In this document: positions 1 through 64,000 of the stretch, piece after piece
Numbering within the stretch: the first letter of the stretch is position 1
How the letters are laid out: each line of letters starts with the position of its first letter
IMG/VR virus record: IMGVR_UViG_3300045988_167643
Source of the DNA: a virus
Length of the DNA stretch: 64,000 nucleotides
Strand: one strand, 5' to 3'
Made by a program: the position numbers and the translations under genes
Notes under the pieces: generated by a model
Seen by the model: only the letters and a program-made list of their open reading frames with translations
Database searches by the model: none
What the model was told of the DNA's origin: nothing

Positions 1-198
1 TGGTGCAATGAAAGAGCATGTGACGGATGCTGGGGAACACTGACAGCTATGGCGTGTATTGATTTAATAGGTGAAGTTAAAAAAGTTCCGTTTTGGAAAA
101 GAGAGAAATTTTGGAAAGAAAATTACGAGCAGCAGGTATTGGAAGAGATTATTAATCCGATAGAGAAGAAGTTAGAGGAGATGAAGAAAAAATGTTAA
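1..198 (+). CDS. 3' end of a CDS truncated by the window edge (Cys-rich, WCNERACDGCWG...)
   Basis: Frame 1 is open from base 1 to TAA 196-198. There is no start in the window. The stop overlaps ATG 192 of the next ORF. Confidence 0.5.
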   Translation, partial: WCNERACDGCWGTLTAMACIDLIGEVKKVPFWKREKFWKENYEQQVLEEIINPIEKKLEEMKKKC

Positions 199-482
199 GA
201 ATAACGCTAGATGAAGCAATTGCTTATGAAGAAGAAATAGTGGAAAGAGCACGTAGCGCTATGAATTTTGAGTCAGTTGATTCTATTGATAATGATATAA
301 AATCAAATTGCAAAATAATAGAGATACAACATTGGCAACTCATTAAATGGCTGAAAGAACTAAAGTTATATAGAGAGGCAGAAGAAAAAGGGTTAATTAA
401 GCTAACTTCAAATATTGATAATTTTATATACTGTCCGTATTGTGGAAGAAAATTAGAAAGAAATGAGAAAAATAATGAATAA
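192..482 (+). CDS. hypothetical protein, C-terminal CPYCG half zinc-ribbon
   Basis: ORF track. The start overlaps the upstream stop. No family recognised. Confidence 0.6.
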   Translation: MLRITLDEAIAYEEEIVERARSAMNFESVDSIDNDIKSNCKIIEIQHWQLIKWLKELKLYREAEEKGLIKLTSNIDNFIYCPYCGRKLERNEKNNE

Positions 483-609
483 TAATACAGTAAGTAAGGT
501 AGCAGCATGGGTTGGCACTGCAATAGCAATATCTGTAGCGTTATATTTTACAAAAAATCCAATTTGTTTATGGGCATTTGCATTTCCAATGATTGCTATG
601 GGAGTATAG
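475..609 (+). CDS. small hydrophobic protein (44 aa)
   Basis: Read by hand, below the track cutoff. ATG 475 overlaps the previous stop (ATGAATAA). The sequence has two hydrophobic stretches and ends at TAG 607-609. Confidence 0.4.
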   Translation: MNNNTVSKVAAWVGTAIAISVALYFTKNPICLWAFAFPMIAMGV

Positions 610-635
610 AATAAACTTTTTATCGGAGATAAATA

Positions 636-1451
636 ATGGAAGAATTAAAGAATGAAAAAAAACGTTTTGTTGATAAAATTTATATAATAACTGATGAAAT
701 GGACTCGTATAGTGGAAACACTGATGTCATTGGATGGTACGACTCTAATGGAAGAAAATATTACAGTCCTGATGAAATTAAGGAACTATACGAAAATGGA
801 GAGACAGAAAATGTATTTATAGATCCTAGTGGTAAACTAAATATGAGACAAACTTGGTTAGTTTTTAGAGTTGCTTTTACAGTTCAATGCGGCATTCCAT
901 TTGGGAACTATGATAAATATCCTAATCTATTAGAATACGCTAAGAAAGTTGGAATTGTTGCTAATAATCCAAGACCAATTAAAATGCTTGCAGGTATTAA
1001 AACTGTAAATGAGTATTATGGGGAATATGGTGAAGGTCCAACAGGCACATATAAAATTACATACAAAATAAATGATGATGTTGTTTCTTCATTCAACCAG
1101 GAATATCTGACTAAGATTGCAAATGGATTTATTAATAGAATCACTCAAGATAATAGCTTAATTTCTATATGCAATAAATGCAAATATTATGAGTGGACTC
1201 ATACAATATGTATCTATTTGGTGTCTGAAAAAGACATGGAAAAATCAGAACTAATTAGAGAGTTCAAAGTTTTTGATATGGAATTGTTGATGTTAAAATC
1301 AAATAATTTTACAACTATTATGAATGCTTGTAAAATGGCTTGTCGTGATCAAGGGCAGTATCATTGGATAAAAGAAAAAGGTACTGAGAATGACGAGAAG
1401 AAATCTAATTATTATTGGTATGATAAAACTGGAAAGAAAGAAGAAAAATGA
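636..1451 (+). CDS. hypothetical protein (271 aa)
   Basis: Long ORF with GGAG-like RBS upstream. The stop overlaps the next start (ATGA). Confidence 0.7.
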   Translation: MEELKNEKKRFVDKIYIITDEMDSYSGNTDVIGWYDSNGRKYYSPDEIKELYENGETENVFIDPSGKLNMRQTWLVFRVAFTVQCGIPFGNYDKYPNLLEYAKKVGIVANNPRPIKMLAGIKTVNEYYGEYGEGPTGTYKITYKINDDVVSSFNQEYLTKIANGFINRITQDNSLISICNKCKYYEWTHTICIYLVSEKDMEKSELIREFKVFDMELLMLKSNNFTTIMNACKMACRDQGQYHWIKEKGTENDEKKSNYYWYDKTGKKEEK

Positions 1452-1801
1452 AGAATAAGGATAGAATCAAATATACATCAGATCATAGAAAAGCTTTTAG
1501 AAAAATTGAGAAACAGTTATTGGGATATAATACTTTTAGAAGCTTATTTCATGATTTAGATAAAATGTTCTTATATATGTTTTTTGATTATAAGAAAGTA
1601 CGCTATTGGCACAGACTCCATATGCCTCATCATAATGTTAAAGCAAAAACACATTCTGATTTTATACAAATGGTAATTGACTGGGAGTGTGCAAGATATA
1701 CAAAACCAGACAAGCCATTAAATGCTAGAGAGACGTTAGCAAAATTTTATCCAGAATTAACAGATAAGGTATTGCCGGTAATTGAAGAACTTGGATTGTA
1801 A
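1448..1801 (+). CDS. small HD-like protein (DUF5662-like by recollection)
   Basis: The His/Asp cluster HDLDK ... HRLHMPHHN suggests a metal-dependent phosphohydrolase-like fold. Coupled start (ATGA). Confidence 0.55.
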   Translation: MKNKDRIKYTSDHRKAFRKIEKQLLGYNTFRSLFHDLDKMFLYMFFDYKKVRYWHRLHMPHHNVKAKTHSDFIQMVIDWECARYTKPDKPLNARETLAKFYPELTDKVLPVIEELGL

Positions 1802-1811
1802 AGGAGAATAT

Positions 1812-2156
1812 ATGAGTACAAATTTGATTATCAAAGATCGAGGTACCGGAAAGAGTGCACAGTTACTTTATACAAGCGCAACAACTCAATATCCTATATT
1901 AACCAAAACAAAAGATAGGGCTGTTAATTTGCTAAAAATGGCTGAAGACTTAGACTTGTGTATTCCGGTACCGTTAACTGAGAATGACATTAAATCAAGG
2001 GGAATCAGATTGCCTGAGAATATCCTTGTAGATGAGGGATATGATCTAATCGGTACTGCCCTTAATTATTACCTTGGAACACATGTTGTGGCAGTAACAC
2101 TAACAGATAAACTTAAGGAGAGATACGGTAAAAATGATTATAGCAGCTGCAGTTAA
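1812..2156 (+). CDS. hypothetical protein with P-loop-like RGTGKS
   Basis: AAGGAG RBS lies about 7 nt upstream of ATG 1812. The track start at 1782 lies inside the previous gene. Confidence 0.6.
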   Translation: MSTNLIIKDRGTGKSAQLLYTSATTQYPILTKTKDRAVNLLKMAEDLDLCIPVPLTENDIKSRGIRLPENILVDEGYDLIGTALNYYLGTHVVAVTLTDKLKERYGKNDYSSCS

Positions 2157-2400
2157 ATTTTATATTGAGAAAACTGATCAAGAGGTTATCCTATGTGGAT
2201 TGAGACACGATGCTCCATTTAGGCAATTGGCAGCACTTGGTTTTGAACCAAAAGTAGGATACAAAGAACTTGAGCAAGGATTTATAACAACTGATGGAGA
2301 ATTTCTGAATAGAGAACAGGCTTATTATCATGCTGTGAGTTGTAGGCAGATCAAACCTGATGATGGACCGGCTTGGCTCATTTCAGAAATGTTGTGGTAA
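2134..2400 (+). CDS. hypothetical protein (88 aa)
   Basis: ORF track. Overlaps the upstream gene end in operon style. Confidence 0.55.
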   Translation: MIIAAAVKFYIEKTDQEVILCGLRHDAPFRQLAALGFEPKVGYKELEQGFITTDGEFLNREQAYYHAVSCRQIKPDDGPAWLISEMLW

Positions 2401-2412
2401 AATTTAGTTTTT

Positions 2413-2679
2413 ATGGAGATTAAAATGTGGAATAGATTTGATTTAAAACAATGGAATAAATATCTTACATATAATCAAAATTTGAATAATGGTATAAATC
2501 TTCCGGAAAAGGATATCCCTGTCCTTATCCACAATTTTGATAACTGCAAATACTATGTAGGAAGATTTTCAAAAGGCATAAATGGTGAACTTAGATTGCA
2601 TTCTTGTGAGACAGGAAATGAGTTTTATTGTTTCTATATAGAATGGCAATATTTTGATATAGGAGACACTTATGAGTAA
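2413..2679 (+). CDS. hypothetical protein (88 aa)
   Basis: ORF track. Same strand and tightly spaced. Confidence 0.55.
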   Translation: MEIKMWNRFDLKQWNKYLTYNQNLNNGINLPEKDIPVLIHNFDNCKYYVGRFSKGINGELRLHSCETGNEFYCFYIEWQYFDIGDTYE

Positions 2680-2872
2680 AAGAAAATTGACTATTAGCAG
2701 CAAGTACAGAAGTGTTATAAAGAGTGCTTTAATGATTACAACGAAGAAGAGTTTATGAGTTTCTTTAGCAAGGTTATGAAGAAATGCGATGAAGGATATT
2801 CGTTGAATAATGCATTTCGTTATTGCCAGATTGATAAAATCAAAGAAGATATGGGTAAGGAGTTTTTGAAAA

Positions 2873-3697
2873 ATGAGTAAAAATAATTCTGTTGTAAGGT
2901 ATAATGATGAACTATATACTCTGTTAAATAAAATATCAGTGAGTTTATCATCATGTTTTAATAAGAAAAGTATAGCGTCTTGTTGTTGGCGTTCAAATAT
3001 ATATGCAGAGAAATTATTAGAATACTGTTATGGAGATGAACCACTTTCATTACCTATTGATCTTGATAAAATAGAAAACAAATTAAAAATATTTACTGGG
3101 CAAGTAGATATGAAAGATTTCTCAAATGATAATATTAAAAGACCAAATCGTAAAGTTTCTCAGTTATTGATAGAGAAGAACCCTATTACACAGGAAAACG
3201 AAGTGATTATTTATGTTGACAAGAACATACCAACTTTACAAAAAAGATATGCAGTAACAAATGAAATAGCAAAATATATACTACATATAGATGATAAAAA
3301 GATATATGAAAATTATTTTGTAATGCCCATACTTCCAGCAAATTCTTACGATTTGATTGCAGATATTTTTTCAATCTTTTTATTAGTTCCTATGAAACTT
3401 TTTCTTGATGAGTTTTATGAATATGTAAAATATAGGAGTGATACTCAGAAAATTCCAATAAGTACAGAAGAGTGGATAAAATATCTTGCAGAAAGGGCTG
3501 GCGTACCAGAATACTATGTTGCTTATGGGTATCAATATTTAAGGAGCTGCGCATTTTTGATTTATCAGGCTTGGACTGCAGATTCGGAAAAAATAAAAGA
3601 AATTAAAATGACAAAGACTGAATTAAAAGAAATTAAAAATTGTATTTCAGAAGAAAAATTTAATAAATTAAAGTATTTGCTATATCAAATTGAATAA
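2873..3697 (+). CDS. hypothetical protein (274 aa)
   Basis: Long ORF. NEIAKYILH only loosely resembles an HExxH peptidase motif, so no function is assigned. Confidence 0.7.
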   Translation: MSKNNSVVRYNDELYTLLNKISVSLSSCFNKKSIASCCWRSNIYAEKLLEYCYGDEPLSLPIDLDKIENKLKIFTGQVDMKDFSNDNIKRPNRKVSQLLIEKNPITQENEVIIYVDKNIPTLQKRYAVTNEIAKYILHIDDKKIYENYFVMPILPANSYDLIADIFSIFLLVPMKLFLDEFYEYVKYRSDTQKIPISTEEWIKYLAERAGVPEYYVAYGYQYLRSCAFLIYQAWTADSEKIKEIKMTKTELKEIKNCISEEKFNKLKYLLYQIE

Positions 3698-3723
3698 CAT
3701 AGAAAGCTTAAGAGGTAATTATT

Positions 3724-4098
3724 ATGTTACATTATAAAGTTGATAAATATACTATTGGCGGTACGCTTCAATATTATACTCATAAAATTTTTGAAGAGAC
3801 AGGATTGCAATATAGAGAAGATGAAATTAAAGATGGAGATGTTTTTGCATTTGCTTACTTAGAAGATGAAAGGGCGACCAATTTTTTCTGTAAACCAGTA
3901 AAAGGTAGAATAGATGGTTATATGTTTTTTGAGTATAAAAAGAATGGTGAATTAAAGAAAAATGGTGTAGGTATTGGAGCCAGAATATATGCAGATACAT
4001 ATGAGGAAGCGGTAGAAGGCTTTAATATCCTTATTCAGAATAGAATTAAACGATTAAAAGAAGAGATTAATAGAGTAGAGAATTTTTTAATCGAATAA
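3724..4098 (+). CDS. hypothetical protein (124 aa)
   Basis: ORF track, with GAGG RBS upstream. Confidence 0.6.
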   Translation: MLHYKVDKYTIGGTLQYYTHKIFEETGLQYREDEIKDGDVFAFAYLEDERATNFFCKPVKGRIDGYMFFEYKKNGELKKNGVGIGARIYADTYEEAVEGFNILIQNRIKRLKEEINRVENFLIE

Positions 4099-4123
4099 AA
4101 ATTTAGTTTGATTGGAGAAATTT

Positions 4124-4501
4124 ATGTTCAGTACAATTATAGCTATTATTGGTATTATGGTTTTTACCATTTTAATAATTTTTCTTATATGTTTAATGCT
4201 GCAAGAAAAAATTGAAAAAAGTATATATAAAATTCCTTTTATTACTAAAAAAGTAGAATGTTACAAAATTAATAAACGTATAAAAGATGTATTTAATAGT
4301 GCTGTTTATGACCAAAATAGAAGAATATCTATGGCAATGATGGAAGGTAAAAAACATACAATATTTATATTTGCAAACGATGAATATTATTTTAATCCAT
4401 GGAATACGTATAAGAAGCAATATAGACAAATTTTGTTTGACATGGGAATGAAATATTACAAAAGATACAAAATAGATGGAGATAAAATCTCCTGGGATTA
4501 A
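4124..4501 (+). CDS. membrane-anchored hypothetical protein
   Basis: GGAG lies 6 nt upstream of ATG 4124 (the track start 4112 is TTG). The N-terminal segment STIIAIIGIMVFTILIIFLICLML is a TM helix. Confidence 0.6.
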   Translation: MFSTIIAIIGIMVFTILIIFLICLMLQEKIEKSIYKIPFITKKVECYKINKRIKDVFNSAVYDQNRRISMAMMEGKKHTIFIFANDEYYFNPWNTYKKQYRQILFDMGMKYYKRYKIDGDKISWD

Positions 4502-4572
4502 TTCTTATAGCTGCGATTCCGCAGTTAATTTCCAGAATAAATAAAAATTGAATAGGGAAGAAGGTATTGTAG

Positions 4573-4950
4573 ATGAAATATTTCATTATTTTAATCACTA
4601 TGATTTTTTGCCATATAGTGGATGACTATTATCTTCAAGGATGGTTAGCGTCTGCGAAACAAAAATCGTGGTGGAAGAAAAATGCTCCAGATGATTTATA
4701 TAAGCATGATTATCTGATGGCGTTATTTATGCATAGTTTTAGCTGGACATTTATGATGATGCTTGCACCAACATTGTATGTAATTATATTTGGTGGACAT
4801 TATTATCCGTTAGTGTTTGTGCTTAATGTAATAATTCACATGATCACTGATAATATGAAAGCCAATAAGAAAGAGATTAATTTGATTCAGGATCAGTTAA
4901 TTCATTTAGCACAAATTGCTGCAACATTTTTAGTTTTATTTTGGAAGTAG
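4573..4950 (+). CDS. polytopic membrane protein, DUF3307-like
   Basis: Several hydrophobic segments. The N-terminal HIVDDYYLQG matches the H..D...Q signature I associate with DUF3307. Confidence 0.6.
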   Translation: MKYFIILITMIFCHIVDDYYLQGWLASAKQKSWWKKNAPDDLYKHDYLMALFMHSFSWTFMMMLAPTLYVIIFGGHYYPLVFVLNVIIHMITDNMKANKKEINLIQDQLIHLAQIAATFLVLFWK

Positions 4951-4957
4951 GTAATGA

Positions 4958-5248
4958 ATGGATAGAGCAGAAAGACGTAAGGAAACTTTTAGAGTAATTA
5001 GGCAGAGAAAAAGGAAGTTAAAAGCATACCAACATAATTCAGATGATTCTCTATGTGATGGGAAATTAAAAAACAATAATGAGATGAATGCATTTCGTTA
5101 TACAAAGAAAAAAACCAATTGGAAAAAGCGACATGCAAATTGGAGAACAAATTTTGGATATGGTGTTGGTATGGATTGGAAAAAGCATGACAAACAACAA
5201 TTAGAGGACATGGATCACCAAGAGGAGGAATGGAAAAATGAACAATAA
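4958..5248 (+). CDS. highly basic hypothetical protein
   Basis: ORF track. K/R-rich, with its end coupled to the next ORF. Confidence 0.55.
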   Translation: MDRAERRKETFRVIRQRKRKLKAYQHNSDDSLCDGKLKNNNEMNAFRYTKKKTNWKKRHANWRTNFGYGVGMDWKKHDKQQLEDMDHQEEEWKNEQ

Positions 5249-5447
5249 AAGAAATAGTAGCAGTTCAAGTGGTATGGGAATTTTAGGTGTTTTGCAGATT
5301 GTGTTTCTGGTACTTAAGCTTACCGGACTGATCACATGGTCGTGGCCAGTTGTTCTAATTCCGTTATGGATTAGTCTTGGAATATTTGTGATTTTCCTTA
5401 TTTTTGTGATTATTGCAGTAACAGGTCATTACAAATGGAAACGATAA
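5238..5447 (+). CDS. small two-TM membrane protein
   Basis: ORF track. Contains two hydrophobic helices (GILGVLQIVFLVLKL, LIPLWISLGIFVIFLIFVIIAV). Confidence 0.6.
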   Translation: MNNKRNSSSSSGMGILGVLQIVFLVLKLTGLITWSWPVVLIPLWISLGIFVIFLIFVIIAVTGHYKWKR

Positions 5448-5492
5448 AGGTTTGGTTTTATGAGCAAGCACCATTTGCTATTAAAAATAAAA

Positions 5493-5518
5493 GAGGACTG
5501 TCGTGATGACCAGCCCTC
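5493..5518 (-). terminator. intrinsic terminator for the minus-strand gene 5554..5763
   Basis: Hairpin GAGGACTG/CAGCCCTC pairs 7 of 8. On the minus strand it is followed by TTTTATTTTTAAT. Confidence 0.5.
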
Positions 5519-5553
5519 ATAAAAGGAGAAACATATGTTCAATCAAGACAGCG

Positions 5554-5763
5554 TTATTTTGGGATATTAATATTTATATCTTTGGACATCATTTTGGCTA
5601 TTGACTTCACTTGTTCATCAGACAAGTTGGATTCAGTGACTTTGTGCACCAAATAGCACTTTCCGACTACAGAAGTAATATGACAAATAGCATAAATGAT
5701 AGCAATTCCAAAACTACCATATAATAATATCGTCATTATAACGTTCTGTCCTTTCTTATTCAT
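5554..5763 (-). CDS. small membrane protein (69 aa), lone minus-strand gene
   Basis: ORF track. Has a TM helix (IMTILLYGSFGIAIIYAICHI) and its own downstream terminator. Confidence 0.5.
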   Translation of the reverse strand: MNKKGQNVIMTILLYGSFGIAIIYAICHITSVVGKCYLVHKVTESNLSDEQVKSIAKMMSKDININIPK

Positions 5764-5913
5764 ATGTTAAAACGTGCTTTTAGCACTCCCACAGGTTCCT
5801 CACCAGGATACAGTAGCGTGCAACGTTCCTGGTGTGGTATCCATGGAACTACTAATATCTTAATTGATAACTGTAATACAATTCTCTTGAAAAATCAATA
5901 AAGGAGTATACAA

Positions 5914-6081
5914 ATGACGGTAAAAACTGTAAAAGAATTAATTGATGTTCTGAAAGATTATCCTCAGAACATGCGTGTTGCATCTGCGTGTCTTCCATTT
6001 GATGATTTAGAAGTTAATTTGCGTCATTATGAGAGCGATAATTATAAAGTAGAAGAATTTGATTTTATAGCAATTGATTAG
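5914..6081 (+). CDS. hypothetical protein (55 aa)
   Basis: Read by hand. AAGGAG RBS lies 7 nt upstream of ATG 5914, and the stop is TAG 6079-6081. Confidence 0.45.
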   Translation: MTVKTVKELIDVLKDYPQNMRVASACLPFDDLEVNLRHYESDNYKVEEFDFIAID

Positions 6082-6101
6082 TTTTAAAAAGGAGAATATA
6101 T

Positions 6102-6536
6102 ATGACAAAAGCAGAATTAATTTTCTATGAAATGACAGATAGAGAAATTTTCAGTAGAGCTAAAACAGTTTATGAGAAGTTAGGAATGAGTGAAAAAGGA
6201 CTTCTCTCAGTTATGCGTCCAACGATGGGTGCTGTAACAATTCTTTCAGTGGATCTCACAAATAAGATCAGAGATGCTGTAAGTATGCAGTATGACGATT
6301 TTCTTGCAGATGACTATATTGAAAGAGCAAAGAAAATTCAGAATGAAATGAAAGAAAAGAGAGAAGAAAGTATTAAGGGGCAGAAAGTAAGTAATTCATA
6401 TATTGATAAATTCAATAAAGAGGTACAGGACTCAGACAATGATTTTGAGAGAGAATGTACTAAAGAAATTATCAGACTTATAAAATTACTTCCTGATAAA
6501 TCTGCCAAGAAACTCATTAAAAAATATTTTGAATAA
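6102..6536 (+). CDS. hypothetical protein (144 aa)
   Basis: ORF track, with AAGGAG RBS. Confidence 0.65.
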   Translation: MTKAELIFYEMTDREIFSRAKTVYEKLGMSEKGLLSVMRPTMGAVTILSVDLTNKIRDAVSMQYDDFLADDYIERAKKIQNEMKEKREESIKGQKVSNSYIDKFNKEVQDSDNDFERECTKEIIRLIKLLPDKSAKKLIKKYFE

Positions 6537-6555
6537 AAAATAAGGAGAAAAAATT

Positions 6556-8604
6556 ATGAAGATGTATGATCCGGAAATCTGGAAAAATGAGAACAATGGA
6601 TATGAGGAACTTATTGAAAACATTAAGAAAACTTTTGCATCAAAATTGAAAGACAATGTAAAAACACCATTATTCAGAACAAGCGTATCTGACTTATTTG
6701 ACACATTTCTTTACTATCTTCCAGATGCTTGCAAACAGGAATATACATGTAGAGCTTGTAAACACTTTGTAGATCGATTTGGTGGACTTGTATTTATTAA
6801 AGAAGATGGAACAACTGAGTCTGCTATTTGGAATGTTGAAAATATTCCTGGAATGTTTATTGAGCCAATTACACAGATGAAAGAGATTGTTGAATCTGCA
6901 CAGGTCCAGGATATATTCGTATCAGACTATGTGGATCTTGGAACATATGATACTAATGGATTCCATCATTTTTCTGTAAAACTTCCAAGAGTAATGATCA
7001 ATACATCAAGAGTAAAAAATGCATCACAGGTATCTGCTGAGAAAGCTGAAGATTATGGAATGCTGAAAAGAGCACTTGAGAAGTATTCCATGCCACAGAT
7101 TGATCAGGCACTTAATTTATTAGAATCCGGAAGTTTATATAGAGGTAGCAGCTATGTAGCAATGTGCAAATGGTTTAAGGAAACAAAAGAGAAGATTGCT
7201 TCTATCAATGATCAGCCACAGCACACTAATATGATTTGGAAATATGCTGCTACAGCTCCAAATGGATTTACTCACATTTCCGGAAGTATGTTAGGTACAT
7301 TACTTGACTATATTGTAGATGGTGATGACTTTGATACTATCAAGCGTAAATTTGAGACTAATATGAGTGCCGAGAATTATAGACGTTCACAGTCTGCACC
7401 TACTCAGAGAGCTGTTGAAAGTGCTGAAAAACTTATTGAAAAACTTGGTCTTGCAGATTCACTTAGAAGAAGATATGCAAAACTGGATGAGCTTCCTGAG
7501 AATGAATTTATTTGGAAGAGTAAAACTGAAAAGAAAGATGAAGTAAAGACTGGAGTATTTGCAGGAGTTCAGACTAAAGCTGTAGATAGTAATGAAACAA
7601 AATCTGTAATTCCACAGGTAACTATGACATGGGATAAATTCGGAAAAACAATTCTTCCTACCGCAGATAAATTGGAAGTAAAGGTTGATGGAACAACTCA
7701 TCTTATGGGAATGGTAACAGCTGCGGTTCCGGAATCTGAAAATATTATGAACTGGGATAATCCATTTTCTTGGTATTATCAGAGTGGTATTGATTCTGTG
7801 ATTCGTGAGCGACTTGAAGCAAAAGGTGCAAAATATGAAGGTTGTGAGATCAGATGCTCTCTAATCTGGAATACACGAACAGATTTAGATTTGCATTGTA
7901 TTTGTCCTGATGGAGTAGAAATTTATTTTGGACATAAGAATCACGGATATGGTTCATTGGATGTTGATGCAAATGTTCATGGTGAGACAGTAACACCTGT
8001 TGAGAACATTCGTTGGCCACTTGGTAAAGTTCCAGAAGGACGTTATAAATTCTTTGTTAATAACTATACAAATAGAGCAACCCAGAATCCATATAAATTA
8101 GAGCTTGAAGTAAATGGAAAAATTTATACTTATGATGGAAATCTTATAAGTGATAGTTGTAGAAAAAATACAGACGTAGTATTTGAATTTGATTATTGTC
8201 ATGGCGAAGATCCTAAGTTTACTGCAAATTCTAAAAAGACAGAAACTAAAGAAACTTGGGGAATTAGCAACGGATTCTCAGAAGTTGTTGCAATTATTCC
8301 GTCTCCAAACATGTGGGGAGAAAATCCATATAAACGATCTGGTGAACATACTTTCTTCTTATTGAAAGACTGCAAAGATATGACAGGCGGAGTTGGACGT
8401 GGTTTCTTTACTGAAATGCTTAAGGGTGATTTACAGGAAATTAGAAAAACACTTGAGGCATATACAGCTTCAACACCTATTGAAGGTGAAGATGAAGCAA
8501 GTGCTTGTGGTGTTGGCTACAGTAAAGATAAAGAGTGGAATCTGATTGTAAAAGTGACTACCGGCAACATTGTAAAAATGATTAAGATTGATAGGTTTGA
8601 CTGA
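6556..8604 (+). CDS. large hypothetical protein with internal TerD/YfaP(DUF2135)-like beta-sandwich signature
   Basis: 682-aa ORF with AAGGAG RBS. The internal segment CSLIWNTRTDLDLHCICPDGVEIYFGHKNHGYGSLDVDANVHGETVTPVENIRWP..GRYKFFVNNY carries the signature. The N-terminal CRACKHF motif is unassigned. Confidence 0.75.
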   Translation: MKMYDPEIWKNENNGYEELIENIKKTFASKLKDNVKTPLFRTSVSDLFDTFLYYLPDACKQEYTCRACKHFVDRFGGLVFIKEDGTTESAIWNVENIPGMFIEPITQMKEIVESAQVQDIFVSDYVDLGTYDTNGFHHFSVKLPRVMINTSRVKNASQVSAEKAEDYGMLKRALEKYSMPQIDQALNLLESGSLYRGSSYVAMCKWFKETKEKIASINDQPQHTNMIWKYAATAPNGFTHISGSMLGTLLDYIVDGDDFDTIKRKFETNMSAENYRRSQSAPTQRAVESAEKLIEKLGLADSLRRRYAKLDELPENEFIWKSKTEKKDEVKTGVFAGVQTKAVDSNETKSVIPQVTMTWDKFGKTILPTADKLEVKVDGTTHLMGMVTAAVPESENIMNWDNPFSWYYQSGIDSVIRERLEAKGAKYEGCEIRCSLIWNTRTDLDLHCICPDGVEIYFGHKNHGYGSLDVDANVHGETVTPVENIRWPLGKVPEGRYKFFVNNYTNRATQNPYKLELEVNGKIYTYDGNLISDSCRKNTDVVFEFDYCHGEDPKFTANSKKTETKETWGISNGFSEVVAIIPSPNMWGENPYKRSGEHTFFLLKDCKDMTGGVGRGFFTEMLKGDLQEIRKTLEAYTASTPIEGEDEASACGVGYSKDKEWNLIVKVTTGNIVKMIKIDRFD

Positions 8605-8605
8605 T

Positions 8606-9640
8606 ATGAACATTGAAGAGATTAAGAAAAAAGTAGCTGGTCCGGACTATGATTTTCTGAGAAACAATGAACACCTTGGCTCCAACATTATTTTGTTGGG
8701 GTTAGGTGGAAGCTATAGCTATGGTACTCAAAAATCTGACGGAACGAGCGATTTGGATTTGAGGGGAATTTGCTTAAATAAAAAGCATGAAATTCTTACT
8801 AACCAGAATTTTGAACAATTTATCAACGAAGATACAGATACAACTATTTATGCGTTTAATAAGATTATTTATCTTATGGCAGCTTGCAACCCTAATGTTA
8901 TTGAGCTAGGAGGGCTTAAACCAGAACATTATTTATATATTCATCCAATTGGACAAGAAATATTAGATAATGCACATATGTTTTTATCTAAAAGGGCAAT
9001 TCATTCATTTGGTGGTTATGCCTCGCAACAATTAAGAAGAACAAATAACAAGGCAGCTCGTTTAGTAGGACAAACAGAGCGTGAACAACATATTTTAAAT
9101 TCGATAAACAATGCATTTTATACTTTTCCTACAAAATATTTTACATTTCCGGATGATTCTATAAAACTATATGTAGATAAGGCGGTTCAAGAAGACTATG
9201 ATACCGAAGTATTTATGGATATTAATCTAAAGCATTATCCGTTACGTGACTATAAATCTATGTGGTCCGAAATGAATAATATTGTTAAAGATTACTCGAA
9301 AATTGGTAAGCGTAATAAACATGCGGTAGAGCATGGAAAATTAGGTAAGCACATGATGCATTTGGTTCGCCTGTACTATATGTGTTTTGATATTTTGGAA
9401 AATGAGAAGATTATTACATACAGAGAAAAAGAACATTATTTGTTGATGGACATTAGAAATGGTAAATATTTAGATGAAAACAAACAGCCAATTCCAGAAT
9501 TCTTTGAGATGGTAAATGAGTTGGAAAAGAGACTGGAATATGATGCAGAAAACACATCACTTCCAGACAGTCCGGATTATAAAAGAATCAATGAGTTTGT
9601 TATGTCTGTAAACGAAAGAATTGTGAAAGGAGAAATTTAA
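8606..9640 (+). CDS. pol-beta superfamily nucleotidyltransferase (YcgL/RlaP-like by recollection)
   Basis: GLGGSYSYGTQKSDGTSDLDLRGI matches the G[SG]x9-13 D.D NTase signature. ATG 8606 lies 1 nt after the upstream stop (the track start 8588 is TTG). Confidence 0.7.
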   Translation: MNIEEIKKKVAGPDYDFLRNNEHLGSNIILLGLGGSYSYGTQKSDGTSDLDLRGICLNKKHEILTNQNFEQFINEDTDTTIYAFNKIIYLMAACNPNVIELGGLKPEHYLYIHPIGQEILDNAHMFLSKRAIHSFGGYASQQLRRTNNKAARLVGQTEREQHILNSINNAFYTFPTKYFTFPDDSIKLYVDKAVQEDYDTEVFMDINLKHYPLRDYKSMWSEMNNIVKDYSKIGKRNKHAVEHGKLGKHMMHLVRLYYMCFDILENEKIITYREKEHYLLMDIRNGKYLDENKQPIPEFFEMVNELEKRLEYDAENTSLPDSPDYKRINEFVMSVNERIVKGEI

Positions 9641-9642
9641 TT

Positions 9643-12270
9643 TTGTACGGTTTAAAAAGTAGTGAAGTAGAAAAGCAGAGAGAAAAGTATGGTAGTAATA
9701 AACTGCCAGAGAAAAAGCTGAAAACATGGTTTCAGTTCTTTATGGAAACATTTAAAGATCACATAAATCAGATTCTATTAGCAATGATGATTGTATTTAC
9801 AGTTATTGCAGTGTTTGGACAGGGATCTTATTCAGAACCGATTGGTGTAGCAGTAGTATTATTGGCAATCGCATTGTTAGGAATGAACACCGGACTGAAA
9901 AGCCAGAAAAGTACAAAAGAGTTGAAGGATAGGACATCAGTTCATTATTGTAATGTAATCAGAAATGGAAAAATCGAGCATATCAATACAAATGATTTGG
10001 TTGTCGGTGATCTGGTTATCATTCAGTCCGGAGAAGCCATTCATGCAGATGGTTATCTGGTAGAAGGAAATATAAAAGTTGACAACTCTGTATTGAATGG
10101 AGAGTCAGAGCCTTGCAAAAAAACAGCATGGGATAAAGAAGATTCACCTATCGCATTTGGTGGTCAGAGAAAAGCGGATTCAAGTGATTATACAAATTCT
10201 TACGCACTGTTTTCCGGAACAACGGTAACAGACGGTGAAGGAAAGATGATCGTAACTAATGTTGGTGTTGACACAGTAAACGGTCAGACAATTTCGACCA
10301 TTGATGAAATCGAAGAAACAAAGACTTCCCTGGAAATCCAGTTGGAGGATCTTGCTGGACAGATTAGTAAATTCGGGTATATCGGAGCTTTAATCATTGT
10401 TGTAGCATTGATTATCACAAACATTATCCAGTACGGCGGTATCGCTGAATACTTTGGAATGGGTTGGATTGGTATTTTGAAAAATATTCTTACCATTGCA
10501 GTAACTGCGCTTACCATTATTGTCGCAGCAGTACCAGAAGGACTTCCGTTGATTATTAACCTTATTACCGCGCAGAATGCAAAAGTAATGATTAAACACA
10601 ATGTCCTAGCTAAACACACTAACAAGATTCCAGAAGCAGGTAATATTCAGTTACTTTGTACCGACAAAACAGGAACGCTTACAGTTGGGAAACTTGTTCC
10701 AGTAGAGAATGTAATGGGTGATGGAAAATCTATTATAGAAGATGAAAATACATATAATTTGTTTAAATATAATGTCATCTTAAATAGTAGTGCAATGTTT
10801 GATGAAAATAATAAAATTGTTGGTGGAAATGCCACAGAGAGAGCATTACTTTCTTTAGTTAATGCAGATGAGTATAAGAAAATCACTGGATCTACAACTA
10901 TTGTAAACAAGAAGAGTTTTAATAGTGCAAATAAATTTAGTGCTGTTGAAACAGAATATAACGGTGAGACATTTACATATTATAAAGGTGCTCCAGAGAG
11001 ATTGATTGATGCAGCAACAAAATGCGTGACTCTAAACGGTCTTGAGCCTATTGATAAAGATAAACTTAAAATGATTGTAAGATCATATACCGTTAAAGCA
11101 ATGAGAGTAATTGCTACTGGTTATAGTTCTTCTAAGCTTCCAGAAGATGGATTCCCAAATGATCTTATTATTACATCTTTGGTTGCAATTCGTGATGATG
11201 TTCGTCCGGAAGTACCAGAAGCAGTGGCAAAAATGCACGATGCAGGAGTCCAAGTAATGATGGTAACTGGCGACGTTATCGACACAGCGAAAGCTATCGC
11301 AAAAGATGCTGGATTGATCACAAGTGAATCTGATATTGCAATGTCTGCTATTGACTTTGATGCATTGTCAGATGAAGAGGCAAAAGAAAAACTTCCTTAT
11401 ATTAAAGTTATTGCTAGAGCAACACCAAACACTAAACTTAGAATTGTACGTTTAGCTCAAGAACTTGGTCTTTGTGTAGGTATGACTGGCGATGGAACAA
11501 ATGATGCACCAGCACTGAAAGCTGCAGATGTTGGATTCTCAATGGGATCTGGAACAGACGTATGTAAAGAAGCTGGAGATATTATTATCACAGATGACAA
11601 CTTTGTATCTATCACAGATGCGGTTCTTCTTGGAAGAACATTCATGCACAACGTTATGAAGTTCCTGAAATTCCAATTGCCTATCAATGTAGGTCTGGTA
11701 ATTCTAAGTATTTTATATCCGATCATCATGGCTGTAGAAGCAGTCGCAGCAGTACAGATTCTTGTAATTAACATTGTTATGGATTCTCTTAATTCACTTT
11801 CCTTTGGTGGAGAACCGGCGAAAGATGAATATATGAAAGAAAAGCCTATTCCGAAAGGATCAAAACTTCTTTCAAAAGAAACTATCGGTCAGATTGCAGT
11901 ATCAGTTGTGGCATTTATTGGAATCTTTGGTATTACTTTATTACCACCGGTACAGAAAATTTTCGGAAACAATGAGTCTGTTTATGCCACAGTCAGATTT
12001 GCACTACTCATTATGATGGCAACATTCAACGGATTTAATATTAGAACAGACGGATTCAATCTGTTTAAGGGTATCGGCAAAAATAAACTTTTCATCGAAA
12101 TTGCAGTTGTAATTTTCGCCTTAACATTTGCTCTGGCACAGTTCGGGGGAGATATTATGGGATGTACAGCAATGACGCTTATGCAGTGGGGTGTAACAGT
12201 TGTTTTGGCATTTATGATTATCCCAATTGATTTAGTACGAAAAGCTGTTATAAAAATTAAAAGAAAGTAG
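9643..12270 (+). CDS. P-type ATPase, P2 (Ca2+-transporter-like)
   Basis: Carries the phosphorylation motif CTDKTGTLT, TM4 AVPEGLP, MVTGD, and the hinge TGDGTNDAPALKAADVG. About 8-10 hydrophobic helices. TTG start. Confidence 0.9.
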   Translation: MYGLKSSEVEKQREKYGSNKLPEKKLKTWFQFFMETFKDHINQILLAMMIVFTVIAVFGQGSYSEPIGVAVVLLAIALLGMNTGLKSQKSTKELKDRTSVHYCNVIRNGKIEHINTNDLVVGDLVIIQSGEAIHADGYLVEGNIKVDNSVLNGESEPCKKTAWDKEDSPIAFGGQRKADSSDYTNSYALFSGTTVTDGEGKMIVTNVGVDTVNGQTISTIDEIEETKTSLEIQLEDLAGQISKFGYIGALIIVVALIITNIIQYGGIAEYFGMGWIGILKNILTIAVTALTIIVAAVPEGLPLIINLITAQNAKVMIKHNVLAKHTNKIPEAGNIQLLCTDKTGTLTVGKLVPVENVMGDGKSIIEDENTYNLFKYNVILNSSAMFDENNKIVGGNATERALLSLVNADEYKKITGSTTIVNKKSFNSANKFSAVETEYNGETFTYYKGAPERLIDAATKCVTLNGLEPIDKDKLKMIVRSYTVKAMRVIATGYSSSKLPEDGFPNDLIITSLVAIRDDVRPEVPEAVAKMHDAGVQVMMVTGDVIDTAKAIAKDAGLITSESDIAMSAIDFDALSDEEAKEKLPYIKVIARATPNTKLRIVRLAQELGLCVGMTGDGTNDAPALKAADVGFSMGSGTDVCKEAGDIIITDDNFVSITDAVLLGRTFMHNVMKFLKFQLPINVGLVILSILYPIIMAVEAVAAVQILVINIVMDSLNSLSFGGEPAKDEYMKEKPIPKGSKLLSKETIGQIAVSVVAFIGIFGITLLPPVQKIFGNNESVYATVRFALLIMMATFNGFNIRTDGFNLFKGIGKNKLFIEIAVVIFALTFALAQFGGDIMGCTAMTLMQWGVTVVLAFMIIPIDLVRKAVIKIKRK

Positions 12271-12278
12271 GAAAGTAT

Positions 12279-12467
12279 ATGGTTAAAAGAGATAAAGAGT
12301 ACAAGAAAATTGAAAATATAACCTTGTGTTGTTACGCCGTAGGGCTGGGGCTTGCATGTGCAACAAAGTTTCTGCCATTTATCCTTTTAACTGTTATGGC
12401 ATATCCTATTTCATTTCGAGTAGTAGATAATAAATGGAGTGGTAAAAATGCCACTCCTAGAAAATAA
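12279..12467 (+). CDS. small membrane protein (62 aa)
   Basis: ORF track. Two hydrophobic helices, wedged between the ATPase and the first TerD gene. Confidence 0.55.
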
Positions 12468-12481
12468 AAGGAGAAAATATT

Positions 12482-13048
12482 ATGGTAAGTTTAGTAAAAG
12501 GACAGAAAGTAGATCTTACAAAAGGAAACGCAGGATTAAAGCAGATTATCGTTGGTTTGGGATGGGATGCAAATAAGTACGATGGTGATAATTTTGATCT
12601 GGATTCGGCAGCATTTCTTCTTGGAACAAATGGAAAAGTAAGAAATTCAGATGATTTCGTATATTATAACAATCTCAAACATTCAAGTTGTGCAGTTCAG
12701 CATATGGGTGACAATCTTACTGGTTTAGGCAATGGAGACGATGAGCAGATTATCGTTGATTTGACAAAGATTCCGGCTGATGTTGAAAAAATTGCATTTA
12801 CAGTAACTATCTATATGGCAGAAGAGAGACTGCAGAACTTCGGTATGGTTTCCAATTCATACATTAGAATGGTAAACAAAGACAATGATGAAGAGATGAT
12901 CCGCTACGACCTGGGAGAAGATTATTCCACAGAAACAGCAATGGTTCTTGGCGAACTGTATCGCCACAACGGAGAATGGAAATTCAATGCTATTGGACAG
13001 GGATATTCCGGTGGTTTACAGGCACTTTGCAGTAGTTTTGGAGTTTAA
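12482..13048 (+). CDS. terD: TerD-family protein (paralog 1)
   Basis: Canonical TerD signatures: [46 protein letters not shown]. Confidence 0.9.
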
Positions 13049-13066
13049 TGTAGGAGGAAATAAATA

Positions 13067-13720
13067 ATGGCAGTAAGTTTAACAAAAGGGCAAAAAGTAA
13101 ATCTTTCAAAAGCAGTAGAGAAACTGGCAAATGTAACTGTAGGACTTGGATGGGATATGGCACAGAGCGGAAGCAGAATTGATTGTGATTCTTCTGTATT
13201 TGTACTTCGTGAATCCACAAAACGAATTTCAAAGAAAGTGAAATCTGGACTGTTCGGACTTTTTTCAAAGGTAGAAACAGATGAAGTTACAGAATGTAGT
13301 CTGACAAGATCTGATGATATTATTTATTATGGAAATCTTACACATGATAGCGGTTGCGTTAAACATAGGGGTGACAATCTTGTTGGTGGAAAGGGCAAAA
13401 GAAATGATGACGAACAGATTGCGATTGATTTGAAGAAAATGCCGCCGGATATTAAGAAGTTGGTAGTGGTTGTGAATATCTACAACTGTAGAGTTAAGGG
13501 GCAGCATTTTGGAATGATCAAAAACTGTTATGCAAGAATTGTAGATGATGCAACCAAAGAAGAAATTTGTCGCTACAATCTTACAGATGGTTATGACAAA
13601 TGTACAGCACTTATCGTTGGAGAGCTGTATCGTGACGAAAATGATGAATGGCAGTTTAAAGCTATCGGTGAGGGAACACAGGATGGTAGTATTTCTGATA
13701 TGGCAAAAAGATACAAATAA
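13067..13720 (+). CDS. terD: TerD-family protein (paralog 2, divergent, with insertion)
   Basis: Carries GLGWD, DCDSSVFVL, GDNLVGGKGKRNDDEQIAIDL and EWQFKAIGEG. About 25 extra residues (KRISKKVKSGLFGLFSKVETDEVTECS) sit after the first beta hairpin. Confidence 0.85.
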   Translation: MAVSLTKGQKVNLSKAVEKLANVTVGLGWDMAQSGSRIDCDSSVFVLRESTKRISKKVKSGLFGLFSKVETDEVTECSLTRSDDIIYYGNLTHDSGCVKHRGDNLVGGKGKRNDDEQIAIDLKKMPPDIKKLVVVVNIYNCRVKGQHFGMIKNCYARIVDDATKEEICRYNLTDGYDKCTALIVGELYRDENDEWQFKAIGEGTQDGSISDMAKRYK

Positions 13721-13750
13721 CGAAGGAAATAATGAAGGAGATAAAGTGAT

Positions 13751-14329
13751 ATGTCAGTAAGTCTTAAAAAGGGAGATAAAGTTGCACTGTCAAAGGACAG
13801 TATTGTAAATAGAATTTCCGTTTGCCTTGGTTGGGACACAGCAAAGTATGATGATGATGGAGATTTTGATTTGGATGCTTCTGCATTTGTTGTTACCAAA
13901 GCTGGTATAACAAGATCTGATAATGATTTTGTATTTTACAATAACCTGAAACATCCGAGTGGTGGAGTAATCCATAGCGGAGATAATTTAACAGGCTTTG
14001 GAGAGGGTGATGATGAAGTCATCAAAGTGGATCTTGAAAAACTTCCAAAATATGCGGACAGAGTAGTATTTTGTGTGACCATTTTTGAGGCAGAACGCCG
14101 TATGCAGAATTTTGGCATGGTGGAAAACTCATATATCCGTATTGTAGATGATGTAACTGGAAACGAAATTATGAGATACGATCTCAAAGAGAAGTTCGGA
14201 AATTCTACAGCTATCATTGCTGGTGAAATTTATCGTGATGAATCAAAATGGAAGTTTCATGCAGTAGGAGAAGGACGGGATGGCGGTCTTTTAGAACTGT
14301 GCAAAGAATTTGAAGTAGAGGTAGAATAA
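13751..14329 (+). CDS. terD: TerD-family protein (paralog 3)
   Basis: Carries LGWD, DFDLDASAFVV, GDNLTGFGEGDDEVIKVDL and KWKFHAVGEG. Confidence 0.9.
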   Translation: MSVSLKKGDKVALSKDSIVNRISVCLGWDTAKYDDDGDFDLDASAFVVTKAGITRSDNDFVFYNNLKHPSGGVIHSGDNLTGFGEGDDEVIKVDLEKLPKYADRVVFCVTIFEAERRMQNFGMVENSYIRIVDDVTGNEIMRYDLKEKFGNSTAIIAGEIYRDESKWKFHAVGEGRDGGLLELCKEFEVEVE

Positions 14330-14330
14330 A

Positions 14331-15098
14331 ATGACAGTAGGAACAAGTAATGTAGTTATCTTTTGTCTCTCAATCTTGGGAGTAATTATTATTGCGGCAC
14401 TGATTTTAAACAAAACATTTTTCAAGCAACTCGTAATTAAGTTCAGAGGAAGAACGGAAGAAATCGCAAGACAGGACGCTTCTACGCCGGATGGTGCAAG
14501 AGATTATTTCAATAATGCGATCAGAGAAAAAGAGACTCTGTACAGCAAAGCAGAACAGTCTTATACAGAGATTGCCGGTAAACTGGATGAAGCAGAAAAA
14601 GAACAGTACGACCTCAAAAAAGAACTTATGAAGATTGATAAGTCTATCAATAATTGTCTGGATTCTGGTGATGATGATACTGCAAGACAGTATGCTATGA
14701 AGAAGATTACTATTCAGGGTAAGATTGAGACGTTGAAAGATACTATTGAAGAATACAAAAAAGCAAAAGAGCAGCAGAATGAAATCCGTAGTGCTATTAA
14801 GCAGGAACTCGATGAACTCAAAGAGGAAAAAGAAAGAACGGTTTATCAAATGGAAGCAGATCAGCAGATTATTTCTCTGCATGAGGGCATGAATGCAAGT
14901 GCAAGCACAAACGAAAGTGACCGTATGCTTGAAAGAGTGCGCGAGGGTGCGAAGAAAACAAGAGAACGTGCAGCAGGAGCGCAGATTGCTTATGACACAA
15001 GTACAGAGGCAATGGATCGCAGAATGGAAACACAGGAAAGAAATCGTGCGGCTGATGAAGTACTTGCTGAGATGAAACGAAGGAGAAACAACAAATAA
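14331..15098 (+). CDS. membrane-anchored PspA/IM30-like coiled-coil protein
   Basis: N-terminal TM helix (VVIFCLSILGVIIIAALIL) followed by about 215 aa of heptad-rich sequence. Segments align by eye to PspA (DDDTARQYAMKKITIQ.., MLERVREGAKKTRERAAGAQ). Confidence 0.55.
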   Translation: MTVGTSNVVIFCLSILGVIIIAALILNKTFFKQLVIKFRGRTEEIARQDASTPDGARDYFNNAIREKETLYSKAEQSYTEIAGKLDEAEKEQYDLKKELMKIDKSINNCLDSGDDDTARQYAMKKITIQGKIETLKDTIEEYKKAKEQQNEIRSAIKQELDELKEEKERTVYQMEADQQIISLHEGMNASASTNESDRMLERVREGAKKTRERAAGAQIAYDTSTEAMDRRMETQERNRAADEVLAEMKRRRNNK

Positions 15099-15193
15099 TG
15101 ATTGTTATAAATATCGGGGCATTTATCATTTGTATTGCAACAGCTTTTATTGTAGGTTTCTGCACTGGAAAAGTAAAGAAGAAAAAGAATTAA
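15098..15193 (+). CDS. micro membrane ORF (31 aa)
   Basis: Read by hand. ATG overlaps the upstream stop (TAATG). Sequence is MIVINIGAFIICIATAFIVGFCTGKVKKKKN. Confidence 0.35.
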   Translation: MIVINIGAFIICIATAFIVGFCTGKVKKKKN

Positions 15194-15410
15194 GAAGTTG
15201 AATAGTGGAATGTTGGCTTAGAAGCAGCCATCATCTAAGGAGTAGGGCTTTAAGTCTAAAGGTATGAAAAACTTCAATCGAAGATAAACGAGTAAGAGAA
15301 TAGGATGTAAAGAGTTATGATACGTCACCCCTTAACAGGTAAGGACAAGTCCCCTTTTGGCGTAATAGCACACCACTATTAATATTTTAGATGCATTTAA
15401 AAAATTAGGT

Positions 15411-15546
15411 CGTGCAGTGGCAGAATGGACATATGCGTATAATAATGCTTTATTTACAAAATTAGGCATATTATAATGGCGAATTTATGTCAGTAAACAA
15501 AATTGATAAAATTTGCTTATATAGGGTTCAAATCCCTATCTGCACA
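15411..15546 (+). ncRNA. 136-nt tRNA-shaped RNA with oversized anticodon-like and variable-like arms
   Basis: Acceptor-like pairing GTGCAG(15412-17)/CTGCAC(15540-45). Type-II-like D arm TG-GCA-GAATGGACATA-TGC. Canonical T arm ATAGGG-TTCAAAT-CCCTAT. Two long internal hairpins. Confidence 0.45.
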
Positions 15547-15573
15547 TTAAATCTTAAAGAAAGGAGAATAAAA

Positions 15574-16953
15574 ATGATAGAGGGTATTGTATTACCAGAG
15601 TCCGTAAAATCTATATTTTACGTACTTAATCGTAATGGTTATGAAGCCTATCTTGTAGGTGGAGCTGTACGAAATTCTATTATAGGATTACCTGTACACG
15701 ACTGGGATATCTGCACAAATGCCTTGCCGGAAGACGTATGTAAATTATTCCGTAGTAAAGGATTTCGTGTAGTAGAAACAGGCTTGCAGCATGGCACTGT
15801 AACTGTCATGGTAAATTATCGTGGATACGAGATAACTACTTATAGAACTGATGGAAAATATACTGATAGTCGCCATCCAGATTCTGTAAAATTTATCGGA
15901 AGTATTCACGAAGATTTAGCAAGACGTGATTTTACAATGAATGCAATTGCTTATAATGACGATGATGGATTTATTGATCCGTTCAATGGACTAAAAGATA
16001 TTGAGAATAAAGTTATACGATGTGTAGGCACACCTGTTGATAGATTCACAGAAGATCCGTTACGTATTATGAGAGCTGTAAGGTTTGCCGCCCAATTAGG
16101 ATTCCATATTGAAAACTATACCAATATTGCAATGGTACAAACAAATGATGGTTTGTCAAAGATTTCTGCAGAAAGAATACAATCAGAGCTGTGTAAGATT
16201 CTTATTTCAGATCATCCTGAGTATGTACTTGATTATTATATTGATATTTCACCGGCAATTCCTGAGTTAAGTAAGATGATGGGATGCTCTCAAAATAACA
16301 TGTATCACATTTATGATGTATGGAATCACACCAGATTTTCATTAACAGCTTGTAGAATACATGAATTAGAGACCAGACTTGCTATCTTATTGCACGATAT
16401 TGGTAAACCAGAATCAAAAACTGTAGATCGAGGAATTGAGCACTTCTATGGACATGCTGTTAAAAGTGCAGAGATTACTGAATCACTACTTCGTAGACTA
16501 AAATTTTCCAACGAGATTAGGGAATCTGTAGTAGAACTTGTAGCAAGTCATGATATGGAAATTGTACCAAAACCAAATAAAATTAAAAAATATCTGAATA
16601 AACTTGGTGAAGCACAACTTAGAAGACTGTTAGATGTAAGATTCTGCGATATTATGGCACACAATCCGTATTATGCAAAAGATCGTCTATGGGAAATTTT
16701 TCGTGCAGAAGAAATATTAAATGAAGTTCTGGCAGAAGCGAAGTGTTTTTCTATAAAAGATTTGGCTATAAATGGGAAGGATATTATGGAACTTGGCGTA
16801 CCGGAAGGACCAGATGTCGGAAAATGGCTTAAATATGCATTAGAGGAAGTAATTAATGACAGGTTGGATAACGGCAAAGAAGATATTCTAAACGATATTG
16901 AGGCTAAATTATTTGCAGAAAGAGAAGAAGGTAATGACGAGGAAATGTCCTAA
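15574..16953 (+). CDS. cca: CCA-adding enzyme (tRNA nucleotidyltransferase) with HD domain
   Basis: Carries GGAVRNSIIGLPVHDWDI (the class II NTase GGxVR..D.D motif), RDFTMNA, and the HD motif LLHDIGKP. AAGGAG RBS precedes ATG 15574. The track's upstream extension covers the tRNA-like T arm. Confidence 0.9.
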   Translation: MIEGIVLPESVKSIFYVLNRNGYEAYLVGGAVRNSIIGLPVHDWDICTNALPEDVCKLFRSKGFRVVETGLQHGTVTVMVNYRGYEITTYRTDGKYTDSRHPDSVKFIGSIHEDLARRDFTMNAIAYNDDDGFIDPFNGLKDIENKVIRCVGTPVDRFTEDPLRIMRAVRFAAQLGFHIENYTNIAMVQTNDGLSKISAERIQSELCKILISDHPEYVLDYYIDISPAIPELSKMMGCSQNNMYHIYDVWNHTRFSLTACRIHELETRLAILLHDIGKPESKTVDRGIEHFYGHAVKSAEITESLLRRLKFSNEIRESVVELVASHDMEIVPKPNKIKKYLNKLGEAQLRRLLDVRFCDIMAHNPYYAKDRLWEIFRAEEILNEVLAEAKCFSIKDLAINGKDIMELGVPEGPDVGKWLKYALEEVINDRLDNGKEDILNDIEAKLFAEREEGNDEEMS

Positions 16954-17122
16954 ATGTGGTCAATATATGAGTTCTGCAATTAAATACGATTATGGACACC
17001 CTATTGTTGTACATGAGTGTTCATGTGGCTATTCTGAATTGCAAGAGTGGATGAAATATAGCGACAAACTAAATTATGATAATGTTACAAAAACTTGTAA
17101 AGATTCAATTGGAGGAATTTAA
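16934..17122 (+). CDS. small zinc-ribbon protein
   Basis: CPKCG ... CSCG pattern. ATG 16934 has a purine-rich RBS and overlaps the cca 3' end. Confidence 0.5.
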   Translation: MTRKCPKCGQYMSSAIKYDYGHPIVVHECSCGYSELQEWMKYSDKLNYDNVTKTCKDSIGGI

Positions 17123-17790
17123 TGAGATTTTATATTGCAGACAATCATTTTCATCATGCAAAAATGAATACTGCTATGGATAAACGTGGTTTTGAATCAC
17201 TGGAAGCAATGCATGATTACATGATTAAGCAGTGGAATTCTGTTGTAAGAAAGAACGATGAAGTTGTAATCCTTGGAGATTTTTCACTTGGGAAGGGTGA
17301 GGAAACAAATGGAATACTTCGTCAGTTAAATGGGAAGAAGTTTTTAGTAAATGGTGGACATGACAAGTTTTTACAAGACAGGAAATTTGACCAGTCACTA
17401 TTTCAGTGGATTAAGCCTTATGCAGAAATGCATGATGATGGAAGAAAAGTAGTCTTATGTCACTATCCAATATTTTGCTATAATGGACAGTTTCGTACTG
17501 ATAAAGATGGTAAACCCATTACCTGGATGCTGCATGGACACACTCATCTTACGGAAGATCAGGAATTAGTGGAACAGTTCAAAGACATAACGAGAAGTAC
17601 ATTACGTAAATCAAAATATGATAATGAATCAAAAACAATTCCGGTACAGATGATTGATTGTTTTTGCATGTTATCTGATTATAAACCACTTACATTGGAC
17701 CAGTGGATTGAAATGGAACAAAGTGGTGTTATCAAGGATTTGATTGATCGAAAATGGTATTACAGTGACAATAAGAGGAGCAGTGAATGA
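17122..17790 (+). CDS. calcineurin-like metallophosphoesterase
   Basis: Carries the motifs ADNHFHH, ILGDFS, GGHD and HGHTH. Confidence 0.8.
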   Translation: MRFYIADNHFHHAKMNTAMDKRGFESLEAMHDYMIKQWNSVVRKNDEVVILGDFSLGKGEETNGILRQLNGKKFLVNGGHDKFLQDRKFDQSLFQWIKPYAEMHDDGRKVVLCHYPIFCYNGQFRTDKDGKPITWMLHGHTHLTEDQELVEQFKDITRSTLRKSKYDNESKTIPVQMIDCFCMLSDYKPLTLDQWIEMEQSGVIKDLIDRKWYYSDNKRSSE

Positions 17791-18908
17791 GTATTTATAT
17801 TCCTAAGAAGATTAAAGTGGGGTATCAGGATCGTAGTGATACTTATACAGGAAAACTTGCGTATGTAATTTATTATGATGAGAAGAATAAATTGCGTAAG
17901 GAGAAGAGTTGGAATGGTTGGAGAGATAATACAATCGATCCAAATGATTTTGATAACGAACCAACCAGAGGTTTTGTATTAAATAAAAAGGTTGGCGACT
18001 ATGGTGGCAGTTGGGGCGAACACCGACATGCATATTGTAGAATTTACGATCCAAGAGGATTTGAGTTTGAGATTACAATTGAAAATTTGCTTTTCATTTT
18101 GGAACATGCGGATTGCTTAAAAGGTAAGGGACTTGACGGAGAATTTGTATATGGTTGGGATGGTAAAGATTTAGTGCTCATTCCTGTGGATTCTCCGGAT
18201 TATAGAGAAATAAAAGCTTATACAGAAAAGATTCAAAATGGGAAGAAATTTAAAGGTAAAGATCTTATTATTGGAGCAACGTATCTGACAAAGAACAATG
18301 GAAAATGGATATATATGGGTAGATTCGATAAATGGGATACTGAAATTAACAGATACCATACTTATTGGCGAGAAAGTGGTGGATATTGGATTGAATCATT
18401 AGATGATACATGGACCATACGAAACGATGATAAACATAGTGCATACAAACAAATAAATAAAGGGGAATATTATTGGTTCTGTACAGGTAAAAATAATGGA
18501 TGGTGTAGATATCAAAATTATACTTTTGAGAGTAGAAAAAGTATTGGAGACATATTGATTGATTGCATTGATGAAAAACCAAATCAAAAGTATTCTGAAA
18601 TGTTTTCTGATCTTGAGAATAATCACTTTAGCTATAACCCAATAGATTATAATTCTATGACATATGCTAATTTATCTTATGAAAAACTTTTGGAAATAAC
18701 AAATTTTGAAAATTTTTATAAAATGGATGCATACGATAAAGATTTAAATTACTTTGAAGCGTATAAAAATCGTGAAACTGGATTGTTTAAATACAATAAA
18801 AAAGACTATTTATTATCAGAATTATATAATTTATTAAAACCAAAATATAGAATATATAAGCATCTGGATGGTAAAGAATTCCATGATTATGCCAAAAATA
18901 TATATTAA
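17787..18908 (+). CDS. hypothetical protein (373 aa)
   Basis: Long ORF with a coupled start (ATGA). No family recognised. Confidence 0.7.
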   Translation: MSIYIPKKIKVGYQDRSDTYTGKLAYVIYYDEKNKLRKEKSWNGWRDNTIDPNDFDNEPTRGFVLNKKVGDYGGSWGEHRHAYCRIYDPRGFEFEITIENLLFILEHADCLKGKGLDGEFVYGWDGKDLVLIPVDSPDYREIKAYTEKIQNGKKFKGKDLIIGATYLTKNNGKWIYMGRFDKWDTEINRYHTYWRESGGYWIESLDDTWTIRNDDKHSAYKQINKGEYYWFCTGKNNGWCRYQNYTFESRKSIGDILIDCIDEKPNQKYSEMFSDLENNHFSYNPIDYNSMTYANLSYEKLLEITNFENFYKMDAYDKDLNYFEAYKNRETGLFKYNKKDYLLSELYNLLKPKYRIYKHLDGKEFHDYAKNIY

Positions 18909-18928
18909 ATAAAAAAGGAGATAAAACT

Positions 18929-19345
18929 ATGGCAAACAAAAATGACGAAACAATCTTATTATTAAAAAAGAAGGTAGAATTACAGAGAGAAGAACTTGCG
19001 AAGCTTCCAAGATCACTGCAGTCTGAAACTTCTACTGTGTTTAGACCTGATACAGAAAATATGAATCTTCGTGTAATGAGTGTTGAACAGCTTAAATTAT
19101 TAAAGGTAAAATTACATACTTATAAGATGGCAGCACTTGATTTAAATATGGATCTTGATGAGTTTACAATTTCTGGATTTACTATTGACAAATGGATGCA
19201 TGATATTGATATGCAGATTTCTGTATTAACTAGAGCAGAAAAAGAGAAGAAATTAAAAGAGACAGAAAACACTTTGAATAAGCTTTTATCTGATGATAAG
19301 CGTACAGAGCTTGAACTTGAAGCTTTGGCAAAAATGCTTATGTAA
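18929..19345 (+). CDS. coiled-coil hypothetical protein
   Basis: ORF track, with AAGGAG RBS. Confidence 0.65.
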   Translation: MANKNDETILLLKKKVELQREELAKLPRSLQSETSTVFRPDTENMNLRVMSVEQLKLLKVKLHTYKMAALDLNMDLDEFTISGFTIDKWMHDIDMQISVLTRAEKEKKLKETENTLNKLLSDDKRTELELEALAKMLM

Positions 19346-19406
19346 AAAAATTTATAGCTTTTGTGCTATATATCATAAAACAATTATATCAATATGAGGT
19401 GAAAAC

Positions 19407-19625
19407 ATGACAAAGAAAAATGCATGGAACAAAGTTTATGAAGAAACAGAAAAAACTTACAAGGTGAAAGGTGAAGATGGTAAATGGACAAAAGTTACTG
19501 AAAATGTGACTGTTCTTGCACAGTCTGGGATGAAACCTGGTAAGAAGGAGATTGCTTTTGGAAGAGCTATCCAGAAAATCAAGACAGAGAAGCCAAAAGC
19601 ATTTGCAGGCGATTGGACAAAATAA
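19407..19625 (+). CDS. small lysine-rich hypothetical protein
   Basis: ORF track, with GAGGTG RBS. Confidence 0.55.
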   Translation: MTKKNAWNKVYEETEKTYKVKGEDGKWTKVTENVTVLAQSGMKPGKKEIAFGRAIQKIKTEKPKAFAGDWTK

Positions 19626-19637
19626 GAGGGGATTAGT

Positions 19638-19811
19638 ATGATTTCGTTCTACATTTTAGTAATTATTGGAGCAATTTTATTATGGATTTTACTTGCAAAT
19701 ATCGGTACATTCAAGTTTATCGGATGGATTTCATCACATTTAAGTAATGGTGTTAAAGATGCAATGGAAGATAAAGAAAATGAAAACAAAGAGGATAAAA
19801 AAGATGAGTAA
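19638..19811 (+). CDS. small membrane protein (57 aa), possible partner of the SPFH protein
   Basis: Read by hand, with GAGGGG RBS. Has a hydrophobic N-terminus (ISFYILVIIGAILLWILLANIG) and an acidic tail. The stop overlaps ATG 19804 of the next gene. Confidence 0.45.
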   Translation: MISFYILVIIGAILLWILLANIGTFKFIGWISSHLSNGVKDAMEDKENENKEDKKDE

Positions 19812-20766
19812 AAAAAGAACTGGTGGAATTATTGCTGGAGCTGTTATTGTTGGTGGACTTGCATTGGGTGGTTTAAACACAGTTAAGATTGACCCTGGTT
19901 ATATTGGGATTATATACGATGCTACTCATGGTGGAGTTAATGGCGAAACTATGAAAGAGGGATGGAACTTTAAAACGCCTACACAGAAAGTAACGGAATA
20001 TTCAATCGCCCTCGAGCAGTCTTATCTTACTAAAGATGATAAGGGGGATTCTGATAAAGACGAAAGCTTTAATATTCCAACATCTGATGGAAAATCAATC
20101 AATGTAGATGTGGAATTCTCATATCGTTTTGATGAGGATAGAATTACAGAAATTTTCAAAACATTTAAAGGTAAGAGTGGTGAAAGTATTAAAAATACAT
20201 TCATTAAACCTAAGATTATTGCGTGGTCTCAGGAAGTATCTGCAAAATATCCTGTAACTGATGTATTTGGTGATAAAAGGCAGGAGCTTAATCAGGCACT
20301 TGATGATTATCTCAAAGCAAAATTCGACAAATACGGAATTATTATTGATACTGTAAACTTTACAAGAATTGAAACAGATGAAGAGACTACAGCTGCAATT
20401 CAGAAAAAGGTAACAGCACAGCAGGATCAGGAGCTTGCAACAATTGAAGCTAAGACTGCGAAGATTAATGCTGAAAAAGAGAAAGAAGTTGCTCTTATCA
20501 CAGCAGAGCAGAATAAAGAAACCGCACAGATTAATGCTGAACAGGCAAAAATCAAAGCAGAAGGTCAGGCAGAAGCTACTAAGATTGCTGCAGAAGCCGA
20601 AGCAGAAGCAAACAAGAAGATTGCAGAGAGCTTAACTCCAGAACTTATTGAGAAAATTAAGATGGAGCGTTGGAATGGCGAACTTCCAATGGTTAGTGGA
20701 TCTTCCGGAACAATTATTAATATGACAGACGATGCCAATGAAACAACTGTCGAAGAAGAGAAATAA
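19804..20766 (+). CDS. SPFH/band-7 (prohibitin/flotillin-like) membrane protein
   Basis: N-terminal TM (GGIIAGAVIVGGLALGG), then GYIGIIYD...EGWNFKTP typical of SPFH, then an Ala/Glu-rich coiled coil. The internal ATG 19804 is preferred over the track start. Confidence 0.75.
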   Translation: MSKKRTGGIIAGAVIVGGLALGGLNTVKIDPGYIGIIYDATHGGVNGETMKEGWNFKTPTQKVTEYSIALEQSYLTKDDKGDSDKDESFNIPTSDGKSINVDVEFSYRFDEDRITEIFKTFKGKSGESIKNTFIKPKIIAWSQEVSAKYPVTDVFGDKRQELNQALDDYLKAKFDKYGIIIDTVNFTRIETDEETTAAIQKKVTAQQDQELATIEAKTAKINAEKEKEVALITAEQNKETAQINAEQAKIKAEGQAEATKIAAEAEAEANKKIAESLTPELIEKIKMERWNGELPMVSGSSGTIINMTDDANETTVEEEK

Positions 20767-20767
20767 T

Positions 20768-20923
20768 ATGGATAAAAGAGAATTACATAATAATATTATT
20801 TACGCTTTAACCGAGGCTGATAGTGTAAATGAGTCTATTAATATCTTATGCGAATGTGGTATTTACATTGATAAAGCCGAATCGTTTAAAGATGTTTTAG
20901 AGAAAATTTATGAAGTTTGGTAA
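20768..20923 (+). CDS. hypothetical protein (51 aa)
   Basis: ATG 20768 lies 2 nt after the upstream stop, in the frame of track ORF 20732..20923. Confidence 0.4.
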   Translation: MDKRELHNNIIYALTEADSVNESINILCECGIYIDKAESFKDVLEKIYEVW

Positions 20924-20975
20924 TAAATAACAATCTGGTCTGCCTTAACCGGTGGACCAGAGAAATGGAGAAGAT

Positions 20976-21227
20976 ATGATAATAATTAAAACATTTATTA
21001 TGTTGATTTTATGTGTAGTATTTCCGATTTGCTTATTTACATGGATATTGGCAATGATCTGGATGTTTACACCATTTGATCCATTAAAAAGATTATGTCA
21101 TGACATTCTAGGTTGGCATAAGCCAAGTGGAGTATATCATCATTTTTCAAAAGGTGTTCGGAAGAAATGTAAAATTTGCGGATGCGATATTGTATCTGAT
21201 GGAGCCGGTGGTTGGAGAAAATGGTAA
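20976..21227 (+). CDS. membrane protein with C-terminal CKICGC motif
   Basis: GGAG lies 6 nt upstream of ATG 20976. TM helices precede a Cys cluster. Confidence 0.55.
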   Translation: MIIIKTFIMLILCVVFPICLFTWILAMIWMFTPFDPLKRLCHDILGWHKPSGVYHHFSKGVRKKCKICGCDIVSDGAGGWRKW

Positions 21228-21231
21228 AAGG

Positions 21232-21492
21232 ATGGATCTTATGAGTAAAAATAATAAGGATTACGAGGTTTTATACGCATTAAGAGATAAAAAAACTAAA
21301 AAAATTGTCAGAGCAACAAAATGCAAGGGCGGATCATTTTATAAAAACCGATATATGTGCGAAAAACGTTGCACTCAGTTTAATGATGTACATAAATTAG
21401 CAAATTGTACAAATGATTTTGAATATGAAGTCGGTGAATATGCAGTTGTAGATATTGAAAAATATAAAGAATTAATTGGAGAAAAGCAGTGA
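21232..21492 (+). CDS. hypothetical protein (86 aa)
   Basis: The internal ATG 21232 just after the previous stop is preferred. The track start overlaps the previous gene in another frame. Confidence 0.5.
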   Translation: MDLMSKNNKDYEVLYALRDKKTKKIVRATKCKGGSFYKNRYMCEKRCTQFNDVHKLANCTNDFEYEVGEYAVVDIEKYKELIGEKQ

Positions 21493-22247
21493 TTTATATA
21501 ACAGGTGACACGCATGGTGATGTAACAAGACTAAGTATGGATAATTTTCCAGAGCAGAAAACGTTTACCGATCAAAATGAAAATTATGTAATTATTTGTG
21601 GTGACTTCGGATTGGTTTGGAATTATCTAACTGAAACACATTCAGAAAAGTATTGGCTTAACTGGCTTGAGAATAAAAAGTTTACAACTCTTTTTGTTGA
21701 TGGTAATCACGATTGTCATCCTAGACTTGCAGACTATCCTGTAAAAGAATGGAATAGTGGACTGGTCCATGAGATTAGACCACATGTATTGCATCTGATG
21801 AGAGGACAAGTTTTTAATATTGATGGCTGCACAATATTTACTTTTGGTGGTGCAAGATCCCATGATATTGAGAATTTGCTTGATTTAGATGATCCAGACT
21901 TTACAGAGAAACAAAAACAACTTAGAAAAGATAATTTATTTTATAGAGTAAAAGGCATCTCATGGTGGGAAGAAGAAATGCCAACTCAAGAAGAGATGCA
22001 AATTGGATTAGATAATTTAGAAAATAACAACTGGAAAGTTGATTATATAATTACACATGACTGTACTTCAAGTACAAAAGCTTTGTATAGTCATGGGTCT
22101 TTTAAGACAGATGAACTAAATGCATATTTAGAAGAAATTAAATATAAGTGTGAATTTAAGAAATGGTTCTTCGGACACTTACATGATGATAAGCAGATAA
22201 ATGATAAAGAAATTTTACTATATCACCAGATTGTGAGGATTTGGTAA
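21489..22247 (+). CDS. metallophosphoesterase (Ser/Thr phosphatase-like)
   Basis: Carries the motifs GDTHGD, CGDFG, DGNHD and GHLH. GTG start coupled to the upstream stop. Confidence 0.8.
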   Translation: MIYITGDTHGDVTRLSMDNFPEQKTFTDQNENYVIICGDFGLVWNYLTETHSEKYWLNWLENKKFTTLFVDGNHDCHPRLADYPVKEWNSGLVHEIRPHVLHLMRGQVFNIDGCTIFTFGGARSHDIENLLDLDDPDFTEKQKQLRKDNLFYRVKGISWWEEEMPTQEEMQIGLDNLENNNWKVDYIITHDCTSSTKALYSHGSFKTDELNAYLEEIKYKCEFKKWFFGHLHDDKQINDKEILLYHQIVRIW

Positions 22248-23023
22248 TGGGATATTGGAATAGGAAAACTGAATTAAAGAAAAAGGCGAATGTTCATACA
22301 AATAAAATGGAAGAGCTATATAGCTTGGAAATTACAGAATGTGTAAACAATACAAAAGTATATGACCAAGAGTTCTATTGTAAAAAAGAATGCGATAGTA
22401 AGCCGGATTTTCATCAGAAAATCACTGTAGAAGATATGGATAGTGTACAGGCAATATTTTCTTATGAAAACACAGGTAAAACAGCAGTTCTTAATTTTGC
22501 AAGCTATAAAAATCCAGGTGGCAAATTTTTAGATGGATCTTCTGCACAGGAAGAAATGCTTTGCCACAGTTCCTTCCTATATAATGTGTTATCTGAATTT
22601 GATGAAGATTATTATGAATTCAATAGAATGACTAAGAACTTCGCATTATATACAAATCGTGCATTATATAGTCATGATGTTTTATTCATAAGAGGCGATG
22701 AAGAGATTTGTGTAGATGTTATTACTTGTGCAGCACCAAACAAAACTGCAGCTCAGAAATATTGTGGTAAATCTGATTTTGATTGTAATTCTGCAATGGT
22801 TGATCGTATACATTTTATGCTTGATATTGCACAAGAAGAGGAAGTTAATACATTAATTCTTGGCGCATGGGGATGTGGTGTATTTGGTAATGATGCAGAA
22901 TTTGTTGCGAATAGTTTCAAAAAAGAATTAGAAGAATATTATACCGATACTTTTGAGAATATTATATTTGCGATTCCTGGCGGTACGAACTATATGGTAT
23001 TCAAGAGGGTGTTTGGTAAATAA
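22247..23023 (+). CDS. bacterial-type PARG-like macrodomain protein (TIGR02452/DUF2263-like)
   Basis: LNFASYKNPGGKFLDGSSAQEEMLCHSS, ITCAAPN and LILGAWGCGVFGND match the signatures I recall for this family. TAATG coupling. Confidence 0.75.
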   Translation: MGYWNRKTELKKKANVHTNKMEELYSLEITECVNNTKVYDQEFYCKKECDSKPDFHQKITVEDMDSVQAIFSYENTGKTAVLNFASYKNPGGKFLDGSSAQEEMLCHSSFLYNVLSEFDEDYYEFNRMTKNFALYTNRALYSHDVLFIRGDEEICVDVITCAAPNKTAAQKYCGKSDFDCNSAMVDRIHFMLDIAQEEEVNTLILGAWGCGVFGNDAEFVANSFKKELEEYYTDTFENIIFAIPGGTNYMVFKRVFGK

Positions 23024-23041
23024 ATAGATTGGAGATATTAA

Positions 23042-24274
23042 ATGTTAAATTATACACGATATTTTAATGCCGGTGCTTTGCTACATAATTTCCAAGATGC
23101 AGCAAATTTAACAAAACAGCTTGGAATTAAAAATGCCATTGAATACAACGTGAATGATTTTTTATTTACGATTGGAAAAAATTATTTTGTTGATAAGATT
23201 AATAGGCTTCAAGACAAATTAATTGTTGGATTTTTTACATCATATTCTGATGATATTAAAAATATTTGCTGGTATTTAAATAAACTCGATCCAAAACTAT
23301 ACAAAAAATATATTGGTGATATAGAGGAATATAAACAGTGCTTTGTGAGAAACGATAGAGTTTATTATATGCTTCCATATGAACGAAAATTTGTATTTAC
23401 TTGCAAAGATAAAACTAAAGTGGTTGCCAAATTAAGTAAGGGTAGTTTTTTAGATTATGCAAATATTTATTTTATCGGTCCTCATAGAAAAGAACATGCA
23501 GATTTTTTTAGAAAATTTTGCGATAAATATAATAGTAAATATATGACAATAGATACTCTGCAAATTGATAAAACAGATAAGATGACAAATGAACTTGACG
23601 ATGAAATTGATGGTATTTCAGAAAACGCAATTATATTCCCAGAAAAAAATGAAATATTTAGCTATTTGGACGCATGGTTGAATTCTGAAACGTATTTTAC
23701 ATCATGTGGAATTAATCACAAAATTGGCATCCTTCTTTATGGTGAACCTGGTACTGGTAAAACCACTTTTGCCAAGGTCTTGGCAACAAAGTACGACTTA
23801 ACTCTTGTTAAGTTCACATTGAATGATTTATCAAAATTAATTTCAAAGAATGAATTTTGGAAAAAATTAGAAGATTCTGTTGTAGTGTTAGAAGATATCG
23901 ATGTTCTGGTAAGCAAACGTGATAATAGTGTTACCTCTGCAGACAAAGAAAATTTTCAAGCATTATTGCAACTCTTAGATGGAATTAACTCATGTAAGAA
24001 AACAATATTTTTAGCAACAACAAATTATATTGATAGACTAGATCCTGCTCTTATTCGAGATGGACGATTTGACATTAAGATTGAAATGAAAAATTTTGAT
24101 CACGATGAAGCGGTAAAAATGTGTAATAAATTTGAAGCAGATTCGGAAGTAATTCTTAGAGATGAACAGTTTCCAATTAATCCTGCTTACTTGCAGAACA
24201 AAATCATTACGCTGCAGATGAAAGAGATTAATGAAAAACTAAAACAAAAAGCTCAAAGAATTGGAAATAAATAA
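23042..24274 (+). CDS. AAA+ ATPase with long N-terminal domain
   Basis: Walker A GEPGTGKT, Walker B VVVLEDID, and sensor/arginine-finger region ATTNYIDRLDPALIRDGRFD. Confidence 0.85.
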   Translation: MLNYTRYFNAGALLHNFQDAANLTKQLGIKNAIEYNVNDFLFTIGKNYFVDKINRLQDKLIVGFFTSYSDDIKNICWYLNKLDPKLYKKYIGDIEEYKQCFVRNDRVYYMLPYERKFVFTCKDKTKVVAKLSKGSFLDYANIYFIGPHRKEHADFFRKFCDKYNSKYMTIDTLQIDKTDKMTNELDDEIDGISENAIIFPEKNEIFSYLDAWLNSETYFTSCGINHKIGILLYGEPGTGKTTFAKVLATKYDLTLVKFTLNDLSKLISKNEFWKKLEDSVVVLEDIDVLVSKRDNSVTSADKENFQALLQLLDGINSCKKTIFLATTNYIDRLDPALIRDGRFDIKIEMKNFDHDEAVKMCNKFEADSEVILRDEQFPINPAYLQNKIITLQMKEINEKLKQKAQRIGNK

Positions 24275-24289
24275 TAGAGGTGATAATAA

Positions 24290-24811
24290 ATGATAAAAGT
24301 TACATCTGATGCAGCCAATAAACTGATTAAGAAGTTAGAGCAAGAAAAAGGTATTCTCACAGATAAGATTTCTAAAATGTCAACATTCATTGTGGCAATA
24401 ACTGAGAATTACGACCAGATCAAAGCAGAGCAGGAAGCAGAATTCAATCTGAATGAGACTATCTCACAGATTGATGAGATTGATAAGAAAATTATTACAA
24501 TCAGACATGCAAAATCTGTGTTTAATAACTCAGTAGTTATGAAGAATGGATTGACTGTCGGTGACAACATTATTAGATTAGCTATACTCGAAAGAGAGAA
24601 GAGTATTTATAGCAAACTTGCTACCAGACAGAAAAAGATAAGAAACACTTCAATAAACAAAGATATTGAATACACTTATTTGAATTATGATCTTGAGGAC
24701 GCAAAGAAAAAATATGACAGTGTGTATACCGAAATTTCAGAAATTCAGGAAGAACTTAATATTGTAAACAGTTCAGCAGAGTACAAATTTGAGATTGATA
24801 TTGACCTCTAA
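24290..24811 (+). CDS. coiled-coil hypothetical protein
   Basis: ORF track, with GAGGTG RBS. Confidence 0.65.
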   Translation: MIKVTSDAANKLIKKLEQEKGILTDKISKMSTFIVAITENYDQIKAEQEAEFNLNETISQIDEIDKKIITIRHAKSVFNNSVVMKNGLTVGDNIIRLAILEREKSIYSKLATRQKKIRNTSINKDIEYTYLNYDLEDAKKKYDSVYTEISEIQEELNIVNSSAEYKFEIDIDL

Positions 24812-25363
24812 TGGGAAGTAGTTAATGTAATCAATCTTCCGTATTACAGTTACTTTTACATATAGATTATTTATATAAAAGTAAATATACATTTAATACA
24901 AGTATGGTAGGTTATTGATTGAGTTTATAGATAGAGTTAAAGTTCAGTAAGGTATTTATTCAATAGTAATGCAGCAAGGTTAATTGATAGGTCTGCATAT
25001 TTAATTCTTAAATCCAGATTATAAAGGCTCAAATTAATTAGTAACTGTAATTAAAAACTTTTCGGTATCAAGTTCGGTTAGAGATACTTTTTAAGAATAG
25101 ATGAAGAAACAATTGAGAAGTAAATAATAGAGAGTCCAGATAAGAATGACGATAAACTTAACTTACGACCCTCATATAAATGAGGCGAAGCCTAACTTGG
25201 AAAATAGAGAGTACATACAAGTGATTGGTATGGAACAAGGGCGATACTGCCAGGTAACTGTAGCAGCAGTTCATAAGAGAACGGTTCAGAAAGTAGCGAA
25301 TCTGAGTGAATAAAAATTTGTCTGACGAAGACATATATGGCGGTGTAGCAACCGTCAATATAA

Positions 25364-25435
25364 AGCATCTTAGTGTAATGGTTATCACGGATGACCTTGG
25401 ATCATCAGATGTTGGTTCGATTCCAACAGGTGCCG
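25364..25435 (+). tRNA. near-canonical tRNA, anticodon UUG (Gln) if read conventionally, but with C33 and an A1.C72 mismatch
   Basis: Hand fold: AGCATCT-TA-GTGTAATGGTTATCAC-G-GATGA-CCTTGGA-TCATC-AGAT-GTTGG-TTCGATT-CCAAC-AGGTGCC-G. Confidence 0.5.
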
Positions 25436-25506
25436 TTAACTCAGAAATGAGTATTTCAAAGTTAAAAATTTAAAGAATAAAATTCAATTTAAAGGAGAAG
25501 AAAATT

Positions 25507-26157
25507 ATGACAAAAGAAACTATGACAGTACATAAAGCGTTAGCAGAAATTAAAATCCTTAAAGACAGAATCCAGAGTGAGATTTACAATTCAATTTTTG
25601 TATCTTGCAAAAAAAATTCTCAGTCAAAAATTTCTGGAATGGATGTTGATGAATATGAGAAGATTATTACAGGATGTTACGACAAAGATGTAGATCTTAT
25701 GAGTAGACTTGAAGCTCTGCAGAGAGCAGTAATGCTTTCAAATGCAGTAACAAAAGTTAAGATTAAAATTGGAGAAAATGAAGAAGAACGTACTGTAGCA
25801 GAAGCAATCAACATGAAAAATAACAGTATGATGTTCAAGAGACAGATGCTTGACAGAATGCAGCAACAGCTTTCTCAGGCACAGGCAAAAACAAACAAAG
25901 AGAATGAGATTCTTGAAAGTAAGTCAGAAAATTATGTAACTGGTCTTTTTGGACAGAAAGAGGGTAAAACTTCTACCGATGAAGTTACAAAAGCCAAACA
26001 GCAGTACATTGATCTTAACACATGGGAGTTGATTGATCCGATAAATGTGCAAAATAAAATCCGTGTTTTATCTGACGAAATTTCATCATTTGAAGCAGAA
26101 GTAGACTCTGTTTTAAGCACAAGTAACGCATTAACAACAGTTACAATTGAGTATTAA
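25507..26157 (+). CDS. coiled-coil hypothetical protein, the only clear CDS inside the RNA island
   Basis: ORF track, with AAAGGAG RBS. Confidence 0.7.
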   Translation: MTKETMTVHKALAEIKILKDRIQSEIYNSIFVSCKKNSQSKISGMDVDEYEKIITGCYDKDVDLMSRLEALQRAVMLSNAVTKVKIKIGENEEERTVAEAINMKNNSMMFKRQMLDRMQQQLSQAQAKTNKENEILESKSENYVTGLFGQKEGKTSTDEVTKAKQQYIDLNTWELIDPINVQNKIRVLSDEISSFEAEVDSVLSTSNALTTVTIEY

Positions 26158-26435
26158 AGAATGGTTAGTGAATTATTTGCTGAAAATTGTATAAACGATT
26201 TTTGACCAATATGATAGCTAAATAGCCATTGCTATACGAACAGTTGTATAAAAGATTTCCTTCATTGCTTATCGAAAATCACTGAACTATAATCCTTTAG
26301 TCTTTCAGTCAGCATAGAGTAAAGTAAAAAATTAAACAAGCTGGCCTTAAAAATTAAATGGTTTAGACTCATACTCTAAATAATTTTACTAAGTTAGATA
26401 AAATTGTGCAGAAGTGCATTATTACTAATGCATGT

Positions 26436-26554
26436 AAAGTTTAAAGATAGAAAGTTCAAACCTTAAAGTTCAAAATTCAAAGCTTATTTTTGATATAAAG
26501 TTCACGTAGTAAAGTTGATAAGTTCCAAAGTTTGATAAAAACCTTGAGAAAGTT
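26436..26554. repeat. iteron-like array, 7 direct copies of AAAGTT(C/T/G)
   Basis: AAAGTT occurs at 26436, 26451, 26465, 26497, 26511, 26527 and 26549. A TGCATTA/TAATGCA palindrome lies just upstream. Confidence 0.7.
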
Positions 26555-26683
26555 TTGGTAGCATGATTATATCGGCTCTGTGGTTTGTACAAGGCTGATA
26601 AGTGGTGAAGTTCATCTTATAAATAAATCAATGCGGTTATTAAAACCTTGTTTCTTAGTTCTAACAAAGCCGCAGTTGGAACG

Positions 26684-26752
26684 TCCTGGATAGTTAAATG
26701 GTTATAACACATGAAACCCATGTATTTGCCGGTTCGAATCCGCATTCAGGAT
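26684..26752 (+). ncRNA. aberrant tRNA-like element (5-nt anticodon-like loop, weak T stem)
   Basis: Acceptor TCCTGGA/TTCAGGA, D arm GTTA-AATGGTTA-TAAC, ACATG-AAACC-CATGT, and T loop TTCGAAT with only 3 clean stem pairs. Confidence 0.4.
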
Positions 26753-26813
26753 TTGGGTTAGTTACCCAAAAAAGATTTCTTATTTCTTATACCTCCTAAA
26801 GTGTTGATGAGGT

Positions 26814-26880
26814 GGGGCATGACTTCGATGGCGAAGAGACTTTAAATAGTCTGTACTGGGTTCGACTCCCAGATGTCCTA
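26814..26880 (+). ncRNA. aberrant tRNA-like element (67 nt, 6-nt loop TTAAAT)
   Basis: Acceptor GGGGCAT/ATGTCCT with G.U pairs, D arm CTTC-GATGGC-GAAG, AGACT-TTAAAT-AGTCT, and a perfect T arm CTGGG-TTCGACT-CCCAG. Confidence 0.4.
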
Positions 26881-27227
26881 TTAGAGATTTCAGATATGTG
26901 GTGCCACAAAAACGCTTCTCAATATCCGAGTTGCCGTACCGTTTGACTACACAATATCGTGTATGATCCACCTACAGAGCGCAGTAGTTCTGGAATCTCG
27001 AAGCTATACGAAAGATTTGTTTACTGCTAGAGCAATCGAATAGTACGGTTAAACTTTTACATATTTAGTAACAGCAGAGTAGCAGCTGTGCGTGAAAAAG
27101 TGTATATATCTTCGGAAGTTCAATCAAACTTACAGTATGTGGTTATGGTTCTTGTGGCGATGAGCCTTATAAGAAGATCAGAGTACTCTAAAAAGGTTTG
27201 GTTTACAAAGTTGTTTCAATTTTAGCA

Positions 27228-27284
27228 GACACATTCCAGATGGGGAGCCTTAATTGGTTCTGAGTTCAACCCTCAGATGTGTCT
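27228..27284 (+). ncRNA. truncated tRNA-like element (57 nt: acceptor + T arm + one short region)
   Basis: Perfect 7-bp acceptor GACACAT/ATGTGTC and T arm CTGAG-TTCAACC-CTCAG. Only 25 nt sit where the D and anticodon arms should be. Confidence 0.4.
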
Positions 27285-27815
27285 CTTAGGAAGAGTTTCT
27301 TCCTATTATAAATTGAATAGCATAGTTGCGAATATAGGCGGTGCAAAACAATCATCGACATAATAAATCCCAAAGTCATCGTTAGGGAACTCCGTGGAGT
27401 CTGCTCCTATGGCTGATGGACTCTTATGCTATCCATTTTGAATAAGGCGTAGTTAACCTGTGGATGTGGTGAAACGATATATCCCTCCAAAGTTCTGACA
27501 CTTATCAGATATTCAAATGGCGTTATAGCTCTACACATACGTTAAATGTGGGAATTGTAATTAAGGAGCATTATATATTTTATGTATATGGATATAATAA
27601 AATTCTTTTGATGAACTTCTAATGTAGATTACACTATGTTGTTACCATATAGACTTAATAGAAGGAATTTGAAAGAGAAATAATTTCATATTGGAAGTAG
27701 CTATTGTAGATACATATCATCTGAGGTGTGGATGTGAAGATGGCTACGCAGATCTCTCGAAGAAAGTCTAGGCGTAAAGTAAGATGAGTAGATACTGAAG
27801 ATATGAAATTGTTTT

Positions 27816-27888
27816 TGGGTTGTGATGAAGCGGTCAACATCCGGAGCTTTGACCTCCGTATTCGTAGGTTCAAATCCTACCAGCCCAG
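27816..27888 (+). tRNA. tRNA-Gln (anticodon UUG)
   Basis: 73-nt cloverleaf: TGGGTTG-TG-ATGAAGCGGTCAACAT-C-CGGAG-CTTTGAC-CTCCG-TATTC-GTAGG-TTCAAAT-CCTAC-CAGCCCA-G. The U1-A72 pair and D loop resemble bacterial tRNA-Gln. Confidence 0.85.
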
Positions 27889-28055
27889 CTAGTGTTATAA
27901 GTATGCAACGGTAATTGAATATAAATAATAGTAATATGTCACCTTCAAGATAATCCTAGGACTTGAAGTAAAATAAATTACACCTGTGATTAAAGTATTA
28001 TAAAATATATTTATTTATTGGAGGTCGTGCATGGCTTCGCTTATAACACAACCAA

Positions 28056-28129
28056 GGACCATTAGCCAAACGGTTAAGGCAGTCGCCTCATAAGCGAAAG
28101 ATTTCTGTGTTCGAATCACAGATGGTCCA
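28056..28129 (+). tRNA. tRNA with CAU anticodon (Met, or Ile2 if lysidine-modified)
   Basis: GGACCAT-TA-GCCAAACGGTTAAGGC-A-GTCGC-CTCATAA-GCGAA-AGATTT-CTGTG-TTCGAAT-CACAG-ATGGTCC-A. Confidence 0.8.
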
Positions 28130-28488
28130 TATCCACTACGTAACGTATTCCTCATAAATACGTTAGCGATAAAAACTTGACTACTTGATATGAGCAAGCA
28201 GAAGAGATATGCTAAGTTCTTGGTTATAGGCATATCAAAAACGCACAAAAATACAAAATACAATTTAATAACATGCAAAAACCGTTGTCAAAAATATCTC
28301 ATATAAATCCTGTGTGGATTTTACGATAGTCCGAAACTGAGAGGGATTGGTTCAGCGTAAGAGATATACGAGACCTTTAAGTATCAGAAAGTAGGCGGTA
28401 GGTTTTCACAATGGTCACCTACAAAATAGTATGTAAGCCTATACTGATGATGTGCGCAGTTGTCAGTATAGCAGTACTTAAAAAATAA

Positions 28489-28572
28489 ACGGATGTGGCG
28501 AAATCAGGAAAACGCACCAGACTTAGGAACTGGTGGCTAACAGCCTTGTGGGTTCGAGTCCCATCATCCGTA
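28489..28572 (+). tRNA. tRNA-Leu (anticodon UAG), type II with long variable arm
   Basis: ACGGATG-TG-GCG-AAATCAGGAAAA-CGC-A-CCAGA-CTTAGGA-ACTGG-TGGCTAACAGCCTT-GTGGG-TTCGAGT-CCCAT-CATCCGT-A. Confidence 0.85.
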
Positions 28573-28645
28573 TTTGCTCAGAGATGAGCAGATTAAACAG
28601 AAGTATGATATGGTATTTCCCTCACCAAAGAGAATACTTTAAGAA

Positions 28646-28729
28646 TTAGGCGTGTCTCACATGATCGTAGATCATAAATCCGACCATGATAACACTACAG
28701 ATAAAAGTACCTATATTGAATATGTCCAT
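28646..28729 (-). CDS. micro membrane ORF (27 aa)
   Basis: AAGGAGG lies 8 nt upstream of ATG (minus strand). Sequence is MDIFNIGTFICSVIMVGFMIYDHVRHA. The longer track ORF extension has no support. Confidence 0.35.
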   Translation of the reverse strand: MDIFNIGTFICSVIMVGFMIYDHVRHA

Positions 28730-28950
28730 ATCTATTGCCTCCTTTGTAAGCTTATCTATACGATAAAAGCCTATGCGGAAAGGTAAGGTATACAGACTGA
28801 AACATGCCCGATTTACGGTGGCCGTAATAAAGTATTCTCTCTGGTTCCCTGATCGATTCCTTTTGGGAATCACCACCTCAACGAGGAACTATATCATATT
28901 TCTACAATAAATTCAAGATAAAATTAAACTAAAATAAGGAAGTATAAGTT

Positions 28951-29631
28951 ATGAAGAAACCATTAGATTATACTATTTTAAAAGAACAATATGATTGGCT
29001 TGATCAATATAATACTGTAAATGATTTTATAATGGCAAAAATAAATTTGTTTTCGTATTTATTGATGAAGAAAGTAAATGAAAAATTTCCTTATGTAGAA
29101 GAGAATAATAAGGCTTTAGTTGTGGATATAAGAAATTGTTTATTAGAGAATATAAATAATACAAATCCAGAAATAAAGAATTTTTATAAAAGTTTATTAC
29201 AAATTGGAGACCATGATGATTGTGGCTATTATGATGGAATTGTAATTGATATAAATACATCATGTGGACTTGATTGTATTAACTGTGACGATATTCAGGA
29301 TTCAATAGATATTATTTGTTCTTTTACTGATGGATTTGGAAATATTTACAGTTCATTTGATATAATTATTTATTTGAGTTCATTTGACCAATGTGATTAT
29401 ACTACTGCAGAAAAAGAGTTAAAGATACCAGTAACTGAAGATGTTAATATATATTATTCGAAAGAAGATGGACTTGAAACTGAATTTTCAATGTATATTA
29501 CAGAAAATAAAAAAAATTGTATTTGGACATTTACCACTGTTGATTATGTAGATTCAGTAAGCGAATTGGATAATATATTAAAAGAAACGAAAGGTGTTAG
29601 AGATGCGAATATTAACAAATATCGAAATTAA
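28951..29631 (+). CDS. acidic, Cys/Asp-rich hypothetical protein
   Basis: ORF track, with AAGGAAG RBS. Confidence 0.65.
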   Translation: MKKPLDYTILKEQYDWLDQYNTVNDFIMAKINLFSYLLMKKVNEKFPYVEENNKALVVDIRNCLLENINNTNPEIKNFYKSLLQIGDHDDCGYYDGIVIDINTSCGLDCINCDDIQDSIDIICSFTDGFGNIYSSFDIIIYLSSFDQCDYTTAEKELKIPVTEDVNIYYSKEDGLETEFSMYITENKKNCIWTFTTVDYVDSVSELDNILKETKGVRDANINKYRN

Positions 29632-30118
29632 AAAACGTATGAGTCAGATCGTACAAAAGTGCATTGATCTTCATGGTGGTGGAGAAGAATATTTCAACGA
29701 ACTAGATGATTTAATTAAACATGATGAAGATTTTCTAATATCGTATCTAATACACATCTCGCAATCAAGTGTAAAAAATATCATTGTTTCCGGTGAAATT
29801 GGTTCCAGAATTGCAGAATTAAAAAAAGAACACCCATGGTTTTTAGAAGGATGTAATATAGAATATGTGAATGGTAGCTTAAGAAAAGGTGTACCAATTC
29901 AATATTCTAACTGGAAATTGGATTCTTATAAGAATCAGCCATTTATTTTCGTAGATGACAGCTATTATTCTGGTAAAACTTTAAGAATAGTAAGGGTATA
30001 CATTGAAGAAGTACTTGGTGGTTATTTGCAAAACTCATATGTTTTCTATGACGGGTCAGAAGATAATCTTGACAATGTAGTAAGTCTTTATCGGTATTAT
30101 GATCATTTTGATTATTAA
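29603..30118 (+). CDS. phosphoribosyltransferase-like protein
   Basis: PFIFVDDSYYSGKTL matches the PRPP-binding loop pattern (hydrophobic-VDD-x-x-x-[ST]G-x-T). ATG 29603 has a GGTG RBS. Confidence 0.55.
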   Translation: MRILTNIEIKKRMSQIVQKCIDLHGGGEEYFNELDDLIKHDEDFLISYLIHISQSSVKNIIVSGEIGSRIAELKKEHPWFLEGCNIEYVNGSLRKGVPIQYSNWKLDSYKNQPFIFVDDSYYSGKTLRIVRVYIEEVLGGYLQNSYVFYDGSEDNLDNVVSLYRYYDHFDY

Positions 30119-30229
30119 AAATTCTAATTGGTGATTTTCTTCACCAACATTTCCAAAAAAAAATTTCAATTTTATATAGTTCGATTTCAGCCACTGGGCT
30201 GTTTATCTTATAAATTTCCCTTTTATTAT

Positions 30230-30246
30230 CCTAGTAACTTACTAGG
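30230..30246. promoter_or_regulatory. 17-bp perfect palindrome CCTAGTAACTTACTAGG (putative operator)
   Basis: 8-bp arms around a central C, in the 185-bp intergenic region ahead of the replication module. Confidence 0.4.
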
Positions 30247-30302
30247 TTTATATACAGGTTACAATTAAAAAATTTATATATATTCAAAGGAGGTCTCTAA
30301 AT

Positions 30303-31400
30303 TTGGAGAACAATACTAAAAAACAGAGATTATTTAATCTCCCAGAAACAAAAGGTAATTTTATGATCAAAGGTGTAGTTAAGGGAACTAAGAAAGATAA
30401 CTTCTACACAGAAAAACAGACACGTACTGGTAAAGAAATGCGAATTGTAAACTTCGGTCTTGAATATGATGAGGGTCGAGATTTGTACATCGGATTTACA
30501 GGAATTGAGCAGGAGAAAGTTTATTTCTATAAAAAGCCAGAAGAAAAAGGTAAGAAAGGAACATCACAGCCGGTATCCTGGGCAAACAGATTTAAATTTG
30601 CGGAAGACCCAAAGAACGAAGGATTTAGACTTATTGGTAAAAATCTTGGACTTACTAAAGTAACCAATGAAAAAGGCGAACAGGTAAACGATAAAAAAGT
30701 ACTTACCGACTATGATGCTTGTGCCGAGATTCGTAATAATCTTAAAGACGGAGAAAGCGTTTTTGTAAAAGGTAGCATTTCTTATCGCAGTAATCGCGAT
30801 GATAAAGGTAACATCAAACGATACAAATCTATGGAACCATCTCAGATTTCTCTTTGTGCCCCATGTGAATTTGACAGTGAAAAATTTAAAGCTCAGAACA
30901 ACTTCAACCAGGTAATTGTCTTTATGGGAATTGAAAAAGAAGTTGAAAACGACAAAGAAACTGGAAGATATATTATTTCAGGAAAGGTTGTAACTTATTC
31001 AAACATTGAAGATGTTGAATTTATCCTCGACCCTGTTGATGAAAAGCAGAAAAAACTTGCAATGACGTTTAGGAAGAAAGTGAAACCATACTGGGCACTT
31101 AAAGTATCAGGTCATGTACAGGCTTCTGTTCAGGTAGAAGAAGTTGTTGAAGATGATGGTTGGGGAGAAGAGGACGAAATTGAAAAGGTTCCTACTCCTG
31201 TTAAGCGTGAATATATTGTGACTGGTGCCGATCCGACTACTATTGAAAAAGACCTGTATTCTAAGGATGCTATCGAAGAAGCAATGCAGAAGATTAGAAA
31301 TGCTAATAAAGCTGAGGAAAGTTATGGTAGCGATTCTGACGATAGCGGATGGGGAGATAGTAGCCTCGGAGAAGCTGACGAAGAGGATGAAGAGTGGTAA
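30303..31400 (+). CDS. SSB-like protein with acidic C-terminal tail
   Basis: AAAGGAGG RBS and TTG start. The C-terminus ...SDSDDSGWGDSSLGEADEEDEEW looks like an SSB-type acidic tip. It sits first in the replication operon. Confidence 0.55.
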   Translation: MENNTKKQRLFNLPETKGNFMIKGVVKGTKKDNFYTEKQTRTGKEMRIVNFGLEYDEGRDLYIGFTGIEQEKVYFYKKPEEKGKKGTSQPVSWANRFKFAEDPKNEGFRLIGKNLGLTKVTNEKGEQVNDKKVLTDYDACAEIRNNLKDGESVFVKGSISYRSNRDDKGNIKRYKSMEPSQISLCAPCEFDSEKFKAQNNFNQVIVFMGIEKEVENDKETGRYIISGKVVTYSNIEDVEFILDPVDEKQKKLAMTFRKKVKPYWALKVSGHVQASVQVEEVVEDDGWGEEDEIEKVPTPVKREYIVTGADPTTIEKDLYSKDAIEEAMQKIRNANKAEESYGSDSDDSGWGDSSLGEADEEDEEW

Positions 31401-31412
31401 GAGTTGATGTAA

Positions 31413-32171
31413 ATGAGTGATTTTCAGAATAGAGTTGGCGAGGTGTCATATACAAAAAATGGCACCAAAGCCACGATTATTGAATATGTGAATACTCATA
31501 AAATTTTAGTGGAATTTGATGATAAGTATAAGTATCGGTATTGGACAAGTTATGGAAATTTTCAAAGAGGTCAACTTACCAATCCATATGAGTGTAGAAG
31601 TAAAGATGGACTTGGCTTTATAGGTATAGGTGATTACAGCTCTAAAGACCATAAAGTCGCTTATGCAAAATGGAGGGCTATGTTGCAAAGGTGCACAAAT
31701 CCGATGGCAGATAAAAGCACTGAATCATACGTTGAATGCGAAGTCTGTAATGAATGGATGAACTTTCAAAATTTTGCAAAATGGTATTGCGAGAATGAAT
31801 ATTCTTGCAATAATGAACCGCTATGCGTTGATAAAGATATTTTGATTCATGGAAATAAAATATACTCATCAGACACATGCATATTAGTTCCGCAACGAAT
31901 AAATTTGTTGTTTATCAAAGAATACGCAAGACGCGGAGATCTGCCTATTGGAGTTCAAAAGCATACAAGCGATGGAAAATATGCATCAGTTTTATCTACA
32001 TCAACCGGAGTTAAGTATTTAGGTCTTTTTACTGATTCAAATCTTGCATTTGCAACTTACAAAAAAGAAAAAGAAAAATATATTAAAGAAGTTGCAGATT
32101 CTTATAAGAATATAATTCCACAAAAAGTTTATGAAGCAATTGTAAATTACAGAATTGAAATTACAGATTAA
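31413..32171 (+). CDS. free-standing HNH-like / AP2-domain homing-endonuclease-like protein
   Basis: The Cys cluster CEVCNEW and VDKD...N pattern are HNH_3-like. The C-terminal LPIGVQKHTSDGKYASV...YLGLFTDSNLAFATY resembles an AP2 DNA-binding domain. Confidence 0.55.
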   Translation: MSDFQNRVGEVSYTKNGTKATIIEYVNTHKILVEFDDKYKYRYWTSYGNFQRGQLTNPYECRSKDGLGFIGIGDYSSKDHKVAYAKWRAMLQRCTNPMADKSTESYVECEVCNEWMNFQNFAKWYCENEYSCNNEPLCVDKDILIHGNKIYSSDTCILVPQRINLLFIKEYARRGDLPIGVQKHTSDGKYASVLSTSTGVKYLGLFTDSNLAFATYKKEKEKYIKEVADSYKNIIPQKVYEAIVNYRIEITD

Positions 32172-32185
32172 GGAGCATATATTAA

Positions 32186-33358
32186 ATGGCAAAAGGTAGA
32201 AAAGCAAAACAGGCAAAAACAAAACTTAACATGATTATCTATGGAGATACTTTCACAGGCAAAACAACATTAGCATCACAGATTGCCTATTATAAGCGTG
32301 AAGATGGTACTCCATTCAGAGTATTATACATTGATGCAGAATCTGGTGGACTTGATAGTTATTTAGATGATATGGAAGCAGCAGGAATTAACCTTGATAA
32401 TATTTATATCTTATATACTCAGTCACTTACAGAAGTAAGACAGTATATTGCAAAAGTAAAAAATAACGAAGATATTTACGAACTTGATGATGATGGAGTT
32501 GAAACAGATGAAGTTGTAAAAGATGCATACGGTGAACCTTTTAGGGCGGATGCAATTATTGTAGATGGTGCAACAATCTTAAACTTAACAACACAATCTG
32601 GGCTGGTAGAATTTTCTAAGAAACGTAACAAAGTAAAAGCTGATAAAGCTGGGCTATTAGGGGATGAACGACTTGTTAAGATTGAAGGCGCTTCATTAGA
32701 GATAAAAGACTGGAACACTATTAAATTTAAAGGACAGGATCTTATTCTTGATTTAATGTCTTCTGGAGTTAATTGCATCACAACTTGCCGAGAAGCTGAT
32801 GAAAAAATCAGTGTAAAAACAGAGGATGGACAGTTTCAGTCTGTTGCAACAGGTAAAAAAATCCCAGATGGGTTTAAAGGACTTGATTATAATACAAACA
32901 CTGTATTAAGAACATTCTTTGATGAAGAGACTGGACAGATTTGTGCAAAGGTTGAAAAAGACCGTACTCATGTACATAAAAAAGGTGAAATTATTGAGGA
33001 CCCATCATTACTTGATTGGCAGGTTGCACTTGAAAGGACTAAAGATAAAGAAGACTTTGTACTAAAAAATGATCTTGTAAAGGCAGTCGAAGTTGAGCAG
33101 GATCTATATGCTAAGGAAGTTCTTGGAAAGGTTGGTGATCCTGTCACAGAGAATATAACAACATCCGACACATCCACTTCCACATCACCAACACCAGATG
33201 ATCTTCGTAAAGAAATCGTATCTATTAAAAATTCTCTTTCTCCAGTCGCAAAAAAATCCCTTAAAGAAAAACTTGAAGCAAAAGGTTTACCAACTGCATA
33301 CAAGAATGTAAATGATATTTCTGTTTTACAGGAAGTTATTGAAACAATGAAAAATTGA
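32186..33358 (+). CDS. Sak4-like / AAA_24 RecA-fold ATPase
   Basis: N-terminal Walker A IYGDTFTGKTT, and IIVDGATIL is Walker-B-like. The position next to the SSB-like gene is typical of phage recombination modules. Confidence 0.65.
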   Translation: MAKGRKAKQAKTKLNMIIYGDTFTGKTTLASQIAYYKREDGTPFRVLYIDAESGGLDSYLDDMEAAGINLDNIYILYTQSLTEVRQYIAKVKNNEDIYELDDDGVETDEVVKDAYGEPFRADAIIVDGATILNLTTQSGLVEFSKKRNKVKADKAGLLGDERLVKIEGASLEIKDWNTIKFKGQDLILDLMSSGVNCITTCREADEKISVKTEDGQFQSVATGKKIPDGFKGLDYNTNTVLRTFFDEETGQICAKVEKDRTHVHKKGEIIEDPSLLDWQVALERTKDKEDFVLKNDLVKAVEVEQDLYAKEVLGKVGDPVTENITTSDTSTSTSPTPDDLRKEIVSIKNSLSPVAKKSLKEKLEAKGLPTAYKNVNDISVLQEVIETMKN

Positions 33359-33369
33359 TTGGATAAATT

Positions 33370-34212
33370 ATGGCACGAGCAAAGAATGATAATTTAGTTA
33401 ATGAATTTGATAGAGTTTGTCATTGTTGCCAACGCCACATTCATTTTGAAAGAAATAAATCTGTGGAAAATGTAGTATTCTTTGATGGACTTTTCTATCA
33501 CGAAAAGTGCTTTAAAGAGTCTGCAGGATTCCACAGAAAATGTGGTGGCTGCTCAAAAGATATTATTATTGAGGATGCAGATCAGGAAGATATTCTTGTA
33601 TTTAAAAATAAATATTGGCATGAAGATTGTTTTAAAAAAAAATATTCAGATAAACCAATATTTATGGAAAATATTCCAGAGTACAAAGAAGATGCGTATG
33701 TAAAGATTGTAGGTGTTTTTAATGGAAGAAAAAAGGATATTACAAAGTTAAATGAATATAAGATGGCAGCCGTTAAAGAGGTAGATAGAATCTTTGACGA
33801 AAAGCTTGTTAATGATTATATACGAAAACAATATGATATTCATACAGTTCCATGGGATTCTATAGCAGCACTATATGATGGTAGATATGGTGTCAAAATT
33901 CCACCAGAGCACTTATATGATATGTTTGTGCGTAAACAATCTTATCTGGATAAAATTAATGCACAGAATATTGCTAAAGGTAAGGAGATAACAGGTGTAT
34001 CAAGAGTTAAATATGATTTAAAAGTCTTATATAACAAATATGATTCTTATCTGAAGTTCCTTGAGAAACAGAAAATCTTAGAGGCAGAAGCTCAATCAGA
34101 TAAAACTGATGAAAAATTAATATTAACAACTGCTCCACAGCCAAAAACAATTGAAACAAATAATAATAGTGATGACTCCTTGGACGATTTACTAAATGAT
34201 ATTTTTGGATAA
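33370..34212 (+). CDS. zinc-finger hypothetical protein
   Basis: Two CxxC...H/C pairs (CHCCQRH..HEKC, CGGCSKD..HEDC). Confidence 0.65.
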   Translation: MARAKNDNLVNEFDRVCHCCQRHIHFERNKSVENVVFFDGLFYHEKCFKESAGFHRKCGGCSKDIIIEDADQEDILVFKNKYWHEDCFKKKYSDKPIFMENIPEYKEDAYVKIVGVFNGRKKDITKLNEYKMAAVKEVDRIFDEKLVNDYIRKQYDIHTVPWDSIAALYDGRYGVKIPPEHLYDMFVRKQSYLDKINAQNIAKGKEITGVSRVKYDLKVLYNKYDSYLKFLEKQKILEAEAQSDKTDEKLILTTAPQPKTIETNNNSDDSLDDLLNDIFG

Positions 34213-34222
34213 GGAGTGGCAG

Positions 34223-35758
34223 ATGGAAGAAATTAATAATGTATGCAATGTACAATCTGAGATTATGTTCGTTGGAGCATTGTATAAATCTCCGGACCTG
34301 TATGTTACATATGGTAATTTTATGAGACCTAAATATGACTTTTCTGATGAAGTGGTCTATTTCTTTTATAAATGTCTTGAAATTTACTATCTTAAATTTT
34401 CCCAAACAGTTGATGAAACAAAACTAAATGTATTTATGTCACAGGATGCCGAGCGAATGAGTAATTATAAGAAATATCATGGTTGGAAGACAATTAGTGA
34501 ATTTATGCGTTTGGCAGATCCGAATGACACTAAGAATTATTTTGATACAGTAAAGAAATATTCACTTGTTAGGGAATACGGAAGAAACGGTTATCCTGTC
34601 GATAAGATTCTTGCTCATAAGAATTTTGATAAAATGACAGCCAACGATATTTACAGGGTTATAAGAGCTAAAGCTGATAAGATTCACACTGTAATCAATG
34701 CCGGTGAAGAAGCAGTAGAGCTTACAAAAGGTAATGCTGATCAGATTAAAAGGTATTTGAAGAAACCAAACTTTGGACTTCCGTATCCTTGGCCAATGTA
34801 CAACGAATTCTTTCTTGGAATGCGAGAGGGTAAAACGCACTTTGAGGGCTTTATCTCAAATGGTGGTAAATCTCGAAAACTTATCGCATTAGCAGCTTAT
34901 GTGACTTTGGTACAGCATGAAAACTTTCTTCTTATGTCTAATGAGATGGACGAAGATGACCTTAAAAACTGTATGATTGTTACTGTAATAAATAATAAAG
35001 AATATCAAGAATTGCATGGTATTAAGATCAAGAAGCCAGAACGTGAGATTGTTTTGGGTGCGTACAGAGATAGAAACGGTGAGATAATTCGTAGGCATAT
35101 AGATGAGAATGGCATTTACACAGAGTCAGAAGAAGAGTACATAGAAAGAGTTGAACGTGATTCAGATGAGTATCACAAAATCGTTCAAGTAGGAGAATGG
35201 ATTGATGAGAATACAAAAGGTAAGCTTTTGTACAAAGATGTCCAGGACGACTACTCCATGGAACGTATTGAGTTTGAATTACGTAAGGCGAAGCTTGTAA
35301 ATGAAGTAACCTATTATGGTTATGATACATTAAAAAACTATCAAGTAGAAGATTGGGCGCAGTTAAAACAGATTGCAACTAAATTAAAAGAGATTACGAA
35401 AGAGCTTAAAATGTTTGGATTTGCAGTATTCCAATTATCTGACGATAGTAAGTTTACAGATGTTTTTCAATTGAGTTCGATGAATATTGCATCTAGTAAA
35501 GGTATTAAGCATGTTACTGATACGCTTACTCTTGGAAAGATGATTGAAAAGAGTGAGTACCACAAATATCAGATGATATGCGACACTCCTGGATGGGGTG
35601 ATCCTACAATATCTGATTTGGATTTAGGTAAGCAATATTTTGCAATTAAAATTGATAAAAACAGAGCTGGAAGTAAGGACAAGATCATGTTATTCGAAAT
35701 TAATCTTGATTACAATACTTGGATAAATATTGGACAGTTGATACAAAGACAAAAATAA
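34223..35758 (+). CDS. DnaB-like replicative helicase
   Basis: AAGGAG RBS precedes ATG 34223. The N-terminal segment SEIMFVGALYKSPDL is DnaB-N-like. The P-loop is ISNGGKSR. The C-terminal KNRAGSKD resembles the DnaB KNRxG motif. Confidence 0.7.
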   Translation: MEEINNVCNVQSEIMFVGALYKSPDLYVTYGNFMRPKYDFSDEVVYFFYKCLEIYYLKFSQTVDETKLNVFMSQDAERMSNYKKYHGWKTISEFMRLADPNDTKNYFDTVKKYSLVREYGRNGYPVDKILAHKNFDKMTANDIYRVIRAKADKIHTVINAGEEAVELTKGNADQIKRYLKKPNFGLPYPWPMYNEFFLGMREGKTHFEGFISNGGKSRKLIALAAYVTLVQHENFLLMSNEMDEDDLKNCMIVTVINNKEYQELHGIKIKKPEREIVLGAYRDRNGEIIRRHIDENGIYTESEEEYIERVERDSDEYHKIVQVGEWIDENTKGKLLYKDVQDDYSMERIEFELRKAKLVNEVTYYGYDTLKNYQVEDWAQLKQIATKLKEITKELKMFGFAVFQLSDDSKFTDVFQLSSMNIASSKGIKHVTDTLTLGKMIEKSEYHKYQMICDTPGWGDPTISDLDLGKQYFAIKIDKNRAGSKDKIMLFEINLDYNTWINIGQLIQRQK

Positions 35759-35770
35759 TTAGTGAGGTGA

Positions 35771-36808
35771 TTGGCAGTGGATGCTAGAGAATTAAAGGAA
35801 TATATATTAGAAAATAATTATGTGGAACAGATTCTTGATGCGATTCACTGCCATCATATTAAATTTCATGGAGATTATTGGACCTGCGGAAATCCAGACG
35901 GTGATAATACCGGTGCAATCGTAATATATAATACAGAAAATTTATCATGTACAAACTATACGAGACAAATGGTTGAAACTGACAGAGCTACTGATATTAT
36001 TGATTTAGTTTGCTTTTGTGAAAAACTATCATTTCCTGAAGGACTGAAATTTATATGTCAAGAGGTTGGAATTTCTTATTATCATGACTTTGAATCAGAT
36101 ATACCTGAGAGTTTAAAGATATTGAAATTAGTTAATGAAATGTCTACAGAGCAAACTGATGAGAAAGAAGTTCCATTAAAACCAATACCTGTTGAAATAC
36201 TTGACTACTATAAACCTTACGTGAATGACTTATTTTATGAAGATGGAATTAGTTATTCAACCCAGAAAGAATTTCAGATTGGCTATGATACCGAAACAAA
36301 TAGAATAACAATACCAATATATTCAGAAATTGGCGATTTAGTCGGAGTGAAGGGTCGATTATTTCAAAAAGAGGTTGATGAATCTGAATGTAAATATTTG
36401 TATTTAGAGAAATGTGCAAAATCAAAAATTCTATTCGGATTGAATAAAACGCTTCCATATATAAAAAGGTTAGGAGTCGTATATGTTGTTGAATCAGAAA
36501 AAGGTGTAATGCAGCTATGGTCCTATGGATATAAAAATGCAGTATCTACAGGAGGAAAGAATATTTCAAGACATCAGTTAGATATGCTGATTAGACTTGG
36601 CGTTAAGATTGTATTTTGTTTTGATAAAGATGTTGTTTTGGATGATATACTGAGAATTTCGGATAGATTACCAGATGGCATTCCAGCGTATTATATGTTC
36701 GACAAAGACAATCAGTTAACAGGTGAGAAAGAATCTCCATCGGATAATAAAGATAGATGGGAATACTTATTGGGAAATAATGTATATCCGTTAACAGATA
36801 GGATGTGA
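35771..36808 (+). CDS. TOPRIM DNA primase
   Basis: VVESEKGVMQL is the TOPRIM glutamate and FCFDKD is DxD. The start may be GTG 35777, after GAGGTGA. Confidence 0.7.
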   Translation: MAVDARELKEYILENNYVEQILDAIHCHHIKFHGDYWTCGNPDGDNTGAIVIYNTENLSCTNYTRQMVETDRATDIIDLVCFCEKLSFPEGLKFICQEVGISYYHDFESDIPESLKILKLVNEMSTEQTDEKEVPLKPIPVEILDYYKPYVNDLFYEDGISYSTQKEFQIGYDTETNRITIPIYSEIGDLVGVKGRLFQKEVDESECKYLYLEKCAKSKILFGLNKTLPYIKRLGVVYVVESEKGVMQLWSYGYKNAVSTGGKNISRHQLDMLIRLGVKIVFCFDKDVVLDDILRISDRLPDGIPAYYMFDKDNQLTGEKESPSDNKDRWEYLLGNNVYPLTDRM

Positions 36809-38637
36809 TTGGAAAGTTGAAGTTTAAGTTATATAAAAATTCGGAAAATAAATATAATGACTTAAAGAATATTCAGATTGATTTTCTGAAAAATAGAGAT
36901 ATTGAGAATCCAAAAGAGTATTTATCATTAGATCACTCTGCAGAGCTTGATTATGGATTACTTGATAATATCGGTGAAGCTGTTGAATTATTTTTAAGTC
37001 ATTTTGATAATAACGATAAAATACAGATTCTTATAGACGAAGATGTAGATGGAAATTGTTGTGCAGCAATGAAGTATTCGTATATTAAAAGATTAAATAA
37101 GGATTATCCTGTTGGATATATCCTTCACAAGAGAACAAAAGCACATGGTCTTGAGGGATTAGATGATGATGTAATTGTTGATAAAGATACAAAATTGCTG
37201 ATTGTTCCGGATGCAGGAACAAATGATGTAGAAGCATGTAAAACATTGAAAGATCGTGGAGTTGATGTTCTTATTTTAGATCATCACGAACAAGCAAAAG
37301 ATAAAGAAGGAAACTTAATAGACAATCCATATGCATTAATCGTAAATAATCAGATGAGTGAGTTTTATACAAATAAAAGCTTATGTGGAGCTGGGATTGT
37401 ATATAAATTCTTAAAAGCATTAGATGATTTTTTATGGTGTGAATATGCAGATGACTTTTTAGATTTGGTTGCTTTAGCAAATATTTCAGATGTAATGGAT
37501 ATGCGTTCACCTGAAACAAAATATCTCGTAGATGTTGGATTACACAATATAAGTAATAAATTCTTCCAAGCACTTATAAATACCCAGGAATATAGTATGG
37601 GTGGAGTGGTGAATATACATAATGTCCAATTTTATGTGACACCAATTTTAAACGGATGTACTCGCTTCGGTTCACCGGAAGAAAAAGAACTTATGTTTAA
37701 AGCTTTCATTGAACAGGATGCATGGTTTGAATATAAGAAACGTGCCACAAAAGATAAACCTGCAGAGGTTATCCAGGAAAGTATTTATGATAGAGCTGCA
37801 CGACTTGCAAAGAATGCAAAAGCAAGACAGGATAAGAGCCGTGAAAAAAGTGTACCAATGATATTTGATCAGATTGGAGAAAATCCTAATGATAAAGTAA
37901 TCATGTGTGATGTATCAGAACTTCTTGATGGTGGAATGACAGGAGTATGTGCAATCAAAGTAGCTGAGAAGTACAACAGACCGTGTTTATTATTAAAGAA
38001 ACATTATGATTATAAAACAAATACCATTGTATTTGGTGGTAGTGGACGAAATATAAACCATAGTCCTATTGAAAGTTTCAGAGATCTTGTAGAGTCTAAC
38101 AATCAATTCAATTTTGCCCAGGGGCACAAATCTGCATTCGGTATTGAAATCCCAGTTGATAACGTAGAAAAAGCTAAAGAAATATTCAATGATGAATTAA
38201 AAGATGAAGATTTCACTAAAGTCTATTTATGTGATTATATCATTCCAGAGTACGATGTAAATGAAAGCATCATTTATGAAATGACAAAATTTACAGACTT
38301 GATTGGACAAGGCATTGAAGAACCAATGATTGCTATTACAGATATTGAAGTAAATAGAGACGATATTACCATTCAGGGCAAGAATGAAGATTCTTATTGC
38401 TTTACAATTGGTGAGATTAAGTTTGTACAGTTTAAATGTAAAGATGATAATTCTGTTATGGATTGGCTCAAAAATTCATTTGATAATGTTGCAAAAATCA
38501 ATATTGTTGGAAATCCATGCATTAGTGAGTATCAAGGAATTAAAACATTACAGTTTGTTATTGATGACGTAGATGTTTTAAGTACTTCTTTCGAAGATAT
38601 AGAAGACAACGATGAAGACGAAAATGAAAGTTGGTGA
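36805..38637 (+). CDS. DHH-family RecJ-like exonuclease
   Basis: DHH motifs DEDVDGN, PDAGTND, LDHHE and GHKSAFG. Acidic tail ending ...DEDENESW. Confidence 0.8.
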   Translation: MIGKLKFKLYKNSENKYNDLKNIQIDFLKNRDIENPKEYLSLDHSAELDYGLLDNIGEAVELFLSHFDNNDKIQILIDEDVDGNCCAAMKYSYIKRLNKDYPVGYILHKRTKAHGLEGLDDDVIVDKDTKLLIVPDAGTNDVEACKTLKDRGVDVLILDHHEQAKDKEGNLIDNPYALIVNNQMSEFYTNKSLCGAGIVYKFLKALDDFLWCEYADDFLDLVALANISDVMDMRSPETKYLVDVGLHNISNKFFQALINTQEYSMGGVVNIHNVQFYVTPILNGCTRFGSPEEKELMFKAFIEQDAWFEYKKRATKDKPAEVIQESIYDRAARLAKNAKARQDKSREKSVPMIFDQIGENPNDKVIMCDVSELLDGGMTGVCAIKVAEKYNRPCLLLKKHYDYKTNTIVFGGSGRNINHSPIESFRDLVESNNQFNFAQGHKSAFGIEIPVDNVEKAKEIFNDELKDEDFTKVYLCDYIIPEYDVNESIIYEMTKFTDLIGQGIEEPMIAITDIEVNRDDITIQGKNEDSYCFTIGEIKFVQFKCKDDNSVMDWLKNSFDNVAKINIVGNPCISEYQGIKTLQFVIDDVDVLSTSFEDIEDNDEDENESW

Positions 38638-38641
38638 CTAG

Positions 38642-41600
38642 ATGTACAGTTCGTTACATATGCACACTGCGCAAGGATCATTACTTGATTCTATTTTAAA
38701 AGTACCAGAAGCAGTAAAATTTGCAAAAGATAATGGAATGAAGGCAATGGCTATAACAGATCATGGTTCAATGTCAAATATTGTAAACTTTGTGAAAGAG
38801 TGCAAAAAGCAAGGAATAAAGCCAATAATCGGAAACGAGATATACGAAGTAGATGATATGACGTGGAAGGCTGATACAAAAGATTATAAGCAACCACGCT
38901 ACCACATGGTGCTTCTTGCTAGGACTCAGCAAGGTTATAAAAATCTACTAAAGATAACATCGGTATCTAAAACAGAAGGCTTATATAAAAAGCCAAGAAT
39001 TGATATGAAATATATCAAAGACAACAATCTTGGCAAAGGCATTATTTGCTTAACTGCTTGCCAAGCCGGTAGACTTAGCAGATATCTGACTGATGGAAGA
39101 TATAAAGAGGCAGAACAATTTATCCAGGACATTAAGGATATTTTTGATTACGTTGTTTGTGAATTACAGTCACATACTACAGAAGCACAGGCAGAAGCAA
39201 ATAAACTTATCTTTGATTTCGCCAATGAACATAATCTTCCATATACTATTACAACAGATGCGCATATGTTAAGTGATTCTCTAATTGACTCTCATGCAAT
39301 GTTTGTAGAAATTGGTGAAGGACGTGAAGTTGGAGAAAGTTATATTGATTGTTACCTTCAGAAAGAATTAGAAATATATCAGAAATTATCTTATCAGTTC
39401 CCAAAAGCTGTAATTGATAAAGGTTTGCAAGAAAGTAATAATATTTCTTCTATTATTGAAGATATTGATATTGGGCTAAATAAAGGCAATATTATGCCGA
39501 AGGTCAAAATTGATGGTCCATATAAAAATCACGAAGAATATCTACGATATTTAGTTTTTAAAACATTCAAAGAAAAATTTGGTCATATGTCAAAAGAGGA
39601 TCAAGATGAACGAAAAAAACGTCTTGAAACAGAGCTGCCAGTTTTATATGCAGTCGATTATACAGACTATTTTATTATGCTGTATATGCTTGCAAAAGAA
39701 GCAAGAAGACGAAAAATTCCTATAGGATATTCTCGTGGGTCTGGTGCCAATTGCTTATGTTTATTCATGCTTAACGTCACACAGATTGATAGTGTAAGAT
39801 GGGGACTTGACTTTTCGCGATTTGCCAATCTTGGAAGAAAGTCTATGGCAGATTTTGATTGGGATATTTCAAAGCGTAGACGAAAAGAAATGGTTGAGAT
39901 ATCAGAAGAACTTTTTGGTAAAGAAAATGTTGCACCAATTTGTACATTCAATTCTTTAAGTACGAAAGTTGCGATTAGAGATATTGGAAAGGTTCTTGAT
40001 GAAAAAGAAGACTCTCCATATTATAAACAAATCCCTTATAAATTAAGAGATGATGTTGCAAAAATGATTCCAACAATCAAAACACTCAATGATCTTGGAG
40101 AGGAAGAAGAAAAAGATGTTCTTCTAAAAGACATTCTAAGTAAAAATCCAAAGCTTGATGAGATATATAACAAATTCCCATTATGGTTCAAGTATGTAAT
40201 GGATGTAGAAGGACTTCCGAAATCAATGGGAAGACATGCCGCAGGTACTTTAATTACACCAACTCCTGTAACAGATTATGCGCCACTTTGTTATGATAAA
40301 GAACGAAACATTATGATTGAGTTCGAGATGCATAATGCGATGGATGATCTTGGATTGATTAAAATGGATTACCTTGGACTTGAAACACTTGATATTATTG
40401 ACGATACGTTAAATATGGCAGGAATTACATGGGAAGATGTAGATATCAACCATTTGAATCTTTCAGACAAAAATGTTTACGATCAAGTTTATAAACCAGG
40501 TCACACTGTTGGCATATTCCAGATGGAATCTGCAGAAGCAAGGAGAATGTGTATTGAAGCTAAAGCAGACAATGTAGAGGATATTATCGTAGTAAACGCT
40601 GCTAATAGACCTGGTACAAAAGATAGCTTTCCTATATACTGTCAAAATAAATTGCATCCGGAAAGTGCACAAACAATACATGAAGATTTAAAAACGCTAT
40701 TTATAACAACTCAAGGAGTTTTACTTTACCAAGAAGAAGCTCTTCAACTGTTTAGATATGCAGGATTTCCAGAAGAAGACATAGACAATGCGAGGCGCGC
40801 AATAAGCAAAAAATTAAAAGATAAAATGGCTGGTCTCGAAAAAGACTTTAGATCTGGATTGAAAAAGAAAAATTGGACAGAAAATGAGTTATCTGAAATA
40901 TGGCAGCTAATGCTAAAACAATCAGAGTATTGTTTTAATCGTGGTCATGCTGTGGCATATGGTTTGTTATCTTATCTTACGGCATATCTAAAGGTTCACT
41001 ATACAGTTTATTTTATGGCTGCGCTTCTTACGTCAAAATCAGACAAAGTAGAAAAAATTAGTATTGTAATAAATGATTGCAAACGTCTTGGAATAAAAGT
41101 TTCTCCACCAAATGTAAATAAATCGAACAAATCATTTACTGCAATTGCAGAGAACAATGAAATTTTGTTTGGATTATTGGCAGTAAAAGGTCTTGGTGAC
41201 AGTATTGTTGACAAAATTATACATTTTAGACCTTACAAGAATTTAAATGATTTCATCGAAAAAGTGCAGGACAAAACAGCGATTATCACCCTTATTAAAG
41301 CTGGCGGTATTCCAACTAAAAATAAGATGTCAACATTGAAAAAATATGCAGGTTCCACGTTTGTTAGAAAAGAATACAAACCTGTTACAACAACTCCATC
41401 TCCATATTCTAAATTAATTCCATTTGGATTAAACGTAGAAGATTATAGAGATGGCAAAAAAGTAAACAAAGAAAAACTTTTGAATGACTATAATAAAGTA
41501 AAAGAGAAAAAGTTTTTAGAAGAACAAAACATAAAATATAAAAAGCATATGGAAGATTTTCAAGAAAAATACGCTAAAGATGAATATCTATGGGAATTTG

Positions 41601-41959
41601 ATACTTTATCAATGTTCTTAACTAATGATCCGTTAAAAGATGCTTATAAATATACTAAAATTGATTGGGACCTTGTAATGGATGGCGACAAAACAGTTTT
41701 GTTCTGTGTGATTGTTGATGTCAAAAGGAAAAAAGATAAAAATGGAAATCAGTTTGCATATCTTGATTTATATACTCCATATGGAATTATTGAAGCGACA
41801 ATATGGTCTAGTCAGCTAAAAGAGTATTCTGACTATATAAAAAAAGGAAGCTGTCTTGCAATATTAGGAAGAAAAAGAGAAGAACATTTTTTTGTTGAAA
41901 AAATAAAAACATATAATATGTGGCTTGAGCAAATGCGTAAGAAAGGGGCAAAAGTATAA
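38642..41959 (+). CDS. dnaE: DNA polymerase III alpha subunit (DnaE-type) with N-terminal PHP domain
   Basis: PHP motif LHMHTAQGSLLDS..ITDHG, then the palm/fingers region (DFDWDI, RHAAGT, KMDYLGL, FQMES, NRPG). Confidence 0.9.
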   Translation: MYSSLHMHTAQGSLLDSILKVPEAVKFAKDNGMKAMAITDHGSMSNIVNFVKECKKQGIKPIIGNEIYEVDDMTWKADTKDYKQPRYHMVLLARTQQGYKNLLKITSVSKTEGLYKKPRIDMKYIKDNNLGKGIICLTACQAGRLSRYLTDGRYKEAEQFIQDIKDIFDYVVCELQSHTTEAQAEANKLIFDFANEHNLPYTITTDAHMLSDSLIDSHAMFVEIGEGREVGESYIDCYLQKELEIYQKLSYQFPKAVIDKGLQESNNISSIIEDIDIGLNKGNIMPKVKIDGPYKNHEEYLRYLVFKTFKEKFGHMSKEDQDERKKRLETELPVLYAVDYTDYFIMLYMLAKEARRRKIPIGYSRGSGANCLCLFMLNVTQIDSVRWGLDFSRFANLGRKSMADFDWDISKRRRKEMVEISEELFGKENVAPICTFNSLSTKVAIRDIGKVLDEKEDSPYYKQIPYKLRDDVAKMIPTIKTLNDLGEEEEKDVLLKDILSKNPKLDEIYNKFPLWFKYVMDVEGLPKSMGRHAAGTLITPTPVTDYAPLCYDKERNIMIEFEMHNAMDDLGLIKMDYLGLETLDIIDDTLNMAGITWEDVDINHLNLSDKNVYDQVYKPGHTVGIFQMESAEARRMCIEAKADNVEDIIVVNAANRPGTKDSFPIYCQNKLHPESAQTIHEDLKTLFITTQGVLLYQEEALQLFRYAGFPEEDIDNARRAISKKLKDKMAGLEKDFRSGLKKKNWTENELSEIWQLMLKQSEYCFNRGHAVAYGLLSYLTAYLKVHYTVYFMAALLTSKSDKVEKISIVINDCKRLGIKVSPPNVNKSNKSFTAIAENNEILFGLLAVKGLGDSIVDKIIHFRPYKNLNDFIEKVQDKTAIITLIKAGGIPTKNKMSTLKKYAGSTFVRKEYKPVTTTPSPYSKLIPFGLNVEDYRDGKKVNKEKLLNDYNKVKEKKFLEEQNIKYKKHMEDFQEKYAKDEYLWEFDTLSMFLTNDPLKDAYKYTKIDWDLVMDGDKTVLFCVIVDVKRKKDKNGNQFAYLDLYTPYGIIEATIWSSQLKEYSDYIKKGSCLAILGRKREEHFFVEKIKTYNMWLEQMRKKGAKV

Positions 41960-44301
41960 TGAGTTATTCAGAACAATTTAGTAATGATGATCAGCAGTTT
42001 GAATTTACAGCCAGAATTTCATATGAGCGCTTCTACAGTGAAAATACATCTTGGGGAGTTTATTCATTTAATACAACTGATCAGCTTCCTAATTGTCAGA
42101 AGATAACTGCTCATAAAGATTTATTCGGAGACGAGCATGGTGATACTTTTGTCGGAACTTTAGCCGGACGAATGCAGCAACTGTGTGTTGGTTCAGAATA
42201 TAATATTACTGCAACATATAAAGATGATAAAAAATATGGGGCACAATATGTACCAATCACAGTTTATGCATTGGCTCCGCAGACTGTGGAAGATTCTAAA
42301 GTTTTTCTTAAATCACTTATCCCTGAGAGTGTTGCAGATTCATTACTTGCTGCATATCCAAATGTTGTAAATGATGTAGCTGACGGTAAATTAGATACAA
42401 TTGATTTTTCAAAAGTTAAAGGTGTTCGTGAAAAAACATGGAAGAAAATAAAAGACAAGATAATTGATAATTACCTTATTTCAGATATTATCACATTACT
42501 AAAACCGTTAGGTGTTACATTCACAATGATTAAAAACCTTCTTAGCAATGAACCAAACCCTGGATTATTAAAGCAGAAAATTGAAAATAATCCATACTAC
42601 TTATGTTCTATGAAAGGGTTTGGTTTTAAGAAGGTAGATAAATTGGCACTTAAATTAAAACCTGAACTTCTTGAATCCAGAGAAAGATGTATTGCTTTTA
42701 TTTCCTATTACCTTACTGAAATTGGTGAGAATGATGGACATACTTATTGTAGTGTAGATATTTTAAAAGCTGCAGTTGAAGATTCAGCTCCAGAGTGTAT
42801 AGATGTATTTGATGGAGTTCTTGAAAATAATTCATTTTTACATCAGTATGAAGATAGAGTTGGACTTAAGCTATACTACAATCTTGAGATGAAGATCCTG
42901 TCTATCATTCAAGAAAGATTGAATAAACCGTCACCAGTGCCTATAGAAAACGATGAAATAGAGGCAGGAATCGTTAAAGCAGAACAAGAGCAAGGATTTT
43001 CTTATACCGATGAACAAAAGGCAATTATACGCTCTATACTAACGCAGAGTATTAGCTTCGTTACAGGAAAAGCCGGTACCGGTAAAAGTTCAATTTTACG
43101 TGGAATTATTCGTGCGTATTCTCTGGCAAATCATAATATTTCAGCCTGTGCATTATCAGCAATGGCAGCGCAACGTATTACAGAAGCTACAGATTATCCT
43201 GCAATGACGATTCATAGAACACTAGGATGTCATGGTCCAAATAAGTTTGATTATAATAAGGACTGCAAACTTATATCTCCAGTAGTATTAATGGATGAGG
43301 CATCTATGGTAAATGTGCAAATCTTCTTAGCATGGCTTGAAGCTATAGATGATAATACAAAAATCATAATCTGTGGAGACTATAAACAGTTACCGCCAAT
43401 TGGATTTGGAAATATATTCTCTGATCTGATTCATTGTCTACCAAAAGAAAACATCAACGAACTTACAAAAGTTATGCGTCAAGCAGAAAAATCTGGAATT
43501 CTTACCGATGCAAATCTCATTCGAGATAATAAAAATCCCATTACAGAAGTTCTTACGTCAAAAAAATTGGTTCATGGTGAATTGCAGGATATGTATTACA
43601 TGTTCAGAGATACAAGAGACTCACTTCACCAGCTTGCATTAAAAATGTTCTTTTCAGCGGTCGAATCAGATGGTGTTGACAATGTTGGCATCGCTGTACC
43701 TCGTAGAGAAGGATGCTTAAACAGTGCATACGAATTAAATAGGGATATTGTAGAAGTGCTTCTTAAAGATGAAAGGAAGTCAATCTCATTTGGAGAGAAA
43801 GAATTTAAACTTGGATGTAAAGTTGTACAGACTGTAAATGATTATGATCGAAATGTCTTTAATGGTGAGATTGGTTATATCACATTTATCGGAGAAGATA
43901 TGAGTGGTAAAAAGCCAGTGACTTATTGCGAAGTTACCTATCAGTCGTTTGGTCCCAAAGTAGAAAAAGACGTTGGATTAGTTTTTGATGAAGATAACAA
44001 TATAATTTATGAAAAACAAGATAAAGTGATCAGGTACGAAGGAAGTGAACTTGCAGATTTAGATATGGCTTATGCTTTAACAACTCATAAAATGCAAGGA
44101 TCTTCCAGGAAAACAGTTATTTGTGTAATTGATAATACCCATTATAAATTATTGGACAACTGTATGTTATATACAATGCTTACAAGAGCAAAGAAAAGAT
44201 GTTTATTATGTGCTGAACCACAGGCATTCTACAAATGTCTAAATACAAGTAATAATGCAAGAAATACGTGGTTAAGCACAATTAAAAGAAAGGGGAAATA
44301 A
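41959..44301 (+). CDS. RecD-like SF1 helicase
   Basis: Walker A GKAGTGKS, Walker B LMDEASMV, plus GDYKQLPPIG and YALTTHKMQGSS. Confidence 0.85.
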   Translation: MSYSEQFSNDDQQFEFTARISYERFYSENTSWGVYSFNTTDQLPNCQKITAHKDLFGDEHGDTFVGTLAGRMQQLCVGSEYNITATYKDDKKYGAQYVPITVYALAPQTVEDSKVFLKSLIPESVADSLLAAYPNVVNDVADGKLDTIDFSKVKGVREKTWKKIKDKIIDNYLISDIITLLKPLGVTFTMIKNLLSNEPNPGLLKQKIENNPYYLCSMKGFGFKKVDKLALKLKPELLESRERCIAFISYYLTEIGENDGHTYCSVDILKAAVEDSAPECIDVFDGVLENNSFLHQYEDRVGLKLYYNLEMKILSIIQERLNKPSPVPIENDEIEAGIVKAEQEQGFSYTDEQKAIIRSILTQSISFVTGKAGTGKSSILRGIIRAYSLANHNISACALSAMAAQRITEATDYPAMTIHRTLGCHGPNKFDYNKDCKLISPVVLMDEASMVNVQIFLAWLEAIDDNTKIIICGDYKQLPPIGFGNIFSDLIHCLPKENINELTKVMRQAEKSGILTDANLIRDNKNPITEVLTSKKLVHGELQDMYYMFRDTRDSLHQLALKMFFSAVESDGVDNVGIAVPRREGCLNSAYELNRDIVEVLLKDERKSISFGEKEFKLGCKVVQTVNDYDRNVFNGEIGYITFIGEDMSGKKPVTYCEVTYQSFGPKVEKDVGLVFDEDNNIIYEKQDKVIRYEGSELADLDMAYALTTHKMQGSSRKTVICVIDNTHYKLLDNCMLYTMLTRAKKRCLLCAEPQAFYKCLNTSNNARNTWLSTIKRKGK

Positions 44302-44302
44302 T

Positions 44303-44665
44303 ATGATAGAACTTATTAATGATATTTCTCAGATTATGAAGAAGTATGGTAGAGAATATAAAATCAAAATTGATCCAATAACTGTTAAGGTTTATATCAC
44401 TATTTCAGAACTTTTAGGGTTATATCCATTAAAGGGAGAGTATATAAAAATTGTTTATGATGGACTGATTGAAAATTGTTACATCGATCTTAAGCAATTA
44501 AATAAAATTAAAAAGTTTATAAAGAAAAATGAATATGAATATATTGGTTTATTTTTTGAAGACATCGAACCTGCAATTGAGGTTATGAAATATTTTAATA
44601 AAAATACAAAATCAATTAGTGAACTTCTTCATACATCAATCGACTTACAAGAGGGTGGTGATTAA
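44303..44665 (+). CDS. hypothetical protein (120 aa)
   Basis: ORF track, coupled to the upstream stop. Confidence 0.6.
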   Translation: MIELINDISQIMKKYGREYKIKIDPITVKVYITISELLGLYPLKGEYIKIVYDGLIENCYIDLKQLNKIKKFIKKNEYEYIGLFFEDIEPAIEVMKYFNKNTKSISELLHTSIDLQEGGD

Positions 44666-44669
44666 TTAA

Positions 44670-44897
44670 ATGTACATCAAAGATAACACTCTTGTAGATG
44701 ATGATAATGTTGTACATAGAATCGGTGACTGTTGCGTTTTTATTATGGATGATAACTATAAAAGCAATATTATAGGATGTATTGCAGATATCGGTTTTTG
44801 TAATAACTGTATTTCGGTTGAAGAAGTAAATAGCAGTGGACAGTTAACATTACTGTTCACTGAACATATAAAAGTAATCGGAAGATTGGAGGATTAA
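44670..44897 (+). CDS. hypothetical protein (75 aa)
   Basis: ORF track. Confidence 0.55.
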   Translation: MYIKDNTLVDDDNVVHRIGDCCVFIMDDNYKSNIIGCIADIGFCNNCISVEEVNSSGQLTLLFTEHIKVIGRLED

Positions 44898-44901
44898 TTT
44901 A

Positions 44902-46212
44902 TTGGAAGAAGTAATTGAAATTCTAAAACTCATTCAGAACACATCGAGTCTGAATGAAAAGCAGCGTATCCTTAGAGAAAACAAGGATAATGAGCTTCTT
45001 AAAAAGTGTCTGGTGTTCTTACTGGACGGTAATACTGTAACAGGAATCAGCACAAAAAAGATCGATAAAATGACCATTTCAAAAGCTGCAAATTATGCAA
45101 CATTTGAGCCAAAAAACTTCTCAGAAGTTATTGATTACCTAAAAACTCATAATACAGGTACTGATGTAGATGTCGCTACTGTCAGAAAGTTTATTTGCAA
45201 TAATTCTAAATCTGAAGCTGAATGTCAGTTTTATGAAGAAATGGTAACAAAGAAGTTTAGATTAGGTGCAGACTCCAAGCTTATCAATAAAGCTATTCCA
45301 GGACTGATTGAAGAATTTAATGTACAGCTTGGTACTTCAATTGAAAAAGTTAAGCTGAAAGGTAATGAGCTGATTTATATTAGCCGCAAACTAAATGGAC
45401 TCAGATGTGCATACATTGGAACTGAGTGCAGAACTAGACAGAATAAGAAAATTAATGGTGTCGATCATATTATTAAAGATCTACAAGCAATGGGCTATGA
45501 CAATATGTTTGTAGACGGTGAACTTCTCTATAAAAATAAAGAAGGATTATCCGATTCTGAAGCATTTCAAAAAGGTACAGGAATCGCAAATAGCAAATCT
45601 GGTGACAAATCTCAATTAAAATTCGTTGTATTCGATATGTTCCCCCTTAAAGAATTTTGGTCTGGAAAATCTAAAGAACCATACTCCATTAGAAGCAAAG
45701 ATTTAGATGAATTGGAAGAAAAACTTAAATTCCATCCAACAGACAATATTGAAGTTGTTCCGAGAGTATATCATGGTTACGACCACAGTAAAATTTGGGA
45801 ATGGCTTCAGTACGCAGAAGATAATGATTGGGAAGGATGTTGCATTAATCTTGACAAGCCATATGAGTGCAAACGAACCAAAAGTCTTATTAAAGTAAAA
45901 CAGTTCTATGATGCGACTTTAAGAGTTATTGGATACGAAGAAGGGTCTGGCAAGAACAAAGGAGCACTTGGATCGTTAATCGTTAAATATAAAGATGGAA
46001 AATCTGGTGTTGGATATGGATATTCAGATCAAATGAGAAAAGATCTCTGGGAAAAACGAGATGAGCTTATTGGCAAACTCATTGATATTAAATATAAGGA
46101 AGAAACAAAAGATAAAAATACTGGACTTCCAAGTTTACAGTTTGCAGGATTTATTTGCTTCAGAGAAGATTATGATAAGGTATTAGCAGATGATGAAGCT
46201 GGACTTATTTAA
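44902..46212 (+). CDS. ATP-dependent DNA ligase
   Basis: Adenylation-lysine motif SRKLNG (KxxG), then DGELLY, WEGCCINL and LIKVKQ. TTG start after GGAGG. Confidence 0.8.
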   Translation: MEEVIEILKLIQNTSSLNEKQRILRENKDNELLKKCLVFLLDGNTVTGISTKKIDKMTISKAANYATFEPKNFSEVIDYLKTHNTGTDVDVATVRKFICNNSKSEAECQFYEEMVTKKFRLGADSKLINKAIPGLIEEFNVQLGTSIEKVKLKGNELIYISRKLNGLRCAYIGTECRTRQNKKINGVDHIIKDLQAMGYDNMFVDGELLYKNKEGLSDSEAFQKGTGIANSKSGDKSQLKFVVFDMFPLKEFWSGKSKEPYSIRSKDLDELEEKLKFHPTDNIEVVPRVYHGYDHSKIWEWLQYAEDNDWEGCCINLDKPYECKRTKSLIKVKQFYDATLRVIGYEEGSGKNKGALGSLIVKYKDGKSGVGYGYSDQMRKDLWEKRDELIGKLIDIKYKEETKDKNTGLPSLQFAGFICFREDYDKVLADDEAGLI

Positions 46213-46223
46213 GAGGTAGTAAC

Positions 46224-46646
46224 ATGGAAAAACTAACAGTATATCTCGCCGGTGCATGTAGAGGAATGCATGACGGTGGAAAAGAATGGAGATTAAAAGC
46301 TGAGAATATTTTTAAAAATATTTCAGAAGCTAAAGATGTAACTATTAAAGTAATCAATCCAACACGTTATTTTGATCGTGATGGTGGCAATGCAATCACT
46401 AATAAACAAGTAAAACAATTCTATTTATCACGTATTCGAAAATGTGATTTAATCCTTGTAAATTTGGAACATACAAACACTTCTATTGGAACAGCTCAAG
46501 AACTGCAATTCGCAGTAGATAACCACATTCCCATTATTGGATTCAACGATTATGACAGTTATGAATGGCTGCCAGAAGATTGTGATGTGATTTTCAAAGG
46601 TATTAATGAAGCGATTGATTATATTAATGATTTTTATTTAGAGTAA
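46224..46646 (+). CDS. nucleoside 2-deoxyribosyltransferase-like protein
   Basis: VYLAGA near the N-terminus and SIGTAQELQFA (catalytic Glu context). Confidence 0.65.
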   Translation: MEKLTVYLAGACRGMHDGGKEWRLKAENIFKNISEAKDVTIKVINPTRYFDRDGGNAITNKQVKQFYLSRIRKCDLILVNLEHTNTSIGTAQELQFAVDNHIPIIGFNDYDSYEWLPEDCDVIFKGINEAIDYINDFYLE

Positions 46647-46658
46647 AGGAGTGACAAA

Positions 46659-47474
46659 ATGACTGTACAAGAATGGTTAGGAAAAGACAATAAACTGGGA
46701 CAGGATATCTGGGAGAGAAAGTATCAGTTTAATGGAGAAACATTTGATCAGTGGCTTGATAGAGTTTCTGGTTGGAATGAGGAAGTAAAACAGTTAATTA
46801 AGGATAAGAAATTTCTCTTTGGTGGGAGAATCCTTGCTAACAGAGGTGTAAACAAAGATATTGATGTCAGTAACGATAAGTATGTAAAAACCACACTTAG
46901 CAACTGTTATGTTATTACACCTCCAGAGGATAACATTGAATCTATTTTTGATTGTGCAAAGAAACTTGCACGTACATATTCTTATGGTGGTGGATGTGGA
47001 ATCGATATTAGCAAGTTAGCACCTAGAGGGTCTGTAGTAAGAAACTCTGCAAAAACCACAACAGGCTCAGTTAGTTTTATGGATTTATACTCTTTGATCA
47101 CTGGATTAATTTGTCAACAGGGACGTAGAGGAGCATTAATGATTAGCTTGTCCTGCGAACATCCAGATCTTGAGGAATTTATTGGAATTAAATCAGATCT
47201 TGATAAAGTAACAAAAGCTAATATCTCTGTTCGTATTACAGACAAATTTATGGCCGCAGTAAAAAATAAACAGCCATTTACACTTAACTTTACTAGAGCT
47301 GAGACAGGTGAAACTATTACTAAAACAATTGATGCATATGAAATGTTCCACAAATTATGTGAAATGAACTGGGATTATGCAGAGCCTGGAATGCTTTTCT
47401 GGGACAGAATCGAAAACTGGAATTTACTTAGTTGTGACAATAATTTTCATTATGCCGGAACTAATCCTTGTGCT
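46659..47474 (+). CDS. nrdJ: class II (B12-dependent) ribonucleotide reductase, exon 1
   Basis: The ORF runs to ...YAGTNPCA and then hits intron sequence. The track ORF continues 7 more codons (21 nt) of intron to a stop at 47493-47495. Confidence 0.85.
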
Positions 47475-48595
47475 TGGGTTCTTGGGCGCAAGTAAAACAT
47501 TCCGTAAAATCGGTGAACCCTAAGTCTTAGGATATGGGAATACCGAGATCCTACTACAACATAGGGGATTGTAACGCATAGATGGTGAGCGTTATGTTAG
47601 CAATAATCCATCCACGAGTACGGATCAGTAGGGGATAATCAGAGGAGGTAATAAATCTGATTATTTATAAAGCAACAAATTTAATTAACAACAAAATATA
47701 TATTGGACAAACTACTAATTCCTTAGAATATAGAAAAAATCAACATATTAGAGAAGCAAAGTGCGAAAAAAGAAAATCTGTTTATTTTCACAACGCTATA
47801 AACAAATATGGAGAAAATAACTTTACTTTTGAAGAAATAGATTCCGCAGATAATATTGAAGAATTGAATGAAAAAGAAAGATACTGGATTAAATATTACA
47901 ACTCCAATTACAAAGTATTTGGATACAATCTTGATTCTGGAGGATGTAATGGCGGAAAAAAATCTGAAGAGACCAAAAGAAAAATAAGTGAGACTACTAA
48001 GATAAAATGGCTAAATCCTGAAACATCAAAGAAAATGTTGGCTGGATTACGAAAAGGAAATGAAACACAAAAGAGTAAACCTAAAAAAACAAAAGTACTT
48101 ACTTGCGCATATTGTGGAAAAGAAATTGTTTTGAGCACATGGGAAACTAACAGAAGAATTTATTGTAGTGATCAATGTGCTACAAATGCTAAAACTTGGC
48201 AAAAAGGTGTAGATATTGCAGCGAAGAAAAATCATGAAAATAATATTATTCATAAAAAAGAAATAAAAAAAGATATAGAAAAATGGGTATTACAAAATAA
48301 AAATTTAGTATTAAATTGTCCAAAAAATAAAATAAGAGCAACATTATCAAGTTTAATCAATATAATTAACAAAAAATATGAAATAAAGGATTTTAGAAGT
48401 TTATTTACTTGTTTTGACAACGTACATAATATGAAATCATTTTTAATAGAATTACAAAATATTATCCCCGAAGAAAATGTATGCTAAGCTGGTCTGAATT
48501 GACAGACGTATTCCGTAATGTTTTACTTGCGCTTTATGGATATGGGAGAAATCCCCAGAACTATAGGATAAAAAGCCTATAGGGTAATAAAACAG
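47475..48595 (+). mobile_element. group I intron (1121 nt) carrying a GIY-YIG homing endonuclease gene
   Basis: P1 pairs exon CTTGTGCT(47467-74) with the internal guide GGCGCAAG(47485-92), placing a U.G at the splice site. The terminal G is 48595. Splicing restores NPCA-EEPLPAGGSC in frame. A GAAA-capped hairpin and a 7-bp hairpin lie in the 3' part. Confidence 0.8.
47657..48487 (+). CDS. GIY-YIG homing endonuclease (intron-encoded)
   Basis: LIIYKATNLINNKIYIGQT...YRKNQH...FHNAINKYG...NEKERYWI is the GIY-YIG module. An in-frame TAA at 47636-38 and GAGGAGG at 47642-48 force a non-ATG start (CTG 47657 or ATT 47660). Confidence 0.8.
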   Translation: MIIYKATNLINNKIYIGQTTNSLEYRKNQHIREAKCEKRKSVYFHNAINKYGENNFTFEEIDSADNIEELNEKERYWIKYYNSNYKVFGYNLDSGGCNGGKKSEETKRKISETTKIKWLNPETSKKMLAGLRKGNETQKSKPKKTKVLTCAYCGKEIVLSTWETNRRIYCSDQCATNAKTWQKGVDIAAKKNHENNIIHKKEIKKDIEKWVLQNKNLVLNCPKNKIRATLSSLINIINKKYEIKDFRSLFTCFDNVHNMKSFLIELQNIIPEENVC

Positions 48596-50062
48596 GAAGA
48601 ACCACTTCCAGCAGGTGGGAGCTGCCTTCTCGGAAGTATTAATTTAGCTGAGTTTGCAACTTCACATGGATTTAATTTTGATGATTTTAGAAAAACAGTA
48701 CATATTGCAACAATCGGATTAAACGAAGTCCTTGACGAGGGATTACCATTACATCCATTACAGGAACAGAGAGATTCTGTAAGAGATTGGAGACAGATTG
48801 GACTTGGAATTTTTGGTCTTGCAGATTTACTTATTAAGATGGGTATTAAATATGGAAGTCCTGAAGCTATTGATTTATGTGATATGATCGGTCATGCAAT
48901 GGCTGATGAAGCACTTAAAACATCTGCTTTATTAGCAAAAGAGTATGGTCCATATCCAAAATATAATCCGGAAGCAGTTGAGCAATCTGCTTATTATTCA
49001 AAAAATGCTCTTGGTGAAACAAAACAGCTTGTAAAAGAGTATGGTCTTAGAAATTCTCAACTTCTTACAATTGCTCCAACCGGAACACTTTCTACAATGC
49101 TTAGAGTATCTGGTGGAATCGAACCAATTTTCGCAAACTATTATACAAGAAAAACAGAATCTCTTAAAGGACATGATGAGTATTACAAAGTGTATACCCC
49201 AATCGTAAAAGATTATATGGAAAAAAATAATCTAAAAGACGATTCTGAATTACCAGATTATTTTGTAACTGCACAGACACTTGATTATAAGAATCGTATC
49301 TATATGCAGAGTATTTGGCAGACACATATTGATGCATCAATTAGTTCTACGGTAAATGTACCAAATAATTTTACAGTAGAACAGGTTGAAGGATTATATA
49401 TGACAGCCTGGGAAGCAGGACTTAAAGGTGTCACAATTTTCCGTGATGGATGTAAACGTGCAGGAATTCTTACAACGTCAGATAGTAAAAAAGATGATGA
49501 AACATCTGAAAAGCCTAAAACAACTCTTGGCAGAGGAATGATCATTAAAGCTGATGACAACTGTGTTGGTAAGAAACGTACATTACAGACTGGATGTGGA
49601 ACATTGCATTGCGAAGCATTCTTTGATCCAGATACTGGAGAACTTCTTGAAACATATTTAAGTAAGGGATCTTCGGGCGGCTGCAACCAGTTTATGATCG
49701 GGCTTTCCAGAATGATTTCTCTTGCAGCAAGAGGTGGAATTGATATTTATTCAATCATTGATCAGCTTAAGTCAAGTGGAACATGTCCGTCATATGCAGT
49801 AAGAACAGCAACAAAACACGATACATCAAAAGGATCTTGTTGTCCTGTTGCTATCGGAAATGCTCTTATTGATATGTACAAAGAAATGCAGGATGAAATT
49901 TCTGATGATTCAGAAGAGATAATTGATACACCAAAACAGCCCAAAAAGAAAATCATTGTTGATAAATCAAAAACAGCAAAATGTCCTCAATGCGGTGGAA
50001 ATTTAGTTTTTGAAGGTGGTTGCAATACATGTAAAGATTGTGGTTGGAGTAAGTGTGATTAA
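48596..50062 (+). CDS. nrdJ: class II ribonucleotide reductase, exon 2
   Basis: The frame is open from 48572. EEPLPAGGSCLLGSINL continues the active-site Cys loop. APTGTLS, VNVP and TIFRDGC follow, then a C-terminal zinc ribbon CPQCGG..CNTCKDCG. Confidence 0.85.
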   Translation, partial: EEPLPAGGSCLLGSINLAEFATSHGFNFDDFRKTVHIATIGLNEVLDEGLPLHPLQEQRDSVRDWRQIGLGIFGLADLLIKMGIKYGSPEAIDLCDMIGHAMADEALKTSALLAKEYGPYPKYNPEAVEQSAYYSKNALGETKQLVKEYGLRNSQLLTIAPTGTLSTMLRVSGGIEPIFANYYTRKTESLKGHDEYYKVYTPIVKDYMEKNNLKDDSELPDYFVTAQTLDYKNRIYMQSIWQTHIDASISSTVNVPNNFTVEQVEGLYMTAWEAGLKGVTIFRDGCKRAGILTTSDSKKDDETSEKPKTTLGRGMIIKADDNCVGKKRTLQTGCGTLHCEAFFDPDTGELLETYLSKGSSGGCNQFMIGLSRMISLAARGGIDIYSIIDQLKSSGTCPSYAVRTATKHDTSKGSCCPVAIGNALIDMYKEMQDEISDDSEEIIDTPKQPKKKIIVDKSKTAKCPQCGGNLVFEGGCNTCKDCGWSKCD

Positions 50063-50115
50063 GTAAATAATTATGGGAGTCTTAACCGGCTCCCCCTTAT
50101 ATGGAGGAAATCAAG

Positions 50116-50478
50116 ATGAATATTAATGACATTCACGAAAAATATATTATTCATAACAAGATGGATTTTAATAAGCTTCGAAATAATGGCTTTAAAATTT
50201 ATGGTGACCACGCATATTTTAACAAATTTGTATATAAAGACATTGATAGGTTAACAGTTGACATTGATTTGTCAGATAATACATATACACTCACAGTTAC
50301 AGATATGGACCATGATGAGATATATTTTCCTATTTACAACTGGGATTGTGGTAAAAATTATGAACTTGAAGAGGTTATCGAGAATGTCATTGCTACACTT
50401 GATTCCCTCTGCACTCAAAAAATCCTATGGAATATAGAAAAGAAAAGGAAGAAAAAACATGTACAGCACAATAAATAA
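50116..50478 (+). CDS. hypothetical protein
   Basis: GGAGG lies 7 nt upstream of ATG 50116 (the track start is 50101). Confidence 0.6.
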   Translation: MNINDIHEKYIIHNKMDFNKLRNNGFKIYGDHAYFNKFVYKDIDRLTVDIDLSDNTYTLTVTDMDHDEIYFPIYNWDCGKNYELEEVIENVIATLDSLCTQKILWNIEKKRKKKHVQHNK

Positions 50479-50731
50479 AGGTGACATGGTTTATTATGCC
50501 AGGATTCAGAAAAAGAATGGTACTTATGATCTGTGCGAATTAAAAGTTCGAACAGTTGGAGAAGATTACTTTTGCGGAGTTGATAAAAAAGATAAACGTG
50601 CATACTTATTTGGATATAACGCTCTTGGCGATTATGTATTCCAAACTCGTAAAGAAGCATTAGATACGCTTCACGCTGCAGAGAAAAATAAGGTAGAAGT
50701 AAGTGAAGAAACTTACTACGAAGAATATTGA
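50459..50731 (+). CDS. hypothetical protein (90 aa)
   Basis: ORF track. Confidence 0.55.
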   Translation: MYSTINKGDMVYYARIQKKNGTYDLCELKVRTVGEDYFCGVDKKDKRAYLFGYNALGDYVFQTRKEALDTLHAAEKNKVEVSEETYYEEY

Positions 50732-50736
50732 GGTGA

Positions 50737-51408
50737 ATGCCTATGAGTTATTTAACACAGCATTTTAAAGGTAAATACAGAATTGTACCTGAGTTATCAC
50801 CGGAAAGCCATGATGTACCAAGAGAAGAAGATGGAACAGTTGATAAAAGTTATGATGACCTATATATTAAATGCCAATTCGGTAATAAAATTTATTATTA
50901 TGGTCGAGGTACTTTTGTAGCTTACATCCCAAGCATTATTCGTGGGAAAAATATTTTAAAGAAACTTGATGAAACAAATATTCCATATTCAGATCCACAC
51001 ATTTATGATAGTGAAGTAGAGTTCAAATTTAAAACTGCCGATATGAATGCAGTTGCAAATCTATTAAAAGCATCATCATTTGGTGCTGATATCACGCCTT
51101 ATAGTCTAAAAAATTTCCCAAAAGCAAATGTTACAATACCAACGGATAAAATGGATGAATATAAGAAAATAATCGCTGCTATTCAGAAAGAAGACTTATT
51201 AACTTTCTCAAGATTTACACAGTCATTTTTATATGATGTTCTTGCAAAAAAGCTTGGTCGTAGAAATAAACCATTTGATTATAAAACTGATATGAAAAAG
51301 TTAATGATGGCGCGTCAGACTAAAGAGTATATCTACACGAAAAATATGTGGGATGAATATTTGAAATATTTAGAAGAAAAAATTGAGAAATTTTACAAGG
51401 AGAAATAA
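50737..51408 (+). CDS. hypothetical protein (223 aa)
   Basis: ORF track, with GAGGTG RBS. ATG 50743 is an equally plausible start. Confidence 0.65.
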   Translation: MPMSYLTQHFKGKYRIVPELSPESHDVPREEDGTVDKSYDDLYIKCQFGNKIYYYGRGTFVAYIPSIIRGKNILKKLDETNIPYSDPHIYDSEVEFKFKTADMNAVANLLKASSFGADITPYSLKNFPKANVTIPTDKMDEYKKIIAAIQKEDLLTFSRFTQSFLYDVLAKKLGRRNKPFDYKTDMKKLMMARQTKEYIYTKNMWDEYLKYLEEKIEKFYKEK

Positions 51409-51410
51409 TT

Positions 51411-52046
51411 ATGAGAGAAGTTAAAACAGATACTGTAAATTTTAGTCTTAATCTTGCTGATTGCAGTCCAGCAGTGACAAATGTTGTTATGCAAACACTT
51501 CAGAATACATTCGATAGTCTGCGGAAAGTAATTGAAACAGATAAAGAAGAACAAAAGAAGAAAGAGACTAAGAATCACTGGAAACCGATTACTAGTGAAA
51601 AATATTTTTTTACTTATAGTAATGGAGATGTCGATTCTGTTATTTGGACTGAAAATAAAGCAGATAAAGGACGCTATGGTCTTCGAAATGTTTTTAGAAC
51701 CAAAGAAGACGCAGAATTTGAGGTAGAGCGTAGAAAAATCATGGCAGAACTTCAGAACTATGCAGATAAACACAATGGAGAAATCGCCCATCCATCGTAC
51801 GCATTCTGGCTTGCACTTGATGAAGACGACATGTCAATTACTGTTGAGAACGATTCATTTCTTCCACCGGTAGGTACTGTACTGTTCTCTAATGGAGATA
51901 TAGCTTACGATGCGATTGAAACTATTGGTGAAGACAGAATTCTTAAATATATGTTTAGAGTTAATCCAAATAAAGAATTGCATTGCAACGGTGATTGTGA
52001 ATGTTGCGATGAATATGATCCATGGGACGAGGAGGATGAAGATTAA
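51411..52046 (+). CDS. hypothetical protein with acidic C-terminus
   Basis: ORF track. Confidence 0.65.
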   Translation: MREVKTDTVNFSLNLADCSPAVTNVVMQTLQNTFDSLRKVIETDKEEQKKKETKNHWKPITSEKYFFTYSNGDVDSVIWTENKADKGRYGLRNVFRTKEDAEFEVERRKIMAELQNYADKHNGEIAHPSYAFWLALDEDDMSITVENDSFLPPVGTVLFSNGDIAYDAIETIGEDRILKYMFRVNPNKELHCNGDCECCDEYDPWDEEDED

Positions 52047-52576
52047 TGAAGAGGGTAGCAAAATTTGAGAAAGTAAGCTATAAGCAGTTTGAAAAAGATT
52101 ATTTAGATACATTTGGACTTGCAGGTGATGATACATCTAAGAGACTCAGACAAGAAATTGAAAGTATGTATTATGGATTAGAGTTACCTACAAGAGCTAC
52201 AAAGTTTAGCGCAGGATTTGATATTAGAACTCCATTTTCATTTACACTAAAGCCAGGAGAAGTAATTAAAATTCCAACAGGTATTAAATGTCGTATGAAT
52301 ACAGATTATGTTCTTATGATTTACCCAAGAAGTGGACTTGGATTTAAATATCAGTGCAATCTAGTAAATGGAACAGGAATTATAGACTGCGATTTTATTA
52401 ACTCTGACAACGAAGGTCACATTTTTATTAAACTTGTAAATCGTGGAGATAAAGAGTTTTCAGTAACAAGTAATGCAGCTATCGCCCAGGGAATTTTCTT
52501 AGAATATGGAATTACAGAAGACGATCATGTAGAAGCAACTCGTAACGGTGGGTTTGGATCAACTGATAGGAAATAA
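52046..52576 (+). CDS. dut: trimeric dUTPase
   Basis: Carries SAGFDIRT, PRSGLG, GIIDCDF and RNGGFGSTD. Confidence 0.85.
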   Translation: MKRVAKFEKVSYKQFEKDYLDTFGLAGDDTSKRLRQEIESMYYGLELPTRATKFSAGFDIRTPFSFTLKPGEVIKIPTGIKCRMNTDYVLMIYPRSGLGFKYQCNLVNGTGIIDCDFINSDNEGHIFIKLVNRGDKEFSVTSNAAIAQGIFLEYGITEDDHVEATRNGGFGSTDRK

Positions 52577-52585
52577 GAGGTAAAT

Positions 52586-52804
52586 ATGGATACATTTTAT
52601 TATTGCGCATTAGATGAAAATTCTAAAACATGTCCAAAACAGAACATTTGCAAAAGGTACACTCATAAAAAGGGTGTACCTGCTTCAGAAGATGCAAGTG
52701 CAAAATTGTATAATATCTGCAATGATAAATATGGATATAAATTGTTTTTAGAAGATGAAGATATAAAGGAAGATGAGAAAAATGACAATAACAAAGAAAT
52801 TTAG
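52586..52804 (+). CDS. small Cys-containing hypothetical protein
   Basis: ORF track. Confidence 0.5.
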   Translation: MDTFYYCALDENSKTCPKQNICKRYTHKKGVPASEDASAKLYNICNDKYGYKLFLEDEDIKEDEKNDNNKEI

Positions 52805-53027
52805 AATGAATACGCCAAGTGATGCAGAATTTATTGCGAAAAAATTATGTAAATATGATTATGATATTGATGCGGTCATTGGAAGATACGTAATTGATGC
52901 TAAATCACTTTTAGGGTTGCTTTCTTTAACACCTCCTAAAATTATTGATATCAGCATTCATACAGACAATGTAAAAATTGCAGAGGAAATTTTTAATAAT
53001 ATTTCAGAATTAAAGGAGACCGAATAA
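52782..53027 (+). CDS. HPr-like domain protein
   Basis: VIDAKSLLGLLSL...IDISIHTDNVKIAEEIFNNI parallels the HPr core (..NAKSIMGVMSLG...I.A.G.DE..A...I). The N-terminal active-site His region is not obvious. Confidence 0.45.
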   Translation: MTITKKFRMNTPSDAEFIAKKLCKYDYDIDAVIGRYVIDAKSLLGLLSLTPPKIIDISIHTDNVKIAEEIFNNISELKETE

Positions 53028-53929
53028 TGGAATATGAATATGGACTGATGACAAAAGCCGATAAATATCTCGTAGAATCTATCTATAATATCCTTCAAAA
53101 TGGTATTAAAGATGAAAATCCTAGACCAAAATATGAGGATGGAACACCTGCACATACCTATTTTGTGACACATCAAATGCGTCAATATGACCTCTCAAAA
53201 GGTGAATTTCCAATCTGTACTTTACGTCCAATTGCATGGAAAAGTGCAATCAAAGAGATGTTTTGGATCTTCCAAAAAGAGTCAAATAACCTCAAGCTTT
53301 TGAATGAAATGGGCGTGTCGTATTGGAATTTATGGGATATTGGAGACGGTACAAATGGATATAGATATGGTCATACAGTACACCGTTATGACCTGTTTAA
53401 AAAGCGTGTTTTAGATGATATCAAGAACAATCCATATGGACGTTATCATATTTGTAATCTCTGGCAAGAAGAGGAATTTAAAGATGAACCAAACGGATTA
53501 AAACCATGTGCTTATGAGACCATCTGGACAGTACGTGGAGAGTATTTAGACCTATTTTTGAATCAGAGATCAGGTGACTTATTAGCTGCAAGCGGTGGAG
53601 GTGGAATTAATGAAGTACAGTACGCTGCACTGCTCATGATGGTAGCTAGACACGCTGGATATAAACCTGGAAAATTTACTCATTTCGTGGCAAACGAACA
53701 GGTATACGACCTCCATATTGACCAGGCAAAAGAGTTAATTCATCGTGCAAATGAGAGACATTTAGTCACTTTTGAAGCGTTAAAAAATGGCGAAATTGAT
53801 AAAAATTTGATGCCAAAATTGGTATTAAATCCAGAAAAAAATAACTTTTACGACATGACAATTGACGACTTTTCTATGGGAAATTACAAGCCAATGAAGC
53901 CACAATTGACACTACCGTTGGGTATTTAA
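53027..53929 (+). CDS. thyA: thymidylate synthase family protein (divergent ThyA)
   Basis: Catalytic Cys context LKPCAYE, NQRSGDL, and INEVQYAALLMMVA in place of PFNIASYALL. The C-terminal ...LPLGI resembles the ThyA terminus. Confidence 0.7.
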   Translation: MEYEYGLMTKADKYLVESIYNILQNGIKDENPRPKYEDGTPAHTYFVTHQMRQYDLSKGEFPICTLRPIAWKSAIKEMFWIFQKESNNLKLLNEMGVSYWNLWDIGDGTNGYRYGHTVHRYDLFKKRVLDDIKNNPYGRYHICNLWQEEEFKDEPNGLKPCAYETIWTVRGEYLDLFLNQRSGDLLAASGGGGINEVQYAALLMMVARHAGYKPGKFTHFVANEQVYDLHIDQAKELIHRANERHLVTFEALKNGEIDKNLMPKLVLNPEKNNFYDMTIDDFSMGNYKPMKPQLTLPLGI

Positions 53930-53942
53930 GGAGAGAAAATTT

Positions 53943-54935
53943 ATGTTATCAGCAATCGTTTGTATGGATAATTTTGGTGGAATCGGCAAAGATGGTGACT
54001 TACTTTATAAGATTCCAGAAGATATGAAAAGATTTAAAGAATTAACAATGGGACATTCTGTTATCATGGGAAGAAAGACATGGAACAGTATTGGTAACAA
54101 GCCACTTAAAAGTAGGAACAATATTATCCTTTCTACGACACTTAATTATGCAGTAGAGCCAATCAATATCAATGAAAATAATGGATATGTTACAGATGTT
54201 AATGTGCTAAAAAAAATGACAAAAGAAGAAATAAAATTTATAGCCGAAATTCCGCTTAAATATTTTGCAATCGGTGGAGAAAGTATCTATAAAATGTTCT
54301 TACCTTATTGCGAAAAAGTTTATGCAACAATCGTTAATTTAGGCGATAGATGTATCTCTACAGCAGATGTATTTTTTCCAATTGAGTACCTTCTAAACAA
54401 TTTTGATGAAATTGAATCTATAGATAATACATACGGTAATTTATCATATAGTTTCAAAACATTTGTTAGAAAAGACAATTGCAAAACTGTATCCCACGCT
54501 TATTCTGATCCAGTTTCTGGACATAATGCAGTAGATAATCCGTCTCATTATTGCGGAACAAAATACCAGGTAATTAATTTTATAGAAGACTGGGGACTTG
54601 GTTATTGCCTTGGTAATGTAGTTAAATATATCTGCAGAGCCGGTAAGAAATATGTTGGTGACAAGCAAAAAGAACTTCAGGATTTAAAAAAAGCTAAATG
54701 GTATCTTGAAAGAAGATTAGAAGAGCATAAAAATGGTGTTGAGCTTGATTCTGATGATCTGAAAATGAATATATCTATAGACGATTTTGTAGAAGATCAA
54801 AAGCTCAATTATATTCGTAAAAAAATTATAAAAAATGTTACTGATTGCGTTTATGAAGAAATTGACACTAAGTTTTATGCCGCCTTAGAGTTGCTTGATA
54901 CAGAAATTAACAGGATGGAGGATGAGACTGCATGA
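53943..54935 (+). CDS. folA: dihydrofolate reductase fused to a DUF3310-like C-terminal domain
   Basis: The N-terminal IVCMDNFGGIGKDGDLLYKIPEDMKRFKELTMGHSVIMGRKTWNSI is DHFR. The C-terminal NPSHYCG...IEDWGLGYCLGNVVKYICRAGKK...DLKKAKWYLERRL matches the DUF3310 signature I recall. Confidence 0.8.
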   Translation: MLSAIVCMDNFGGIGKDGDLLYKIPEDMKRFKELTMGHSVIMGRKTWNSIGNKPLKSRNNIILSTTLNYAVEPININENNGYVTDVNVLKKMTKEEIKFIAEIPLKYFAIGGESIYKMFLPYCEKVYATIVNLGDRCISTADVFFPIEYLLNNFDEIESIDNTYGNLSYSFKTFVRKDNCKTVSHAYSDPVSGHNAVDNPSHYCGTKYQVINFIEDWGLGYCLGNVVKYICRAGKKYVGDKQKELQDLKKAKWYLERRLEEHKNGVELDSDDLKMNISIDDFVEDQKLNYIRKKIIKNVTDCVYEEIDTKFYAALELLDTEINRMEDETA

Positions 54936-55072
54936 TTACACTTAGTATTGGTACATTTATTTGTATTGTAGGCTGCACATTTGTGGTTGGTGGAGTAGTT
55001 GGACTTATTCTTACAGCTTGTCTTACTGCCGGAAGAAATAAAGATGATGATGATATTGATCAATATCCGTAA
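54932..55072 (+). CDS. small membrane protein (46 aa)
   Basis: Read by hand. ATG overlaps the folA stop (ATGA). A hydrophobic core is followed by an acidic tail. Confidence 0.4.
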   Translation: MITLSIGTFICIVGCTFVVGGVVGLILTACLTAGRNKDDDDIDQYP

Positions 55073-55120
55073 TATATTAAGCAAAATAAGTAAAATATTG
55101 CGAAATTGGGACTCGAACTA

Positions 55121-55149
55121 TTGCAAGAAATATATAAATTTCGTATAAT
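55121..55149 (+). promoter_or_regulatory. near-consensus sigma-70/SigA promoter
   Basis: TTGCAA (55121-26), an exact 17-nt spacer, then TATAAT (55144-49). Confidence 0.65.
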
Positions 55150-55155
55150 GACTTC

Positions 55156-55316
55156 AAGGTCAGAAGTACTATGTTCGAGGGCAATAAACTTTAGCGTAAA
55201 ATGGGGCAAATTTTTTAGCCTGAAACATCAAACAAAATAGTTTACTTACAAGGAACTTATAAGAACAAGAACATAGAAAATGACCTTTGATATTTTTATC
55301 CGAGGTCATTTTTTTG
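55156..55316 (+). ncRNA. candidate ~160-nt sRNA or terminated leader upstream of the Tn7-like genes
   Basis: Runs from the predicted TSS about 7 nt after the -10 box to an intrinsic terminator. It contains no ORF. The 5' AAGGTCA can pair with the terminator 5' arm. Confidence 0.5.
55277..55316 (+). terminator. intrinsic terminator
   Basis: ATGACCT(55280-86)/AGGTCAT(55303-09) plus an inner GATA/TATC stem, followed by T6-7. Confidence 0.7.
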
Positions 55317-55582
55317 TGCAATTTGACGAAAAGTTCAAAAAACAGCCAAAAATAGCTCAAAATCGCGATTTTTCCAAAAATCGACTTTCTAGAAGTCAAT
55401 AAAAATAAGGGATTTAAGTGGGTCATTTTCCCGATAAAATTGTGATTTTATTGTAGTCAAGTTAACATGCACAAAAGAGGAAAATCTTGCGTCAGAGCAA
55501 ATTTTGACCGGAATAAAAGAATAAAATTTTTGCCTCAAAAAAGGCTAAAAGCAATTGCCCTTCGACATAGTATTTTTAACCT

Positions 55583-55751
55583 CGTTTTTAGGAAACGTTT
55601 TTAGGAAAATCCGCAAACCATTGATTTTACTGGGTTTGCGAGTACTTTATTTTTCCTAAAAACGAAATGCTAAAAATGAAAATAACCCTAAAAATGCGTT
55701 TTTAGGAAAAAATCATTCGTTTTTAGCAAAAAAATAGCCGTTTTTATGAAA
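55583..55751. repeat. array of 13-bp CGTTTTTAGGAAA motifs (putative transposase-binding sites)
   Basis: Forward copies lie at 55583, 55596, 55697, 55718 and 55739, the last three phased at exactly 21 bp. Reverse copies lie at 55652-64, 55668-77 and 55686-96. An 8-bp-stem hairpin lies at 55612-55640. Confidence 0.75.
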
Positions 55752-55779
55752 AACCATTTCAAAAATAGGGGGTAAAATA

Positions 55780-56139
55780 ATGCGGAATAAAAATTCAAAA
55801 GTAGCTGCAACAAAATTATATTTATGCAAATGTGATGGCGTATGCATAACCTACAGCAAGATTCAATATGCCTATGCAATGAAACTAGAAAAAGATCAAA
55901 GCATAATCAGTATACGAGTAAATGTAGATCTTGATGGATATAAGGATAGTAAGTATCCAGAAAGAACTTACACATCAGACTTTGTATGCGTAAAAGATAC
56001 AGGTGACCTAATGGTCCGAGAATGTATAGAAAGAAAATTATTGCAAAAACCAATGACAATTAGATTACTAGACGGTTCCAGAGATTACTGGAAGACGCAT
56101 GGTGTGTCAGATTGGGGGATTGTTATTGATGAAGAATAA
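55780..56139 (+). CDS. tnsA: short TnsA-like endonuclease-fold protein (N-terminal catalytic domain only)
   Basis: YSKIQYAYAMKLEKD..., TYTSDFVCV, MVRECIERK and RDYWKTHGVSDWGIVIDEE align by eye to the TnsA_N pattern (S.lE..., YTPDF, vEVK, YW..G..w.ivtE). Confidence 0.55.
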   Translation: MRNKNSKVAATKLYLCKCDGVCITYSKIQYAYAMKLEKDQSIISIRVNVDLDGYKDSKYPERTYTSDFVCVKDTGDLMVRECIERKLLQKPMTIRLLDGSRDYWKTHGVSDWGIVIDEE

Positions 56140-57952
56140 ATTGTATAAATACAAAGATACAATAGTAAGAGTCTTAAACGAATCTGGTCAATCAGTTTTT
56201 ATTATTGATTGTTTAAAACCAAAAATGCCATATACAGTGCATAAAATGGATTTTAAGGACGCTATTTTGTGTGATGAGGATTTACTCATGCAAGAGACAA
56301 ATGAGCCTGTATTCGACATATTAGAAGCTTCGGAGCATAATAAAAAGATAGCATACGATCGGTACAACATGATTGCTCCATTACTTTCCTTTATGGACGA
56401 TAAATATAAACGAACATTATTGTTTAATCAAGTATGTCAGGAAAGAAATATAAGCAAACAGTCTCTTAGAAATTACTTTTACAAGTATCTTATTTACCAA
56501 AATATTTGTGTACTTGCACCTAAGAGTAACATTACAGAAAAATCACTTACACAAGATGAAAAAAATATGAGATGGGCTTTAAATAAATATTTTTATAGTA
56601 CAAACAGATATAGTTTAAAGTCTTCTTACTTATTTATGCTGAAAGAAAAATATTGCGATATAAATGGCAAGCTACAATCAAATATTCCATCTTTTTATCA
56701 GTTCCGCTATTTCTATAGGAAAACAAAAAATATGCAAACTTTTTACATCACAAGGGATGGTTTGAGTAATTATCAAAGAAATAAAAGACCATTATTGGGG
56801 GATGGAATACAAGAATTTGCACCTGCAGTTGGAACAGGATTACTTGATGCAACGGTATGTGATATATACCTTATAGATGAAACAAACAGCTTAGTTGGAA
56901 GACCTATATTAACAGTTTGTATAGACGCATATAGCAGTTTTTGTTATGGCTATGCATTAACTTGGGAAGGTGGTATTTATAGTTTAAAAGTACTTATGCA
57001 AAATATGGTATCTAATAAAAAGAAACATTGTGAAGAACTTGGTATATTCATAAATGAGAATCAGTGGAGCATATCTGAAATTCCTGGAACGTTTGTAACT
57101 GATATGGGAAAAGAATATGTATCTGAGAATTTTGAACAAATAACTGAGCTTGGAGTTACACTAAAAAACTTGCCACCATACCGTCCTGAGTTAAAAGGTG
57201 TTGTAGAAAAATTTTTTAATATAATTCAAGAAACATACAAACCTTATTTAAAAAATAAAGGTATAGTGGAACCTGATTTTCTTGAAAGAGGCGTACATGA
57301 TTATAGAAAAGATGCATGTTTGACAATAGAAGACTTTGAAAAAATCATAGTGCGATGTATTGTGTATTATAACTCGCAACGTATTTTAAAGAACTTCCCT
57401 TATACAGAAGACATGATAGAAAACGATATTAAGCCATATGCAAATAATATTTTTGAGTACAGCAAATTATCTCCAGGAGCTAACTTAATACCGGTAACAT
57501 TGAAACAAATTATGCTTACATTACTTCCAAGGACCACTGGCGTATTTAGCAGATTTGGACTTAAAGTGAATAAAATGAGGTACAAAAATGAGAATTATGT
57601 TGAAAAATATTTGGTTGGTGGGGAAGTAACGGTTGCTTATAATCCAGATAATGTAAGTTATGTATGGCTTATAGAAAATGGATGTTATATACAGTTTAAA
57701 TTGATTGAAAGTAGGTATAATGGAAAAGAGTTAACTGATGTAGAATTGATCGAAAAAGAACATCGAAAACTCGTAAATAATCATTGTAATAGTAACACTC
57801 AGGCACAAATTGATTTGGCAAATTCTTTAGAAGAGATAGTGGCTAATGTACAGAAACCTCAAAAATTAAATATGAAATGTGTTACATCTGTTAAAAATAG
57901 AGCTAAAAGAAAATGTCATATTGATTTCATGGAGGATATCTTAAATGGATGA
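56129..57952 (+). CDS. tnsB: TnsB/TniA-type DDE transposase (rve/Mu-like)
   Basis: DDE triad contexts LLDATVCDIYLID, FVTDMGKEY and PELKGVVEKFF. An HTH-like N-terminal region is present. ATG 56129 or 56099 could be the start. Confidence 0.85.
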   Translation: MKNKLYKYKDTIVRVLNESGQSVFIIDCLKPKMPYTVHKMDFKDAILCDEDLLMQETNEPVFDILEASEHNKKIAYDRYNMIAPLLSFMDDKYKRTLLFNQVCQERNISKQSLRNYFYKYLIYQNICVLAPKSNITEKSLTQDEKNMRWALNKYFYSTNRYSLKSSYLFMLKEKYCDINGKLQSNIPSFYQFRYFYRKTKNMQTFYITRDGLSNYQRNKRPLLGDGIQEFAPAVGTGLLDATVCDIYLIDETNSLVGRPILTVCIDAYSSFCYGYALTWEGGIYSLKVLMQNMVSNKKKHCEELGIFINENQWSISEIPGTFVTDMGKEYVSENFEQITELGVTLKNLPPYRPELKGVVEKFFNIIQETYKPYLKNKGIVEPDFLERGVHDYRKDACLTIEDFEKIIVRCIVYYNSQRILKNFPYTEDMIENDIKPYANNIFEYSKLSPGANLIPVTLKQIMLTLLPRTTGVFSRFGLKVNKMRYKNENYVEKYLVGGEVTVAYNPDNVSYVWLIENGCYIQFKLIESRYNGKELTDVELIEKEHRKLVNNHCNSNTQAQIDLANSLEEIVANVQKPQKLNMKCVTSVKNRAKRKCHIDFMEDILNG

Positions 57953-59180
57953 TTATACAAAAATATTACCTAAAATGTTATCAGGAGATGGACTTGTAAA
58001 AGCATTGTCTGTTGTTCCAAAATATGATGAAAATAGTAAAAATATGGATATTGGAGAAAGGCTGATTGCCCTATCAAATCTATATGATATTTATATTCCA
58101 TCTAAAATGTCCATAGAGATTTATAACAAATTATATTTGTCTTTATATCACTCACTAAAAAAGAAGAGTTCAAAATTGGCATCACAGCAAAGATACGAAA
58201 ATTACAAAAGATTTTTAACAGGAAACTCTAATAGTATAATTGGCGGATCTGATTCATTTACAATAATAGGGAGTTCAGGTATTGGTAAAAGTACAGCCGT
58301 TAACAGGGCAGTAGATGTTATTGTTGAAAATTGTAAATTTGATTGCAATTTATTCTCAGATATAATTCCATTTGTAACTGTACAATGCCCATTTGATTCA
58401 TCTGTAAAAGGTCTTGCGATCGAAATTTTGATGAAGATAAACAGTATGCTTAAAACACAATATTTAAATGGGAAAATTATTGATAAATGTACCACAGATG
58501 CCCTCATAAGCCAAATAAGTACAATAGCAATGAATAATATAGGTGTTCTTATCATTGATGAGATACAAAATGTTGCAAACTCAAAAAACGGTAAAAATAT
58601 AATAGGATTTCTTACACAGCTTATCAACAATAGTGGAATAAGTATTTGCATGGTTGGGACTCCGGAAAGCGTGTTATTTTTTGAAGGCGCAGAGCATCTT
58701 GCCAGAAGAACTATGGGGCTTAAATATACAACACTTTCTTATGATGAGTACTTTAAAAACATATGTAATATATTATTTAGATATCAATATACTATAAAAA
58801 ATGCAACAATAAATGAAGAGTTTTATAAATGGATATATGACCATTCCTGCGGTAACATTTCAATTGTAATATCATTATTACACGATGCTCAGGAAATTGC
58901 TATAATGTCAGGAGTTAGTAAGATTAATATTAATATATTGAATGAAGCATACCAAAATAGGATTGAAATGTATCACAAATTTATACAACCAAGCATTAAC
59001 AAAGTCGATAAAAAGAAAAATAAACACATAGTATCTGATAGAACAAATAATATCACACAAGATTGCGTAATAAAAGAGTTTAATAACATTGAAACGATAT
59101 TGAAAATATCTAAGGAAAAAAATATTGATTTTATAAAACTGCTCAAACAATCAATTATAGTGGAGGAAATAAAAATATGA
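57945..59180 (+). CDS. tnsC: TnsC/TniB-type AAA+ transposition regulator
   Basis: Walker A GSSGIGKST and Walker B VLIIDEIQN. Coupled to tnsB and tniQ. Confidence 0.8.
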   Translation: MDDYTKILPKMLSGDGLVKALSVVPKYDENSKNMDIGERLIALSNLYDIYIPSKMSIEIYNKLYLSLYHSLKKKSSKLASQQRYENYKRFLTGNSNSIIGGSDSFTIIGSSGIGKSTAVNRAVDVIVENCKFDCNLFSDIIPFVTVQCPFDSSVKGLAIEILMKINSMLKTQYLNGKIIDKCTTDALISQISTIAMNNIGVLIIDEIQNVANSKNGKNIIGFLTQLINNSGISICMVGTPESVLFFEGAEHLARRTMGLKYTTLSYDEYFKNICNILFRYQYTIKNATINEEFYKWIYDHSCGNISIVISLLHDAQEIAIMSGVSKININILNEAYQNRIEMYHKFIQPSINKVDKKKNKHIVSDRTNNITQDCVIKEFNNIETILKISKEKNIDFIKLLKQSIIVEEIKI

Positions 59181-59989
59181 CAAACAGACTTCCTAGCATC
59201 TATGATGACGAAACAGTTTACAGCTGGTTCTGTAGATATCTTATAAGTAGCGGTATATGGAGAGAGCATGAGATTGCAAAAGAACTATTTGTAAACAGTA
59301 CAAATGTTATTAGTAAATTATTTATTGGAAATATTAATAAAGATACCGAAAATAATATTGAGAAAGTTATATCAATAGAAAATCTGTTAAAACATCATAC
59401 AATGTTTTATGTTTATACAGGGTATTGTTCAAATGACTATGCTAATGAATTCCTTTATAATTTAAAAACGGACTGCTATAAAACAGAGCTTAATATAAGA
59501 AGACCACGTAGCGAAAATAGACAATTGAAATATTGTCCAATGTGTATTATTGAGGATCGTAAAAAATATGGAGAAGCATATTGGCATAATATACATCAAA
59601 TACGAATGTTACCGATATGTCCTATACACAAGTGCAAATTGCATAATAGTGAAATACGTTATATTGGTTATGGAAGAGTAAGAGAAAAATTATCTCCACT
59701 AGAAATGATGAATCTTAACTCTGATGTAGAATATAACACAAATGAAATGCTTGATAAAATAGTTGAATACGCAATTGACAGGTATTATAAACAAGACATA
59801 AAAGATATTGGTATTGATTATTTGTCGATTAGAAAAGAAAATTGGGGATTAAGAAGTAACATAATTAGTTTTTATAAAAAACATGGAATAAATTTTTGCG
59901 GTAAAGAAATAGACTCAATGGTATATGACAATAGAAAAAATTTTTATACAATGAGTGCCATATATTATTATTTAAAAATATGCCATTAA
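59177..59989 (+). CDS. tniQ: TniQ-family target-selection protein (short, 270 aa)
   Basis: N-terminal LPSIYDDETVYSWFCRY, and the zinc finger YCPMCIIED...HNIHQIRMLPICPIHKC is typical of TniQ/TnsD N-domains. Confidence 0.8.
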   Translation: MTNRLPSIYDDETVYSWFCRYLISSGIWREHEIAKELFVNSTNVISKLFIGNINKDTENNIEKVISIENLLKHHTMFYVYTGYCSNDYANEFLYNLKTDCYKTELNIRRPRSENRQLKYCPMCIIEDRKKYGEAYWHNIHQIRMLPICPIHKCKLHNSEIRYIGYGRVREKLSPLEMMNLNSDVEYNTNEMLDKIVEYAIDRYYKQDIKDIGIDYLSIRKENWGLRSNIISFYKKHGINFCGKEIDSMVYDNRKNFYTMSAIYYYLKICH

Positions 59990-60065
59990 TTTCAAAATTA
60001 TCTTGAAACTTTAGTTGTTATGGAGTAGTATAATTATAAAATTATCCAATAGGAGGAATTTTATT

Positions 60066-60353
60066 ATGGCAGCAAGAACAAGACGAACAAAAGAAGAAGT
60101 GCTTAATTCAAAACTTACAAAAATTGATGAAGAAATTAAAAAATTAACTGAGAAGATTAATGTATTATCAGAACAGAAGAAAAATATTGATAAAGAACTT
60201 GCTATTTTAAAAGACCAGAAATCTAAAGCCGAACGTGCAGCCCAGCTTACAGCTCTTGCAGATCTTATGGATTCCAACGGTTACACGATTGATGAACTGA
60301 AGGAGCTTATGTCCATGCCGAAACCAACGGTAGAAGTAGCTGATGAGGAATAG
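60066..60353 (+). CDS. small coiled-coil protein (DUF4315-like by recollection)
   Basis: AGGAGG RBS precedes ATG 60066. A heptad-rich helix is followed by the C-terminal GYTIDELKELM. Confidence 0.55.
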   Translation: MAARTRRTKEEVLNSKLTKIDEEIKKLTEKINVLSEQKKNIDKELAILKDQKSKAERAAQLTALADLMDSNGYTIDELKELMSMPKPTVEVADEE

Positions 60354-60432
60354 TAAACGAGGGATAATATAAACGTAGCGTTAGAAAAGTAGTAGAGTAG
60401 GGTAGTGGAATGATAGAATTGTAATACACTAT

Positions 60433-60487
60433 AAAAGCCTGGGCGAGTGCATGTATTGATTTGCATTGTTGCCTGGGCTTTTATTAT
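60433..60487 (+). terminator. intrinsic terminator
   Basis: AAAAGCCTGGGC (60433-44) pairs with GCCTGGGCTTTT (60471-82) using two G.U pairs, followed by TTTTATTAT. Confidence 0.55.
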
Positions 60488-60573
60488 GGTCATTAGACCA
60501 CATTGTACATGGAAATATACAGTAAAATATAGTAATATATTAGTAGAAAAGAACAGATTGGAGGGTTGACAAT

Positions 60574-60825
60574 ATGGACACATATACAGAACAAGACAGA
60601 TTAAATGATTTCAAATATTTTGTAAGTATATACCAAGATTTATATAATAAATATGGAGAATCCTTTATAGCGCTGAAAAATAAGAAAATTCTTGGAGCAT
60701 TTAAAACAGTAAATGAAGCAATACAAGCGCTCTCAGACAAATATAAGCTCGGAACATACATTATTCAAGAATGTAATGGTGATGAATCTGGATATACTGC
60801 ATCTATTATGACAATAAGGATATAA
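60574..60825 (+). CDS. small protein (DUF5678-like by recollection), upstream partner of the protease
   Basis: ORF track, with GGAGGG RBS. A 4-nt gap separates it from the next gene. Confidence 0.6.
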   Translation: MDTYTEQDRLNDFKYFVSIYQDLYNKYGESFIALKNKKILGAFKTVNEAIQALSDKYKLGTYIIQECNGDESGYTASIMTIRI

Positions 60826-60829
60826 TATT

Positions 60830-61315
60830 ATGGACTTATACTTGGCATTTACTTTAAAATCAAAAGATATATCAAAACGTTTAATTACAGATATATTTAT
60901 TAATTTGGATAAGGAAGATATTTACAAGAATAGAGCATGGCGAGGAGTATGGGATACTGGTGCTACAAGATCGGCAATAGATAAAAGAATAGTTGATGAA
61001 TTAAATTTGACATCAGTAGGTAAGGCTAGACTTAGTACAGCAAATGGTGAAAAAATCGTAAACACTTATCGCATATCTATGATATTGCCAAATGAAGTTA
61101 CAATCAGTAATGTACTTGTATCAGAAGTCGAGTTAGGTGAAGATTGTGATTTGTTGGTTGGAATGGATATTATATCAAAGGGGGATTTTTCAATAACAAA
61201 TAAATATGGTGAAACTGTATTTAGTTTTAGAACTCCCTCAATAAAAGAAATTGATTATGTTAAAGAATCAAAGAAAGAAATAGAACAATTTATAGCGCTG
61301 AATTACAATAAATAA
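60830..61315 (+). CDS. retropepsin-like (clan AA) aspartic protease
   Basis: The active-site motif VWDTGATRSAID (D-T-G-A) and later LLVGMDII (flap/dimer-type hydrophobic-G-x-D) are present. Confidence 0.7.
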   Translation: MDLYLAFTLKSKDISKRLITDIFINLDKEDIYKNRAWRGVWDTGATRSAIDKRIVDELNLTSVGKARLSTANGEKIVNTYRISMILPNEVTISNVLVSEVELGEDCDLLVGMDIISKGDFSITNKYGETVFSFRTPSIKEIDYVKESKKEIEQFIALNYNK

Positions 61316-61384
61316 TGCTAACTCTATGCTATAATATCCCTAAAGAGATCCACCACTAATTCACCACGCAAGGAGGTAACCATA

Positions 61385-61477
61385 ATGCCAACACAGATTG
61401 CTGCAACACCACAACAAGAGGTCGCAGCAACCACAGACTATCCAGTCACAGACCAGTCATCATCCGATCAGGATTAA
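61385..61477 (+). CDS. 30-aa peptide ORF
   Basis: AAGGAGG lies 8 nt upstream of ATG. Sequence is MPTQIAATPQQEVAATTDYPVTDQSSSDQD. Read by hand. Confidence 0.35.
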   Translation: MPTQIAATPQQEVAATTDYPVTDQSSSDQD

Positions 61478-61804
61478 CATACTTAATACATAACCACACA
61501 AAAGACAGTCAGGCTCACGCAGTTTGGCTTTTAACATTTCAATCTCACACAAAATCCACAAAATAGAGTTTACATATGCTTGAATTGGAAGCTTTTGGAT
61601 TAGAAGCTTTAAAGGTTATCAAAGGTTACATTGTATCATGCTAGGCTTAAGGATATATGGGGTCATATAAATGATCCAAGACTATATGTGCACTCTCTTT
61701 TATGGATTTTTTGAAATGTGTTTTAGACAAGAATTATAATACTATAAAGTCACACATATGTCTATTAGAATCGTTCGACATAAATCTACATACAGTTAGT
61801 AAAA

Positions 61805-61857
61805 ACAAAACGCGAAAAAATGGGGTAGTAAGCTGTATAATAACAACTTATTACCCC
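61805..61857 (-). terminator. intrinsic terminator of the minus-strand lysis cassette
   Basis: An 11-bp stem (61822-32 / 61847-57, one mismatch on the minus strand) is followed on the minus strand by ATTTTTTCGCGTTTTGT. Confidence 0.7.
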
Positions 61858-61867
61858 ATAGGTATAA

Positions 61868-62446
61868 TTACTGCTTAAAGCCTTTTTCCATCAGTTCAAG
61901 ATATTTATTACGAACAAATTGCATTGATGAATTAACCTTTCCATTTTCGAGACCATTTTCTTCTAACACACGTTCATATTCTGTGTATGTATCAAAAATA
62001 TGATCATAAATTTCTTTATTATATACTCTACCGTTCATAACAGCATTTGAAAAGTCTAAAATTTCCCAACGCATGTCATTAATCTCTTTGTTAACTAACA
62101 TTTTCCTTAAATTCTCAACTGAATTTTGCAGTAACGTCTGACTGTCGGTTAATTGTTTCTGTATATCAAATGATTGGTCTCTATCATGGATTCTATTATC
62201 CTTAAACTGTTGAATTTCTTTCTGTAAATCTATAATTTGATTATTCAAGTCTTTGATACGTTCCTCTTGTGCCTGTTTAGCTAAAGCAGATTTTGTAGTA
62301 ATTCCAAATGTAGAAACAACGAAGTCTTTAATTTTTACGCATAGCATTACAATACCTATTGCAATCAAAACTCCAATTACAACGGTCCACCAATCAAAAC
62401 TGCGTACAACTTCTACATTCTCTTTAATCCCACCAAACTTATCCAT
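61868..62446 (-). CDS. membrane-anchored coiled-coil protein, putative holin-like lysis factor
   Basis: N-terminal TM WWTVVIGVLIAIGIVMLCV. Sits immediately downstream of the endolysin gene on the same strand. Confidence 0.55.
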   Translation of the reverse strand: MDKFGGIKENVEVVRSFDWWTVVIGVLIAIGIVMLCVKIKDFVVSTFGITTKSALAKQAQEERIKDLNNQIIDLQKEIQQFKDNRIHDRDQSFDIQKQLTDSQTLLQNSVENLRKMLVNKEINDMRWEILDFSNAVMNGRVYNKEIYDHIFDTYTEYERVLEENGLENGKVNSSMQFVRNKYLELMEKGFKQ

Positions 62447-62493
62447 TTAAATCACCTTATCCTCACTCCCTTTATTCATTGTGTGCTGTACTA

Positions 62494-63513
62494 TCATTTA
62501 ACAAGATACCTACTGGAAACAAATCCAGGTGTATCTTTGTATGTAACAAGATACCACTTGACTCCATTGACGGTAGTGTAGTATCCATAATTTGCAACAG
62601 ATTTTCCATTAGGGATTGTAATGATAAGATTTGAATTGGATGTATCTCCTGGTTTATAACGAAGATTAAGACCATTAGATGCTTTAACCTTGTAAGTACC
62701 AGCAATTGATTTATTAAAGGACTGTGCAGAAGCAACTTTAGAAGATGATGCAATAGATGGCTTTGAACTTGGTTTTGGAGCCGATTCTGCTTTAATTTTA
62801 GCATTATATAAGGTTGTAAGTTTAGCTTTTGTAGCCTCACCATAAAGACCGTCTGCAACAAGCCCATTATCACGCTGAAACGCTTTTACAGATGCTAATG
62901 ATCCTGATCCAAAATCTCCATCAGCACCATATTTTCCACATGAATAACCAAGTTTAATAAGCATTGTCTGCATTGTTTTTACTGCATCACCTTTATCACC
63001 CATAGCAAGATAATTTTTTGTAGTTACAGGCGGATTACCATCAGCTGCTTCAGTATATCTGAGAACAACATTCCATGGATAATTTCTATAAGAGCGAATT
63101 AAGAATTCACGTCCAGTCTGGTCCCCAGGTTTACCTCCAGTAGCTCTACCATTTTCATTGATAGATGCTTCAACTTCAAGTCCATTACCACAATACATTG
63201 CGACATGATACTTTTCATTAAGTAAAATATCACCACGCTGCAATCCGGCTCCTGTTGCAAGATTTACTTTAGATGTTACGTCCTTAAATTCAAAATGTGT
63301 AAATACTGCTTTCATAACACCAGTATAAGCACAGCCATAAGTTTTAAATGAATAATCTTTTACAGGAATACCTGCATTAACCCACGCAGTGTAAACAGCA
63401 GAAGAGCAGTCATAATCGCCTTTTTCGTTCCAACGATAAGCCTGATCGTAACCATGACTATTATCACGAGCAGTTGCTTCCATCCAACGAGTAGCTTTTT
63501 CTGTTTTTGTCAT
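62494..63513 (-). CDS. endolysin: NlpC/P60-type cysteine peptidase + PG_binding_1 + SH3b
   Basis: Cys/His contexts DYDCSSAVY and YHVAMY. The PG-binding repeat is GDKGDAVKTMQTMLIKLGYSCGKYGADGDFGSGSLASVKAFQRDNGL. The C-terminal YKVKASNGLNLRYKPG...WYLVTY is SH3-like. Confidence 0.85.
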   Translation of the reverse strand: MTKTEKATRWMEATARDNSHGYDQAYRWNEKGDYDCSSAVYTAWVNAGIPVKDYSFKTYGCAYTGVMKAVFTHFEFKDVTSKVNLATGAGLQRGDILLNEKYHVAMYCGNGLEVEASINENGRATGGKPGDQTGREFLIRSYRNYPWNVVLRYTEAADGNPPVTTKNYLAMGDKGDAVKTMQTMLIKLGYSCGKYGADGDFGSGSLASVKAFQRDNGLVADGLYGEATKAKLTTLYNAKIKAESAPKPSSKPSIASSSKVASAQSFNKSIAGTYKVKASNGLNLRYKPGDTSNSNLIITIPNGKSVANYGYYTTVNGVKWYLVTYKDTPGFVSSRYLVK

Positions 63514-63605
63514 AAGATGTGACTCCTTTCTTAGAATTGAATTTAGAGTTAAATTTTAGAAGTGATCAATTACCATATATTTCCAGTGAAATATTTAATT
63601 AAAAT

Positions 63606-63614
63606 TGGTATAAT
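63606..63614 (+). promoter_or_regulatory. extended -10 promoter element TGgTATAAT
   Basis: Lies in the divergent intergenic region between the lysin start and the next + strand ORF. Confidence 0.4.
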
Positions 63615-63646
63615 TTAAAAAAAATAGAAAAGGATGGTAATAAAAA

Positions 63647-64000
63647 ATGGCAACTGATATGAAAGAAAAATTTGAAATCAAGAATTATGTTAAATTGATT
63701 TGCCTAAGACTTGATCATTATGAAAGTTTTATAGAAGATGAAGTGAATACAGACTGTATCTCAGATATTAATAATTTTATACTTAAACATAAAAATGAAG
63801 AGGGAGTTAAGATTTTAATATTTGAGATGAAAAATATGAGAATGACTACGATTTCTCAGGCGAGAGAGTATATACAACATCTACATGCATTCGATTACAT
63901 TCGTGGATTGATTGAATCCGGGCATGATCTTATTACTGCAGACCAAGTTGATAAAATGTCAATAGGTGAAATAATTACATATATGCTTGATTACAAAAAA
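63647..64000 (+). CDS. 5' part of a CDS running off the window
   Basis: ATG 63647 follows AAGGATGG, and 118 codons are open to the window end. Confidence 0.55.
   Translation, partial: MATDMKEKFEIKNYVKLICLRLDHYESFIEDEVNTDCISDINNFILKHKNEEGVKILIFEMKNMRMTTISQAREYIQHLHAFDYIRGLIESGHDLITADQVDKMSIGEIITYMLDYKK

Follow-up and report, generated by a model that had tools for sequence, protein, structure and literature searches.

The window analysed here, a 64,000-nucleotide stretch of a viral genome (IMG/VR record IMGVR_UViG_3300045988_167643), carries at positions 55780-59989 four overlapping, co-directional open reading frames coding for a TnsA-like protein, TnsB, TnsC and TniQ. Upstream of them lie dUTPase, thyA and DHFR genes and downstream, on the minus strand, a holin-like gene and an endolysin gene. 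The features of the region are the following.

55121-55149, plus strand: promoter-like site TTGCAA-17-TATAAT (10/12, consensus match only), reading into the cassette
55172-55567, plus strand: gene-less cassette of 396 bp with termini 5'-TGTTCGAGGGCAAT...ATTGCCCTTCGACA-3'
55172-55228, plus strand: arm 1 of the cassette, terminus TGT, two direct units of ~24 nt
55275-55321, plus strand: hairpin followed by a U7 tract, intrinsic-terminator-like, inside the cassette
55511-55567, minus strand: arm 2 of the cassette, terminus ...ACA, an imperfect inverted copy of arm 1
55583-55751, plus strand: six 13-mers in an array, five in direct and one in inverted orientation; the array separates arm 2 from the tnsA-like gene and is not part of the cassette
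55780-56139, plus strand: TnsA-like protein, 119 aa, catalytic domain only (AlphaFold model, TnsA fold)
56129-57952, plus strand: TnsB DDE transposase, 607 aa from the ATG at 56129 (617 aa from the opening of the frame at 56099)
57945-59180, plus strand: TnsC/TniB AAA+ ATPase, 411 aa
59177-59989, plus strand: short TniQ, 270 aa, matching the first ~310 residues of Tn7 TnsD
60066-60353, plus strand: small basic coiled-coil protein, 95 aa, adjoining tniQ throughout this phage group

The module is a genuine Tn7-family TnsA/B/C/TniQ set within a phage, each of the four proteins having its Tn7 counterpart as closest relative of solved structure. The 119-aa TnsA-like frame has no match in Pfam; its AlphaFold model (pLDDT 93) matches Tn7 TnsA (1t0f/1f1z) with a query TM-score of 0.81 and an E-value of 3e-7. 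TnsB matches the Pfam families rve and Mu-transpos_C and has Tn7 TnsB (7pik) as its best solved relative (E 2e-32), the D, D and E contexts all being present in the alignment, and HTH_TnsB is annotated on genes of identical synteny. TnsC matches TniB (5e-13) and AAA_22, with Tn7 TnsC as the best solved relative (E 1.6e-16). The transposase, of the MuA/TnsB superfamily, and its AAA+ partner also match PHROG 310 and 296. TniQ matches the Pfam family of that name (E 1e-16), its N-terminus resembles that of Tn7 TnsD (E 1e-9) and the alignment of its model with TnsD(1-318) spans 304 columns; the C-terminal ~155 aa that TnsD-like relatives possess are missing. All this confirms what the original prediction had read from the letters: four coupled genes with TnsA-like, DDE, AAA+ and TniQ signatures, a TniQ of only 270 aa devoid of the TnsD C-terminal region, and a position between nucleotide-metabolism and lysis genes behind a 13-mer array, of which we count six copies. 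The 95-aa coiled-coil protein might, speculatively, assist in targeting or excision as an accessory factor.

The exact boundaries of the cassette were set from the host junctions in the contigs L172, L168, L174, L025 and L165. Its termini read 5'-TGT...ACA-3' and belong to imperfect inverted arms holding two repeat units each, those of arm 1 being GGGCAAT-N4-TTTAGC and GGGGCAAA-T6-AGCC; judging from their sequence, these ~24-nt units are candidate TnsB-binding sites. In L025 and L172, phage and host DNA meet at the outer edge of arm 2. The two ends thus point towards each other on a non-coding segment of 396 bp which leaves the tns genes outside, and we found no transposon ends flanking these genes, nor a second end downstream of them or elsewhere in the window; only in the integrated composite do the tns genes lie between the outermost termini. 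The cassette appears to be the actual transposable unit of the tns operon, and the functional unit begins at 55172, the start given earlier (55583) being that of the first 13-mer. In many assemblies, contigs stop about 57 nt inward of one or the other cassette edge; two of them, 122,814 bp and 215,182 bp long, both start and finish there, as expected if each cassette edge has more than one flanking context per sample.

Several other non-coding features surround these ends. The hairpin inside the cassette has a dG of -18.3 kcal/mol (z -6.2) and an equivalent in L010; a simple terminator scan did not flag it. It would shield the tns operon against upstream transcription. Promoter-like sites such as the one preceding the cassette are no more numerous in the region than in shuffled sequence. 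The 13-mer CGTTTTTAGGAAA occurs on the plus strand at 55583, 55596, 55697, 55718 and 55739, the last three with a 21-bp spacing, and on the minus strand at 55652. Allowing up to 2 mismatches, it has 10 matches in the window against 3.0 expected, a count that none of 100 shuffles reached, and L005, L006, L010 and L011 carry analogous arrays. At the tns promoter, these repeats are likely to serve as operators or as additional sites for TnsB. Searches in and beside the module gave neither a CRISPR array nor a match to CRISPR-DR or any other Rfam family, and the cassette region itself matched no Rfam family.

The host of this phage lineage is gut Blautia, and the phage is large and temperate, its genome measuring between 123 and about 215 kb. 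Prophages of the lineage occupy the interval between an araC-like gene and galK in Blautia chromosomes and are bounded on either side by a complete cassette, the two copies being direct repeats. The contig L172 holds both junctions, in the order host, cassette, array, tnsABC, truncated tniQ, then thyA, DHFR, cassette and galK; its two cassettes are identical (396/396). In the empty site (L075, Blautia faecis) the sequence AAAAT occurs a single time; this prophage has it on both flanks, which makes a perfect 5-bp target duplication. The left junctions differ between loci by one base in the A-run, and the duplication is perfect only in L172. A second, distinct deletion derivative at the same site is represented by L168 and L174. 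No single contig contains a full-length prophage with both junctions, these being found together only in the two deletion derivatives; evidence for full-length forms is divided between L165, a 51-kb phage contig in which the left host flank is joined to the cassette and an intact module, and L025, in which 79 kb of phage end in a cassette joined to galK with a 1-bp offset. The window itself is the one-cassette form and not an integrated copy. In total, at least three independent insertions fall within 1 bp at araC-galK, all in one orientation: insertion is site- and orientation-specific. The empty site has no sequence in common with the cassette. A further, solo cassette in L174, which shows 15-18 differences to the other copies, has the look of a scar left by excision.

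Relatives on bacterial chromosomes have a longer TniQ and insert elsewhere, 6-9 bp past the stop codon of guaA (TniQ of 485 aa) or purL (489 aa), and there too a cassette-like segment adjoins host DNA. The araC-galK target is an intergenic promoter region, and its recognition may be attributed to the short TniQ. The size of this protein is constant among relatives (270 aa), and phages with short-TniQ homologs of only 51% protein identity keep the same synteny with a holin-like gene, an endolysin gene and a tail fibre gene, which indicates that the short-TniQ module has been associated with phage over a long time. The tns genes are intact in 8 relatives and under purifying selection with a dN/dS of about 0.1 (0.10-0.14 for the TnsA-like gene, about 0.10 for tnsB and 0.04-0.22 for tnsC); the genes 3' of tniQ differ between relatives. 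In L023, a relative with 89% identity over the DHFR gene, a tyrosine integrase and then host DNA are found from the point corresponding to window position 55065. This relative thus has a tyrosine integrase at the genome position of the tns module.

The residues of the TnsA-like protein bear on how the insertion may proceed. Q29 aligns with E63 of Tn7 TnsA and I83 with K132, the equivalent of D114 being retained; Q29 is near-invariant (at least 90%) across 25 homologs and residue 83 is Ile or Val in all homologs read. The C-terminal domain of Tn7 TnsA is absent. The catalytic set E63, D114 and K132, a feature of the cut-and-paste subgroup, is thus incomplete, as judged from a residue alignment which is weak (hhalign probability 1.4%) despite the strong fold match. 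These substitutions suggest that the protein is catalytically inactive, although the invariant Arg80-Glu81 might provide an alternative active site. Tn7 with a catalytically dead TnsA forms cointegrates, and so do type V-K CAST, which have no TnsA. Given the missing equivalents of E63 and K132, the best model is TniQ-directed replicative transposition leading to a cointegrate.

We consider it probable that the tnsA-like/tnsB/tnsC/tniQ operon is a lysogeny module which inserts the whole phage through the 396-bp cassette as a replicative cointegrate, a way of forming a prophage by Tn7-like cassette transposition of which we found no earlier description. Infection would deliver a genome that circularizes with a single cassette. 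TniQ and TnsC would mark the chromosomal site, in Blautia faecis-like hosts the intergenic region between the araC-like gene and galK, and TnsB would pair both cassette arms, nick their 3' ends and attach these to the target at positions staggered by 5 bp. The 5' strands would stay uncut owing to the two catalytic residues missing from the TnsA-like protein, and replication through the cassette would give the cointegrate host-AAAAT-cassette-array-tnsABCQ...phage...DHFR-cassette-AAAAT-host. Excision would presumably occur by recombination between the two cassette copies, restoring a one-cassette circle and leaving a solo cassette in the host.

Two identical cassettes could also be obtained without replication. 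If the packaged DNA were linear, with the cassette as a direct terminal repeat, both TGT/ACA 3' ends would be exposed from the start, TnsB, TnsC and TniQ could insert this DNA directly, as a retroviral integrase does with LTR-ended DNA, and the TnsA-like protein could be purely structural. This route predicts the same identical copies at both ends and the same 5-bp duplication; genomes with terminal repeats also assemble as one-cassette contigs, and many contigs do end close to the cassette. We nevertheless regard it as unlikely: ends located ~57 nt inside the cassette correspond to a k-mer overlap at a branch of the assembly graph rather than to physical ends, and a TnsA fold kept under strong selection without the equivalents of E63 and K132 fits a switch to replicative transposition. 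It is far less probable still that the cassette is the attP of a site-specific recombinase encoded elsewhere, the tns genes decaying or being otherwise employed. The 64 kb inspected belong to a genome of at least 123 kb, and excision needs some recombination between cassettes; however, the empty Blautia site is free of cassette sequence, and the duplication of 396 bp of phage and 5 bp of host DNA bounded by TGT/ACA termini points to DDE transposition rather than to attP x attB recombination. The tns genes are moreover intact with their low dN/dS, and a search of the window gave no homolog of tyrosine or serine recombinases.

The original prediction favoured a transposon embedded in the phage with its cargo, or else a module co-opted by the phage. 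In the first reading the phage would carry as a passenger a normal Tn7-like transposon bounded by ends of its own and targeted perhaps by an RNA or a cargo protein; the four core genes are all there, non-coding repeats lie upstream and the genes past tniQ are variable. Yet both termini stand upstream of the genes and none flanks them, the module is syntenic down to 51% identity and occupies what is an integrase position in a relative, and phage and host DNA join precisely at the edges of the cassette. The evidence from ends, synteny and junctions largely refutes this reading, which we hold to be most improbable. The supposed RNA-like region at 55.1-55.8 kb turned out to be the cassette with both termini followed by the 13-mers, without any Rfam match, and the presumed lack of recognisable target selection is contradicted by the insertions reusing one araC-galK position, and by the guaA and purL sites of the long-TniQ relatives. 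Co-option, on the other hand, is supported by the evidence. The host junctions and the empty Blautia site define both ends and target site, and of the picture of a fixed, degenerate remnant lacking ends only fixation in the lineage stands, the genes being intact and the ends existing. The earlier interpretation is thus partly supported and the observation behind it confirmed.

Compared with known systems, the module resembles Tn7 in its 5'-TGT...ACA-3' termini, repeated subterminal motifs and 5-bp target duplication, and in its specific site and orientation, as for Tn7 inserting through TnsABC+D at attTn7 downstream of glmS; the relatives inserting past the guaA or purL stop codon extend this likeness. 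TnsB, TnsC/TniB, TniQ/TnsD, ends, duplication and site-specific insertion, which characterize the Tn7 family, are all found, whereas its arrangement of genes and cargo between two ends is not. Unlike in Tn7, TnsA is here reduced to a 119-aa catalytic-domain fold without E63/K132 equivalents or the C-terminal domain, the unit bounded by ends is gene-less with the genes outside, the product is a whole phage replicon fused between two unit copies, and a TniQ without the TnsD C-terminal region is directed to an intergenic promoter region and not to a gene 3' end. Like type V-K CAST and Tn5053/Tn402, which form cointegrates with two transposon copies, the system would transpose through TnsB, TnsC and TniQ and leave the 5' strands uncleaved. 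The CAST differ in that no Cas12k, guide RNA or CRISPR array is found in or next to the module, no Cas effector genes with an array or guide RNA adjoin the tns genes, and the flanking genes are phage genes. In contrast to both groups the TnsA fold is kept and the cointegrate, as the prophage, seems to be what the process is meant to yield rather than a by-product; neither the surroundings of the module nor the window as a whole gave a homolog of a TniR-type resolvase.

Mu likewise makes its prophage with a DDE transposase of the MuA/TnsB superfamily, an AAA+ partner and a 5-bp target duplication. The ends of Mu are those of its genome, its integration is near-random and it replicates by transposition. 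Here both ends belong to a small internal cassette, a TniQ/TnsD-type selector is present, a single site is reused and the phage encodes its own replication genes, including Pol III alpha and a DnaB-like helicase. With retroviruses and LTR elements the system shares long direct repeats with short inverted TG...CA ends and a short target duplication. The likeness is an analogy only: no reverse transcription is involved, the DDE fold is all that relates the proteins to retroviral integrase, and the repeat would be generated here as replication copies the cassette. The same analogy takes in replicon fusion through cointegrates of the IS or Tn3 type, direct repeats flanking the integrated form. The resemblance to LTR elements extends to the solo repeats left after recombination, as in L174, and to the one-repeat circle, comparable to a 1-LTR circle.

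The four open reading frames at 55780-59989 run in one direction with overlapping stop and start codons, and they constitute the Tn7-like module of the original prediction, whose claim of TnsA-like, TnsB, TnsC and short TniQ genes accompanied by repeated 13-mers was borne out by the ORFs, by fold and profile matches and by six copies of the 13-mer. The region is organized as follows:

53943-54935, DHFR and DUF3310 domains fused in a single 330-aa protein
54933-55072, 46-aa membrane peptide, the last phage gene ahead of the cassette
55053-55100, 21-nt tandem repeat (2.3 copies), directly upstream of the promoter below
55121-55149, sigma-70-like promoter (TTGCAA-17-TATAAT) pointing into arm 1; a predicted RNA of ~160 nt over arm 1 would end at the cassette hairpin
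55172-55567, 396-bp gene-less cassette (arm 1, 55172-55228; arm 2, inverted, 55511-55567)
55583-55751, array of six 13-mers (CGTTTTTAGGAAA), five direct and one inverted
55780-59989, tnsA-like, tnsB, tnsC and tniQ genes, all in one direction
60066-60353, small basic coiled-coil protein of 95 aa, always 3' of tniQ in close relatives (90-95 aa)
60354-61800, variable accessory region with an 83-aa protein and a retropepsin-like aspartyl protease (60830-61315); in five relatives (L157, L159-L161 and L165) the region 3' of tniQ holds instead an opposite-strand Abi_2 abortive-infection gene or a 260-aa protein

The TnsA-like protein (119 aa) has neither a Pfam match nor a PDB sequence match, and a PDB search with the sequence profile of its family (214 homologs detected, of ~115-120 aa) gave none either, so that it is identified by fold comparison only: its AlphaFold model (mean pLDDT 93) has Tn7 TnsA (1t0f/1f1z) as its sole significant match, with a query TM-score of 0.81 and an E of 3e-7. 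The second ORF is a DDE transposase whose nearest solved structure is Tn7 TnsB (E 2e-32) and which keeps all three catalytic contexts, the third a TniB/TnsC AAA+ protein and the fourth a TniQ of 270 aa with an N-terminus similar to Tn7 TnsD. Upstream of the module lie the genes of a dUTPase, a thymidylate synthase and the DHFR-DUF3310 fusion, downstream on the opposite strand a holin-like gene and an endolysin, and the remaining window carries genes for phage replication and nucleotide metabolism. In eight related contigs the four genes are all intact and of identical lengths, with a pairwise dN/dS of ~0.1 for the tnsA-like gene, tnsB and tnsC and of 0.07-0.43 for tniQ, apart from a single comparison of 1.30 based on only 7 substitutions. 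TniQ proteins of 263-274 aa with only 49-51% identity share the same phage context (a holin-like gene, the endolysin, then tail-fibre genes), so the association of the module with this phage group is old. Judged from these sequences, the module is functional and the phage's own, neither a recent insertion nor a remnant. An identical TnsA-like protein is listed for ~498 blocks of a public assembly collection, which indicates that phages of this group are common in samples of the human gut; the INPHARED set of deposited phages contained no genome with this module, and among cultured phages Clostridium phage Amboise has the closest DNA polymerase (49% identity).

In L025, a related contig, 79 kb of phage DNA stop exactly at the outer edge of arm 2 and are followed by a galK 100% identical to that of Blautia faecis. 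When viral, genome and metagenome collections were scanned by pattern, no host junction besides this one emerged, and at galK the Blautia representative genomes had neither the prophage nor a cassette on its own; through exact-sequence look-ups of the TnsA-like protein, further host junctions were found in three more contexts at the same araC-galK chromosomal site. The first is L165, a 51-kb phage contig in which 56 nt of araC-side host flank precede the cassette, the array, tnsA, tnsB, tnsC and the 270-aa TniQ. The second, L172, presents both junctions within a single contig: on the left, host GCATGT and AAAAT adjoin the TGTTCG that begins a cassette, which ends in CGACA and continues through TAGTA into the array, tnsABC and a truncated tniQ; on the right, after the break, dUTPase, thyA and DHFR lead through TACTA into a second cassette (TGTTCG to CGACA) followed by AAAAT, GAAATT and galK. 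The third is a separate deletion derivative (L168 and L174) with the same two junctions as L172. Comparison of L172 with the empty site of B. faecis (GCATGTAAAATGAAATT) establishes that insertion generates a 5-bp duplication of host sequence (AAAAT) and a second copy of 396 bp from the phage; the element termini are 5'-TGT...ACA-3'. L172 corresponds to window 55172-59324 joined to 51537-55567, with two cassette copies that are identical at 396 of 396 positions and differ from those of other prophages at 4-7; it represents the window's phage in prophage form, opened at the cassette and lacking its middle part. Both junctions were seen in a single contig only for deletion derivatives, and not for any full-length prophage. 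The insertion point lies upstream of two divergent genes, at a distance of 125 bp from galK and of ~155 bp from the araC-like gene, which the tns-proximal side faces. Since the L025 junction is shifted by one base and the left junctions differ by one base in an A-run, at least three independent insertions took place within 1 bp, always in the same orientation. A solo cassette at 8994-9389 of L174 lies in tandem with the left cassette of the prophage, with AAAT between them, and differs from the others at 15-18 positions; it is probably the scar of an earlier cycle of integration and excision.

The observed structure is that of a circular one-cassette donor fused to the chromosome, with one cassette copy per junction and a 5-bp duplication. 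A replicon fused in this way between two transposon copies is a cointegrate, the textbook outcome of replicative transposition, and is usually regarded as an unwanted by-product of TnsA-less systems. Relative to Tn7 TnsA, the phage protein keeps the equivalent of D114 (D67, invariant) and has a Glu at the position of Q130, while E63 is replaced by Gln and K132 by Ile/Val in 25 aligned homologs, and the C-terminal domain is missing. Tn7 with a catalytically dead TnsA switches to cointegrates, and V-K CASTs, which have no TnsA, make mainly cointegrates. On the basis of the cointegrate-like structure, of the residues lost by the TnsA-like protein and of this behavior of Tn7 and V-K systems, we propose a replicative route. 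TniQ and TnsC would mark the target site and TnsB would pair both cassette arms and transfer their 3' ends; the 5' strands would be left uncut, replication would produce the prophage, and excision would occur via recombination between the two cassette copies. Another explanation is direct insertion of a linear packaged DNA that has the cassette repeated at its two ends. It predicts an identical integrated structure, and we consider it unlikely. Taken together, our findings probably describe widespread, large temperate phages of gut Lachnospiraceae in which TnsB, TnsC, TniQ and a nuclease-dead TnsA replicatively transpose a passenger-less 396-bp mini-transposon, fusing a circle of 123-215 kb into one chromosomal site with LTR-like flanking repeats and leaving solo repeats after excision.

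The cassette itself is bounded by a 61-nt imperfect inverted repeat, which flanks a non-coding stretch directly upstream of the array. The window has exactly two copies of the core of this repeat (TACTATGTYSRAGGGCAAT), in opposite orientations. Each arm comprises two direct units of ~24 nt (of GGGCAAT-N4-TTTAGC type), which from their sequence are good candidates for TnsB sites. The divergent relatives of the module (L005, L006, L010 and L011-L018) are all built alike, with an arm, a U-tract hairpin, an inverted arm, a repeat array and the tnsA-like gene. Located between arm 2 and the operon, the 13-mer array is not part of the mobile unit and by analogy is more likely an operator or an accessory site; TnsB of Tn7 represses its own promoter via end-proximal sites. 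The hairpin and U7 tract inside the cassette would insulate the operon from upstream transcription in the circular and integrated states alike. Several other readings of this region were rejected. A second transposon end of inverted 13-mers 3' of tniQ is absent from the window and from relatives reaching 4 kb further, and no other candidate end was found downstream of tniQ. An invertible promoter segment is not supported, because contig breaks follow the outer and not the inner edges of the arms and are accounted for by host junctions. Termini of the form TAT.../...ATA, suggested by L011 and L025, were replaced by TGT.../...ACA in the phage lineage on the basis of the L172 junctions and the empty site.

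As regards target selection, the original prediction was right that TniQ is short, since in an alignment with relatives of 445-489 aa it spans the first ~295 columns; its model (pLDDT 67) aligns to residues 1-318 of Tn7 TnsD (Foldseek E 7e-6, 304 columns). No guide RNA was found; a CRISPR array was not found either and no cas gene was noticed, these two as predicted. The absence of recognizable target selection did not hold, as insertions reuse a single intergenic position to within 1 bp despite the short TniQ. The suggestion that RNA-like noncoding features act as a targeting RNA is not supported: for 55.1-55.6 kb as a structured or guide RNA, Rfam gave no match at its gathering threshold, nor with E relaxed to 1, and identical cassettes occur at guaA and purL despite different TniQ. 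Either the helical region 190-269 of TniQ reads DNA, or a partner is required, for which the 90-95-aa basic coiled-coil protein is a speculative candidate; L154 and L155 have a small ORF (72 or 99 aa) 3' of tniQ.

Relatives in bacterial chromosomes were located through P0051, a homolog of the TnsA-like protein. These elements start 6-9 bp past the stop codon of guaA (3 loci, TniQ of 485 aa) or purL (4 loci, TniQ of 489 aa) and adjoin the host DNA at the first arm's outer edge, which is classic TnsD-type attachment-site targeting. In the C-terminal region, which the phage TniQ lacks, their long TniQ weakly matches TnsD (PF15978), and their module-near cargo, a helicase and a primase, is not clearly phage. 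The guaA-type contigs L011, L014, L017 and L018 all end ~32-34 kb past the host-proximal terminus, which suggests an element of ~33 kb whose far end is likewise an assembly-breaking repeat. In L017 (1-2700), an element of the guaA/purL type lies at a third site, beside IS3-like remnants and with no conserved gene adjoining, and ~90 nt in the center of its cassette-like segment differ; a second mode of targeting may be at work here, or the element may have entered another mobile element.

Temperate phages are known to integrate through tyrosine or serine recombinases, Mu-type transposition or XerCD hijacking. The phage of contigs L022 and L023 is 89% identical to the window over the DHFR gene and diverges at 55065, where in L023 (4913-6106) a tyrosine integrase gene directly precedes host DNA (leuA and other genes). 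As the integrase lies at the same genome position, the Tn7-like module occupies the place of an integration module, and the two phages represent an integration-module swap between close relatives. Contigs of many independent assemblies end within the cassette, 55-57 nt (or a different k-mer length) from one of its edges, as is expected if each edge joins more than one flank, phage and host, in the samples. Contigs of 122,814 bp and 215,182 bp both start and stop inside cassette edges, which gives unit genome sizes of ~123 kb and ~215 kb in the phage group. Such prophages cause assemblies to break at the cassette, and boundary tools that seek integrases miss where they begin and end.

In its proteins, its termini, the size of its duplication and its site-specific insertion, the phage module is a member of the Tn7 family; the likeness to Mu is limited to being a phage with a DDE transposase. 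It differs from the definition of the family on two points that we tested, since it has no catalytically complete TnsA and its genes are not between the ends. TnsA-less Tn7 relatives likewise make cointegrates, and in the phage the cointegrate would be the biological product, so that with a gene-less transposon and genes beyond its ends the by-product becomes the purpose. TniQ-targeted transposition of the Tn7 family would add a further integration route for temperate phages and, if confirmed, the phage would be the first known example of a natural virus using it, as well as a natural case of protein-guided, site-specific insertion of DNA circles of >100 kb bearing only a 396-bp tag. It would also offer a natural experiment on the way in which 1-bp precision is attained by a TnsD-type selector devoid of its C-terminal region, and possibly a tool, as circular DNA with the 396-bp cassette might insert at a defined site, the natural substrates being of 123-215 kb. 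A systematic survey of 6,549 Tn7-like elements reported that viral genomes had no homologs of the Tn7-like transposase (PMC8649781), and a survey of target selectors mentions phage for Mu only (PMC10293859). Our full-text literature search, which covered openly accessible papers, retrieved no account of a Tn7-like integration module carried by a phage.

Other features of these phages were noted. A tRNA gene cluster at 25364-28572 encodes two tRNA-Gln, Met and Leu, plus one detected by Rfam only (26684-26752), and contains a RAGATH-27 RNA (26261-26346; 85 bits for a gathering threshold of 76). A different, smaller phage (L005 at 5900-12500, and L006) carries the same kind of module with a TniQ of 449 aa, and there the reverse transcriptase of a diversity-generating retroelement adjoins the tail-fibre genes. 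In relatives of the window's phage (L170, L173 and L175, at ~860-2700), a LAGLIDADG homing-endonuclease gene splits the ribonucleotide reductase gene, and a LAGLIDADG_2 gene also lies inside the phage DNA of L168.

Follow-up and report, generated by a model that had tools for sequence, protein, structure and literature searches.

The window analysed here, a stretch of viral DNA of 64,000 nucleotides, carries a cluster of short repeats directly upstream of a tnsA-like gene. Do these repeats form the end of a transposon, as their arrangement suggests, or are they something else? The original prediction took three phased copies (55697-55751) for terminal TnsB sites and the neighboring 55583-55696 for a separate non-autonomous mini-element abutting them. 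Our analysis placed the transposon tips elsewhere. The array is neither a transposon terminus nor a separate mini-element.

The repeat array and the genes behind it

The cluster comprises six strong and two weak copies of the 13-mer CGTTTTTAGGAAA within 169 bp (Table 1). Sequence reading and pattern search agreed on exact copies at 55583 and 55596 on the plus strand, at 55652-55664 on the minus strand, and at 55697 on the plus strand, and together they confirmed the predicted coordinates of the copies. Two further forward copies differ by one mismatch each (55718, CGTTTTTAGCAAA; 55739, CGTTTTTATGAAA), the latter having T where most close relatives have G. With 55697 they form the direct-repeat family D2, whose 21-bp steps are exact, as predicted. 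The two weak copies, read on the other strand (CATTTTTAGCATT at 55665-77 and CATTTTTAGGGTT at 55684-96), carry four mismatches each to the 13-mer, with the core ATTTTTAG intact in both. They are credible because distant relatives also have two reverse copies there. In the relative L011, the G and A at position 2 are exchanged between two reverse copies. Likewise present were the predicted hairpin with its 8-bp stem (dG -11.3, z -2.8) and the palindrome CCTAAAAA-TGCG-TTTTTAGG at 55687-55706. The array occupies 200 bp between a 396-bp unit, described below, and the tnsA ribosome-binding site.

Allowing up to two mismatches, the 13-mer matched the 64-kb window at 10 positions against 3.0 expected, a count reached by 0 of 100 shuffles. 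Six of the 10 matches fell within the 169-bp array. The core CGTTTTTA occurred nine times in the same window, compared with 2.8 expected.

Between the first forward and the reverse copies lies an 18-nt element, ATTGATTTTACTGGGTTT (core AGTAAAATCAAT; 55621-55638), which is present in about 17 of 65 loci. Its orientation in the window is shared by L068, L069, and L079, and is opposite in L005 (~159-176), L016, L027, L054, and others. A promoter role for this central element was set aside as inconsistent across clades.

The downstream gene predicted to be tnsA-like belongs to a genuine Tn7-type set. Its 119-residue product had no match in sequence searches against Pfam, NCBIfam, and PDB and was identified by fold search only: the AF2 model (pLDDT 93.6) was matched by Foldseek to Tn7 TnsA (1T0F/1F1Z) with a probability of 1.00 and a TMq of 0.81. 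The protein is a member of an unannotated family of ~214 clusters. Its Asp (SDF) and Glu (REC) residues are invariant, and the C-terminal domain of Tn7 TnsA is missing. By modeled fold, it is therefore a TnsA cut down to the catalytic domain (mini-TnsA), and a predicted endonuclease. For the transposase that follows, the best solved relative in profile searches was Tn7 TnsB (7PIK, E 1.7e-53, residues 159-606).

Table 1. Features of the Tn7-type module and its surroundings, with positions in the window
Feature	Position	Strand	Basis or remark
Sigma-70-like promoter, strong, TTGCAA-17-TATAAT, reading into the unit	55121-55149	+	10/12 consensus matches
Terminal unit, 396 bp, tips 5'-TGTTCG ... CGACA-3' as inward-facing inverted repeats	55172-55567		Host junctions; inverted repeat I1
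Outer tip: 8-bp terminus TGTTCGAG with TnsB-type sites GGCAATAAACTTTAGCGTAAAAT and GGGGCAAATTTTTTAGCC	55172-55220	+	Compared with Tn7R TGTGGGCG/GACAATAAAGTCTTAAACTGAA
Intrinsic terminator within the unit	55280-55316	+	dG -19.4, z -6.7, followed by a U-run
Inner inverted tip copy, ...AATTGCCCTTCGACA; right end of the integrated phage	55522-55567	-	Inverted repeat and junctions
Spacer, 15 bp, TAGTATTTTTAACCT	55568-55582	+	Gap between unit and first copy; prolongs the inverted repeat with 55157-55171
Two abutting forward copies, 13 bp start to start	55583-55608	+	Sequence and motif search
Hairpin with 8-bp stem and conserved ATTGATTTTACTG element in the loop	55612-55640		Folding; orientation of the element differs by clade
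Reverse copies, one exact and two degenerate	55652-55696	-	Sequence and motif search
Forward triple with exact 21-bp steps; the last copy stops 28 nt short of the tnsA ATG at 55780	55697-55751	+	D2 repeats
Mini-TnsA, 119 aa, predicted catalytic domain only	55780-56139	+	Fold match to Tn7 TnsA
TnsB DDE transposase, 617 aa	56099-57952	+	rve and Mu-transpos_C domains
TnsC/TniB AAA+ protein, 411 aa	57945-59180	+	PF05621; Tn7 TnsC 7MBW, E 1.6e-16
TniQ target selector, short, 270 aa	59177-59989	+	PF06527, E 1.2e-16
Possible vestigial right end, ..TTCGACA/TA	61774-61780	+	9-bp identity with 55561-55569

Transposon tips and chromosomal junctions of the phage

The tips map to the 396-bp unit (TGTTCGAGGGCAAT ... 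ATTGCCCTTCGACA) to the left of the array. The unit is single in this window, which has the joined form, and one copy stands at each end of the integrated prophage. It contains putative GGCAAT-type, Tn7-like TnsB sites in both orientations. When compared with the ends of Tn7 read from plasmid R721, the tip TGTTCGAG/GGCAATAAAC.. resembles TGTGGGCG/GACAATAAAG.., and the outer part of the unit, TGTTCGAG/GGCAATAAACTTTAGC, resembles TGTGGGCG/GACAATAAAGTCTTAAAC of Tn7R. The outer tip is also homologous to the TGTCGTAGGGCAAT tips of bacterial relatives, whose flanks diverge beyond it. Indeed, the sequence left of the TGT tip differs from locus to locus among relatives. All of them have an inverted-repeat-bounded unit upstream of the array, which in the Lachnospiraceae clade reads TGTCGTAGGGCAAT ... 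ATTGCCCTACGACA.

Transcription signals accompany the unit. Its intrinsic terminator has covarying stems in relatives. The promoter reading into the unit and the 22 bp that follow it (..CAAGGTCAGAAGTACTA) make up a module found immediately interior to the right-end unit in bacterial relatives, with the homologous 'TATAAT..CAAGGTCAAGGATACTA/TGTCG' in L034 and L036. This homology fits the window being the joined form.

Several smaller features of the unit were recorded. Promoter, outer tip, and terminator (55121-55316) would yield a small RNA of ~160 nt, and the 5' part of this RNA (61 nt) is 70% complementary to the inner tip region, 55522-55582. That region may lie in the tns leader, and the RNA could act in antisense control. 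An Rfam search at a permissive threshold and a tRNA scan detected no RNA genes in 54000-62600. An 85-residue minus-strand open reading frame within the unit (55169-55426) is of low complexity and was treated as non-coding. Each unit also contains one array-like site (CGATTTTTGGAAA on the minus strand at 55366-55386 in the phage; GGATTTTTAGGAAC in Lachnospiraceae units, e.g. L036 at ~9105-9120), such that an integrated element would carry one at each end besides the array.

Contigs spanning the junctions with bacterial DNA define both tips. In the metagenome contigs L243 and L251, bacterial DNA joins position 55172 exactly (host/TGTTCG). Their bacterial genes, which encode BMC shell proteins, EutP/PduV, and an AraC-family regulator, extend up to ...gcatgtAAAAT, and past the junction these contigs follow the window from 55172 into the array and the tns genes. 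At the other tip, L235 and L249 run colinearly with the window to 55567 and then enter a galactokinase gene (CGACA/TAAAAT and CAACA/AAAAT, respectively). The uninterrupted site, ...gcatgtAAAATgaaattaac..., was found in contigs encoding the identical AraC protein with galK adjacent. This empty site (...gcatgtAAAATgaaatt...) is flanked by an AraC-family gene on one side and galK on the other in a Blautia faecis-like genome. Comparison of L243 and L249 with the empty site in L252 revealed a 5-bp duplication, AAAAT. All four junction contigs represent one chromosomal site, and the 1-bp offset of the L235 junction indicates at least two independent insertion events. The galK cluster includes Blautia faecis; comparison of the AraC-family protein gave no host name. 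Two phages also considered as sources of an empty site, L097 and L104, match at the right flank only and yielded none. Taken together, the bacterial junctions at 55172 and 55567, the empty site, and the duplication indicate that the whole phage genome was inserted as a Tn7-like transposon.

The tns module has phage genes to its left and to its right. The rest of the window is devoted to phage replication and nucleotide metabolism (DnaB, RecJ, DNA polymerase, ligase, RNR, thyA, DHFR, tRNAs, and endolysin); the DNA polymerase, helicase, and ligase are the phage's own. In a sister phage (L233), identity to the window is 90% up to 55065, where a tyrosine integrase (PF00589; L233 4913-6106) stands exactly at the place of the promoter-unit-tns module. 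Bacterial genes, including leuA and an IS3-type transposase, follow the integrase. Judged from their sequences, the difference between the two phages is a swap of integration modules. The Tn7-like module apparently takes over the part of an integrase in this large gut phage and inserts the entire phage genome into the host chromosome. No match to 50000-64000 was returned by megablast against 50,697 GenBank phages. An exact scan of viral contigs with the 14-mer ATTGCCCTATGACA returned at least 120 matches, which were judged mostly random.

Assembly breaks and abutted tips bear on the number of units. Phage contigs break ~54 nt inside each unit edge, several of them ending at 55223-55226 and one beginning at 55513, as expected of a k=55 assembler that meets a repeat flanked on each side by two alternative sequences. 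In L250 (3218-3222), two units abut across 4 bp (CGACA-AAAT-TGTTCG), which suggests that the single unit in short-read assemblies may be a collapsed repeat. L036 contains a similar junction of abutted tips (CGACA-TGGT-TGTCG; 9234-9238). Both 4-bp spacers equal the last 4 nt of the 5 bp preceding the left tip at the respective site. These junctions could represent either a circle junction or a tandem insertion. L036/L038 show two tandem elements with a unit at both ends of each. Their units share 260 of 262 positions within one element and 250 of 262 between the two, and the two L036 elements differ by 9%.

Bacterial relatives use a different site. L025, L034, L038, and L054, which encode a long TniQ (448 aa), are inserted just past the stop codon of a ppdK-like gene. 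This gene, which encodes 876 aa and is presumably a pyruvate phosphate dikinase, recognised by eye, faces the tnsA side of the bacterial elements. In Anaerotruncus (L034), the element sits between the stop codon and the terminator of the ppdK-like gene, and a second unit forms a direct repeat at the far end. When downstream DNA was searched by BLAST for sequence like the left-end region, in order to locate right ends, only L034 gave a match. A fuzzy right-end match in L025 was discarded as a false positive, since it falls inside a methylase gene. In the literature searched, we found no description of this attachment site.

Conservation and proposed role of the array

IMG/VR yielded close phage relatives of the module, at 97% TnsB identity, as well as diverged relatives at 50-59%, and a genome scan identified 80 loci in Lachnospiraceae, Oscillospiraceae, and Negativicutes. 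All such relatives have an equivalent array upstream of mini-tnsA, with the core TTTTTGGGAA. Across 65 loci, 354 sites were counted (consensus YRTTTTTGGGRAA). The commonest order was F R R F F with distances from tnsB fixed, and same-strand spacing peaked at 12-13 and 20-21 bp. The array is thus conserved in Clostridia, Negativicutes, and phage despite a TnsB identity of only 49-59%. Even small non-phage relatives of ~10 kb from Clostridia and Negativicutes have the same array, and otherwise only tnsA, tnsB, tnsC, and tniQ are common to them. The array was seen only on the tnsA side: no motif cluster was present within 10-12 kb downstream in any of ~60 loci, and the right ends in L034, L036, L235, and L249 had no array. 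A layout kept in ~65 relatives at 50-59% TnsB identity is, by this comparison, that of a conserved functional element and not of a parasitic mini-element.

We favor, with moderate confidence, the reading that the array is a conserved subterminal cis-element of the Tn7-like module, composed of accessory TnsB sites or half-sites and serving as a putative operator and possible enhancer for the tns operon. Its location on the tnsA side only, its conservation together with only tnsA, tnsB, tnsC, and tniQ, its helical phase, the autoregulation of Tn7, and the resemblance of its core to known sites all point in this direction. In the terminal sites of the window, the distal half (..TTTAGC, ..TTTTAGCC) is similar to the array core TTTTTAG(G/C), and the family core TTGGGAA resembles TTGGGAAC in Tn7L sites. 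The half-site similarity involves 6-7 bases of AT-rich sequence, and the array motif differs from the terminal GGCAAT sites. In Tn7R, as read in R721, four TnsB sites in 20-21-bp phase stand just upstream of tnsA. The innermost of these overlaps the tns promoter, leading to TnsB autoregulation (PMC9308760).

In the integrated form, the sequence runs from host DNA through a 396-bp unit, the array, tnsABC-tniQ, the remaining phage genome, the promoter, and a second 396-bp unit back into host DNA. We infer that the copies, spaced by 12-13 or 20-21 bp, would offer accessory TnsB sites or half-sites on one helix face. TnsB bound there would repress the tns operon, as does TnsB at the promoter-proximal site of Tn7R, and would also mark the tnsA-proximal end. 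With that end marked, the transpososome would favor the outer tip over the inverted inner tip 16 bp away in an enhancer-like manner. A search of the array for sigma-70 promoters gave no convincing candidate, so "operator" here describes position only. Canonical Tn7-like ends have TnsB sites less than ~10 bp from the tip and at both ends; the array has neither property. The idea that the copies at 55596 and 55652 flank an invertible promoter was dropped because the orientation is the same in all close relatives.

Could a protein other than TnsB be the binder? An operator for a lysogeny repressor, a host factor, mini-TnsA, or TniQ, comparable to O1-O3 of Mu, is unlikely but deserves consideration. 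The array occupies the position of the Mu operator/enhancer region, between attL and the transposase genes, and its repeats are phased. In addition, the central conserved 12-18-mer (55621-55638), read on the minus strand of the window, matches what we take to be the IHF consensus, WATCAANNNNTTR. However, the occurrence of the array in ~10-kb non-phage relatives that share nothing beyond the tns genes and tniQ makes a phage repressor unlikely, and no other conserved DNA-binding gene was found to accompany the array across the family. As for TniQ, its length changes from 270 aa here to 448 aa in bacterial relatives with the array unaltered.

A role of the copies as paired nucleic acid is harder still to credit and, in our estimate, rather improbable. 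On this view, pairing between copies of opposite orientation, within the 5' leader of the tns mRNA or in an extruded cruciform, would control translation, termination, or stability, and the motif would be a by-product of that pairing. A folding energy of -39.3 kcal/mol (z -6.2) was indeed obtained for 55583-55710, whose copies can pair as RNA or as a DNA cruciform, and the reverse-forward pairs are conserved. Moreover, a rightward promoter-like sequence, CCTTGAnn-17-ATAAAAT, is conserved inside the unit of several clades, which suggests that the array may be transcribed. Yet the forward copies nearest the promoter, two to six in number, repeat directly and have no partner. All copies share one consensus whatever their partner, and complementarity ends at the motif. 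The 3' arm of the central stem (55612-55640) varies without compensation among near-identical phages. Finally, a helical-phase spacing of 12-13 or 20-21 bp suggests recognition of duplex DNA.

The original prediction of terminal TnsB sites abutted by a mini-element has become very improbable, even though parts of it hold. The phased triple does lie on the tnsA-proximal side with the 20-21-bp phase of Tn7R, and the forward and reverse motif sets do face inward. However, host DNA meets the element at 55172 and 55567 instead of 55583 or 55697, which places the first copy 411 bp and the phased triple 525 bp inside the outer tip, away from any element boundary. The tips themselves carry a different motif. 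The proposed 115-bp mini-element at 55583-55696 has no TGT/ACA tips and no target-site duplication around it, and it was never absent as an independent unit would be: all of the at least 10 close relatives covering the array have it, and the layout is kept at 50% TnsB identity. The missing distal end, sought as inverted motif copies downstream, was not found, and no inverted motif cluster was seen at any distal end examined. A miniature pair of inward-facing ends does exist, but it is the neighboring unit at 55172-55567. A chance or low-complexity cluster in AT-rich intergenic DNA, as the 31% G+C content and many T and A runs of the region might suggest, can be dismissed for all practical purposes, as the observed count was unmatched in shuffles and order, orientation, and spacing are conserved across phyla.

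Relation to known elements and significance

The locus has the full set of Tn7-like features: TnsA (by fold only), a TnsB, TnsC, and TniQ operon, TGT...ACA tips that are inverted between the two ends and followed by putative TnsB sites of ~22 bp, and site-specific insertion with a 5-bp duplication. Its TnsB and TnsC match those of Tn7, phased 20-21-bp repeats stand directly upstream of tnsA as in Tn7R, and the tnsA-proximal end likewise faces the site-specific target. Unlike in Tn7R, the phased array lies 411-580 bp from the tip with the 396-bp unit in between, mixes orientations, uses a motif unlike that of the terminal sites, and has no counterpart at the other end.

Mu offers a second comparison. 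The Mu phage genome is bounded by transposon ends and is inserted by a DDE transposase with an AAA+ partner, creating a 5-bp duplication. Between its left end and the A and B genes lies an internal site cluster (operator/enhancer) with a sequence unlike that of the end sites. Insertion is near-random, and replication proceeds by transposition. The phage described here is similar in that the whole phage lies between transposon ends with a short target duplication and an internal site cluster near the transposase genes. In contrast to Mu, it occupies one site (at least two events) and encodes TnsA, TniQ, and its own replication genes. Near-random insertion and the MuA/MuB/repressor c gene set of Mu-like phages were not found, nor was a repressor of the Mu type or an N-terminal enhancer-binding domain.

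Tn402/Tn5053 elements have a TniA/TniB/TniQ gene set and short repeat arrays at their ends. The end repeat given for them in the original prediction, CGTTTTCAGAAGACG, is similar to the array motif. The present module differs in possessing TnsA, in having TnsB and TnsC nearest those of prototypic Tn7, and in that no resolvase was seen.

The 396-bp unit resembles the LTR of retroviruses and LTR retrotransposons. Like an LTR, it stands directly repeated at the two ends of the integrated element, begins with TG, finishes with CA, and contains transcription signals; the enzyme acting on it is of the DDE (rve-type) class. Unit copies are 99% identical within one bacterial element versus 95% between neighboring elements. 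Unlike an LTR system, the locus has no reverse transcriptase, and the terminator precedes the promoter, hence there is no R region. The right tip-AAAT-left tip junction of L250, and the same geometry with TGGT in L036, resemble circular intermediates of the IS911 and IS30 type. To our knowledge, abutted-end junctions are not known for Tn7-like elements.

These likenesses allow a bolder reading, which we put forward tentatively as possible but still doubtful. The 396-bp unit might be LTR-like for a DNA phage, whose infecting or excised genome, with terminal units or an abutted junction (as in L250), would be pasted whole into one chromosomal site by TnsB, TnsC, and TniQ. The array would then couple expression to the choice of the outer tip, much like the Mu enhancer/operator. 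If true, this would be a lysogeny system built on Tn7 and not on an integrase. Contigs of this phage group reach 120-220 kb. Confirmation that the phage inserts itself by its Tn7-type module would link Mu-type transposable phages with Tn7 and would mean that TniQ-directed transposition is able to move more than 100 kb. The minimal TnsA, LTR-like ends, and internal array would further provide a natural system for studying end choice and self-regulation in Tn7-like elements, and end choice matters for the engineering of CAST and Tn7 insertion tools. In 2021, a survey covering 6,549 Tn7-like transposons reported a Tn7-like transposase in no virus (PMC8649781). We found no later description of a phage integrating via a Tn7-type module in the literature searched, of which coverage was incomplete, and a prior description is possible.

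Two regions flanking the module deserve mention. Between tniQ and the conserved lysis-side genes lies variable cargo (60335-61799) encoding a coiled-coil protein, an 83-residue open reading frame, and a retropepsin-like aspartyl protease (PF13975); relatives have a different 900 bp at this position. The possible vestigial right end is situated at the edge of this cargo and is fuller in relatives (AAATTGCAACAATTCGACA/TAAAG; L003 ~15320-15345). By its sequence, 61774-61782 may be what is left of the right end of an ancestral transposon of small size. On the other side, 53943-54935 encodes a DHFR fused to a DUF3310 domain (330 aa), followed by a hydrophobic open reading frame of 46 aa at 54933-55073.
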